A stretch of 59,426 bases of DNA, the filler included, from Dugesia japonica (lineage: Eukaryota), in NCBI GenBank assembly GCA_001938525.1. It is 4 parts of 4 records of this genome, joined end to end, with 100 filler letters (N's around TTAATTAATTAA, not from the genome) between each part and the next. Parts side by side here need not be neighbours in the genome. Positions count along the whole stretch, not along the records: positions 12,128 to 32,934 come from MQRL01608339.1; 3 more parts are not named here. The stretch is one strand, 5' to 3'. The position numbers were made by a program, and so were the translations under genes. The notes below the pieces were generated by a model. It saw only the letters and a list, made by a program, of their open reading frames with translations, was not told the origin of the DNA and made no database searches. Positions 1 to 59,426 of the stretch are shown in pieces; the first letter of the stretch is position 1, and each line of letters begins with the position of its first letter.

Positions 1-1086
1 CAATTTAAAATAAATTATTTTTAAAAGAAAAATAATTATTTCGTAAAAAATGGCAAAAACGACGACTTTCTATGATGGAGAAATTAGCAGTTAAAAAGAT
101 TCTAGTCAAGAGAAAATCGGAAATCTTGAAAATCCAAGTTAAAAGATCGTTATGAGTCTCAGGAAAAANNNNNNNNNNNNNNNNNNNNNNNNNNNNNNNN
201 NNNNNNNNNNNNNNNNNNNNNNNNNNNNNNNNNNNNNNNNNNNNNNNNNNNNNNCTGGCCAATAAAATCGCCAAGAATTTATATCCACCAATAAAATAAA
301 CGAGGGTGTAGAAAAAAACTGGTATAAATACCGATGAAATTTTCACAAAAATATACACTTTTTATCAAGAAAACACAGAAGTTAAAACGCTAATTCTATA
401 ATCAACACAAAGGGTGATTATTTATGCTATTCAATTGATGCAACGATTTCCGACTGGATTGCGATGTCTTATTATTATGGAGGACCTCTGGAGTCCCTAT
501 TGGAAACAAATGAGATGGATGTTATGCTGTTGTGCTTGCTCCGGATCGGGATTCAGTCATGTTAGTTGTTTATTTATTATAATTGTTAAATTTATGTACC
601 TGTAACAGTAAAGTTTAGAATATAATTTTTCACTCGTTGAATTCTACTATTCTTTTTAACAGTAAAAACATAAGGTATTGAATTTTAACCTAAAAGTAGT
701 AATTAAGCAAACTCAGTTAAAAATGTTTAAACGTTAATACGAAAAGATTTTAATTAATTAGGGCCTCATTAATTGATAAAATGAAAACTAATAAACGAGT
801 TATAAGTTGAAGTATAATGGACTTATAATTGATAAGTGATAAATATGACTTCTAAATCAAGCGAGTATTATGAAATATGGACCCAAACCAAAGGAGTGCG
901 AGTCTGTAATCGGAATTTCGAGTCAATGGTTCCATTCCGAAGATCTGGATTTTTGGGGACACCAGATTCAAATTCATCGCGGGGTTTAACCAGGTCAATT
1001 ACCCTAGACTTAATTTTATATAAAGTTCAACCCCCCTAGATTTAAATCATACAAGAATTTAACCCACCTGGGGTAAAACCCCAACA
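1..1086 (+). mobile_element. 3' part of a solo-LTR-like repeat (TGTTGGGG...CCCCAACA family)
   Basis: Colinear with ~58300-59373: CCAAT boxes, then GGTATAAATACCGATG (~321), TGCTTGCTCCGGATCGGGAT (~533), and a closely similar 3' ~230 nt ending GGGGTAAAACCCCAACA at 1086. Confidence 0.8.
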
Positions 1087-2039
1087 ATATTAGTAAATGA
1101 ATTATCAAAATTCATCAACTTGCCGGTAAAATTCCTATTGTTCTAGTCATTAAAATTAATTAACAAGTACAAGTCCATTTTGTACCACATTCATTAAAAG
1201 AATAGATTGATTGTACCTATATTATGATATTTCTAAATCTTACATGGGGATGATTCATGTTGTCAGACTATACATTACAGCTTTGATTTTAATTAGAGAT
1301 TATTTTTAATTAATAAAGTAAGAGAATTAATAATAACAATAGAATAATGCTGGCTTTAATAAGGAATATAATACTAATAACGGGAAGAAATTAATATAAT
1401 AACAATAANTGATATTTTCATAATCGTGATACATATTATCGACTTTGCATAAATTACTTTATCACTACATCAACTGAATTGTTACTTCGACAACTTAAAT
1501 TTATAAAACAAAGTATGGTTAATTGCTCACGATTTGTGATGAGTAACAAATTATATTGATCTGACACCAACATAGGTTTCGTTCAATCGACTCTATTTGT
1601 TTTCAGAACGTAATCAGTAACCTTAATTGGTAACACATTAACTCAATATTTACAACTACCAGAAAACAAGTAGTTATCCGATACTAGCTTGATTTTGAAA
1701 TGACAGTGTTAGATGACTTTAAAGTAATCATCAGATCATTAATATCAAAACGCAAATCCATAGAAAATTTATTCACAAACAAAAACTATAACCAACATTA
1801 TTTGTTTATTCAAACAAATTAAAATCTCACGTTTAAATTGGTGATCATTTATCAAATATTTTAAAATTTATTTTAAGTTATTTAACAATTTTTACTTTAA
1901 TATTAAAATTTAAAACCAAATATTCTTTAATTAAAATATTCATATATAATTTAAAAGTGTTTTAAATAATAAATTTTAAGACAAATGATCACCAATCACA
2001 CAAAAACTTCAACTCACTTTTCAAAACATACTCACATTC

Positions 2040-5000
2040 CCATTTTTAGGAATTTTCTTGATCAACCCTACGTTTCTTTAGAGGCTTATTCCGTTTGTAT
2101 CTTCTTGATGTAACGTCTGTTGTGAGCCTTTCCTCTTTATGTTATAGGGTCCTTCAAAACGATCTTGGCTCTTGTTTCTTGTTTCAACTTTCACTAAGAC
2201 CTCATCACCTATCATGAATTGTCTTTTGGTCAATATATATTTATCTTGTTTTTGCACTCTCTTTGGTTATTTGTTTCGGACCACATTTCTCTGCATATTC
2301 TCTTTCCAAATACGATTTCAGCAGGGCTTTTCTTGATGGTCTTCTGTTTTGTAGCATTCAAGGTAAATTCTATCTCTGACAATACATCCGACCAATATGA
2401 GGTTTTCCTTTCCTTAAGTGTCGCATTTATCATATCTTGCATAGTTCTAAACTGTCTCTCGATTTGTCCATTTGTGTTATGATATGGACTCAAAAACTAG
2501 ANNNNNNNNNCATGTTCAGCTGTAAAATATTTCATTGATTTAGACGCAAATGCTAGTCTATAATCAACTCAAATTTCTCGCGAACACCTGAACTTTGATT
2601 ACCACTTCTCCATTATTGCTTTTTGTATGGTATCTTCATCTTGTCTTATCATTGGTATCAAGGATATATATGCTAACTGTATTGATCAATTATACTGAGA
2701 ACATATTTTTTCGACCTCTTGTCTCCGGCAGTGGTCCACACACATCTGTAAATAACAACTCGAAAGTTTTAGCTGGCTGTGTTTTTTCGTTTCTTCCTTC
2801 GTTTTTGTTGTCAACACATTAGCTTTCTGGCATGTTATACAGTTTTGAACAACGTCTTGTATTTTGTTCAACAAATGTTTCGCTTTATATTTATGCTTCA
2901 TATACGCTGCTACTTTTTCAGTTCGAGCATAACATAATAGATAATGTATCCTCATTATAACCTTTTCTACTTTATCATCAGGTTTCCTTGTTTTTCATTT
3001 TCGAATTTTCATGTGATTTTTTGCATATGTATAGCATTTACTCCTTGACAACATATCGTCACTTTTATGAAGCGATCCTTTTCTATATTCCAATGTTATA
3101 TCCAAACTGCTCAAATAATTAATCCAGGTTTGAAACTGTGATGTAATCGGCTTCTTATTATTTAACATAAATGTGATGGCTTTACGGTCTGTTCTGAGGA
3201 TAAATTTCTTCCCATATAAGTAATGTTTGAAATGAATACAAAAGTAGTAAATTGCGAGTAATTCTTTCCGCNNNNNNNNNNNNNNNTTTTTCGTGGCTCG
3301 TCTTTGCGTGTGACCAATATGCAATTACTCTTTCTTGCCCATTGTTGTCCTTTTGAGATAGGGCTGCCATAATCGTATCGAAACTCGCATCCGTGTCTAA
3401 AATAAATCCTCTATTTATATCAGGAAAACATAGTACAGTAGACATCAATATTGCATTTTTCATTATATTAAAAACTTCTTCTAATTTGTTCGCCTATCAG
3501 TTTTCTTGTTACTCGGTCAACTACACAGTTGTTCCAGCAATCTAGCTTTTTTCGAATAATCTTTAACAAACTTGCAAAAGTAATTGCAAATTCCCAAAAA
3601 GCTTCTCNNNNNNNNNNNNNNNNNNNNNNNNNNNNNNNNNNNNNNNNNNNNNNNNNNCAGTTTTGAACAACGTCTTGTATTTTGTTCAACAAATGTTTCG
3701 CTTTATATTTATGCTTCATATACGCTGCTACTTTTTCAGTTCGAGCATAACATAATAGATAATGTATCCTCATTATAACCTTTTCTACTTTATCATCAGG
3801 TTTCCTTGTTTTTCATTTTCGAATTTTCATGTGATTTTTTGCATATGTATAGCATTTACTCCTTGACAACATATCGTCACTTTTATGAAGCGATCCTTTT
3901 CTATATTCCAATGTTATATCCAAACTGCTCAAATAATTAATCCAGGTTTGAAACTGTGATGTATTCGGCTTCTTATTATTTAACATAAATGTGATGGCTT
4001 TACGGTCTGTTCTGAGAATAAATTTCTTCCCATATAAGTAATGTTTGAAATGAATACAAAAGTAGTAAATTGCGAGTAATTCTTTCCGCGTAGTACAATA
4101 TCCTTTTTCGTGGCTCGTCTTTGCGTGTGACCAATATGCAATTACTCTTTCTTGCCCATTGTTGTCCTTTTGAGATAGGGCTGCCATAATCGTATCGAAA
4201 CTCGCATCCGTGTCTAAAATAAATCCTCTATTTATATCAGGAAAACATAGTACAGTAGACATCAATATTGCATTTTTCATTATATTAAAAACTTCTTCTA
4301 ATTTGTTCGCCTATCAGTTTTCTTGTTACTCGGTCAACTACACAGTTGTTCCAGCAATCTAGCTTTTTTCGAATAATCTTTAACAAACTTGCAAAAGTAA
4401 TTGCAAATTCCCAAAAAGCTTCTCATTTTCTTAAGGCAGTTTGGTTTACCAAATTTTTTAATTGCTTCTATTTTAGTTGGATTTGTCTTGAAACATTTTT
4501 TACTGATAACATGTCCAAAAAATGTGATCTCCTTTCGCATGAATTGACATTTCTCCGGATTAACTCTTAGACCAGCCTTCTTAATTTCTGTTAATACTTT
4601 ATTGATTATTTCATAGTGTTGCTATTTTGTTTCATTAAATATGAGAATTTCGTCTAGATAAACCATCACTATTTTTATTCTCCCGATCCCTTTATTCATC
4701 ATTTCCTGGAACTCACCTGGCGCTGCTGCAATTCTAAAAGGCATTCTATTGAAACAAAATTGTCTTGTTTGGTCAAAAAAGACCAAATAATGACTAAAAA
4801 TGACAATACTTGCGAATCTAAACTGAGTTCCACTTGATAGAATGCATTTCTCAAGTCTTTTCAACTAAAATACTGTGCACCTTCCAAAGAATCCAGCATT
4901 TCATCAACATTTGGCATAGCAAAGGTTTGCCTTTCTGTTATTGCATTGAGCTGTCTAAAGTCTAAGCATAATTGTATATCATTTTCCCTTTATAAGCGCA

Positions 5001-5080
5001 GATTACTGGCGTATTACATTGAGAATTACACTTCTGGATAATACCGTTATCATACAGATTCTTGATGGNCTCTTCAATCT
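2040..5080 (-). pseudogene. pol: Degenerate Ty3/Gypsy pol: RT, RNase H, integrase
   Basis: Minus-strand translation gives RT motifs (LCLDFRQLN, YFS*KDLRNAFYQ, RMPFRIAAAPGEFQ, VYLDEI, ITFFGHVI), RNase H (FILDTDAS, KELLAI, FILRTDRKAI), integrase Zn region (H...CITCQ) and core (SPYHNTNGQIERQFRT). The order RT-RH-IN is the Gypsy order. Stops and frameshifts are present. Confidence 0.92.
2839..4424. repeat. Near-identical ~770-bp direct duplication (2839-3607 / 3658-4424) across an N gap; probable assembly or haplotype artefact
   Basis: The two copies abut a 50-N gap and differ at only a few positions (e.g. KKPIT vs KKPNT). Confidence 0.8.
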
Positions 5081-6088
5081 TCTCTTCTAGATTCCTTTGT
5101 TTTCGTTATTTTTCATACGTTTTTTCTACGTTATATTATATTTTTATTCGTTAGTTTTTATACGTATTTATGTGGATCGGACCTTCTTTAGTAATTCTTC
5201 GATGTTTCGTTAAGTGTGTGCACCTGATGTCCCATTTTTCCGCCATAACTACATCCTCATTATTCTGAATTATCGAAGTCAATTTATGATCTTCATTAAT
5301 TTCTAGATTCTACATTGCATGTCTCAATCGTTCGCCCATCTGCATTTTAATCCAGTATATTCATTTTTCTATCATTATTTTACGGATCTGATAGATTTAC
5401 AAGTTACTTAGTTTTTCTTGGGTACTTTGTGAACTTGCACAAATTTTGATTCATAATAATGATTGAACGCAATTGGGTTCATTATTTCATAATCACTCAA
5501 TTATTGATCTATATATATTTACATCGTTGAGCATTTCACCATCATGAGATTTTTAAAACTCATTATAAAAATTTACGTTTCAATAAATTTATTTTGCTTT
5601 TATATTAACATTTCTATACATCTTTAAATTACTATCTAATCTTGTAAATAATATTTACAGATATGTATAACATTGTTTAAGCATTTATAAAAATTTACAT
5701 GATATGTAATTATGTCATTAATTTAATTTTAATTTTTAATATCATTTCTACTTCCTAAAACAACTATTTTTTATTTTGATTTATGGATATCTTTATATCC
5801 ATAGTTATTTATATTATCATTATATAAATTTACATGTAAAATATAACTTAATTACTATAATTAAAATAAAACTTTTACTTCGTTAAAAATTTTCATTCGA
5901 AAGTTTTTACAGTCAAACTAATCTCATTAACTTAATTTGACATTTTAATTTTCATTTTAGGGTTCAGGTGTTTGTCTTTTCTTGTTCTGTTCATCTAAAC
6001 CAATTTCTGAATTGTCAAAATTTTAATATCCCTGTCCAATTTGTATAATGACTTTCACTTTCTTATCATAATCAATGCCCATCATTCT

Positions 6089-6487
6089 CTAAACAAAAAT
6101 AGTATAAATACNTTCATTATTTTCATTTTTCTTCTTTGCGGGTGCCAAATATTTGGCAATATCCTCATCGTCGTCCCACTGCAGGGTATTAGGGTTGCCA
6201 ATCTGCCTCGATAAATCCGCAATACATTGATTCAGTAATTCTATTTTTCGTTGTAATGATTGCTTATTTTCTGTTTCTAACGCCTTGGTCTGAATGGCAA
6301 GGTCATTTTGCTTTTTCACTATAGCGTCCAATCTTTTGATCAGCTTATCTCGTTGGTCTAAATGTCGTAAGAGGGCCTGGTTGGTTTTTCGTTTCGGGTG
6401 CCTCTCTACCAGCAGACGGCTCAGTAGACGGTGGCACCTACGGAGACTGTTTGGGAATTGTATACGAGTAACTAAACAAATTAGCAT
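6089..6487 (-). CDS. Unknown coiled-coil ORF (cassette ORF4), homolog of 52917-53243
   Basis: KKQNDLAIQTK...LQRKIELLNQCIADLSRQIGN...QWDDDED aligns with KKQGDLAEQTK...LQNKIDFLKRYIADLSHQLGD...QWNDQDD. The start is uncertain. Confidence 0.55.
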   Translation of the reverse strand: MLICLVTRIQFPNSLRRCHRLLSRLLVERHPKRKTNQALLRHLDQRDKLIKRLDAIVKKQNDLAIQTKALETENKQSLQRKIELLNQCIADLSRQIGNPNTLQWDDDEDIAKYLAPAKKKNENNEXIYTIFV

Positions 6488-6604
6488 TAATTTAGTACAA
6501 TTTCCTCAGTGGAAAAGAATATATAATTACTGAAAATAACAAAAGAAAATTCATGAGACAGTGCAAGCTATAAAATTTATTGAAAAAAAGGGTGGTCTCC
6601 CAAT

Positions 6605-6900
6605 TAACTCTTATGAGTTTGTGTGCTTTTCTCAACCATTAAAGGTTCTAGGGGCATGGATGCNTTCAACTTCAGAACATCATCTACCAATTTATTTTCT
6701 CGGTCTTGGTAGGACCAGATCATCTCAACCAAAGACTCTACTTGGCCTTTCCATACCCTCTCTTGAGCATGGGAGGCTTCGACTTCCTTTCAGAAAGCCA
6801 CACACTTCTTTCGGGATCGGCTTACTTTGCTTTTGGCGTTAGCTGTATCCGCCTCCCACTTACACTTGGCGAGACGATACAGATCCCATGTCATCTCGCG
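6605..6900 (-). pseudogene. Cassette ORF3 (coiled-coil, internal stop), homolog of 53404-53670
   Basis: Reverse strand reads KSKVSRSRKKCVAF*KEVEASHAQER...SYQDRENKLVDDVLKLxASMPLEPLMVEK versus NSKVRRYKKKCMAFKSEAEAYHNQER...SYQDRENKLVQDLLRLKTAMPLEPLMVNK. Ends are approximate. Confidence 0.6.
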
Positions 6901-7179
6901 TTCCTCGCTATCCTCCCACATCTTTTTCGTCGGAACCGAGCTGCGGTTTAATGACGAGTGCACTAAAAGTTACATATCAAGAATCAGAAAATTATGCATC
7001 CAGAGCAAACTATATATGTATAACTTTTCTTTTAAATTCGATTAGTGAAAAATCTAAATTTGTTCTACTCGTAAAAGAAGAGCTATAAAATTTTAATTAC
7101 GATTCATGTAAAAAACAAATAATGGACACACATATATTCTAAATTGAAAAATTAATAAACACACTGGCAGTTTAGTAAG

Positions 7180-7584
7180 TCACGGAGTGGGGTCGGTGTT
7201 TTCTAAAGTGCCACCTTTGGCCTGATTTCGCAGATCCCAAAGGCTAATGCCAAGATCCAGCGAAAATCTGGTGTCTCGAGGAAGGTGAGCGATCGACACA
7301 GGTAATAAGGATGGCCCAATTTGCCAATGAGTAACGGACTGATTCGTTATTGGGTCAAAAAGTGTGGTTCGGTGCATAACTTCTTGGTTGTGGTCGGGGC
7401 CGACCAATTCATAGAAAGCTTGGCGCTCTGCAGCCGCCCATTCCCTTTCGTTATCGGCGTCTTCCAGGGTTAAATTTGAGTAATCTGTCAGGATACCCGC
7501 ATTTTGGTCATGGGGGTTCTTGTAACGTTTGAAAATGGTCCGCCCCGTNCGACGATCCCACAGCAATTCCCATTTATACTCCAT
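7180..7584 (-). CDS. Cassette ORF2, 134 aa, unknown function
   Basis: GC-richer open frame. Its N-terminus MEYKWELLWDRxTGRTIFKRYKNPHDQNAGIL matches MESKWDRIIDR*TRRIIFQRHRNPHNRDEGIL at 53846 (-). Confidence 0.6.
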   Translation of the reverse strand: MEYKWELLWDRXTGRTIFKRYKNPHDQNAGILTDYSNLTLEDADNEREWAAAERQAFYELVGPDHNQEVMHRTTLFDPITNQSVTHWQIGPSLLPVSIAHLPRDTRFSLDLGISLWDLRNQAKGGTLENTDPTP

Positions 7585-7752
7585 GTGACTTCTACAATTA
7601 CAAGTTGTGATTATGGTTGTTCTTTAAAGATGAATATTTAATTGCAATAAAACAATATTCAAAATCAGAGGGAATGTTTATTGATTAAAACTAAGCAAAG
7701 ATTTTATTTTAAAACAGAATAAATCACACGGATTTATAACATAAGTGGTTTC

Positions 7753-7929
7753 TCATTCCTCATCAACGGGTTTCCGGCATGGGAACATCTCGGCGAAGCA
7801 CTGAAGATCGGTTTCGTCGGGATGTTCGATTACGCCATGCGAAAGTATATGCCTTAGTAGTTGTTTATTTCGGGATTTACCTCTTTCGATCCTGATTAAA
7901 TCCAATATTCTGGATAAACAATCTTCCAT
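7753..7929 (-). CDS. Cassette ORF1, 58 aa, unknown (not in the ORF track)
   Basis: MEDCLSRILDLIRIERGKSRNKQLLRHILSHGVIEHPDETDLQCFAEMFPCRKPVDEE*; homologous to 53988-54182. Confidence 0.6.
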   Translation of the reverse strand: MEDCLSRILDLIRIERGKSRNKQLLRHILSHGVIEHPDETDLQCFAEMFPCRKPVDEE

Positions 7930-9449
7930 TATTCTGATTTATCTAAAGTGACACAAAAAGAAATTTATTTAACCTCAATTTAACCGTCTTATTGGAAATA
8001 GAAATAAGTAGTGATTATTTTAAAATTTACTTTGATTACTTCGTGCATCTTATTCCTTTTCTTCCCAATGATAATAACTACCTCTTTATGATAAGTATAT
8101 AATCTTTATGATTTATTTAATATAACATTCACCATTTATTTCGGGGTGTTTCTCGGATTTACAAGTACCATATTTCATAATTAGTTCGGGAAGGAGCCAA
8201 CTTGATATGTCCTCATGTGTTGGAACTAACTCTGTATCATATCATTATTTATTTATAATGTGAATACAATCTCAATAATTTAATTACTTATACGTTTACC
8301 AGAAAATTAGGCTTCAATAGATTATGACTGCTTTAAAAAAAATAACTATATTTTGGTTAACATCCAGTTAGGTCTTCGAATATTGATAATTAGTTTCATT
8401 AATTATATTTTTTAGAAACTAAACCCTAATTAATGATAATCATATTTAAATAAAATATAGAAGAATTTTGATTTTTAAATTGCAATCAGAGTGGTTGATA
8501 CGAGCAACGGCTCAAGGTTAGAGTATTACATATAATGTCTGTGTGCGATAAGGATACTGTGTGTGTTGATATCTATTGAAAGATTTACCAAATAGGTGTG
8601 TAAAGATATGATTGCAGACACTAAAAGTAATTGATACCGATATTATACATTTTAGTTTTATTAATTGACATAAAAAATTGATACCTCTGACTTTCATAAT
8701 CTACAAATGTACTACTCAATTGTTATCCGGATCATTGTTGCATAATTATTTTTAAGCTGACCTAATGAATGTTCGACCCTGGTACTACTTCTAACTGATC
8801 GTAACAACAGTAATGACAGAAAAGAAAACATTTAACCGCAGCAAGCAGATTTTTGAGAGACGATGACTAGTAAAATACGTACATGCCAACAGTTGGTTTC
8901 TTATTGCGGTAGCTTATGTGTTTTCTATATCTGAGCTAGACTACATGAATTTAGATGATAATATTTTTTTTTAGTCAAAATTAGTCTGGGGCTATTTTTA
9001 GTAACAACATTGTTTCCTAACGATACAGGGAAATTAAAATTCATTTGCGACTGTCTTTCTTTTATTTAATCATCATTATTACTCTAAAACAATCAATAAC
9101 AAAATTTATTTGGAATGAAACTAATTTAACTAATTAGAATTATGATTATTACTCGTTTATCAACTTATTATTACTCTAAAATCATTTGATAAAATTTAAA
9201 TACATAAGTTAAATCAAACATTTGGTTCTTTATATCAAATTTATTTAAAACGTTCTTAACATAAATTGACAATTATAAACATATCCGTACTCAAAGAAAA
9301 TTTCGGTAGGTTCTGCAACGGTTTAACTTTTCCCGAGTAAATTTTCGGTAGTGGACGGCGAACTCTTTCTTGTCACTCGATATCTTGAAAAACAGGGAAC
9401 TCGTTTCCTTTAACTGCTAATAATGATTTGTATTAACAATTTATAGTAA

Positions 9450-10300
9450 CTACGACCTTACTGATTCAAATTAGATAATCGTTTTCTGGTTGATGATTAA
9501 TCTCTGTCTGTAGTTTCTTGTTAAATTGATATTTGTTGATAACAGTAGTGCAATAGTCTCAAAGTAGATATAAAATTGTGATGACGTTTACTAAATTTTT
9601 CCAGAAAAATTGCGTTGACCTTGTACTAAGTTTTGCAGATAAAATTGAGAATGTTTTCCAAAAATCTGGGGTTTCTTTTATATCATTTTGTTTGCACCCC
9701 AACTATACCCAGATTTGCTGATATTTTTAGATCAGCTTTTTTCTACTTCCATTGGTTCTGGTGCTGATCTTCTAAAATTTTCTATGATTTTTTGTGCTGC
9801 TATTGGCAGCTATTTTTATCAGACCACCTGATTTTTTGGTCTTTGTTTTATTTTTAATTTCAGGTATCTGATTGGTTCGATCTTCAAACCCCTGCAGTAC
9901 CTTTCCGGATGATAGTATGTTTCTTTTTTGTAACCTCAATTGCACCGGATTGTTCTTCCTTCATTTTTTCTTATCCCGACTCTTTCCGACTTTCTGGGGC
10001 AAAGTTATCCGGATAAAATAGATTTTCCGTTAATTTTGTTTCTTTTTTATTTTAAAATTACTTAATTTTCTTTGTTAATTAATTATTTTTCATTCTACCT
10101 TTTCTTGGTGTTTCTTATTAATTTATCTTAATTCTCAACCGTAAGTAGCTTTCATTTTACTTGGTTCCTCATATTCATTTTTTATTTTACCTCGTTTCCT
10201 TCCAATATTGATTTCGAACTTTATTTTTCATTACCGGTGATCATTATTATCAGTTAATTTTTTTAGTTCATTCTCCTTTAGCGGGTGTTTCACCCCAACA
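9450..10300 (-). mobile_element. Diverged solo-LTR-like copy (5' end at 10300; left limit approximate)
   Basis: GGGTGTTTCACCCCAACA at 10283-10300 is the reverse complement of the family 5' terminus. Minus-strand CCAAT boxes lie at ~9750-9875. Confidence 0.55.
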
Positions 10301-10569
10301 AAGAAACTAAAGATTGACGAGTTTTTTTAGACAATCATAAATCGTTACTATTACTTTTTAGAAGTTATGAACTTCATAGGTTAAAAACTGAAAAGGATAT
10401 AAGCTAAAAATAAATAATTAACTTTTTAAGTCGTGCCAGAAGGTTTGGTCCTTCTAAAAACAAGGCACATAAAAAAGACTACTATTTATTTATCAGTAAT
10501 TGAATATGCTAGACGAAATTGGCTAATTATAAAATGTACCAAAAATACAAAAAACACAATTTATTAGTC

Positions 10570-10617
10570 ACGGACCCCATTCTATGTACCCCGTATGTAC
10601 CACTTTGAGAAACACTG
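10570..10617 (-). mobile_element. hAT-like terminal inverted repeat fragment
   Basis: Minus strand begins CAGTGTTTCTCAAAGTG, a typical hAT/Charlie-type end. No partner end was found. Confidence 0.4.
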
Positions 10618-11580
10618 ATTTAAACGATACAAACAAAAAATACTTTTATTTCTTCAGTGAATTCAATTAAAAAAAAATTATAAAAACAGTTAACAAAAAA
10701 TTTAGCACTATTAATTTTAATTACAAACATCATTTTTTTAAAATATGAAATATAAAGTGCATACAAAAATTATTTATCTTGTATGATCTTGTTCATTCAT
10801 TACGCAAACAATGTGGAAAAGAAACATTAAATATTATGTGTCGGTTTAAGAAGTTCTTTATTATATTTCTTTATACACATATGGAAATATCCGGATACTA
10901 CAAATTTGGAATTTCAAAAAAAACTCGTTATACGAGGGTTTAGCTCCGCTCTATACAAAGGGTTTCCGCAAATTGTAATTAGCGTTATACGAGGGTCAGG
11001 TATATCTAAAAAACTCTTCATTTGAAAAAATAGACCGTTTTAAAGAAACAGAGTTTCACTTAATTCTTTGATTTTTACAAAGCCGCCCTTTTAATCGATT
11101 CCGAAAATCTTTACAATATGTTGGCTTGGATTTCACGAAACAAAGAATTTTGTTTGGTATTGAAAAATCACATATCAATATCAACCGGCACCCGATTTTT
11201 TAAAACTCGGCATGCACCTCTGGCTACAGCCCGATTTAACACATCCCAGATGAAACATTGTTTAGATAGATAGATTTTGTATACTACTTATGAAATCCTA
11301 TATTAAGAAATTAATAATAAAAAAGAAATTAATTTGTATTTTCTGTTTATCATTACAAAAATAGCTTTCAACAATTTTACCAGAAAGCATAGATTGACTT
11401 AAAAATTATACATCTTTCAAACAAATAATGAAATATAAAATTTTTACTATTAAATATTCTGTACGCAGCATAAGAATGCAGGAAAAACTATATAAAAATG
11501 ATCCATACATATTTATAAAATGTTAACTACATAATTTATTACAAATTATTTAAGAAAAAACACAATCAAATCAAGTTGGT

Positions 11581-11918
11581 TTATTTATGGAAAACGATAG
11601 CGAGAAATACAAAAACACCAGCTAAGGCGGCAAATATTACGGTGGCTGTGGTACTGAGGGAATGCATTATTGCTCTCTTAAAACGAAAAAGATATTAAAG
11701 AATTAAATATTCGATAACGTACCCATCCTCCCATGCTCACTATAAATGTTTGAACAAATCCGCTTGACAGAAATCTAACTAAATAGTTTATAATAGTGGT
11801 TAGTGGATTGACAGTTGCAATATTATCTGTTGCTATAGATAGACTCCGGACAATCCATCGATAACCGAACATTAGTAAAACGAAAATTCTCCCTAATGTG
11901 ATTCCACTTTCAAAAATG
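11581..11918 (-). CDS. BAK1-like: Last two exons (11918-11723, 11676-11581) of a Bak-like Bcl-2 family gene
   Basis: ttcag|c IFESGITLGRIFVLLMFGYRW (cf. BAK BH1 LFESGINWGRVVALLGFGYRL), then FVQTFIVSMGGW (BH2), a 46-nt GT-AG intron, and RAIMHSLSTTATVIFAALAGVFVFLAIVFHK* (transmembrane tail anchor). The intron directly after GGW is the conserved Bcl-2 family position. No 5' exon was found before the scaffold end. Confidence 0.85.
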
Positions 11919-12027
11919 CTGAAATTTTATTAAAAATGTTTTAATTGTATTTAATAAATGAAAAAAACTAAGTGAAATTCTAATTTCATTTTCAAAATCT
12001 TATCTCTAGATTTCACACTTTACTCAA

Positions 12028-12127
12028 NNNNNNNNNNNNNNNNNNNNNNNNNNNNNNNNNNNNNNNNNNNNTTAATTAATTAANNNNNNNNNNNNNNNNN
12101 NNNNNNNNNNNNNNNNNNNNNNNNNNN
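12028..12127. other. Artificial scaffold linker (N44-TTAATTAATTAA-N44)
   Basis: Six-frame-stop 12-mer centred in exactly 100 nt; identical copies at 32935 and 46935. Confidence 0.95.
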
Positions 12128-12996
12128 CTAGAAGGTTTCATTTGTTTATTTCTTTTAAAATCTAGATTGTAGAAATATTTATCTATAATAGAAAATTCTG
12201 TGTGAGCAGAAAATATTTTATAAACACTCTTATTAAAATTAAAAGGCAAATAATTATCAATGAAATATTTTATATTTTTATCTTCAAGTGTTTCTTTATA
12301 ATTTTCATATAAATCATTAATTCTTTTAAGATGTAATTTATGAAGTTTAGGTNNNNNNNNNNNNNNNNNNNNNNNNNNNNNNNNNNNNNNNNNNNNNNNN
12401 NNNNNNNNNNNNNNNNNNNNNNNNNNNNNNNNNNNNNNNNNNNNNNNNNNNNNNNNNNNNNNNNNNNNNNNNNNNNNNNNNNNNNNNNNNNNNNNNNNNN
12501 NNNNNNNNNNNNNNNNNNNNNNNNNNNNNNNNNNNNNNNNNNNNNNNNNNNNNNNNNNNNNAATTAAATCACTTCTTTTAAATGGAAACACTTCTAATCT
12601 TAATCTTTCAATTTCATTAAAGATATTAATATATTTTGTTTGTGAACATTTATTTGTTAGATTTTTAATTTTATCATTTATAGCTTTATTTTTAAAATTT
12701 TTAGCTTTATATTCTAAATAAACTTTATTAATTTCAGTCTGATCAACTTTTAATATTTTAGAGAATATTAATTCATGTTTTTGTATTTTATCTTCAAGAG
12801 ACTTTATATAATTTAAATTAACTGCATCAAGTAATTCTATAGGATCTTCTATGATTTTNNAACATTGAATCATATCACCTGTTTCATTCACAAATTTATT
12901 TTCATTTGTTGCATCTAAAGTTCTAATTTTAGCATCAACAGTTTTTAATATTAAACTTGAATCTGTATTATTAGGAGTAGCACCAAACTTATTCAT
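12128..12996 (-). CDS. Putative fibre/stalk-like virion protein (3' truncated)
   Basis: IIEDPIELLDAVNLNYI matches the P....DA.N..Y stalk motif of phage/Polinton fibre-type proteins and is followed by a coiled coil. Its ATG overlaps the adenain stop (ATGA). Homolog at 27050-27440. Confidence 0.5.
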
Positions 12997-13415
12997 CCTC
13001 TATTTTCTATATCTAATTTATCATATAAATCTTTCATTTCAGATATTATCATGTCAAAATCAGTATTTTTGTGCACTTTGTATAAAAAATAAATACAAAG
13101 GATTCCACATATTTTAGTTTCAAAATGTTGCACTTGAATTTTATTATATTTCTTGACTCTAACGAGTCCTTTTACAGGTTTTAAACCAAAAGAATCAAAG
13201 TAGACTCCATTCTTATAGGCTGTCCAATGTGTTCCATTTTGATTTGAATTATTATAGTTGAAAATGTAACAAGTAGATGTTAAATGTTTGGGGATCTCAT
13301 TTTTCATATAAATCTCAAGGGGTAGATCTAAAAAGTTAGCAATTGAATATAAATCAAAATTTGTTGTTGTGTTGATTCCAAATGTTTTTAAAAAATCTAA
13401 TAAGTTATAAGTGAT
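12993..13415 (-). CDS. Adenain-like (C5) cysteine maturation protease
   Basis: GTHW, YFDSFG, Q and CG motifs give a full His-Asp-Gln-Cys set. The frame extends to 13415 (ATC where copy 2 has ATG: TYNLLDFLKTFGINT vs MSYGILDFLKTFGINT). Confidence 0.9.
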   Translation of the reverse strand: MTYNLLDFLKTFGINTTTNFDLYSIANFLDLPLEIYMKNEIPKHLTSTCYIFNYNNSNQNGTHWTAYKNGVYFDSFGLKPVKGLVRVKKYNKIQVQHFETKICGILCIYFLYKVHKNTDFDMIISEMKDLYDKLDIENRG

Positions 13416-13451
13416 TTTTAAATATTAAATTTCTGCACTACATTTTATTTA

Positions 13452-14096
13452 TTATAATCGATACTTTCGTAAGTGAGCTAAAATTGTAATTGTTTCATTG
13501 TTAAAATCTATAGTGTTAAAATTTTCATCTATGATATTAAATTTAAAACCGTCAATGTAATCTGTATTAATTTTAGAATAAATAGCCGGAGATGGTCTTT
13601 CAACTATTTTATATCCAAATGGCACGGTGTTTATTGGAAATGAATATAAAAGATTAATATTTCTTGTGTCCTTGTTGTTGGTGACATAATTACCTTTTAC
13701 AATATTGCATGTTATATTTATCGCGTTAATATTTATAATGTTAATTTTTTCATCTGAATAATATTTTCCAGGTTTAAATCCGAGTATTGTGTGAAAAAAT
13801 GATTTGTTATCAAATGAAAGTGTGGTTTTCACTTTGAGGTTACATTTTGATGTTGCTGTGTCTGGTTAAATTTCTAGATATTTTTCTAAACGTGTTGACA
13901 TTTCTTTTACTTCATAAGATCCAGGTTCTAGCTTCGTATCATTGAATTTATTATTTAAAGTGGTGATATTAAAAATAATATTGTAACATGAAAAATATAA
14001 CAATCCAAGTTCATATTCTGAATCCAATTTTATAGGATAATCTAAATTTATTTTTAGATTATCTTCAGTTCCAACTATTAAAAATTGATGTGACAT
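13452..14096 (-). pseudogene. Penton / minor capsid protein (single jelly roll), one in-frame TAA at 13866-13868
   Basis: Motifs PIKLDSEYELGL, LEPGSYE, LGF, ITCNIV, LLYSF, GYKIVERP and IIDEN..IDF...ILAHLR. The two track ORFs are in the same frame (YLEI*PDTATSKC). Confidence 0.85.
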
Positions 14097-14145
14097 TATT
14101 GTGCACTTTCTTCCTTTATGGTTTTTTGTTTGGCTTCGCTATTTA

Positions 14146-15085
14146 TTATTTAAAATATTTAAATTTATATTTTTTATATATCTTGTTAGATAATAAACCT
14201 TGAGATTTTAAATTTTTACATGTAGATTTAATTTCAGAAGATAAATTGTTATGTCCAGATTTTACAGCTGAAATTAATAATGTTAACTTTTCAAATAATG
14301 CAATTGGATTCTTGGGTTTATGGGTTGAGATTCCACGTGCTTTTTTAATTTTTAACTTTGTGGTTGGTGGTTCTAAACTTCTTGGTTTTCTGGTTTTTGG
14401 TGGGTTTATTATTGCTTGTAAAAATCTAATATAATCATTATTAGTTGATCTATTTTTTACTATTTCATTTAAATATAGTATAATAGAATTTTTCATTTCT
14501 TCAGAATTATCATTTTTTATTTTTTCTTTATTTCCACAAATTATATCTATAATTTTATCTGAATATTCACGAATTTTACCATTGACTGAAAAATGTGGTT
14601 TATTATTAATGTTAAAGAAAAATATCATCACATTACTTTCTGGATATAATAATCTTAAAAATTTCTTATTAGTTTCGAATTCTGCATTAGTAATTAAAGG
14701 TTTTATTTTTCCTTTTATTAAATTAGTATTAATTTCCATTTCTGGGAAAAATATTGTTGTATTTTCTTCTGATAATAATTCGGCAAGTGCACCATCTTTC
14801 AAAGTTAGTTCTAATTTATATTTATTTTTATTATAAGTTTTATATTTTATATCATCCTGGTTTTTGTTGCCCTCGTCTTCCTTTATGGGTTTGCCCTCGT
14901 GTTGCCCTTGTGTTGCCCTTGTGGTTGTCTTCCGTTATAGCTTCAATTGCAGAGATGGTTGGTTGTTGTAAAATTGATAAGTTGTTTTGTAAATTTTGAT
15001 AATCAAGAACTTTAGCGGAAAAAAAGTTATTATAATTTTCTTGTGCTTTAATTAATGCTTTTAATTCTTTAATTCTTTCCTCCAT
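14146..15085 (-). pseudogene. Conserved Maverick-type protein (coiled-coil N-terminus, P..L.E.L.LL.S...G.N...EI C-terminus), frameshifted in an 11-bp tandem repeat
   Basis: C-terminal NPIALFEKLTLLISAVKSGHNNLSSEIK, homologous to ~29040-29120. The frame of the 218-aa ORF stays open upstream into the CACAAGGGCAA repeat in the 77-aa ORF. Confidence 0.65.
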
Positions 15086-15143
15086 TTTATATAGATTTTT
15101 TTTCGCCCTTGTGGTTTTTTATGCACTTCGTTTGTTGCTGCGC

Positions 15144-15845
15144 TTAATATTCATCTTCGTCTTCATCTTCAGTTTCAGTTTCAGTTTCATCAGTTTCAGT
15201 TTCAGTTTCAGTTTCAGTTTCAGTTTCATCTTCAATTTCACCACCTTGTTTCGTGTTATATGGATTTAAATATATTCCCTGGCCTTTGTGTATTATTTTA
15301 AGTCCCTTTTTAAACTTTTTTGTTAAACCTTTAAATTTAGGATCAATATTTTTTAAATATTTATGTATTGCTGTGCCTTGATATGGATTTAAATAAATTC
15401 CAGATCCAGTATTTAATGTTTGTGCACTTTGTTTGTTGCCCCCTTCTGCCTTTATGGCCTCGTGGTTTTTGGCTTCGCTTGTTTGTGTTGTTGTTGGATT
15501 TAATTGTTCATTTAATTGCGCACTTCGTTTGGCTTCGCTTTCTTTCTGTAAATCAAGTAATTCACCTTGTTTTGTTTTATTAATAGCTTCTCTAGAATTT
15601 GTAACTGTACTTGCAATTTTAGATGCAACAGTAGCACCTCCTGCTAGCGCAGCTATTATTGCTGGTATTGCAGCTAAAAATGCAAATCCGCCTTCTTTTG
15701 AATTTGATTTGCGAGATTTGAGTTCATCTTTAACTTTTTTAGAANTATAATAATTTTTACCATTTATCTTTACAGATTTACATTTTTTAGAATTTACAAT
15801 TTTAATTAATTCTTCTTCACTCAGATTACTCTCATCATTCGTCAT
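15144..15845 (-). CDS. Adenovirus pX-like core / membrane-active precursor protein
   Basis: KEGG|FAFLAAIPAIIAALAGGATVA resembles adenoviral pX (GGFLPALIPIIAAAIG). Two GxGIYLNPY repeats and an acidic (ET)n tail. Confidence 0.7.
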   Translation of the reverse strand: MTNDESNLSEEELIKIVNSKKCKSVKINGKNYYXSKKVKDELKSRKSNSKEGGFAFLAAIPAIIAALAGGATVASKIASTVTNSREAINKTKQGELLDLQKESEAKRSAQLNEQLNPTTTQTSEAKNHEAIKAEGGNKQSAQTLNTGSGIYLNPYQGTAIHKYLKNIDPKFKGLTKKFKKGLKIIHKGQGIYLNPYNTKQGGEIEDETETETETETETDETETETEDEDEDEY

Positions 15846-15866
15846 TTTCTATATTTACAATTTAAA

Positions 15867-18800
15867 CTAACGAGGGAAACAAGTGCATATTAGGGTGTTA
15901 TTTATTTTATCTAATCTTAAATGCCAAGTGTTACACAAAGAACAGAGATATTGATTTCCATGTGGCCATGTTCTAGTTGCATTGTCTTCTATGATTCTTT
16001 TATCATCATATGCCATTAATGCTATTTTCTTTTGAGAAACTAATTTTATTTCATGTTTATCAGATTTTAATGAATAATTTGTTCCATAAAATACTTTATT
16101 TTTATCTTTTAATACTTCATCAAAATCAGACATTAATAATTTATTATTTTTCTTAAGACCTTTATTTCTAGAATCGAAAGCAATATCTCCTGTGCGGATC
16201 GCTGTATAAGAATAACTATAACTTTTTGCTTTTATAAAATTACCTTGAATTATTTCACAATCAGGTTTTTCATCTTTCATTTGAAATAAATTATCTCCAA
16301 GTAAACTTTCTAATTTAATAAGATTATCTCTGTGTTTTATTTCTATAAAGACACAATCAGTATTGAATAATGAATTTTATAGTTATCTTGACCTATCAAC
16401 GGTTGCATTTGATTGTATACAAAATCATACATAACTTCTTTTGCGTGTTCGAGGATTGTGAATCCTATATATGGAAATTTATCATATTTTAATTTAGCTT
16501 TTATCATATTAATTGCCGCAACATGAGCTTCATTTGTATCATTTAAACAGAAGATTTTAGATGATTTAAAAGTTGGTTTTCTTATAAATTTTCGATAATC
16601 TTTGTCGTTGTCAACTATTTCTATATTACATCGATTTCTAATATTCTCTAGAGTTTTTCCATAGAAAGCATTTAACATTAATTTATAAATGTAATCTCCG
16701 AATACATCTATGTTTCTTTTGGCTTCTTTTCTTAGGGTTATTAATCTATGAACATGTTCTTTAAACCATGGAGATGTTTTCATTTGAATTTTCTTGTGAA
16801 TTTTTATTAGTTTCATTCCATGTTTTAAATATAGATCTAAAGTTGAACCTAGAACTGTATAATTCTTTTTATCGAATTGATTTAATGTAAGTTTAATGTT
16901 ATCTTTTGATATTTTCTTGTTAAAACTTAATTGGTAGTTGCTTAACATCTCTTGCGTGATATTTAATCTTTCAGGTGCTAATGGGAAATATTTAGTTTTA
17001 TCATGGATCTCAGGTGGATAATCTAGATCAACTTCATATATAAAATTCATTTTATCTGTTGCTGGTTCATAATCCAATTCCGAGCACTCAAGGAATTCAC
17101 CTGTTGGAAGTGGTCTTGTCATGTACGATGCATAAAGTGAATTTTCATCAATATATTTTATAAATGTTTCTTGGTTCCAATCTACTGGTGGAGTTTTATT
17201 TTTAATCAATGAAAATATTATATCTCCAACTTGAGCTTTATTTAATCGTCTGTTATTTGATATTTTATTATTTGAAAAGACTTGACGTTCACCTAGGACA
17301 CCTGAATAGCCGCCACGGATTCCAGATTCTATTGTCAAGAAAATATCATAAGTTTCAGGTTTTGCATATTTTAAATAAACATTTGCATTTAACATTCCAG
17401 TTTCCCATGAATATCCTGGTGCAGAATAAGAATAACATGGATCTAATCTAAGAATATTATTTAAACATGAGGTTCTAAAGTTTTCTAAGAAATCAGTAAG
17501 AATTAAAACATCTAATTTCATATAATGTAACATGTATTCCCATAGGTTATTATAATCTAAATAATCTATTAAAAATTTATCATAATCTTNNNNNNNNNNN
17601 NNNNNNNNNNNNNNNNNNNNNNNNNNNNNNNNNNNNNNNNNNNNNNNNNNNNNNNNNNNNNNNNNNNNNNNNNNNNNNNNNNNNNNNNNNNNNNNNNNNN
17701 NNNNNNNNNATATGGAAATATTGCTTTTTTAGGTTTTAAATTAAAAGATTTTAATATTGGATAATTATTGGAAGATGTTAATAAATTACCCATTACTTCT
17801 ATTGTTGTAAATGGAAGTAATCTAGCTGAATCTAAGAATCTAATATCTTCATATTGAAATGAAATATAATTATCAGAAGAATGTGGNNNNNNNNNNNNNN
17901 NNNNNNNNNNAAATTTTGTTATTAATTCTCTGAAAAATAAATGGTTATCATAGCCGGATGCGTTATGAAAATAAAATGGTATAAATAAATTCTTGACACT
18001 TTGATCATTTAAATTACATTTGTTACATGAATATCCTCGGGGTTCTCCTGTGAAATGGTTATGATCTAAAACTGGTTCTTTTGTGATTTTTTTGTTACAA
18101 TAATAACAATTTTGATTTTCGAATGCTGGATATGTTCCTGTGTATTTTTCTATTAATTTATTTTCTTTTATATCTTGTAATTTATTATTAGTTTCTTCTA
18201 AAAAGTTAAAGAAATCTGTATAAATATTTTCGCCTGAAAATTCATAATATTTTGATTCTAAGAGATCTTGGTGTTCACTGTGAAGATAAATTCCTAAAGA
18301 TATTGCTTTTTGTTTTTTAGTGTTAATATCTGTGTATGCTTCAAAATCNNNNNNNNNNNNNNNNNNNNNNNNNNNNNNNNNNNNNNNNNNNNNNNNNNNN
18401 NNNNNNNNNNNNNNNNNNNNNNNNNNNNNNNNNNNNNNNNNNNNNNNNNNNNNNTCTTGATGTTTAATTAATATTTCTTCAGATGAGTAAGAATTCATAC
18501 ATCGTATGCATGGAAAAATTTTATTTCCATTATTGGAAAAGAATACACCTAGGTCTCGACATAGAATATAATGATTTTTATATATCAAGAGATTACATTT
18601 ATTTTCTTCTGTTTTAGGTTTTGATATGTGATGTGAAATATGTAAAGGCTCGAGTTTTTTGTTAACATTTACACCGAAAACATTTATTTGAAGATTATTT
18701 AATTTCTCAAATTTAGGAATATCAATTATTTTCATTGGTAATATTTCATCACATTTTAATTCTGATAAATGTGGAATGTAATTATTTACACGTGTTGGAT

Positions 18801-19668
18801 TATCAAGTGGATATCTATGAGCTAGGATTGAATATAAGAAGCATTTGTCATCTGTGTTTTCTATATTTATTACACCTGGTTTTGAAAATGGTAATTTAAT
18901 AAAAGTTAATCCATTTTTCGAATTATATTTATAAAGTTCTAATGTATAATTTAAAATATGTAAAAATGTCCAACCTGATCCTTCACGATCTTCATCTTCA
19001 ATATATCTTTCTAATTCTTGAAATGATTCATGTACAACATTATTAATATCCTTTAAAACTGTTATTGTATTATTTTTAGAATAAGAATAAAGTTCCCGCT
19101 CAGAATATTCATTATTAATTTCTTTTAAATATTTGCCAATTACTACAATTCCATAAATAACTACTTCATTTGTACATTTAAAATATTTAGTAATAATTTC
19201 TTTCACATCATTTTTAAATGCATTAATATTTCTAATGGGAAATGAATATAATTTTTCCACATCATATTTCATTACTACTCTAGTTTTACTAAAATATTCA
19301 ATATCATAATCAGTATATGGTTTTAAAATATCTCTAATTTCTTCATCTTTTTTAATAGCTTCTGCGTGAGCTTTTTTTTCATTTTCTTTTTTAATTATCA
19401 TTTTTTTATGACTTGGAGAATTATAACGTGTTCTTGCATGATTTTGTTTTTTAAAAGTTTTATTGCATATTTCACAGAATAATGGGACAATTTCATTTCC
19501 ACATTTTGTTGCATTTAAATGTGATTGTAAATCATTTTCAGTTTTAAATGTTCTGTTACATTTTTTACATTTAAATTTATCTGTTGGTTTATAACAAATT
19601 TTAGATCTAATATGTGCTTTTAAACCCGCTATATTTTTAAATGTTTTATTACAATTTTCGCACAGCAT
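15867..19668 (-). CDS. polB: Protein-primed family B DNA polymerase with three N-terminal zinc fingers, vOTU-like domain and EndoVII-type insertion; one frameshift at ~16368
   Basis: Motifs EGSGW, INIENTDDKCF...NHY, DFEAY, CYYC..DHNHFTGEPRGYSCNKCN, FHNASGYD, RFLDS, Y.KLDV, GIRGG, YIDENSLYA, KLMLNAFYGK, (frameshift) NTDC, MKDE, KSYS, DDKR. The break at 17569 is an N-gap frame artefact: the post-gap frame DYDKFLIDYLDYNNLWEYMLHY is continuous with ORF 16343-17533. Confidence 0.95.
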
Positions 19669-19768
19669 TTTTATAGAGTAAAAATTTAATCATAGATATT
19701 AAAAAAGAGGATATTTTTTTATTTAAGAGGATTTATTTTATATTTTAATTGCGCAATATAAAACTGAC

Positions 19769-19872
19769 AATTTATTATATAACAATTTTCATGCGATATT
19801 TTTCACGCGAAAATTTATTATATAACAATTTTCATGCGATATTTTTCACGCGAAAAATGTCACGTGACATTT
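19769..19872. repeat. Two perfect 43-bp tandem repeats followed by an 18-bp perfect palindrome
   Basis: AATTTATTATATAACAATTTTCATGCGATATTTTTCACGCGAA at 19769-19811 and 19812-19854, then AAATGTCACGTGACATTT at 19855-19872. Confidence 0.9.
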
Positions 19873-21750
19873 GGTACAGTAAGTATACCCCCTGAGTTTA
19901 AAAAGTATATTTCCTATTACTTATATATAATCAACTACCGTATGAGAAAATGATCTATTATAATACTAATAAATGCAATTTATCTTAATTCAATTTATTT
20001 TTACGTTTTTTGTATAATTGCGACTGTCCTATTTACTTTTTGTAATAATAATCAATTATATTTTACTGATAATAATAATTTCTGTTTTACTAATTATTAT
20101 TTTACCAAATAGTTATTTATTTATTCTTCAATTATACTTTTTAACTAATACTAATCATAATATATATGTAATTTTCGTATTTTCTCAATTTTAATATTTT
20201 TCCTATACATAGCTTTATTACAGATATTTTGAATTCTTCTATATAAGATATAGCGTACGATCTGTTAATATAGATAACTTTTTTTAATCTATAGATAATT
20301 ATATAAAACGTCCCTTTATCTTTTTTTTATTCAATGGAATTTTCTTTTATTTGGTTCCATTTTCGTTACAGTTATATTTGTTGCCGAATTATTTCTAATT
20401 TTTTATATCATTTTCCGTATTAATTTCGTTTAAATTTATTAATTAATTANTTTTATTATTTTGGTCTTTATTCTCTTCTTTAATTTAATTCAATTATTTT
20501 TCTTTTCTCATTGATATCAACTGACTCTTTCAATTTCATTTTTCGTTTAATTTTCCCGGGGCCTTTATTTTTTTAAATCGTCTTTAATTTATTTTGATTT
20601 AATTCTTTTGGTCAATTTATTCTTTTAATTTTTTAAAATTTATCTTAATGACTATTTTAAAATTTGTATTATTCTCGCAAAATATTTTTTTCACCTCTTT
20701 TTCGTTATTTTGCTTGTTCAAGATAATTTAATTCAATAGAAAGATAAATAAGTACTAAAAAATGAAAACTTTATAAAGTAGCAAAGAATCACGAAATAAA
20801 TAAATGAAACCTTGGTAGGTTTCATAGAAAGTACTCGAACAATAGGGCTAGATCATGCCACTCAATCTATAGAAACGAATATTTAGGTCGCTTCGACAAC
20901 AATAAATTCTAATTAATTAGAAGTGTATAATAATAAAGTGTTACTATGATATATGATTTCATTCTGATTCAAATACACTCAAACAGTTAAAAGATTTATC
21001 CATTTTCCTGTTAAATTTCTAAAAATTGTTAACGAAAATTAACAGTGACATTTAATAAGATAAATCATTAGTCTTAAATATAATCATTAGATTTTTACGC
21101 GCAAGTTATTATATTTAGTGACATTCTTAAACTACTTATTAATAATTTAAAAGATAACGAATTCAAAATCAAGTGCAATGTAAGTCGAACTGGTTTTTAT
21201 ACTGATACTATTGATAAAATATAGGTAATGTTTATATTGGATACCACATTTTAAATTAATTTTGTCATTTCAATAATATGTTAAACGTTTTAAAATTATT
21301 TTACAATTTTATTAAAAGTTAAATTAAAATATAATTAATTATAATAAAAAATTATAGCTACAAAAAATATTGACTTATTTTAATTTTTTTAATGATTTTT
21401 ATTTAAATTTACATTAAATTATAATTAATGTCATATTTATTATAATTATAATATTAAAGTATTTAGTTGTATTGTTACCCACTTTTCATTGAAAAATTAA
21501 ATTAATACTAATATTAAATAATTGTAACAAATTAAAATTATTTAATTACATAGCTAGAAATATAAAATGAAATACTTTTAATAATTGGTGATTAAAACTG
21601 TAGTAAATAACAATAATTTATGTTATAAATATATTAAATTATTTATACAATATAACATTAAAACTTTAGCTTCTCATATTCTTATTCTATATAAATTTTG
21701 TGTGTTACGCGGTATTTTTAAAAATTTGACCTTGTTACATTAACAAAAAT

Positions 21751-22727
21751 ATGAGTGATGTTATTACTGTTCCTATTATTTATGGATTGGAGTTTCAAGT
21801 TAGATTAACTATATGAAAACAGTACTTAAATCTTATGTAGTCTCGGAGTTTGATAGGTCTATATAGCGAAAAAGATGAAATTCGATTTGCCGCTGGAACT
21901 CAGTCTATTAAGTCCATGAACCAGCTCCATTTGATTACATATAATGATGAAATTCATGCAATAACAGCAAATATTTTTAATCATTCTGATGGTGAAATAT
22001 GGGGACTAACTGCAATGGCTTCAAATCCAGAGATTTTAATCACAACATTTTCATCACGTTAATATTTCATACACTTAATTTTAATTAATTTTAGTTTTTA
22101 GTGCACAATAATTATTCCGAAATAAAAATGTTAGCAAATCTTTGGAAATTGCCATTAACTGACAATACTCATTTAAATGCTAATTTAGAATTTTTAACTC
22201 AGCTTCCAACTGTTGAAATTGGCGATGTAAAACAGTAAAAATGATAATGCTGGATTTTTAATTATGAAATTTTATTTAGAATTATAAGTTGTCCAAATGA
22301 GGAAACAAAAAATCTCATTGCATTAGTTGATGGGAATTTCGTTTTAATGGGATGTAAAGGATCAGAATTTAGTATTATTTCTAAAGGTCGCTTAGATAGT
22401 CGTGGGCACTGCAAATTTAATGTTGGTAGTTGGAGTCCACATCATGGTACTAAGCAAGTAGTTACTGCTTCTGAAACAAATATATATGGTTGGGATATAA
22501 ATTCAATGAAGTATGAGTTTTTAGCAAATAAGTTAGAAGATTTTAAATTTCTTAGAATGTCGTACAATATTGAAAATTCTCATTCCCATATGGTACGAGA
22601 TATAGATTATAATCCGAATCGCCAATATTGTATCATTTCTAGTGGTGATGATTGCTTTATAAAAATTTGGGATCTAAGAAACACAAAACCAGGACCAGTT
22701 AAAGAAATAGATGAGCATACTCATTGG
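21751..22727 (+). CDS. EIPR1: EIPR1/TSSC1 WD40 protein, exons 21751-21798, 21841-22057, 22102-22234, 22280-22510, 22556-22727; 3' part not found
   Basis: Spliced translation PIIYGLEFQ|SRSL...IRFAAGTQS...GEIW...WSPHH...VRDIDYNPNRQY..SSGDDC.IKIWDLRN...EHTHW matches metazoan EIPR1. GT-AG introns are 42, 44, 45 and 45 nt. Confidence 0.93.
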
Positions 22728-23209
22728 GTAATATAATTATATGGTATAATTTAACGTGCTATTTTTGTAGCGTTTTAAAATACTCTAATAAATCATAAAA
22801 TTACCATTTGAGTCATATAAATTTTACTCTTGAACAAAATAAATGTCATTTTTTGAAATAAATATTCGGTGTTACACCTTTATGCTCGATAAACAAAACA
22901 ATATATTGAGTCATCAGCTTTAAGTTTAATCTAAAATATTAAAGAATTAAAAAATATTAAACTGCCCAGATCTGCTAGAATTCTTACATAATTCTGATGA
23001 TATTACACTAAATCGGTTGAAATAGAATTTAGTTGAAATAAAATTGTAAAAGTTGCGAAAAGAAAATAAAAATATAAATTTAAAATTCCAAAAGCTCAAA
23101 ATAAATTAAAACATCAAATTGCAAAATTTAAGTGTATATCATACTGTATTAGATCACTAAGTTTTCATAAGGAGAACATGTGTATTAACCCTATAATGAT
23201 ATTCGTATT

Positions 23210-24020
23210 TAATCTTTTGAAGAGCCAAAGTGTGTGAAGAAACTGTGTAGTTTTCTCGACATATGCAACTGCTATTGTCAGTTTATTAAAGATTATGCGA
23301 TAAAAGTTAGGAAACTGGAACAGTTGTGGAGTGGTCAGGGGAACACAAAATTAGTCGGAAATTTTTGAAGGTTTGAAAACAGCACTGACTACGGCACCAA
23401 TGTTGACGTTCCCAGATTTACGGAGAGAATTCATCTTGGACACGGATGCAAATTTTAGCATGGTTGACATCAAAAGACGAATACGGGTAAAGAAGAGTTA
23501 GCGTATGGTTCACATGCGATGTCTAATCATAAGAAGGGTTATGATAACCGGTTATGTATAACCAGTAAGAAATTGCTAGCAGTTCATTATTTTTGCTTGC
23601 ATTTTAAGCATTACCTCTATTGGAAACGTTTCACGCTGAAAACGGATCACAAAGCAATTACTTTTATGTTAAGTACAAAGAAATCGATTATCAGCCAGTT
23701 TCAAACTTGGATTAATTTGTTAAGCAGCCTGGACATCCAGCTGGAATATTGGAAAAGTACTCTTCGTGGAATGCGAATAAACTCAGCAGATTGGATTGAT
23801 AGCGATGGTCAGACAGAATGAACCAAAAATTCGAGAAATTATATTAACAGAATGGATATTAAAGTTTGGATGCCCTAGAGAAGTTAGATTGAATTGCGCA
23901 ACAGGATGTTCGAAGCTCGGGAGATGAAAGATTTCGCATAAAGGTTCCAGATTGTTTGGCATTTGGCGAGTCCTTAACATCACAAAAGTAATGAGCAGGT
24001 TGAACAACAGTTCTGGACGG
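23210..24020 (+). pseudogene. Ty3/Gypsy pol fragment (RT connection and RNase H)
   Basis: LKTALTTAPMLTFPDLRREFILDTDANF, KKLLAVHYFCLHFKHYL, TDHKAITFML, SQFQTWINLLSSLDI; homologous to 3813-4280. Confidence 0.88.
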
Positions 24021-24147
24021 TGCATGAGTAAACGTAAAAAGACGGATTCCCTCTAAGGTTTAGCCCTTTTTGTTCACCCACATGTTTAATACCTAAAAAA
24101 TAACAATATAAAATTTTGTATTTTGAAAGTAAATTGTAAAACCAGCG

Positions 24148-24278
24148 AGTAGTTGATAAAATACGGTTTCCCGACAAGGTTGTAGCCTTCCTTCACGTAC
24201 ATATATGTTTTGGAATAAAATAATGTATAGTGAATATAAATAAACAACTTCTCGGGAAACCGTATTTTATCAACTACT
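24148..24278. repeat. Fold-back inverted repeat, 27-bp perfect arms, AGTAGT...ACTACT ends
   Basis: 24148-24174 AGTAGTTGATAAAATACGGTTTCCCGA is the exact reverse complement of 24252-24278. Confidence 0.9.
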
Positions 24279-24345
24279 TGGGTTGATGGTTTGATTTTTT
24301 AGATTTAGATTTTAAAAATATAATTATTTTTTAATTAATAATAAA

Positions 24346-24735
24346 ATGGCTATTAATATTATCATGGAAAGTGACTTTTATAAACTCTTAAAAATTTATA
24401 ATTTTATAGAAAATTCTGTTACAAGTTTTTGTAAAAATAATGTAAATGATAAAATAGTAATAAAATATTTAAGAGAATTTAATATTCCTTATAATAGAAA
24501 AAAATATATTAAATTTTCAGAAAGAGATGTTACTGGACAATATAAATCTTTAATAAAACGATTTGATAAAAATCAAATACAAAATCCTAAGAGTGAGCAA
24601 AGACAAAACCAACAAATACAAAAACCTAAAATAGATTATCGTAAAATGAGTGATTCATATTTTTTAAAAGTTGTCGAAAATACTGTTCGTAAAAAAATTA
24701 TAAAATTTTATTTTTTCAGTAAAGAAAATGGCTAG
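24346..24735 (+). CDS. Small basic, possibly HTH-like protein of the Polinton-like element (homolog at 32400-32711, -)
   Basis: FYKLLKIYNFIENSVTSFCKNNVNDKIVIKYLREFNIPYNRK versus FYKLLKSYNFMENSVLSFSKQNNVNEKTVINYLREFNISYNRR. Confidence 0.6.
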   Translation: MAINIIMESDFYKLLKIYNFIENSVTSFCKNNVNDKIVIKYLREFNIPYNRKKYIKFSERDVTGQYKSLIKRFDKNQIQNPKSEQRQNQQIQKPKIDYRKMSDSYFLKVVENTVRKKIIKFYFFSKENG

Positions 24736-25427
24736 TAAAAAACCAGTTGCGCTTAAACCAAAACCGCAAGAAGTTTTGAGTATAAATACTTTATATAAAA
24801 ATTTACTATCACGGAAATTGAAAGTTTTGCCAAATGTGAAATTACAAATAAAACAGCAAAAAAATATTTAACTCTTTTAAAGTATATGTATTTAGAAGTT
24901 GAAAATTTTAATGATAGTGAAACGTTTAAAATATTATTAAGTATTATGGTTTCTAAATTTTNNNNNNNNNNNNNNNNNNNNNNNNNNNNNNNNNNNNNNN
25001 NNNNNNNNNNNNAAGAAATATTGAAATTATAAAACAATTTGAAATTAATTACCAAAAAGAAAGGGATGAAAATAATAAATTAATTTATTAAATAATAAAT
25101 TAAATTTATCTCAAAAACCAAAATTTATTGAACATCCAGGTTTAAAACTTACATTGATAAAATGGGAAGAAGATGATCTAATTATTACAAATGAAGATTG
25201 TATAAATATTGCTAAAAAAATACAAGAAAATAGTGATGATTAATGTGAAAGATTAACAAGATTAAAAGTTCAGGAAGAATATGAAGGAGATATAAAAAGA
25301 GTTTACGCAGCTTAAAGCGATTTACCAAATTACACAGTAAAAACTTCAAACCCCAACTGGCCCCACTCTAAATAAGAACCTTTAAGGTAGTTAATTTTTT
25401 AATACAACCAAATTTTTTATCTATAAA

Positions 25428-27052
25428 ATGAATATCTCAAATATAAATTTTCAAACACCTATGAGTTCTTCGGCGTTAATTTTTAAATGTTCTGTTTGTA
25501 ACAAGACTTTTAAAAATAACGCGGGGTTGTCGTCATATATTCAATCACAAACATGTACAAGATCGAGAAACAAGTTTTATGAATGTAACATTTGTTTCAA
25601 AAGATTAGCAAGTGAAAAAAGCTTGCGATTGCATAAAAACTCTACAATTTGCGGTAATAGCGGCATGGGACCCTCTGGGATGTCTTGGTTTGGATTTTCA
25701 TGTAATATTTGCAACTTAAACTTTACTAGACAAAATCATGCAAAATCTCATTTTAATAGTGGAGTACACCAAGAGCGTGTTTTAAAATTGAGAGAAGAAG
25801 GAACTAAAAAATTATTTGATGAATTACTTGAAGATGAAGCAATTGATTTTGAAAATAATGAAACTCGAAAATTATTTAAACATTTAAAAAATATAAAGTA
25901 TTNTAAAATTGAATATTTTAAAGAAAGTAAAATTGAATTAACTAGAAATGTACAAAAATTAAATTTTAAATTAATAACTTGGTTTAAAAAAGAAATTAGT
26001 AAAATTGTTTATTTATATTTTGATTATTCAAAAAAGTTGATGTTACGTTTAATTGTAAATTGTAATTACACTAAAGAAGATGAAGAAAGAGTATTTAATT
26101 CATATTCAAGTAATGAAAGAATTACTATCAAAAGCGATGTAAAAATTATCGTGGAAGAGTTATTAAATTAACTTAAAAGATACATGGAAGATGAAGTTCA
26201 AAATGAAAGTGGATGGAATTTGGATTGTATTGTTGATTTTAAAATTGAACTTTCAAAATATCAATCAATAGTTGGAGCTGGGTCGGGGGTTCACTATGGG
26301 CCATATAAAAAATTACATTTTATTAAACCAGGTGTAATTAATATTAAAAATAGAGAAGATTAATGTTTTCTATATTCAATTTTAGCTGATAAACATTTAT
26401 TTGAAAATCAACCAACTAGAGTTTCAAAATATATTCCTTATTTAAATGAATTAAAAATAAACGGAATGAATTTTCCTGCAAGTATTGATGATGTAAAATT
26501 ATTTGAAAAATTAAATGATTTTAAAGTAAATATTTTTCAAGTAACCAATTCAGCTAAAATCTATCCAGTTTATATTTCTCATTATGATAGTATTTCCTAA
26601 ACCAGATGAAAATAAATGTAATTTATTATTTTACAAAAGTCATTAAATTTTTTTAAAGAAATGCTGGTGTTTTTGCAAATACTAATAAAAATCATTTGTG
26701 TTTATGTTGTATGAATTATTATCACAGTAAAAATTTATTAATTAATCATCAAAAAGAATGTATTAACCACTATTCATCTAAAGTATATTTTGAAAATGAT
26801 AAATTTTATTCATTTAAAAATAATTTTTTCTCAATTGCCTTTTGTAATTTATGGTGATTTTGAAAGTTGGACCAGTACATTTACCAATAAACAAAAACCA
26901 TTATCTCTAGGAATTTATATCAAAAGTAAATATCAACATTTAATTCAAAATGAATATAAAGAATTTTATGGAGAAAATATTCTTAATCAATTCTTTGAAT
27001 TTTTAGAAGAAATAAATAATAAATTAATTGATATAAAAGAAAATAAATTGCT
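25428..27052 (+). pseudogene. polB: 5' half of ZnF-pPolB, copy 3 (decayed, truncated in the exonuclease domain)
   Basis: Three zinc fingers (CSVCNKTFKN..., CNICFKRL..., CNICNLNF...H), ESGW, PGVINIKN, YGDFES, NKLIDIKENKL; multiple stops. Confidence 0.88.
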
Positions 27053-29160
27053 CTCTTATTTTATTTATCTCTTGTTTAACTTGTGTATTTTTAAAATCAG
27101 TTTTCAAAGAATTAAAAGATTCACTCATCGTTTGTGTTAGCTCATTTAATTTATTTATTTTAATAATTAAATNNNNNNNNNNNNNNNNNNNNNNNNNNNN
27201 NNNNNNNNNNNNNNNNNNNNNNNNNNNNNNNNNNNNNNTCAATTGATTTTTAACATCACTCATCGTTTGTGTTAGCTCATAAACTTGTTTTTTTAATTTA
27301 CTGAAATATTTTAAATTAATAGCATCTAGTTCATTTTTAGGTTCATTAATAATTTTCAAACAAGTAATTGAATTTCCACTTCCATTAACAAACCTTTTAT
27401 CATTGTTTGCAGATTCTAATTTAATTTAGCTAAAACATGTTTTAATACTTGTGTATTATTTTGACTATTCAAAGTTTCTCAAAATTTATTCTAATAATTT
27501 TATTCTTCTAATTTATTATACTAAAATAATACTAAAGGTATCATATAATTCATCAATAATTTCGTCAAAACTCTTGAATAAAAGTGAATATAAAAAATAT
27601 AAACATAATACTCCACAAATTACTTTCCAATTAAACTCCAATTAAACTCNNNNNNNNNNNNNNNNNNNNNNNNNNNNNNNNNNNNNNNNNNNNNNNNNNA
27701 AACATGTTTTAATACTTGTGTATTATTTTGACTATTCAAAGTTTCTCAAAATTTATTCTAATAATTTTATTCTTCTAATTTATTATACTAAAATAATACT
27801 AAAGGTATCATATAATTCATCAATAATTTCGTCAAAACTCTTGAATNNNNNNNNNNNNNNNNNNNNNNNNNNNNNNNNNNNNNNNNNNNNNNNNNNNNNN
27901 NNNNNNNNNNNNNNNNNAATTAAACTCCAAAAGGTTGAACTCGAATTTTATTATATACTTTTACATGTTTTTAAATTTCTTGAAAAGGTTTTAAACCATA
28001 AAAATCAAAATAAAAACCACGATAAAAAGCAACCCAATGTGTTCATTTTTGATTTGAATTTTGATAATTAATAATTTTGGGCTCATGGATGAGTTCGCTT
28101 TGCTCGCGACTGAAAGGAGGCCACTTTTTATCTTTCAAAATTTCAGTCGAGACTTCATTTTTTATAAGCTTCGCGACTTCATCTTTCAATAAAACTTCAA
28201 TCCCAAAGGGTCCTATTTCAAGATTTAAAAAATCTGCAATAGAATACAAATCAAAATTAGTTCTAGTATTTATTCCAAATGTTTTTAGAAAATCTAGAAT
28301 TCCGTAAGACATTTTCATGTATGAACTAATAAAGAAATAGTTGCACGATCAAAATCTATTGTATTATTATTTTCATCTATAATATTAAATATTAAAGAAT
28401 TGATACATTTGGAATTTAATCTTGAATAAATAGGAGTTGAAGGTCTTTCTATAATTTTAAAACCAAAACCAACAGTATTTACTGGAAAAGAATATAAATT
28501 CATTGGAGAACTATTGATATAACTAAATTACAATTTATATTTATCATATTAATGTTTAAAATTTCAACTTTTTTTTCAGAATATTTTTTTTGAGTATTCT
28601 TTAGGTGAAAAACCTAAAATCGTATGAAAAAAGATTTTTTTAATAAATTTTATTGTATGTTTTGTATCTAAAGTACATTTCGTTGTTGAAAGATCTGGGA
28701 AAATTTAAATTCCATGTTCTTTTAATTTACTAGAGAGTTCTTTAATTTCATAAGCACCCGGTTCTATCGTTATTAATTTATCATTCCAGTAGAAAGTATT
28801 ATTTTTATTAGTAACATTGAAAATTATAATATAGCAACAAAAACTTAATAAAGCCATTTCATAGTGGGGCCATTTTGGGTCTGAATCTAATTCTATTGGA
28901 AATCTTAAATCAACTTTTAAATCAGACTCTTTACCAACAACTAAAAATTGATGAGACATTTTATTTATATAAAATATTTATTTTTATAAACATTATATTT
29001 TTCTCTAGTAATTAATTTTTGGTTTAATAATTCTTTACAAACAGATTTAATTTCTTTATGTAAATTATTATGACCTGCTTTTACAGCTGAAATTAATAAT
29101 GTTAATCTTTCAAATAAAGATAATCTGAATTTAAAATTAATTCTAAACCTTTACCTTTAC
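27050..29160 (-). pseudogene. Decayed morphogenesis module of copy 2: Maverick-protein C-terminus (~29160-28990), penton (28959-28315), adenain (28318-~27720), fibre-like (~27440-27050)
   Basis: Same order and clear homology to copy 1: LTLLISAVKAGHNN; MSHQFLVVG...IEPGAYE...LYSFPVNTV; NQK*THWVAF..YFDFYGLKP; IINEPKNELDAINLKYF. Confidence 0.88.
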
Positions 29161-29257
29161 TTTGAATGGGCCCCTTTGGAATTTCTTTTTTAGGAATGGG
29201 ACCTTTCCATAAAATACATTATTTAGTAATTTGAAAAAGTAATCTGAAAACACATCG

Positions 29258-31120
29258 TTATTTCTTTTTGATATATTTTTCAATATAATTAAATTCAATA
29301 TAATCTTTTAACCAAGTTTTTGTTAACATTACATATTTACTATGAATTGTTTTTATTTTCATTCCTAAAGATTTATAAAAATCTAATGTACTTCCTAGAA
29401 TAATATAATTTTGTTTATCAAAGTGATTTAGAGTTAATTTAATATTTTTCTTGGTTAATTTCTTGTTAAATGATAATTGATAAGGAGCTAACATTTCATT
29501 TGTTATGTTTATTCGATCTGGTGCTAAAAGAAAGTATTTTGTTCTTTTATGTATTTCTGGTGGATATTCTAAATCCACTTCATAAATATATTTAATTTCA
29601 TTTTTTGCTGGAGTATAATTTAAGTCTTCGCATTCAAAGATTTCTTCTGTAGGCAAAGGTTTAGTCATACAAGAAGCATATAATGAATTTTCATCTAAAT
29701 ATTTAAAATATGTTATGAGCATAATCTCTAAAGTTTCCATTAAAGTGATCATGATCAATAACTAGATTTTCAGTTATATTTTTATTACAATATCTACATT
29801 TTTGATTTATAAATTGTGAATGGTTTGCTCCTCTATAATATTCAATTAATTTATTTTCTTTTATATCAATTAATTTATTATTAATTTCTTCTAAAAATTC
29901 AATAATTTGTTCATGAATGTTTTCTTCATAAAATACTTTATATTCATTTTGAATTAAATGTTGATATTTACTTTTGATGTAAATTCCAAGAGATAATAAT
30001 TTTTGGTTATTTGTAATTGTACTTGTCCAACTTTCAAAATCTTCATAAATTACAAAAGTTAATTCATTTGTGAAATGATTATTTGTAAATGAAAAATATT
30101 TTTAAGTTTCAAAAAAAACATTTGAAGAATCATGATTTATACATTCTTTTTGATGGTTTATTAATAAAGTTTTACTTCTATATGAATTTCTACAACATAA
30201 ACACAAATGATTTTTATTAGTAATTGTAAAAAAAATATAGCAAACAATATTTATCATCTTTATCTTCATTTTTAATATTAATTACAACTTGTTTAACAAA
30301 GGGTAATTTTTTATATGAGGAGCCAACCAATGATTGATATATAGAAAGTTCAATTTTTAAATCAACAATATGATCTATATTCCATCCAAATTCATTTTGA
30401 TCTTCATCTTGAAGTTGATTTAATCATTTACAATTATTTTTACAGCACTCTTTACAAATTCTTTCATTACTTGAATATGAATTAAATATTCTTTTTTCAT
30501 CTTCTTTAGTGTAATTACAATTTACACTTAATCATAACATAATCTTTTTCGAATAATCAAAATATATATCAACAATTTTAGAAATTTCTTTTTTAAACCA
30601 AGTTATTAATTTAAAATTTAATCGTTGAAAATTCCTGGTTAATTCAATTATACTTTAAAATATTCGATTTTGTAATATTTTATATTCCTTAAATGTTTAA
30701 ACAATTTTCTTGTTTCATTCTTTTTAAAATCAATTGCCCCTTCACCAGGTAGTTCATCAAATAATTTTTTAGCTTTTTCTTTTACTTTTAATACTTTTTC
30801 TTTGTGCTAATCACTGTTGAAATGTGATTTTGCATGATTTTCTCCTGTAAATGTTAAATTACAACAATTACATGTTAAACCAACTCTACTCATATCACTT
30901 CCAACACTTCCACAATTTGTGGAGTTTTTTGTAATCGCAAGCCTTTTTCACTTGCTAATCTTTTGAAACATAAGTTACATTCATAAAACATGTTTCTCGA
31001 TCTCGTACATGTTTGAGATTGAATATTTGACGACAACCCCGCGTTATTTTTAAAAGTCTTGTTACAAATAGAACATTTAAAAATTAACTCTAAACCACTC
31101 ATAGGTCTTTGAAAATTCAT
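29258..31120 (-). pseudogene. polB: ZnF-pPolB copy 2 (decayed, internally deleted)
   Basis: FKCSICNKTFKNNAGLSS zinc finger at 31120; YLDENSLYA, YEVDLEYPPEIH and LAPDRINIT at 29258-29758; inverted homology to 25450-27050. Confidence 0.88.
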
Positions 31121-31935
31121 TTCATTTGAGATACTTATTTTATAAAGAACAAATTTAGGTTGGACAAAAAAACTACCTTAAGGTTATTATTTATGTAAAT
31201 TTTGGTTTATGTTTGGTTTATATTTATTTTATGTTAGTCTATATTTTATCGTACTTTTTGGGATTGATGTTTAATGTTTTGTTTAAATCATTATCTATTT
31301 CACTGTCTAAATATCCACCACCACTTTCGTTTATTTTTCTTGATTTTTTGTTTATTGATTTATTTATAGTTGTATTTGTGTTACTTTTTAATTTTGATAA
31401 TGCTAATTTATTTCTTATTATTATCTGTTAAACTTTTTTTTGTGGAATTTCTAGAATTTCAAAAGAATTTGTTTTAATATTAAAAACATAATCACCATAA
31501 TAATTTTTAATATATTGTTGAGACTTTTCATTAAAAGAATATTTTACTCTTGGATATCTTTTTCTCATGTTTTAAATTTAATTCTCTTTAAGTTTTATTC
31601 AACATTTGAACAGGTATCCCCATTTCTTTGGCTATAATTGAATCTTTTAAATTTGGCTCTTTAAAAATAAGTTCTTAATATTTTGCAGCTATACAAATCT
31701 TTTGAGATTTATTTAACAACTTTGAATCAAAAGTATTTGTGCAACTAATATAGTCACCAACATTTTCACACAAATCTTTTTGGTTTTCTGTAGCCAATTT
31801 TCTTTATTGATAAAATAAATTATAAAAATTAAATTAATTATACAAATAATAATTAATAAAAATATAATTGTGAAACATAATTACATTCATTTGATGTTCA
31901 CATTTTTTATTTAGATTATCAACATTTTTTATAAA

Positions 31936-32397
31936 CTATTTATTTCTTTTATTTCTACTGTCATTTTCTAGAGTAATTTTATTTAAGTAATTGTTTTGTT
32001 TTGTTATTTGATTTTTAATAGCATTTAATATTTTACTATTTTTATTATTATATTCTTCTATTTTCTTTACAGCGACTAATCTATTTATTTTTGCTTCATC
32101 ATATTCAGCGGCTTTTTCTAATTCATCTTTCAAAGATTCTTTTTCAATAACTAAATCATAAATTGTATTACCTGGTATAATTACAGCTTTTTCAAATAAT
32201 TTAAATTTCGGGTAAACTTCTTTTAAAATTAAATTTTGTTCCTTTGGTGTAGATTTTATAACTTGAATATAGTCTTGTTTTAGATTATATATAAATTTTG
32301 AATCTTTTTTGATTTCTCTTCCATTTGATTTCTCTTCCATAAACTCTTCCATTTTTTTAATTAATAAAATAAAAAAATTCTCTTTGTTTGCGTCCAC
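31936..32397 (-). CDS. Hypothetical Lys/Glu-rich protein upstream of polB copy 2
   Basis: 153-aa open frame co-oriented with and packed among the element genes. No recognisable motif. Confidence 0.4.
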   Translation of the reverse strand: MDANKENFFILLIKKMEEFMEEKSNGREIKKDSKFIYNLKQDYIQVIKSTPKEQNLILKEVYPKFKLFEKAVIIPGNTIYDLVIEKESLKDELEKAAEYDEAKINRLVAVKKIEEYNNKNSKILNAIKNQITKQNNYLNKITLENDSRNKRNK

Positions 32398-32399
32398 TC

Positions 32400-32711
32400 A
32401 CTTAAGATTTACATAAGCTTCGAGCCAGCTCGAACGGTTTTTTTCAACATGTTTTAAAAATTCTGTATCACTCATTTTATGATAATCGATGGTAGTTTTT
32501 TGGGTTTTAGGAATTTGATTTTGATTTTCATATTGTCATTTAATGTTTATTCTTCTATTATATGAAATATTAAATTCTCTTAAATAATTTATCACTGTTT
32601 TTTCATTTACATTATTTTGTTTAGAAAAACTCAAAACTGAATTTTCCATAAAATTATAACTTTTTAATAGTTTATAAAATTCTTCTTCGCTCATATTTAA
32701 TTTTGTATCCA
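32400..32711 (-). pseudogene. Homolog of ORF 24346-24735
   Basis: MDTKLNMSEEEFYKLLKSYNFMENSV...IDYHKMSDTEFLK; frameshifted. Confidence 0.6.
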
Positions 32712-32934
32712 TTTTCTTTAGTAATAAAATAAAAGTTATTTTTTAAAATGTTGATTATTCATACAATAAAATTTTTAATATTATTTTTAAGAATGGGGCC
32801 TTTTGGGATTTCTTTAATTTATTCTTTTGAATAAACAACACCCGGAGGTTTAAATTTATATATGTTGGGTTTTTAGGATTTTGGATATAGGATTGTAATA
32901 TCTTTCTCTTTTTGTCTGGTTGTTTCCATCGCTT

Positions 32935-33034
32935 NNNNNNNNNNNNNNNNNNNNNNNNNNNNNNNNNNNNNNNNNNNNTTAATTAATTAANNNNNNNNNN
33001 NNNNNNNNNNNNNNNNNNNNNNNNNNNNNNNNNN
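32935..33034. other. Artificial scaffold linker
   Basis: N44-TTAATTAATTAA-N44. Confidence 0.95.
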
Positions 33035-33959
33035 CAATAAATTAAACCTAGTCTCATTATTGATACTCAAAGCTTATTCCATAAATGTGAATAAAATATG
33101 GAGAAATACGGTAAATAGGGGAAAAAACAGAGCAAAATATAGAAAAATCGGGCAAAATATAGGAAATCCTATATTTTGCTGGACTATGGACTATTCATAG
33201 AAAATGGTTTTTCTATATAACTGTTTGTGTATAAGGTTTAACAATTTTAGGTTTACATATTTGGAATTAGTGAAAGATTCTCTATCGAATAGATACCTTT
33301 TTGNNNNNNNNNNNNNNNNNNNNNNNNNNNNNNNNNNNNNNNNNNNNNNNNNNTTTTAGGTTTACATATTTGGAATTAGTGAAAGATTCTCTATCGAATA
33401 GATACCTTTTTGGCGAATTTTGAGATAATTGTTCAATTTTCGAAAAAAGTTACCAAATCCGAGATGACAGCTGAATATCTTCGTTAGAAAGTATTTTTGT
33501 CTAAACGATATTTTACCTTTACATAGTCACTTTTTCCTCCTGAGTAAAATAATACTAAATTCGAAATTATACGAGTTACGTACGCAGAGTAAATTGAGCT
33601 TTTTAAAATTTGAGATTTTCACCATAAAATCATATTTATTTCATGGGATATTAATTTTGACGATTTTAGGTTTATATATTTGGAATCAGCAAAGAATTTT
33701 CTATCTNNNNNNNNNNNNNNNNNNNNNNNNNNNNNNNNNNNNNNNNNNNNNNNNNNNNNNNNNNNNNNNNNNNNNNNNNNNNNNNNNNNNNNNNNNNNNN
33801 NNNNNNNNNNNNNNNNNNNNNNNNATCAAATTTTCAAAATTTCAGATGTTCTCCCAGATTCCCATAAAAATGTGATTTAAAAATTTTAAAATCTGAAAAT
33901 TTAAACAAAAATGACTTAATTTCATCAATATACCATAAAAGTTTAAAATTATTTTTAAA

Positions 33960-34510
33960 AACTTGAAAATTTAAACAAATTCGACTTTTTCGCCTAAAAG
34001 TTACCAAAACTGACCAATCCCGAGGACAAGTATGACCATTATTACCTAAACCGAGTAAATAATTGATCACATTCGACCTAATCGAATAAATTTCCAACTA
34101 AATACACCTGAACCAACNNNNNNNNNNNNNNNNNNNNNNNNNNNNNNNAAAAATTACCAAAAACCGACAAAGTTTACCCAAACTCTCTATTCCCGAAAAA
34201 TGATTAGACCAAATTCACCTGGACCAACAAAAAATCGACCTCTATTGACCTCACTGAGAAAAATTGAAACCAATTTCACCTAAATCACCCAAAAATTACC
34301 CAAATCTTAGGAGATTTTCAACCAATGTTATCTAAATTACCTAAAACTTACCACGCCCGAGGAAATATTGAACCAATTTACCAAAAAACTATCCAAACCG
34401 AGCAATTTCGAGGAAATATTCGACCAAATTACCCAGAAATTACCTAAAACCAATCAAAAATTGACCTTATTCTACCTCACCGAATAAATTCCCAACTAAA
34501 TACTCAGGGA
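33960..34510. repeat. Degenerate short-unit repeat region (AAATTACC / CCGAG units)
   Basis: Recurring AAAATTACC, TTCACCT and CCGAG words; CCGAATAAATTCCCAACTAAATAC-like sequence at ~34082 and ~34481. Confidence 0.45.
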
Positions 34511-34706
34511 AAAGTAACACCACATTAAATAATATTACCTAATGATGCAATTTATGATGCAAATTTTAAATTCCAAACTCAATGCATTAGGATTAAATTT
34601 CATAACGTCAAGAGGGGCTTTCTGAATGTGTGTAGTGTTGTCCGCCACTATCCATTTACTATTCTCTTATAGAATTCTTTAACAGTAGAAATAAAGTTAA
34701 ACATTG

Positions 34707-35770
34707 TATTGGGGTGAAACACCTGGTATGAAAAATCAAAATGGCGATAAGTGAACTCGAAAATTTAAAGATTGACATAAGAAAAAAAACGAAGAAATTC
34801 AGACCCATGAAGAAAATAATTCAGTTGAAGAAAAAAATAATGAAAAAGAAACTGGATTACATAGCTAAAAGCTATGAGATAACCAGAAAAATCTAGAATA
34901 CTCTAGCAAGAAACAACGCAGAAATATTAAAGCCAATGAAGAAAAGAAATCCTAAAAGGGGCTTTTAGAACAAAGAAAATAATAAATGATATCCAAGTAA
35001 TTAGTTCATTACGGCGAAGATAAGAAAATAAAATTGCACGAATAATTGAAGAAAGAGAAAAGAAATTAAATACATTATTTAGTGAAAAAAAACAACGAAA
35101 TTAAATTAATTCTAGATCAAAAAAGAAAAGCGAACATCAAATTAATATTTATGAAGAAAATAAAATAAATTATTTATTTATTTAAATAAAATAAATCATA
35201 TAAATTAAAATAATTTATTTTAAAGAAGAAATTGAGGAGTTCAAAAATACAAGTTAAAAAAATTCATAGCAAGACTAAGAAAGAAGATACAAGGGTCTGA
35301 AGGTTGACCAATAAAACGCCTATAATTTTGGAATTCCAGAATCTCAACTAATAAGAAGAATCAGGTGATGAAACTAAATTAAGTCAACCAATAAAAACGC
35401 AAAAAATGAAGTTTAGCCAATGAAATAAACGAGGGTGTTTCAAGAAACCAGTATAAATACTTATGAAGTTTTTCAGCAAAAGGTCAATAAAAATACTGAA
35501 ATCGAACAGAAATCTCTGATAATACAAAAGGTAATTATTTTACTATATGGATTTAGAACAACGATTTCTGACTTGAATATGGAAAGTTATGGAGGACCCT
35601 TGAATAGTTATTGGCTACCAAAATGGCGTCATTTCATCTGTTATGCTTGCTCCGGATCGGGATTCAGGTCATGTTAGTTGTATTACTTATCATAATTGTT
35701 AAATTAATGTATCACTAGTGAAATTTGGCATATAGAATATATTTTGGATTATCTTTTTTTGACAATTTTA
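34707..35770 (+). mobile_element. Solo-LTR-like copy (5' and middle parts)
   Basis: Starts TATTGGGGTGAAACACCTGGTA; CCAAT boxes, GTATAAATAC (~35452) and TGCTTGCTCCGGATCGGGAT (~35644); colinear with the 57604 copy. Confidence 0.8.
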
Positions 35771-36479
35771 GGGTCATCTATTTAATTTGAACAACTGCTT
35801 ACATCATGTTTTAAATTTGAACAATCCAACACATCATGTTTTTATTTTGAACCATCATTTTTATCATGTTTTTAATTTGAGCTTCAATTTTATTTGCACA
35901 ATCTGTCATTGTTCATTTCTATCCAGAAATAAGAAATCAAAGGAGAATATTTTTTACGAATCTATGGTACGGTTCTAGAGTTCTACCTAAACGAATGGAT
36001 GTGGAGACAAAATATTCAAATGAAAATTCCTCAAGCAATTTTTTGTTTAATAAATTTATAGATTTTCTATCGCGTTTGTAATTTTTTAATTTAAATTTTT
36101 ATCATATTTTTAATTTGATCAATCCATTATATCATGTTTTTAATTTGAAAAACTTGGTCAAAAAAAGTTGATCCTATATTTTTTAATTGTTAAGTTCTTT
36201 TTTTATAACAATTATTTCAGTCCTAGACTCTCATAAGGTATTGATTATTAAACTGAAAGTACCAATTAAACCAACTCATTTAAATCTTCATAACCACAAA
36301 TTAGTAAAAATTATAATTAATTAAGATTGAACTAACTAATAAAATAAAACTAATAAACGATTCATAAACTAAAAAACTAATAGGATAATAGATAATTCTT
36401 AATATTTAATATATAATCAGATGTAAAAGTTAAAGGAATATAAGATCATTAATTATTCATTTATTTTCACAAATCCTGT

Positions 36480-39400
36480 TCAAATTTAGTTCTACCTACA
36501 GTTTTGTTTCTAGTATTATAATCTATGCAATCTTTTAACCTTGGTTTTTCTCTAAACGAAACTATCTCATGTATCTTTGTTACTACTATTCATCTTTGAA
36601 TATAATATTCTAGATTTTTCCAATATCCAACGTTATTTGTCTTTGGATTTAAATCTAAAACTAATTTTTCTGTCTCAACAAACTTTTGTTTTAATTGATT
36701 TAATAAATTTATTTGATAATTAGATAATTCATTTATTTTTATCTTTTTTCTCTCTGGAGCTAATGAATATTTTCTAATAGCTAATTTTGCGGCATCATCT
36801 TTATATTGTAAATCAATTTTAAAATCATAACTAACATTAAACTCGTTATTATGTATTTCTTTTGCTTTATTAAACATAAATTGTAATTCTTGCATTGGGT
36901 TTCAGTTCACGTAATCAATTACTTCTTTTGATGCTTGTTTAAAATTACTATAAGGTTGACTCATTGAATGTCCGTATACATTATTTGCATCAATATATAA
37001 TAGAAAATTAGATTCTAAAGTCTCTTGAAGTTTAGTTGTATTTTTCCCGTTTATTTTAAAATCATTTAATAAATTTTGATATTCTGTGTCATTTAATACT
37101 ACAAAATCCTTGAAATCTTTATTAGGATATTTATTATTTGGTTTAACATATCTATCTCTTAATACCGTTGAGTTTCCTCCTTTTATTCCTCTTTCAAAGA
37201 ATTCGAACATTTCTTGCGTTTGTAATAAGTCTAATTTAATTTCTGTGTTTTTAAATTTTTGTCCATATTAAAAATAAGTCGAGTCTAAATCCTTTATTGC
37301 TCTAAATTTTTTTATTGCGTTAGTTATAATATATACGTCTACTTTGTTATATAAGATTGTGTAATCAAGGAAATTTTTACATCTAAATATCTGATAAACA
37401 TGTTTATATTTTAAATATTCTTCTTTAGTTATTCTTTTTCCGTGTAATGCTGAATAAAACGATTATATTGGTAAAGGATAAAATCTACCATTTAAATCAT
37501 AATGTGTTACATAATATTTTGCTGGATTATCCATCGTATGGATATATTCTTTTTTCCTTAATTAGTTCAAATAAAGCGTCGGGAAATAATTGCTGATTCT
37601 ATATTTAATCTTCCACTTACATTATTAGTTATTTCTGTATTTATAGGATTACTTATAATATCATTTGTTGTATTTCGTCTAGTTAATCTTACTTCGTCTG
37701 CAGTTAATCTAGCTGATTCTTCTTTACAGAAATTATATAATATTTTACTCTCTTCTTTTGATAATGATTTTGATATATCTTCTATCGAGTTTTGTAATAA
37801 TCGATAACTATCTAGAAATCTTACTTTCTCATATGATATAGACATGTAATTCTCTTCTGTCTTAAGAATTATATTTATTTGATTCGCTCTGCCTGAGAAA
37901 CTAGTTTGTTTTGCTAGTTTTTTATAATTAAATGAAAATCATATCCACTCCTTTTGTGAAAATAATAGCCTTTATGTGCTGCTCTTCTTTATTTTTCATT
38001 AAAGAGGTCTTGGCCTAATACTATATCGCCATTTGTTGGTTTTTCACAAATCCAACAGTCGGCAGAATTAGTGTAATTAATTATATATTCCTGCATAAGA
38101 TTTACTAGTATTGAATTTTTCAAATAATGAGCAATATAACTATACATGGCACTTTCTTTTACAATCAAATATTTAATTAACTCTTCTATACAATTTCTAC
38201 CATGAAAAACTCTGTTATAATCTTGTACAAATTCAGGATATAAAGATTTAAAATAAAGTGTTACTGTATATGGAACGTGCTAAATAACTGTCCTGTATCT
38301 GTAGTAATAACTCTCGGTGTTTTTGATGGGTACGACATAATATCAGCATAAATTACAAATGGTTGTTTTAACTTATAATGATGCTGTGTAAGCTTGAGAT
38401 AAGACATTCTTTCATATTTATGATTAAGTGCAGAACGCTTTTCACGTAATATTTCTTTTCTTCTCGAATTTTGACATTGATTAAATTCATTATTAGGTCA
38501 ATTAACTGTTTTTAATATCTATTGGGAAAATTAATCTAGATTTATTATCAATTGACTTACAAAACTCTTTATGGGATGTAAAAGCACCTGGTTTTCTCGA
38601 ATAATTAAAACATAAATACTGGTCAGTTCCGGTATGAGGAGATTCCTCGTTGAGAAAACTCTTTAAAATTTTAATCCAAAAGTAATGACCTCCGCAATAA
38701 CCTAGATAGAGTTTACATTTATTATAGGACATATTATTACAGTCTGGCTCAAAATACCTTAAATTATGATTATAATAGTATTGATAATGAAAATCACTTA
38801 AAACTTCACATTGAAAACCATTAGTTTTTATTACATAATTAGAAATATGCAATGGGGAAGATTTATAACTTTTTCGGAGTGTTATATCATTTGTAAGCGG
38901 TTTTTGATCTAATTCAAGTACATTTATAGAAATGCTGAATAATTTTTCCAGAATGTTAATCTTATTTATTGGAAAATCTGTCTTTATTATTTGACTAACA
39001 TCTATACTATTTTGCACAAATACATCAGCATTTATTGCTTTAAAATATTTTGAAATTTACTTTTATGATGTTTAGGAAATAAATGCGCAATTATATGCCA
39101 AAATACGCATAAATTATCTTTTGTTTTAATATTTATTATTGAGTTGGATCTAAATGGGAAATTTACAATATGCCCTACATGTAGAAATTTAACAGTAATG
39201 AATTCTAATGCAAGCTCTTTAAAACCTATAATTCTCCATTTGCTTTTTTGTAAACTGTTCATCTTATTGTCGAAAACATTATTTATACTTACATACATTT
39301 CTTCATAATTATTTTACTATTATTAAAACAAATTAAAATATGCGACTGAATTAATATATCATGTTCTAAAGTATTTCTATTTTCTATCTCTTTGTTAATT

Positions 39401-39530
39401 AATAGATCGTCTCTTTTCATATAAATGGTGCTAGAGATTATATATTTGAATTTCTTGTAAGTACAGTGTTCTATCTTATCTCTGATCGTATTTTCAAAAC
39501 CGTATAAAATAGGTATTTATATTATCAGTT
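36480..39530 (-). pseudogene. polB: Heavily decayed pPolB of a second, divergent Polinton lineage
   Basis: Ordered fragments IINIKTKDNLCVFWHIIAHL, GGHYFWI, FVIYADI, SGYDFH, RFLDSYRLL, ERGIKGG, LYIDANNVYGHSMSQP, LAPER, KLVLDL. Confidence 0.85.
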
Positions 39531-40716
39531 AAAAATAAATAAAGAGATATAGTTTACTTAAAATAATAGGGGTGCACATTTATTTTACTCAATCTATTAA
39601 TCTCCAGTTTTTCTCGATGACGTCTTTGTTCTTCTTGACGATTTAAACGAGAGGTGAATCTATTAATAATATGTATCCTATTTCTCCTTATAATTGGATG
39701 TAAATTAGGATTATTAATTCCTCATAATGCCTTTTTTATTATATTAATCACTTTTTATTTTTATTTCATTTTATTGATTTAAAATAATTAATTTATTGAA
39801 GCTTAGTAGTTGTTTAATAGGCTGGATGAGCCTTGTGGTATATTTTTTGATTTTCCTCATTTCTTACGTGGCCTCGTTTATTTAATTTAATCAATTTAAT
39901 CAATTGATTCAAATTTTGTGTTTTTTGTCATTGAGCGGAAAAAACCTTCAAAAACATCCATTTTGGACAAAGTGAAAAAATCAAAAAAATATCATATAGG
40001 GTTCATCCATTCTAATAAACAACTACTTACGTTAATAGGCTCTCTTCTTTTAATTTTTTCAACTAATAATAACGTTTTTTTTTATCTTCTACTTTCTCTA
40101 ATTGTCGCATGACAATCTCTTCTTCTGCTTTTTTACTATTTGCACAAATTATTAGCATTTTTTATAAGAGTTTTCTTTCGTCAGCTCTCCGTTTGCTAAA
40201 CATTTATTGACCAAATCTTCCACTTTTTAAAAAAACACTTCAATTTCTTCATTACCACGTCAAAAACTTACAAGATTTTGTAAGTCTTTTATTATGTCTC
40301 TCTTGCTCTCAAAAGCTAATCGCAATCTCTCTCGATATCCATCCGCTTTCTTNNNNNNNNNNNNNNNNNNNNNNNNNNNNNNNNNNNNNNNNNNNNNNNN
40401 NNTTATTATGTCTCTCTTGCTCTCAAAAGCTAATCGCAATCTCTCTCGATATCCATCCGCTTTCTTCAATGTCTTCTCATATACTTCCATTAAATCTTCA
40501 TGAAGTATACATGCTACCCAACGCTCCTGGTCTTTCTTAACAACGATGTTCTTTGACTCAAAGTACATTTCACTCCGTTTAAAATAATCTATTCTAGATC
40601 ATCGCCTCTGCAAAATATTTTTGGCAACAATCTTTCTGTGATTGCATCGGTTTTTACCGCTGCCACCATGTTAGGAGAGTTTAGAAAACTCATAGAATCA
40701 TTAACATCAGAATTCA

Positions 40717-40916
40717 AAAAATACACTAAAATAGATATATTTTATTCATTTAATTTTATATTTTATTCCATTTAAAATATATTTTGATTAAAAAAATTAC
40801 ACTAAATTAAACATATTTTATTCATTTAATTTTATATTTTATTCTTTTTAAAATATATTTTGATTTTAAAAAATACACTAAAATAAACATCTTTAATTCA
40901 TTTAATTTTATATTTT
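40717..40916. repeat. 76-bp AT-rich tandem repeat (~2.6 copies)
   Basis: ACACTAAA at 40723, 40799 and 40875, each followed by ...ATTCATTTAATTTTATATTTTA. Confidence 0.8.
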
Positions 40917-42194
40917 AAAAATCCTTAAATTTCAGTAATTTATTTTGTAAATTATTTTCTTGATACAATTTTAAATATACTTTTGATTTTAATAAATTAC
41001 GATTTCAAAAATAAAAAATAAAATAAATTATATGTTTTTAATGTATTTTAAAATTTCATAGTGATAAAATTTGAAAATTAAAATAGTTAACAAATGCTGA
41101 TATTTGATATTTTTAGCTTTTAAATATGAATTTTTAAATTTGTTTGAAAAACCAAATTTATGATTGAATCTAAAATATGAAAATTTAAAACTAAATTAGA
41201 TAAAGAAATTAAAGAACTAATAGATAAAGAAATAATAAAACAAGTCGAGTTAAAATCAAATGATAAAGTTAATCAAGCTACATTTAATTCTTTTGAACAA
41301 GATCAGGATAAAAAAATAAAATTTTTAAAAGATAGTGTAAAAGATGTTGAGTTAAAATCGAGTGATAAAATTAATACACATTTAATTCTTTTAAACTGAA
41401 ACAAGAAACGGTTTTAAAAAATCTTCAAACATTGTTTGGCGATAAATTAAATAATATTGATTTACAATTACTTTTCTTTAAAAGTTTATATATTAATACT
41501 TTTAATATTGATTTATTATCAAACATTAATAAAATAAGGCATTATGAAAAAGCATATAATTTAAAAATAAGATTTTGATTATCACCTAATTTTCCTTTTG
41601 GTTTAGATAATATAAATGATAATTTAAAATATGAACATTTAAGTGGTAATGGATTAACTATATAAGGTAAAACTTATTTAAGATTAAAAAATAAACCAGA
41701 TGCAAAAACTTCTTTTATAAGTGGTAATAAATGTTTTTATTTAAATAAAGGCGATCAATTTATTTTTAATTATGAATTTAAAAAAGACTTTGTTTTTATT
41801 ATTCTGTTTAATAGAGAAAGTTATTCTGATTCAGAAAGTGTGTTTATTAGAAGTCATAAAGAGAGTAAAACGATAAGTCAAATTGAAACAGCAGCAAATA
41901 ATACCTTAAAATATCCAAATATATTAGGTGAATACGAACATTATAAAAATTATATATATTTGGATTATAACAAATTATATAAAGATAGAAAAGATAATTT
42001 AACTTTCTTTAATACTCCTAAAACTTGCCTCGATTTATTATATATTGAAAAGAATGGAAATCAAATTATTCTTAATCAAAATAATGATCAAAATAAACAG
42101 ACTATGACTATAAAAAAGCAAATTGGAAAAACTAGAGGGGTTTATTTTCAGTCGGTAGAAGATATTATAAGAACGAAAGATAATAAAATATAGA

Positions 42195-43110
42195 TACCAG
42201 AAATTAAGAGAGCTGAATTTATTAAAAAACTCATTTTATTTTGTGACATGCTGGATGTGAAAAAGTAAAATCATATATTAAAATTAATTTTAATGTGTAA
42301 AATTTGGCAACTTTTGTGAAAGAAATTATTGATGGATGTGAAGCATGCCAAAACCAAAAAATAATAATTACTAGAACGAAAGAGGCCATAATTCCAGAAA
42401 CATCTTCAAGGTCATAAGAATATTTATATTGATATTTGTGGACCATTAAAGTAAACTTGGCATCAAGAATAAAATATATTAGCAATAATAAATCATTTTA
42501 GTAGGTATATTTCATTAATAGCAATCGCTAAACAAAATGAAAATATTATAACTGATACTTTGGTTAAGAAATGAATTCTAAAATATGGTGCACCTCGTAA
42601 AATACATTTAGATTGCGGGAAAAGTTTTGANTCAAAGATGATGAAAGAGTTGGCTGATAAATATAAGATACAAGTAGTTTATTCTAGTCCATATCACCAC
42701 AGTGCTAATAGAACGACAATTTAAAACAATTAGATATCGTATAAATACTTCCGTAACGAATAATAAGAACAAAAATTGGGCAGATTTGATTCTGGAAACT
42801 GAACTTTTCATGAATGCTTCAACTCAAAAAACAACTAAAAAGATTCCAAAGTGATTTTTGCTTTTAAAATAAACAGAACAAAATGACATAAAACGGATAA
42901 AATGCAATATAGAAATGCTATTCACGAAGAAATAACAGATAATAATAAAAACACAGTTGATCGTCATTCGATTATAAGAACATTTGCAGTTGGTGACACA
43001 GTATTAGTAAAAAAGGATAATCGACATAAAAATGAAGAAAGATATAATAGACCGTACAAAGTGACGAAAGGATTACATGAACGAAGTTATGAAATTACAG
43101 ATATAAATTA
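42195..43110 (+). pseudogene. Ty3/Gypsy integrase relic
   Basis: THFIL*HAG...CEACQ (HHCC), IDICGPL, NHFSRY, YGAPRKIHLDCGKSF, SSPYHH, FAVGDTVLVK...RPYKV. Confidence 0.88.
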
Positions 43111-45139
43111 CAGATATGTCCACTCCAGTTATTTATTTTATTTTGCACCAAATCAATTCTGGTGCACAATAAGGTATATCGTCTTCAAGACATGGATAAA
43201 GAAGTCTGAGTATTTCTTTGAACAAATCTAAAATTAAATAACATAATTCAAATGAAATTAAATCAAACCTTTATCGAATGTATTTAAAGATTTTTTTTAA
43301 AAGGTTTATACCTTTCGTCAACTCGGCTTCTTCTAACATACATCAGATTCAATATTTTCTAAATCAATTATATTCTAAATAAATTATTATAAAATATCTT
43401 ACACGTAGCTTCAAAATACTTTTCCTCTTCATCAGCTGTTGTAGGCCATTTTTTTCATCATATTCTAAATTTGGCTGGACTTCTTCATTTTGATGATCTT
43501 TTAATTTTCAAATAAATCTTTACACATTTTGAAAATAAATGATTTTAGTTCATTTGTATTTCGAATATAAAGGTTTTAACATACAATCAAAATTATTTCA
43601 ATATATTTTTAGCCAATTCAATTAATTTATTTTTATTACATACATTCATGTAGACACATCGAAATGTATATAAATTCAGGATTTTCTAAATCAATCATTA
43701 TTTTTAAAATATGACCAAAATGAATGCATTATCACTGAAACAAGAAAGAAATGGCTCTTTCCAAAATTCCAAAAATTCTTTCATCATTAAATCCAAATAC
43801 TGAAGATAAATACGTAAGATTGAATTATATAGATTCCTTAAGCGATTGTAAAGCCAACAAAGCAGAAAATTTGAAAAATGTTTACAATCTCTATATGTTC
43901 ATGAACGCTTTTGAGGAGATTTAAAATAATGGGGTATTACTCTATCGACATAAGTTGGAGAATATACTAGAAGCTGGTTAACACGCCTTGATGGAAATTC
44001 AATTTTTGGATAGTTTGGTATTATAAGGAAAAGAAGAAAGCTTCAAAAATCTAGATTTCAATATGGATTCATTAAAAATCATAAGTTTACTAATGAATAA
44101 TTTGGTAAAATTGTTTAATCTTGATCCGTCAACTGTAGTGAACGAGCTTTTTGAAGAAGATACAATAAAAGTATCAAATAGTTTAAACATTGACTTAGAT
44201 TATAATAGTCCTGAACAAATAAATGAAATCAGGTTTGATATACAATTACAATCTCTATCCTTCGCGTTTGGAAAACAACACAAATCTGAGATTGAAAGAA
44301 AAAGAAAAACTGGTGGTAATACTTTTATTTTTATTTCTAAATATTTAAATTAAATATTTAGAAATAATTTGCCACAGAAAATATTCCAAGGATCACAGAA
44401 TATCATATAACTTAAATGAAATTTGACGTTTAAATGTTATTTAATAAATTTTGTTTAATAAATCTTATTTTTATCATAGTTATTTTTTTGTAACATTAAT
44501 TATACATAAGCAATTTATTTATTACCTTGATTACTTGTTACCAGTATTTCAGGATTTTTGTCCGAATAATTAATTTCAACAATTTCCATCATGTCGTTTA
44601 TAATCGAATCTAAATCAATTATTATTAATAATAATAGGAAATATTTAATTTTGTTTATAACTAGTATGTTACTGTATTCCATTGTCTTTATTAATTTTGA
44701 CTCTTTATTGCCTTTTCTTTGTTTATTTTGTCTTTGAACTGGATTTATTTGTTGAGCTTGCATCTAAATTGTTCTTTGTTAATAATGCATTTGTGTTGGT
44801 TATTTTTGTTGAAAGAATCAATGAATAATTTTGGTACTAAATAGAACCTGTATACGTTCTCATAAAAAATTTCTATTAAATAAAACAAATTGTAATGGAA
44901 CTAATAATATAAGATTAACTAGCTTATTGATATCGGACCAATACCATTTACTTTCGCCTTAAGGGCAAAAACACGCGCCAGGAGGCGCGAAAATATTTTC
45001 TAAAATATAGGGGCCTTTCATATATATATTTTAGTTTGTAAGATATGAAGGGGAGGTGAGGTTAATATTTAAAAAAATAATAAATGCTACAGAATTGTTT
45101 GAAAACATGCATATATTAAGAAAACAAAACTGAACAAGG

Positions 45140-45275
45140 TATATATATATTCTATTGAGTAACTGAGTATATATATACTATTGAGTAACTGAGTATATAT
45201 GTATATACTATTGAGTAACTGAGTATATATGTATATACTATTGAGTAACTGAGTATATATATATACTATTGAGTA
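45140..45275. repeat. Minisatellite CTATTGAGTAACTGAG(TA)n, ~5 units of 26-30 bp
   Basis: CTATTGAG at 45152, 45178, 45208, 45238 and 45266. Confidence 0.85.
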
Positions 45276-45701
45276 ATAAATATAATATTTTAAGTAGACC
45301 ATACTTGCATCGGTAGCACTCACAGTGAGCGCAGAGATATATCGCCTTGTGATATTGTCCCAGAATTGCCTCATAATTTTCTTTCTTCAAGGCTATTCTA
45401 TTTTTTAGTAAAATAACTGAGATAATATCTGAAAATAAAAATTATAAATAAAAAAAAATACGTACCTTTTTCATTAATCAAATCCTCCTGACCATCTGAC
45501 TCAGCAGATTCAATACATGACTTTACGTTTTTAAAAATTAACAACTGATTAAAATGAAATATGTAATATGTTATATATAATTCTCTGTTTAGCACAAATC
45601 GACCATTTAAAATCGGCCAACGAAAAAACAAGTAATTATCAAGCAAGGAAGTGCCTTGTTATACTTGCATTCATATTTTGCAATTAAACAATTAAATTAT
45701 A

Positions 45702-46127
45702 TCAATCAGAAATTATATTATCTACATATCCTTTATAGTGTAAATTCTTTATACTGAGTATTACAACTTTTCTTGATGAAAATACGTTTACACATACAGG
45801 ATAATACTTTGTAAGTTGTAAATCAGGGAACAATTTTGGTTCAAACCAACATTTTGTTATTTTTGCTAATTTATACAAATTGATAACTTGCCCCAAATTT
45901 ATTACAATTGTTAATGATTGCAAACGAATATCTTTTATATCATACTGTAATTTTTTCATTTCCAACGGTTTTTTGCATCCCATTATTCGACAATTTCCCG
46001 ATTTAAAGAATATTAATGTATATTTCCCGCTTTTGTCAACAAATTGAGAAGATTTACCGATAGGAAACTTCATTTTGGCTGTTACATCTTGCGACACTTT
46101 CCCTTTTTAATTAATATTAACTAACAT
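45702..46127 (-). pseudogene. Intronless, compact TATA-binding-protein-like gene (one early stop)
   Basis: MLVNIN*KGKV...TLIFFKSGNCRIMGCK...INLYKLA...FEPKLFPDL...VNVFSSRKVVILSIK forms two TBP half-repeats (F.SG....G.K; EPE.FP). Confidence 0.8.
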
Positions 46128-46151
46128 TATTAATGATTTTAAATAAATGAG

Positions 46152-46182
<31 letters not shown>

Positions 46183-46322
46183 TNNNNNNNNNNNNNNNNN
46201 NNNNNNNNNNNNNNNNNNNNNNNNNNNNNNNNNTATATATATTCCAGAAATAAAATTAATTGATTCATTTAAACAAAGACAAATAGTATTATAAAAAATG
46301 CATTCAATTAAATTCATATAAA

Positions 46323-46934
46323 ATGGAGTTGAGAAATGGTGCTGTTTATCAAATTGTTGGTACAAGCAGTAGTGAGAAAACATTTTTCATATGCAAGTTA
46401 CTAAAATCACATTTATTTAAATCAAAATTTAACAAAACATATTGGCACAGAGGTGCAGATGAAAATCATGGGTTTACACAATCTGAGTTTTGCAACATAC
46501 AAATGAAAATTATAAATAGATTAGATAAAAATTGGAGCAAAAGATTGAAACCGGGCGATGTTATTTTAGTAGATGATCTGTATCAGAAAGCAAACAAAGA
46601 AAAGGATTTTAATAATTTATTTACTAAATAAGCATACATTGTAATGTGACTGTGATATTAATTTCACAAAATTTATTCCATCAAGGAGGATGTCATAAGA
46701 CACGTAATTTAAATGTACAATACTTGGTTCTTTTTAAAAATCCAAGAGATCAAAGAGTTGTTTGATAGATAATTTAATAGATAATAATAGATAATAATGG
46801 ATAATTTCTTAGTGAATCATTTCAAGATGCAACAATAAATTCACATGGTTATATTTTTCACGACTTTACACAACAATGTCCAGACGAACTGAGGGTGAGA
46901 ACCGATATTTTCAATCCTGATGGTGTTACTGTGT
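46323..46934 (+). pseudogene. A32/FtsK-like genome packaging ATPase of Polinton type
   Basis: Degenerate Walker A (IVGTSSSEKT), Walker B (ILVDDL), LFTK*SIHCNVTVILISQNLFHQG...LNVQYLVLFKNPRD, DAT..HGY..D, RVRTDIF. Confidence 0.88.
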
Positions 46935-47034
46935 NNNNNNNNNNNNNNNNNNNNNNNNNNNNNNNNNNNNNNNNNNNNTTAATTAATTAANNNNNNNNNN
47001 NNNNNNNNNNNNNNNNNNNNNNNNNNNNNNNNNN
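46935..47034. other. Artificial scaffold linker
   Basis: N44-TTAATTAATTAA-N44. Confidence 0.95.
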
Positions 47035-47248
47035 GAATTTTGTTTTTAAAATTAATTAATTTTCCCATATTAATTAATTATTTCTTTATATTATTTTTCT
47101 TGTTGATTCCTTTTATTTGATAATTTTTCTTGATTACTGATCCTATGTTGGTTTACGGTTCTTGTATCTTCTTTCTTTTCGCTTTATTTCTTGTTTTTGG
47201 TTGCCTTTCTTTTTATTTCTTTTCCTTTATGGGTGTTTCACCCCAACA
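47035..47248 (-). mobile_element. 5' end of a solo-LTR-like copy inserted in a MULE transposase
   Basis: GGGTGTTTCACCCCAACA at 47231-47248 abuts transposase coding sequence. Confidence 0.65.
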
Positions 47249-47805
47249 CTTATATTAGTGACAGAAAGCGACCAGGACGTACTAAATATTATAGTCAAGC
47301 ACTCTTTCCAATAAAAAGCTGGAATCATTATGAAACTGCATCTGAAGGAATAGCCAGAACAACGAACTCTGTAGAAGGTTGGCATTATAGACTCCAGATA
47401 CTTCTTCAATGCCACCATCCTACATTATGGACATTTATAAAAGGAATCGCAAAGGATATGCAAATACAATGAACAGCATGTCTACAGGGTATATCTGGCG
47501 TGCAAACCCAAAAGATACAATTTAATGAAACAGAGAGTAAAAATACACAGTCGAGTGAAATTTTAGCTTATTTACGAGTTCTTACACATATGTCATGCAA
47601 TTAAAAAATTTATATTGTGAAATATTTTGTATTTTATTTTACTTTATAGCATTCATTTTATTGAATTGTACTAATAATAAATTAAATATATTAAGTCACC
47701 TGATTAAGTATTTTTATGTGTAAATGTCACTGATAAAGTGTCAAGTGATTAAATATCGGTAATTAAGTGTCTATGTGATTAAATGTCGGTGATTAAATAT
47801 CCATA
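47249..47805 (+). mobile_element. MULE/Mutator transposase C-terminus plus repeat-rich terminal region
   Basis: LFPIKSWNHY...RTTNSVEGWH...HPTLWTFI; ~14-bp GTGATTAAATGTC-type repeats at 47698-47802. Confidence 0.8.
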
Positions 47806-47814
47806 CAACATTTA

Positions 47815-48154
47815 ATTCATTTAATTTATTTTTCCTTTCTTCAATATTCAACTCAACATGATTGTCTTATTTTGTCTAATGAACTAATTGTTATTAGTTA
47901 TTTTCTTTGTTCTTATAATTGTTTTTATTAATCTTTTTTTTCTTTGGCTTTCTTATTTCTGATTTGTTTTTTGCTGAAATTCTATATTCTTCTGGTTATT
48001 GCATAAGTTTAAGCTTCCGGTTTTCTCTTTCATTATTTCTTTATTCAACTGAATTATGTCTTTCTTAGGTCTGAATACTTTGTTATTTTTCTTAGGAATT
48101 TTGAGTCTACTTAACGCTATTTTTATTTTCCATACCGGGTGTTTCACCCCAACA
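47815..48154 (-). mobile_element. 5' fragment of a solo-LTR-like copy
   Basis: Reverse complement aligns with 57604-57760 (TGTTGGGGTGAAACACC...AAGTAGACTC...TTCAGACCTAAG). Confidence 0.75.
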
Positions 48155-48869
48155 TAAGTTATTAATAGACATAATTTGTAGGCATTATTCAGTAGTGAAT
48201 AGAGCTTGCGAAAGTAGCGAAAATTCTTAGTACCTGTTTTCGGCAGTGATGCTTACTTAGTACGGTATTCTCGGGAAAACCTGTACTCCATAAAAAAATT
48301 TTAAATCATAAAAAAACATCAAAAAGATTGATTTTTATAAATATTTATTGATTTGATTCTATTTAATCTTACAATCAAAAATTTAATATTTTTTTCATAA
48401 AATCTTCGTATATTAGTGATTTTTAAAAATTTTTTTATTTGATAACAATTTTTACATATAAGAAATTTTGAAAGATTTTTTCAATTATTATATTATAATT
48501 AAAATTTTTAAATTTTTGTAATATTTTTAAAAAATTTTCAAAATTTATTCTGTTTTTTTTAATTATTTACTATGTATATATACTTAGTGTTTTTATTTTG
48601 TGTTATATATAATTTATGTTATTTTAAAAATGTATTTTCATAAATTTTTAAAAATTCATTTACAAAATTAATCTATATATAAAATTAATTCTTTTAAATA
48701 AAAGTACATTTAAAGGTTTCTTTCAAATTCGTATAAAAAGCATTTATTTTATTTAATTAATATTTTTTCGTTTTTTTATATAAATATATTTATTTTAAAT
48801 TAAACATATTGTTTATTGGTATTGATATAAACATTTTTTTTCAAAAATTCTTTTTAATTATTGTTATTG

Positions 48870-49400
48870 TTGAACACCACATTGATCTGAGGTTTATCCT
48901 CTTTTATTAATATTTGTTTATGCATTTGGGAGCACAAATTGTTTTTCTTGGTTTCTGTAATTGAATACCCAAAGGTGCTTGCGTTTTAATTATAATTCTT
49001 GGATTGTGTTTTAGTTTCGATTTTTTAATTATATTTTGCTTGATTAGGCTACATTTCTCATTAATAAAAGGTAATTTAATTACTGTATTTGTTTTTGTTT
49101 GCTTTTATTAAATTCTGTATTTTTAGGATAGATATTTCGATATAATTCTATTTGGATAACCATTATTTAGAAATTCATTTTTTTCATCCTGAGTGAAGTT
49201 AGTCTCATTTTTTCGTTTGAAGATTTTGAAGATAGTCTTTCAGGTTTTATTCTTTCACCTTTGATTATTCCAATTTTCTGTCTGATGGTAATATTACTAC
49301 TGCAGGGTAATATATGTTCACTGTGAAATGGTTTCATATACAGTTGGGTAAGTAATAATTCACCAGGTTTCTTTTTCTTTCTCAATTTTAGTTTTACCAA
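48870..49400 (-). pseudogene. Penelope-like retroelement RT thumb fragment
   Basis: TQLYMKPFHSEHILPCSSNITIRQKIGII...RLSS...NGYP...IKLPFI resembles the PLE pattern Y.KP......S.H....K...NGYP...LP[YF]. Confidence 0.65.
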
Positions 49401-49999
49401 ATTTGCATTGTTAGTTTTATCAAATTCTCAATTTTAGTTTCACCAAATTCGCATTGTTAGCTTTATCAAATTATCAATTTTAGATTTCATTTAAATAAAG
49501 AAAAAGCTTCGATTAAAATAAAATGTATTTGTAAAAAGTTAAAATTTTCGACAATAGTCGACAATTATCTTCTACTTCTTTATTGTTTCGACACAATATA
49601 TGTTTGTTACTCAATTCTTTAGATTTTATCGAACTTTTATTTTTTGATGGATTTTTGTGGGTGATGGCTTGTTAGAAAGGTGGTGTGATGAGGAGGATGA
49701 TGGTATAAAGGCTGTGAGAAATTGAGGATTTTTTAATCGATAATTTCATTGGTTAATATTTGTAAGTAGTATAAAGGTGTTAAAAAATTTTCCTCCGTGG
49801 GAAAGGTAAATGGGTTGTAAGATAATTAATTATGGGATTTTATAAAATTTAAATGAATTTTTTCTGTGGAGTGGTGGTGACGTAATAATTTTTTGAAAAA
49901 TGTTGATTTAAATAAAAATGATGAATTTATGATTTTTAATAAAAAATTAATTATTTATTTAAAATGTTGTTTTATGAAAAAAGATGTAATTTTTTTTAG

Positions 50000-51590
50000 C
50001 AGACTTGATATTTTGCAAGGGATGTGACAGCCTTGGTATGTTTCTGGCAGTCTAAAATTCCCAGGCACGTGCCACTGTGTTGCATGACTATTGCATGCCT
50101 ATTGCATTCATTACTAAAAAAATTGTGTCAGTCTTTATATTTTGCCGTAGATGAGGAAATTTTGATATTTTTGAGATCGAACAGCTTAAAAATTTTTGAT
50201 ATTGAGCATTCTTGATTTTTTTCAAAGATATTGGGTAGTCTTTAGGTTTTTGCAAGAGCTTGAGCAGTCTTGATATTATTGTAATATATTAGGTAGTCTT
50301 GATATTATTGCAAGATATTATTGCTAGATAGTGGGCAGTCTTGATATTTTTAGAAAAGTTTGGACAGTCTTAATATTTTTGCAAGAGATTGGTCAGTCTT
50401 TGAGATATTTCTATTATCAAATAAATATATTAAAAATAAATAAAAATATGTATGAAACTTTTTAAAAAATAATTCATAAGGGCTGAAATTTTCTTTTTAA
50501 AATCAAAAAAGCATGGAACTTTTTCATAAAAACATATAAGCTAGGAACTTTTCTTAACAAAATGATAAAAGCATGGAACTTTTTCAAAAAAATTCATTAA
50601 GCGGGATACTTTTTCATATAAACCTTTTTTAAAAAAATAATTCATAAATGTAGAACTATTTTTATAATTAGTTCATAAGTGTAAAACTTTTCCATATATA
50701 ACTTAATTTTCTGTATAAAAACCTATAATTAAATATTTTTTTCATGAATGTATAGGATCCATGAGTGCAGAGGGTTTGAGAGTGTAGAGGTTTTAAGAGT
50801 GAAGAGAGTTTTAAAGTTAAGAAGGTTTTAGAAGGAAGAGCATTTTAGACTGAAGAGGGTTTAAGAGTAAAGAGAGTTTTAGAATGAAGAGGGCCTTAGA
50901 GTAAAGAGAGTTTTAGAAGGAAGAGATATAAAATGAAGAGGGTTTGAGAAGGTAGAGGGTTTTATACTTTAGATGGTTTTAGAAGGAAGTGAGTTTAATC
51001 TACATGATGTCCTTATTCTCTCAATGGATTTAAAAATGGAGTAGCATATGATAAGCATGAACCAATTTGTGAAAGAATTCAGAGAGTTACCGCCACGTAT
51101 ACGAGGGCTATTTAATTAGTGACCCGCGGGCCAAATCTGACTTGATATTTATGTATGAGATGGAGCAGTCTTGATATTTTGCAAGGGATGTGATAGTCTT
51201 GGTATGCTTCTGGCAGTTTATAATTTTCAGGCACGTGTAGCTGTGTTGCATCCTTATTGCATGCATATTGCATTCATTATTAAAAAAATTGTGGCAGTCT
51301 TTACATTTTGCAGTAGATGGAACAGTCTTGACATTATTGTAAGACATTGGATAGTATTGAGATTTTCGAGATTGAACAGCCTTAATATTTATTTTGAATA
51401 AAAGTATAGAACTTTTTCATAAAAATCCATTAAGCGAGAATGTTTTTAAAAAAATAATTCATAAGTGTGGAACTTTTTTTTTAAATTAATTCAATTGCGA
51501 AACTTTTCTATATATAACTAAAATTTTTGTACAAAAACTTATAAATAAATATTTTTTATGAATGTATAGGACCCATGAGTGAAGAGGGCT
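50000..51590. repeat. Composite direct repeat / complex satellite
   Basis: ~50000-50775 is repeated at ~51165-51590. Internal arrays are CAGTCTTGATATTTT, GGAACTTTTTCATAAA and GAAGAGGGTTTTAGA (50760-51000). Confidence 0.75.
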
Positions 51591-52916
51591 GATATTATTT
51601 ACATAGTAACAGACTAATGACATGTATATTACATTCTTACGCCATGTTTATAAAAAACAAATGAATAATAAACAAAATTAATAACAACTTTTATTAAAAA
51701 TAACATAACATCATTTTTTAATTATATTCATATTCAATTAAAATTTGTAGCTTTTTTACTCAACACTGGACAGCTTTGACGATTACCATTTGTTTTTCGT
51801 TTTCCTATCTTAATATAAATAATACTAATAAAACAAGAAATTACCTATGTTTGTGGTATTGTTCTTGTTCAGTTTGGGTCGAATTGATGGGAAAAACTAT
51901 TTAATAGTATAGTGACCATATGTAACACTTTTATTTTTGTCTACCCATACGCACTTATGATCTGTATTGTCAGTGCTAATTTATTTGATTTTATACTATA
52001 CAATTGAGGATTTTTTGTGGTTATCCTTAATTGTTCCACCGAAACCGATTTGTTCTCATTTTAACAGTCAAGGTAAGACTGATGAAAAATTTTTGTTTTC
52101 ATCAATGTTATACTTTTTGCTCAAATGATATTCTTAATACCAAACAGGCTATGGCATTTTGATTTCAAAAATACTCATTCTTGATACTTCTTCCTTTTAT
52201 TCTCATCTTTAAATTTCCCTATTACTCAATGCATACTGTTACTACAGTAGTGGGATAAAGTTGTGGGATAAAGATGTAATAAAGTTATTCAGTAAGTATC
52301 TAATTATAATAATTCGAATTGAATATGTTAATAATACACATCTTATTATAGTATCAATAAAAACAATATAATACGAAACCAAAAACCAAATTTAATTTAA
52401 AATCGACTTGATATTTTTAGACGACAATTAGATTTATATCAATACAGTGACCAAGGAAAAATTTAATGAAAGGACTCAATCACCCTCCTCAACTTACTCT
52501 AGTATCTTGTATCATCATTACGTTCAACTGTTTGTTTATAATAATAAAACCGTCCCCATTTGCATCTTTAATATCTCTTTCAAAATCATCATTTAATCTC
52601 TTTCCGAATTATTAAAATCACTTCATATCTCTTTCATAATTATCATTATAATTTAGTATCGCTTTCGTAATTATTAACATTATTTAATATATCTGTTGGG
52701 GTTCCACCTGAGTTGATGATAAAACGGAAAAACTGGCCGGGAGAAAACGGCCCTCAGGGGATCCCCTTCAAGAATTTAATCTAATGCCCCTAGGTTAGAT
52801 CTTCAGTGCAGAGCGGTTGACCTCGTACACCTTTAATTCGGGTTCTTTATTTTCCCTGTTATACTGTATTCAACATCAATTAACAAAACGTTAACTAAAT
52901 TATATTTTAATACCGA

Positions 52917-54182
52917 CTACATGAGATCCATAGCACCCGGGTCTAACCACTGAGTGGGATCGTCATCTAAGAAATTAAATGATGCCTCATCATCCTGGTC
53001 ATTCCATTGTACCCAGTATGCATCACCCAACTGATGAGATAAATCCGCAATGTATCTCTTTAAAAAATCTATTTTATTCTGAAGAAGCTGTTTTGTCTGC
53101 TCAGCTAGATCTCCCTGTTTCTTAATTAGAGATCTAGTCTTTTTATGAGTCTCTTCTTCTGTGCTAGATGTTTGAGGAGGGTGCGTTCGGTTTGTCTTTT
53201 GAGGTGACGTTCGAGTAGCAACTTGGTGATTAATCGTTGACATTTGTGTAAACTCGTCGGATATCTAATTCGGGGCACTAAACAAGACTTATTATGAAAT
53301 AATTTATTCTCATAACATAGGTGAATATTAAACTAGTGAATAATTCAGACAAAAGAATTTAACTATACCAGAGGAATCATTTATTTACAAAAAACTTTAA
53401 ACATTAAGGACATGACGTCTGAATACCCTTGTTGACCATTAAAGGTTCAAGAGGCATTGCAGTTTTTAAACGCAGAAGGTCTTGAACCAGTTTATTCTCA
53501 CGGTCTTGGTAGGACCGGATAATCTCTGTGAAGGACTCTATTTGAGTCTTCTTTACTCTCTCTTGATTATGGTATGCTTCGGCTTCGGATTTGAACGCCA
53601 TGCATTTCTTTTTATAGCGCCTCACCTTACTATTATAACAAGTTACATGGCTCCGAACTGGCCCGTCCAATTTTGGTAGCTTTGCCGCTCCCCAAAGTCC
53701 TGTATTGGGGCTATCATGGCCTCTAATGGGGGTAGGTTGTATCGATCGGATAGAATACCTTCGTCTCGATTATGCGGGTTCCTATGTCGTTGAAAAATGA
53801 TACGACGAGTTCAACGGTCGATGATTCTGTCCCATTTGGATTCCATTCTACAGATAAGGAATAAAGAAAAGTGATTTAATTTACTAAATTGCTAAAAGTA
53901 AAACAGATAAAAATTATCATCATCCAAAACTACATAGCCATTCATACGAATTTTTATTTTAAATAGTTAATAACATGACAGGGGTTCTTAACGAGATTCA
54001 TCTTCAGCATCTAAATTCACGGTATTCGTCAGAGGAAACATTTCGGTGAAACACGCTAAATCCGTTTAGTCAGAATGTTCTACCACACCTCGTGACAGTA
54101 TGTGGGCCAATAACTGCCTCAATCGAGAGTTCTTTCGTTGTTTCCTGACCAAACGTAGGGTATTTCTCAGTGCCGTTGGCAT
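52917..54182 (-). mobile_element. Second copy of the unidentified four-ORF cassette (53988-54182, 53846-~53640, 53404-53670, 52917-53243)
   Basis: All four ORFs are homologous to, and in the same order as, those at 7929-6089. Confidence 0.7.
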
Positions 54183-54339
54183 TAACTAAAATTGAAATAA
54201 TTTAAAACAGACTATGTGGATATACTTGCCGTTTAATCGGTTAATTGATTACCTAACCCTGTTAACACGGCATTTATTAATGATAAATTAAATCATGAAG
54301 TTTACGAAATGTTAATAATACTAAACATAACAACGGTAA

Positions 54340-54800
54340 GGATAGAATGCCAACGATATCGACAGTAAACCATGTTAGAAGAATGATTATAATAGTGATA
54401 ATAATAATNCTGATGATAATAACGGTAATAACAATAATACTAATGACACTATTATTACTAATGATGGCAGGGATAATATTAATAATGATAACGACCTTAT
54501 TACCAACAATAATAACACTGCAACGTTATTATTAATAATAATTTAACGATAATAATAATAATGATAATAATAACATTCATAATAATAATAGCAACAATAA
54601 ATATCTGTAATAATAATAATAGTAATTTTAATGATGATAATATTAATAATGGTAATGGTAATAATAATATTAATAATTGATGATATGGATATTGTTGACA
54701 ATACTGATAAAATAATAAGAATAATAACAAGCATAATAATAATATCAATAATAACATTATTACTAGTGATAAAATGAAATAAATAATGAAGATGTGATTA
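54340..54800. repeat. Degenerate (AAT)n low-complexity tract
   Basis: AAT/GAT/AAC triplet run; the poly-Ile and poly-Leu ORFs here are spurious. Confidence 0.85.
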
Positions 54801-55429
54801 ACAATCGTCGTGCCATGAACGATTAACATAACTACATTCCCTATACCCGAGATAATGTGAAGGTAGAAAGGATAACAATCGTTATCTTGAAAATAACATT
54901 TCCAGAATCATGTAAAAAAATCGCCCTGGCATTTATACTCCAAATTGTAATAATATCAATAATCATCCGGAATTTAATGACAACATAATGTCAGTAATAA
55001 CGTTAATTACTAAAGCCATCCATAACGATTATAACACGAGTGATTATGTTAACGATATCCATATTGTGTTTAGCTCATAATTTTATCAAATAGAATAATC
55101 AATAACAATTTTAACCTTATCAATGAGATAGACAGCAATACTCGGGTCTTAAATAGGTGGTTACAATTATTCTTCTTACCATGAACGTTAATCTCATCAC
55201 TGGTACTCGTGTCAGGGCATTTTCGTTACTCTAGTTGCAGTGATTTCATTTTGTTAATTAAAACTCAACTAATGCCGTAACAGATAAATTATTAGTGTTG
55301 ATTACGGCACAGTGGATATTTGTTGACACCGCTTGTCGATATGAGTCATCGGTTATACCTATGACGTGTCTAATTTTTTGTATGTATTTTCTTTATTTTG
55401 GTGGCGAATTCTAGAAAAATAACGTTTTT

Positions 55430-56227
55430 AATATTTCGTTTTAGATTGAAAATTGTTAATGTCTCAAACTGTCGGAACTCCTTAGCGATTAAAAGTTAGA
55501 AAATTTGCAGGTGTTTTGTCTAAATTTCGGGAGGGGAGTTTATACCATTCTTGTTACATCCCGATTCTTTCCGCATTGGTCGTCTATTTTTGTTTTGACT
55601 TTCTTGATTATGATTGGGGTTTTGTCTAAAACTCAAAAATTTTCACCAATTTTCTGCTACATTATTGGTGCCTATTTTTAGAGCACCTTGTGATTCTCAG
55701 GGCTTTGTCTCATTTTTCTTTTCTTGACTGTAATTGGCCCAATCTTTGAACCCTTGTGATGGCTCCTCTGATGGTGGTGAAATTTTCTTATTACGAAATT
55801 CCGATGCTTCTCATTATTTTCCTTTTAGATTTTCTTACCCGAATTCTCTCGGGTTTTACTAAGCGAAGTTATTCGTATAAAACCGATTTTCGACTAATTT
55901 TCATTTATTTTATTTCACAATTAATNNNNNNNNNNNNNNNNNNNNNNNNNNNNNNNNNNNNNNNNNNNNNNNNNNATAATTTCCTTAATTTTTTTATTAG
56001 CCTCATAATTTCCTTTGATTATTATTGATGTTACAATTTCCTTTCATTCCCCCATGTCTTTTGGATCCATTTTTACTTGTATGTTCCTCTTTTTTAGTGA
56101 TTAATTACATTATATCCAGATCTGATTTTGATTGTTTTACCTTCCGAATACTTTGATAATCACCCTACTGTCCTCCTTTATTGGTTTGAATTTTGGGTCT
56201 TCTTCAACTGGGGGTTTCACCCCAACA
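55430..56227 (-). mobile_element. Diverged solo-LTR-like copy (left limit approximate)
   Basis: GGGGTTTCACCCCAACA ends at 56227; minus-strand CCAAT boxes (~55610-55740) and TATAAA (~55540). Confidence 0.5.
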
Positions 56228-57603
56228 TATCTCGTAAGCATTAAAATCATTAAATAACGTCTAAAAATTCACGGTAGATGATCTCGTGATGTCAGATCTC
56301 TGAGCTGCGACAATCGTCACTGCTAGCGAGGCCAACGACTGACAACCGTTGCTACAGTTTTCCCTGTGTTTAATATTTTAATATGGTTATTTAAATTAAA
56401 ATCAAAAGATTTACTTCTTATTGAGATTTCTCATTTCAAAATAACTACTTCCAACTTTTAACTATAAGTTAAGAAGAGTAAACTTTAATTAAATTTTTAA
56501 GATTAAAATTATGAGTTTTTCTTCGCCTTTTATACCCATCTGTATCGTCAAATTTTGGCAGGTACAGTGGAAGGCCACTTATAATTTCTTAGAAATTCAT
56601 TGAATCGTGCGGTGCTCACCCGCAGATTCTATATGAATATCTAAATTTGGTCATGTTCAGTTTTCACATTGTATTCGCGCTCTCCGTGCATCCATATGAT
56701 GTACCGGTGCTCACTCAGCATCATATATACTATTAGCGTTTTAATTTTCTATGTAAAGTGCGGTGCTCACTCGATACATACATTTCTATTGTTATTCTTA
56801 TAATTTCATTGATATAATTTTCTGTCAAAACCTGCATTGGTGCCATTGAAATTTGTGTTCATGGATTTGGAACTAATCGNNNNNNNNNNNNNNNNNNNNN
56901 NNNNNNNNNNNNNNNNNNNNNNNNNNNNNNNNNNNNNNNNNNNNNNNNNNNNNNNNNNNNNNNNNNNNNNNNNNNNNNNNNNNNNNNNNNNNNNNNNNNN
57001 NNNNNNNNNNNNNNNNNNNNNNNTATAATTATAATTCCTAAATCCCACTTCTTTCTTTAAATTTAATAATATTTATTCGATAATAATAAAAATAATAAAA
57101 TTTATCACAAAATAATAACAATGATACACTTTAATGTTTTAATAAGTTGTTATAATACTATGATTTTCCTAATTACATTATATTAATTTTATTAACATTT
57201 TTAAATAACAATAGTGATAACGATTTATTTCATCTCTTATCAATTCCTGAATCTTATCAAAATTTTTTAATAAAAATATTTTTTTAAATTATATTTTATG
57301 ATAATAATTATTTTATTTTATTATAATACTCCTTATATTATATTTCTATTTTTATAATTTATAAATAATAATATATGTTCTTGTTCCGCTTCGATTTTCG
57401 TTTCCTTGCTCATTTTCATTTATTATTTCTTTCACCATAATCTATTCGATTAATTATTTATTTGAGCTTTTTTTTGTTTCCTGCGCTTATTTATGTTTCT
57501 CATATTTATCATCTTTTCTATAATTAATTGATTATTTTTTCGTTGAGCATTATTCCGTTTTTAATTATTAATTCATTTTCATCTTTCATAATTTTTATTT
57601 AAA

Positions 57604-59372
57604 TGTTGGGGTGAAACACCTGGTACCGAAAATAGAAATGGCGGCAAGTAGACTCGAAGTTTAAAAATTGTCGTCAAAAAAGAAAGCGAAGCATTCAGAC
57701 CTAAGAAGAACATAGTTAAGTGAAAACAGGAAATAATTAAAAAGAAAACCGAGATTGGTAGTTAAAACCAACGAAATAATCAACAAAACCCAAAATTTAC
57801 AACAAGAAACCACTCAGAAAAGAACAAACCAAAGAAGAAAAGAAGTAATAGAAGTTGTAGCAGGACAAAGAAAGATAATGAATGACCATTATTTCTGTAA
57901 GTAGTTTCCTCAGAATCTTTTATTTTGTTATTCGTTTCCATAAAAATTAACACTTGAGTTNNNNNNNNNNNNNNNNNNNNNNNNNNNNNNNNNNNNNNNN
58001 NNNNNNNNNNAATAATCAACAAAACCCAAAGTTTACAACAAGAAACCACACAGAAAAGAACAGACCAAAGAAGAAAAGAAGTAAAAGAAGTTGTAACAGG
58101 ACAAAGAAAGATCATGAATAACCAATTTTTCGTTGGGCAAAATCAAGAAAATGGAATTAATACTGGAAGAACGAAATATTAGTTATATGAACTAAATGAA
58201 GAAAACAGTGAAATTAAATTAAAACCAAATCAAGGAACAAAGAAATGAACACTTAATTAAGATGCACCAAGAAAATAAAATAAATATTTATTTATTTAAA
58301 TAAAATAATTCGAATAATTTAAAATGAATTATTTTTAAAAGAAAAATAATTATTTCATGAAAAATTGCAAAAACAACTATTTCCCATGGTGAGAAAATTA
58401 GCAATTAAAAGGATTCTGGTCAAGAAACAATCGGAGCTTTTGAAAATCTAAGTTAAAATGTCAGTAGAAGTCTCAGAAAAAAGATACAGGGGTTTGAAGG
58501 TTGACCAATAGATTNGAATTCCAAAAATATCAACCAATAAAAAGAGCTTACATGACGTTCAAGCCAATGAAAACGTCAAGAAAGTCGTACGATTCCAAAT
58601 AACCAATGAAAGAATTGGGGGTGTGAAGAAAAACCGGTATAAATACCGATGTAATCTTCATTCAAATAGCATTCTTTTTCAAGAGAAATACGGTAATTGA
58701 ACGGAGATTATTTAAAGTAAATATTCTTGTTACTCAATGGAGGATGCAACGATTTCCGACTTGAACCGAAAATGGAAAATTATGGTGGATCCATTTAATT
58801 AGTAAAATCTATCAAGGAAATGATAATTCAAATCTCGTGCTTGCTCCGGATCGGGATCCAGACCACGTTAGATTTATCATTTGTCCTATTTGTTAAATTA
58901 ATGTATAGCAAGTGGTGATTTGATAATTGAATATATTTTTCCAATTGTTACAAACTTGCGTTCTTGATAATTTTAAATCTTAGAGTGTTAAACTAAACGT
59001 AATAATTAAATGAACTCAGCTAAATATGCATAATGAAAATTTTTTTTTAATTATTTAGGACTCAACTGACTTATAATAAAAATTCCATAAAGTCCGTTAT
59101 AAATTGAAATCAAATAAATTAATGATTAATAAGTAGGATTTCAATCAGGCGAGTATCATGCGAAAAAAATCCGAACCGAAGGGGTGAGAGTCTGAACTCG
59201 AGCTACGAGTCAACAGCTTCATCCCGAAGATCTGGATTTTTGGGGACACCAGATTAAAATTCATCGCAGGGTTTTACCAGATCAATTACGCTAGACTTAA
59301 TCTTATATAAAGTTCGACCCCCCTAGATTTAAATCATACAAGAATTCAACCCGCCTAGGGTAAAACCCCAAC

Positions 59373-59373
<1 letters not shown>
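57604..59373 (+). mobile_element. Full-length ~1.77-kb solo-LTR-like element
   Basis: TGTTGGGG...CCCCAACA termini (8-bp perfect inverted repeat, TG..CA), four CCAAT boxes (58505-58607), TATAAATA (~58638), downstream AATAAA. No PBS or clear target-site duplication. Confidence 0.8.

Positions 59374-59426
<53 letters not shown>
59373..59426 (+). repeat. (AAT)n microsatellite
   Basis: Perfect AAT run to the window end. Confidence 0.95.

What the first reader, a model, noticed from the sequence alone, without database searches (positions are those of the whole stretch)
12128..19872. Near-intact, compact, single-orientation adintovirus/Polinton-like endogenous virus lineage
Seen: the order polB, pX-like, conserved Maverick protein, penton, adenain, fibre-like runs on one strand with short or overlapping spacers, and the same order recurs at 31120-27050. 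Only about four lesions are visible (two frameshifts, one stop, one lost ATG), which suggests recent endogenisation. Neither copy shows a major capsid protein, retroviral integrase or ATPase, and in copy 1 polB is the first gene. Established: canonical Polintons carry an rve integrase and a double-jelly-roll MCP. Inference: an undescribed, streamlined and possibly integrase-less MELD-type virus family with at least three copies here. The missing genes could simply lie past the truncation.
Basis: partly seen in the sequence, partly recalled or inferred. Interest (0 to 1): 0.85.

Follow-up and report, generated by a model that had tools for sequence, protein, structure and literature searches.

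The report
Broken Maverick-type endogenous virus fragments
This stretch of a very AT-rich eukaryotic genome holds one fairly well preserved but cut-off piece and two badly decayed pieces of a Maverick/Polinton-type integrated DNA virus; the genes said to be missing cannot be judged, because every copy ends before the place where they would lie.

Summary
The core observation is real. On the minus strand, 19668 to 12128, lie a protein-primed family B polymerase, an intact 233-aa gene, one or two unknown basic ORFs, a penton, an adenain-type protease and a fibre-like gene. They are tightly packed. Polymerase, penton and protease are each confirmed by tools.

The rest of the finding is overstated.
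- Copy 1 is cut by the piece's edge inside the fibre-like gene.
- The "second copy" (32749 to about 27050) keeps only polymerase, penton, protease and fibre remnants. It carries two large deletions and many stops and frame changes.
- A third fragment (24309-27062) is only an upstream gene plus the polymerase N-part, inverted against copy 3.
- Copies 2 and 3 have genes upstream of the polymerase, so "polB first" holds for copy 1 only.
- Copy 1 and copies 2/3 are separate lineages (synonymous sites saturated, dN/dS about 0.2-0.3).

No integrase, ATPase or major capsid gene is in the piece, but no copy reaches where they would be. A penton and a maturation protease imply a capsid. Verdict: a divergent new member of the Polinton/Maverick kind. 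The integrase-less, streamlined family is unsupported. Interest is modest.

The parts
15867..19668 (-). [quoted passage not shown] It has three C2H2 zinc fingers at the N-terminus and an Endonuclease VII/HNH-like motif in the middle. Broken: one frame change outside gaps, plus one change of phase that coincides with the assembly gap 17590-17709. Three gaps lie inside it.
   Evidence: PF03175 E 1.6e-17, zinc fingers E 3e-12, PF02945 E 5e-7. 569 relatives, best 47% identity. Aligns to residues 77-1143 of the 1150-aa relative P0271. Gap tests.
15144..15845 (-). It has a Gly/Ala-rich hydrophobic segment near residue 56, a 7-residue motif present twice, and an acidic tail encoded by a hexanucleotide tandem repeat. 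Function not established.
   Evidence: ORF. Hydropathy maximum 2.07. Tandem repeat 15150-15240. No Pfam (including no adenovirus pX family), PDB or meaningful PHROGs hit. Absent from copy 3.
14146..15085 (-). It is either two genes or one gene with one frame change. Net charge of the larger ORF is +19.
   Evidence: No Pfam, PDB or PHROGs hit. Only its last ~50 codons have a counterpart in copy 3, at 63% identity.
13452..14096 (-). Copy 1 penton (single jelly-roll vertex protein), about 215 codons, broken by one in-frame stop.
   Evidence: 615 representative clusters at E<=1e-3. Both pieces map collinearly on the intact relative P0121 at 49-50% identity. AF2 model of P0121 has pLDDT 87.9. Foldseek PDB: mavirus penton E 2.4e-9, then PBCV-1, adenovirus and Sputnik pentons. 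BFVD: PLV, giant-virus, adomavirus LO5 and MELD-virus pentons.
12993..13424 (-). Copy 1 adenain-type (clan CE, Ulp1-like) cysteine protease. The frame is open for 143 codons but has no ATG at its head. His, Asp, Gln and Cys are invariant in the family.
   Evidence: Relatives at 42-50% identity. Invariant H66, W67, D77, Q99, C106, G107. Profile against PDB gives adenovirus protease at E 8.5e-5. AF2 pLDDT 86.2. Foldseek top hits are adenain, 1nln and 1avp, TM 0.57-0.59.
12128..12996 (-). Copy 1 fibre-like gene. It starts in an ATGA overlap with the adenain stop, contains the gap 12353-12561, and is cut off by the piece's edge.
   Evidence: Flanks are open in one phase only, 0 stops against 4-34 in the other frames. 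The last 74 codons show a heptad-like pattern, 0 of 200 shuffles reaching it. 40% identity to the copy 3 remnant, dN/dS 0.85. No family hit.
19669..19900 (.). Region just upstream of the copy 1 polymerase. It holds a perfect 43-bp unit repeated twice (19769-19856), carrying a short motif four times, followed by a CACGTG-centred palindrome. It may be a regulatory region. No ORF follows up to the host gene.
   Evidence: 6 motif matches against 0.64 expected.
24309..27062 (+). Copy 2 fragment: a 129-aa upstream ORF (24346-24735) and the N-terminal part of the polymerase (25428-27062). The polymerase part has at least 2 frame changes and at least 2 stops and ends inside the gene. The fragment is an inverted partner of the outer 2.7 kb of copy 3.
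   Evidence: arms 82-91% complementary; zinc fingers.
27050..32749 (-). Copy 3 fragment. It holds an upstream small-gene homologue (32431-32749), a 153-aa ORF (31936-32397), a polymerase remnant (29143-31120), the tail of the unknown ORF (28971-29123), a penton remnant (28315-28959), an adenain remnant (27540-28321) and a fibre-like remnant (27050-27494). Lower-bound counts: polymerase has at least 4 frame changes, at least 2 stops and two large internal deletions; penton at least 4 stops; adenain at least 1 frame change and at least 2 stops; fibre at least 1 stop.
   Evidence: Three assembly gaps and a 147-bp exact duplicate lie in its distal part.
21751..22736 (+). Neighbour: host gene for an EIPR1-type WD40 beta-propeller protein, with introns of about 40-60 nt. 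It faces away from the copy 1 polymerase.
   Evidence: PF23609 E 4e-8 and 1.5e-15 on two exon ORFs. First exon. GC3 0.19-0.21, like the element's genes.
23234..23830 (+). Neighbour: fragment of an LTR-retrotransposon pol gene (RT-RNase H part). It is richer in G+C than everything around it.
   Evidence: PF17917 E 8e-11. PF17919 E 6e-5. GC3 0.40. GC profile.

Best explanation
The piece is a transposon-rich stretch of a very AT-rich eukaryotic chromosome. It carries three fragments of integrated Maverick/Polinton-type viruses (class Polintoviricetes; adintovirus-like if the host is an animal).

Copy 1 is the left 7.5 kb of a young provirus and holds two gene groups.
- Replication: a protein-primed family B polymerase. 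By the published architecture this carries its own terminal-protein and OTU-protease domains; here it is extended by three C2H2 fingers.
- Part of the virion module: a small hydrophobic/acidic protein, a basic protein, the vertex penton, the adenain-type maturation protease and a fibre-like protein.

The scaffold ends inside the fibre-like gene. The major capsid protein, the packaging ATPase and the integrase most likely lay further on and are simply not in view.

Copies 2 and 3 belong to a second lineage that diverged from copy 1 while both were still under selection as viruses. They are old and decayed, and they lie tail to tail as an inverted pair.

Shown: the identities of polymerase, penton and protease; integration next to a host gene; truncation of every copy; divergence and decay. 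Inferred: the functions of the unverified ORFs, the missing genes lying beyond the edge, and the mode of replication and integration.
For: - Polymerase.
- Penton.
- Protease.
- Truncations: copy 1's fibre-like ORF runs off the piece. Copy 3's fibre remnant meets copy 2's polymerase at about 27050-27062, and copy 2 matches only the first polymerase ORF.
- Upstream genes in copies 2 and 3. They fit the published note that accessory genes typically sit upstream of PolB in adintoviruses (PMC8502044).
- Two lineages: copy 1 against copy 3 gives dS 1.1-1.3 and dN/dS 0.16-0.32 for polymerase, penton and protease. Copy 2 against copy 3 gives dS 0.27 and dN/dS about 0.5.
- Host context: EIPR1 exons with introns lie 2.1 kb from the polymerase start. 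Silent-site GC is the same in the element and the host gene.
- Published gene sets: polintons carry pPolB, RVE integrase, Ulp1-type protease, packaging ATPase, MCP and mCP (PMC11161782). Nearly all adintovirus contigs over 10 kb have rve and FtsK (PMC8502044).
Against: - No integrase, ATPase or major capsid gene is seen anywhere in 20.8 kb.
- No terminal inverted repeat or target-site duplication was found.
- Copy 1 shows no gene in the 2.1 kb upstream of the polymerase, unlike copies 2 and 3.
- Three of the six gene labels are unverified.
- The host was not identified.
- The assembly is gap-ridden and holds at least one probable artefact (a 147-bp exact duplicate around a gap), so junctions may be unreliable.
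Confidence: 0.8

Rival explanations
1. One reading: a distinct, streamlined lineage that really begins with the polymerase and really lacks the rve integrase, the packaging ATPase and the double jelly-roll capsid protein.
For: None of these genes is in the piece. Copy 1 has no ORF upstream of the polymerase. The proteins are small (protease 143 codons, penton about 215) and distant from anything named: best polymerase hit 47%, named animal hits about 35%.
Against: All three copies are cut before the relevant region. Copies 2 and 3 do have genes upstream of the polymerase. A penton and a maturation protease without a major capsid protein would have no known role. Small pentons of 230-260 aa and proteases of 138-173 aa are the norm in the large relative families. 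The element is integrated, which calls for an integration function.
Confidence: 0.07
2. Copies 2 and 3 are not two insertions. They are one old defective element whose lost right end was replaced by an inverted copy of its left 2.7 kb (upstream gene plus polymerase N-part). This gives very long inverted ends, as is known for defective genomes of protein-primed linear replicons.
For: The arms 24309-27049 and 29848-32749 are collinear inverted repeats, 79-91% identical, around a 2.8-kb unique core that continues copy 3. Divergence between the arms is moderate and only half constrained: dS 0.27, dN/dS about 0.5. In one search all six frames scored alike over parts of the arms.
Against: Arm homology starts only about 37 nt upstream of the small gene, and no matching flanks or target duplication are seen. 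A dN/dS of 0.5 is also compatible with two related viruses that inserted separately and then decayed. The inner junction lies 110 nt from an assembly gap in a region with an evident assembly duplicate.
Confidence: 0.3
3. Part of the picture is an assembly artefact. The tail-to-tail junction, the internal deletions of copy 3 and some frame changes would then come from collapsed or mis-joined repeats in a short-read scaffold, not from the genome.
For: There are fourteen N runs in 20.8 kb. A 100% identical 147-bp block lies on both sides of the gap 27650-27699. One apparent polymerase frameshift in copy 1 sits exactly at a gap.
Against: The copies are 62-85% identical to one another, too different to be collapsed by an assembler. 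Stops and frame changes in copies 2 and 3 are spread through ungapped sequence.
Confidence: 0.15

Closest known systems
Polintons / Mavericks (class Polintoviricetes)
   Same: Protein-primed family B polymerase of about 1200 residues with an Endonuclease VII-like insert, shared with relatives. Single jelly-roll penton. Ulp1/adenain-type protease. Integrated in a eukaryotic chromosome. Several decayed copies.
   Different: Integrase, packaging ATPase, major capsid protein and terminal inverted repeats are not in view. The polymerase has an N-terminal extension of three C2H2 zinc fingers that the full-length relative P0271 lacks. Sequence identity to anything retrieved is at most 47-55%.
Adintoviridae (proposed family, Starrett et al. 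2021, PMC8502044)
   Same: PolB plus adenain plus penton, accessory genes upstream of PolB in copies 2 and 3, and a fibre-like coiled-coil gene. The nearest named polymerase hits are genomic proteins of animals: a brittle star, a spider and a sea anemone.
   Different: No pX-like domain could be shown in the 233-aa ORF. The penton model matches adintovirus entries in BFVD more weakly (E 9e-7 to 7e-5) than PLV, giant-virus and adomavirus pentons (E 5e-16 to 1e-11). Alpha or Beta class membership was not tested. The host is not known to be an animal.
Polinton-like viruses and virophages (e.g. Tetraselmis viridis virus S1, mavirus)
   Same: Best structural matches of the penton: TsV-S1 in BFVD at E 5e-16, and the mavirus penton crystal structure at E 2.4e-9. 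Same morphogenetic logic of penton plus cysteine protease.
   Different: Most PLVs lack pPolB and use other replication proteins (PMC11161782). Here a full exonuclease-bearing pPolB is present, with animal-genome relatives.
Adenoviridae
   Same: Penton base and adenain folds, and protein-primed polymerase.
   Different: The proteins here are far smaller (penton about 215 codons against 440-570 residues; protease 143 against 204). The element is integrated in a chromosome. Sequence identity is 8-22%.

Membership tests
Polinton/Maverick (Polintoviricetes) | [quoted passage not shown] | tested here: met
   PF03175 E 1.6e-17. 569 relatives. Collinear with residues 77-1143 of a 1150-aa relative. 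The TP and vOTU sub-domains described in PMC11161782 were not tested separately.
Polinton/Maverick (Polintoviricetes) | Retrovirus-like (rve) integrase | tested here: inconclusive
   No rve hit in any scanned ORF of the piece, but every copy is truncated.
Polinton/Maverick (Polintoviricetes) | [quoted passage not shown] | tested here: inconclusive
   No capsid family hit, and no unassigned stretch long enough on the coding strand. Truncation as above.
Polinton/Maverick (Polintoviricetes) | Single jelly-roll minor capsid (penton) protein | tested here: met
Polinton/Maverick (Polintoviricetes) | Ulp1/adenain-type cysteine protease | tested here: met
   The Pfam C5 hit alone is below threshold (E 0.02-0.05).
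Polinton/Maverick (Polintoviricetes) | FtsK/HerA-type packaging ATPase | tested here: inconclusive
   No hit in the piece. Truncation as above.
Polinton/Maverick (Polintoviricetes) | Terminal inverted repeats and short target-site duplication | not testable with these tools
   At most one end of any copy lies in the piece. No terminal repeat was found, and no duplication at the outer ends of the inverted arms.
Adintoviridae (proposed) | PolB in the Alpha or Beta adintovirus cluster | not tested
   No named reference came back from the protein searches. The nearest named hits are uncharacterised animal genomic proteins at about 35%. Fetching references of animal viruses is barred.
Adintoviridae (proposed) | Adintovirus-class virion and accessory proteins (including a pX-like domain) | tested here: inconclusive
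   Penton fold shared, but adintovirus entries are not the best matches. No adenovirus-pX family hit on the 233-aa ORF at E<=0.1.
Adintoviridae (proposed) | Animal host | not testable with these tools
   The host was not identified. An exact look-up of a host exon ORF found nothing. There are only indirect hints: named relatives are from animals, and introns are about 40-60 nt.
Polinton-like viruses (PLV) | Replication by proteins other than pPolB, and no rve integrase | tested here: not met
   A complete pPolB is present in all three copies.

The most novel reading that the evidence does not exclude
The lineage of copy 1 may be a real variant of the Polinton plan. In it a zinc-finger-extended polymerase would be the terminal gene and the virion genes would follow directly on the same strand. 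The integrase, and perhaps the ATPase, would be absent or replaced, so integration would depend on another function.
Probability: 0.07. Interest if true: 0.6.

Novelty: new member of a known kind. Interest (0 to 1): 0.3.

Why it matters
It adds a divergent Maverick/Polinton lineage from an extremely AT-rich genome: at most 47-55% identity to anything retrieved, with silent-site GC of 0.07-0.21 matching the host. One copy is young enough to keep most frames open. It also shows a C2H2-finger extension on the polymerase.

It does not bear on whether integrase-less polintons with penton and protease exist, because no copy reaches the decisive region. The practical lesson concerns the scan. Gene absence next to a scaffold edge and assembly gaps should not be read as gene loss, and a frameshift at an N run should not be counted.

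Tried and rejected
- A word-indexed protein search with the C-terminal penton piece found nothing. This was a length-filter effect; the full HMMER search then found 615 clusters.
- Single-sequence PDB searches of the protease, penton, 233-aa and 218-aa ORFs gave nothing. Only the protease family profile worked.
- PHROGs gave no useful hit for the fibre-like, 233-aa, 218-aa, 77-aa and upstream ORFs.
- An exact look-up of a host exon ORF, meant to name the host, found nothing. Cluster look-ups of the nearest relatives gave no organism names.
- tRNA and Rfam scans were empty.
- The nematode polinton paper (PMC10748475) has no mention of the terms I searched.
- My first heptad proxy was too strict and returned zeros. 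A relaxed version with shuffles supports a coiled-coil-like pattern only for the last 74 codons of the fibre-like gene.
- A variant genetic code was considered and rejected: long ORFs are open under the standard stops.
- Contamination by a free virus was considered and rejected: a host gene with introns lies on the same sequence and has the same silent-site composition.
Full report
LAYOUT. The piece (12128-32934) is about 22% G+C. All genes of the finding lie on the minus strand. Reading from 19668 down to 12128 there are:
- a polymerase gene (19668-15867);
- an intact 233-aa ORF (15845-15144);
- an unknown basic region (15085-14146);
- a penton gene (14096-13452);
- a protease frame (13424-12993);
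- a fibre-like ORF that starts in an ATGA overlap with the protease stop and runs off the piece.

Spacers are 21-58 nt.

GAPS FIRST, AS ASKED.
- At each of the four listed gaps the flanks are open in exactly one frame and full of stops in the other two.
- The nominal phase is kept across 12353-12561, 18349-18454 and 17887-17910.
- The 24-nt gap is spanned by single protein alignments of 18 relatives and of the full-length relative P0271.
- Across 18349-18454 the flanks are collinear on P0271 in the same frame, with 61 residues against 46 codons.
- Across 17590-17709 the spacing fits (48 residues against 48.7 codons), but the phase differs and open frames reach the gap edge on both sides. This frame change may be only an error in the estimated gap length and cannot be counted as a lesion.
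- No relatives were available for the fibre gap, so continuity there rests on the shared phase only.
- I did not look up or fill any N.

IDENTITIES.
- Polymerase. It hits PF03175 at E 1.6e-17. It also has three C2H2 fingers at the N-terminus and an Endonuclease VII-like motif. There are 569 relatives; the best is 47% identical, and named ones at about 35% come from a brittle star, a spider and a sea anemone. Copy 1 covers residues 77-1143 of the 1150-aa relative, so the gene is essentially full length. The published polinton polymerase plan is TP-vOTU-Exo-Palm (PMC11161782). I did not test the TP and OTU parts.
- Penton. A full HMMER search found 615 clusters. Both pieces of the window's gene map in order on the intact relative P0121. 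The model was made of P0121 with 94 relatives (pLDDT 87.9). It matches the mavirus penton crystal structure (E 2.4e-9) and the pentons of PBCV-1, adenoviruses and Sputnik. In BFVD it matches pentons of a PLV, giant viruses, adomaviruses (LO5) and a MELD virus ahead of adintovirus entries.
- Protease. The frame is open for 143 codons. Its 14 relatives show invariant His, Asp, Gln and Cys. The profile finds only adenovirus protease in the PDB (E about 9e-5), and the model's best folds are adenain.
- Not verified. The 233-aa ORF has no adenovirus-pX family hit. The basic ORFs have no hits. The fibre label rests on position, 40% identity between copies and a heptad-like last stretch.

- Copy 1, outside gaps: polymerase one frame change; penton one in-frame stop; protease no ATG; possibly one frame change in the unknown region.
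- One stop in 2238 readable codons corresponds to about 0.24% (0.01-1.3%) neutral change, so copy 1 is young.
- Copy 3, lower bounds: polymerase at least 4 frame changes, at least 2 stops and two large internal deletions (about 0.85 and 2.35 kb relative to copy 1); penton at least 4 stops; protease at least 1 frame change and at least 2 stops; fibre at least 1 stop.
- Copy 3 lacks the 233-aa gene, the smaller unknown ORF, most of the larger one and the polymerase C-terminal part.
- Copy 2 is only an upstream ORF and the polymerase N-part, with at least 2 frame changes and at least 2 stops.

RELATIONS OF THE COPIES.
- Copy 1 is 62-84% identical in DNA to copy 3, in patches.
- For that pair, synonymous sites are saturated (dS 1.1-1.3) and dN/dS is 0.16-0.32 for polymerase, penton and protease (each aligned block was counted on its own and only the counts were summed). 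These lineages therefore diverged as working viruses.
- Copies 2 and 3 are 79-91% identical inverted arms (24309-27049 and 29848-32749) around a 2.8-kb core, with dS 0.27 and dN/dS about 0.5.
- They are either one defective element with an inverted duplication of its left end or two related insertions. I could not decide between these.
- Arm homology begins about 37 nt before the small upstream gene, and no target duplication is seen.

MISSING GENES.
- No rve, ATPase or capsid family is found in any ORF scanned, and no unassigned coding-size stretch remains.
- Copy 1 stops at the piece's edge inside the fibre-like gene. Copy 3 stops inside the same gene, where it meets copy 2. Copy 2 stops inside the polymerase. 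Absence therefore cannot be tested here.
- Copies 2 and 3 carry a 129-aa and a 153-aa ORF upstream of the polymerase. This matches the published remark that accessory genes sit upstream of PolB and shows that the polymerase is not the first gene in that lineage.
- In copy 1 the 2.1 kb upstream has no ORF. It holds only a perfect 43-bp tandem pair and a palindrome before the host gene.

SURROUNDINGS.
- An EIPR1-type WD40 gene with short introns starts at 21751 on the plus strand.
- I searched its exon ORFs one by one by reference and left the joined model out.
- A fragment of an LTR-retrotransposon pol gene follows at 23234-23830.
- Silent-site GC of the element's genes (0.07-0.21) equals that of the host exons (0.19-0.21), while the retrotransposon fragment has 0.40.
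- The host could not be named.

VERDICT. This is a divergent new member of the Polinton/Maverick kind: one young truncated copy and two old fragments. The integrase-less, streamlined family is not supported by this piece.

WHAT I LEFT OUT. Fetching the DNA around the relatives' genes would show directly whether this lineage carries capsid, ATPase and integrase genes. I did not do it, because the relatives may be proviruses of animals and fetching such is barred by any road. It is listed under referred steps.

SLIPS, STATED AS REQUIRED; NOTHING WAS DELETED.
1. While weighing the 'pX-like' label I recalled from memory, in my reasoning only, a stretch of a known animal virus's core protein.
2. 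My early scripts printed raw lists of similarity blocks. Approximate break places could be inferred from both. Later scripts print only counts and outer bounds.

Noticed in passing
19668-19400 (copy 1), 25428-25780 (copy 2), 31120-30890 (copy 3): All three polymerase genes begin with C2H2 zinc fingers (jaz/zf-met type, E down to 3e-12). The full-length relative P0271 has the Endonuclease VII-like insert but no fingers. This may be a lineage-specific N-terminal fusion on a protein-primed polymerase.
   Followed up: partly
around 18000-18150 within the copy 1 polymerase: An Endonuclease VII/HNH-like zinc motif (PF02945, E 5e-7) lies inside the polymerase. It is shared with P0271 (E 3e-9) and with several relatives' precomputed domains. 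Its role is unknown.
   Followed up: partly
19769-19856: A perfect 43-bp unit is repeated twice just upstream of the copy 1 polymerase start. It carries an 11-nt motif four times (6 matches in the window against 0.64 expected) and is followed by a CACGTG-centred palindrome. It may be a promoter or regulator site.
   Followed up: partly
27433-27579 and 27700-27846: A 147-bp block is 100% identical on both sides of the assembly gap 27650-27699, so the protease/fibre boundary of copy 3 appears twice. This is most likely an assembly artefact.
   Followed up: no
24148-24278: A hairpin-like inverted repeat (31-nt arms, 97% complementary, 69-nt loop) lies directly outside the outer end of copy 2, between it and the retrotransposon fragment.
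   Followed up: no
21751-23830: The EIPR1-type host gene shows its first exons, but no exon for its last part was seen before the G+C-richer LTR-retrotransposon fragment begins. The gene may be disrupted, or the scaffold mis-joined.
   Followed up: no
15150-15240: The acidic tail of the 233-aa ORF is encoded by a hexanucleotide tandem repeat (12.7 copies). The same ORF contains a 7-residue motif twice and one site fitting the adenain cleavage pattern inside its hydrophobic segment.
   Followed up: partly
24309-27049 and 29848-32749: Copies 2 and 3 form a 2.7-kb inverted pair around a 2.8-kb core. The shape is what a defective linear replicon would have after its lost end was replaced by an inverted copy of the other end.
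   Followed up: partly
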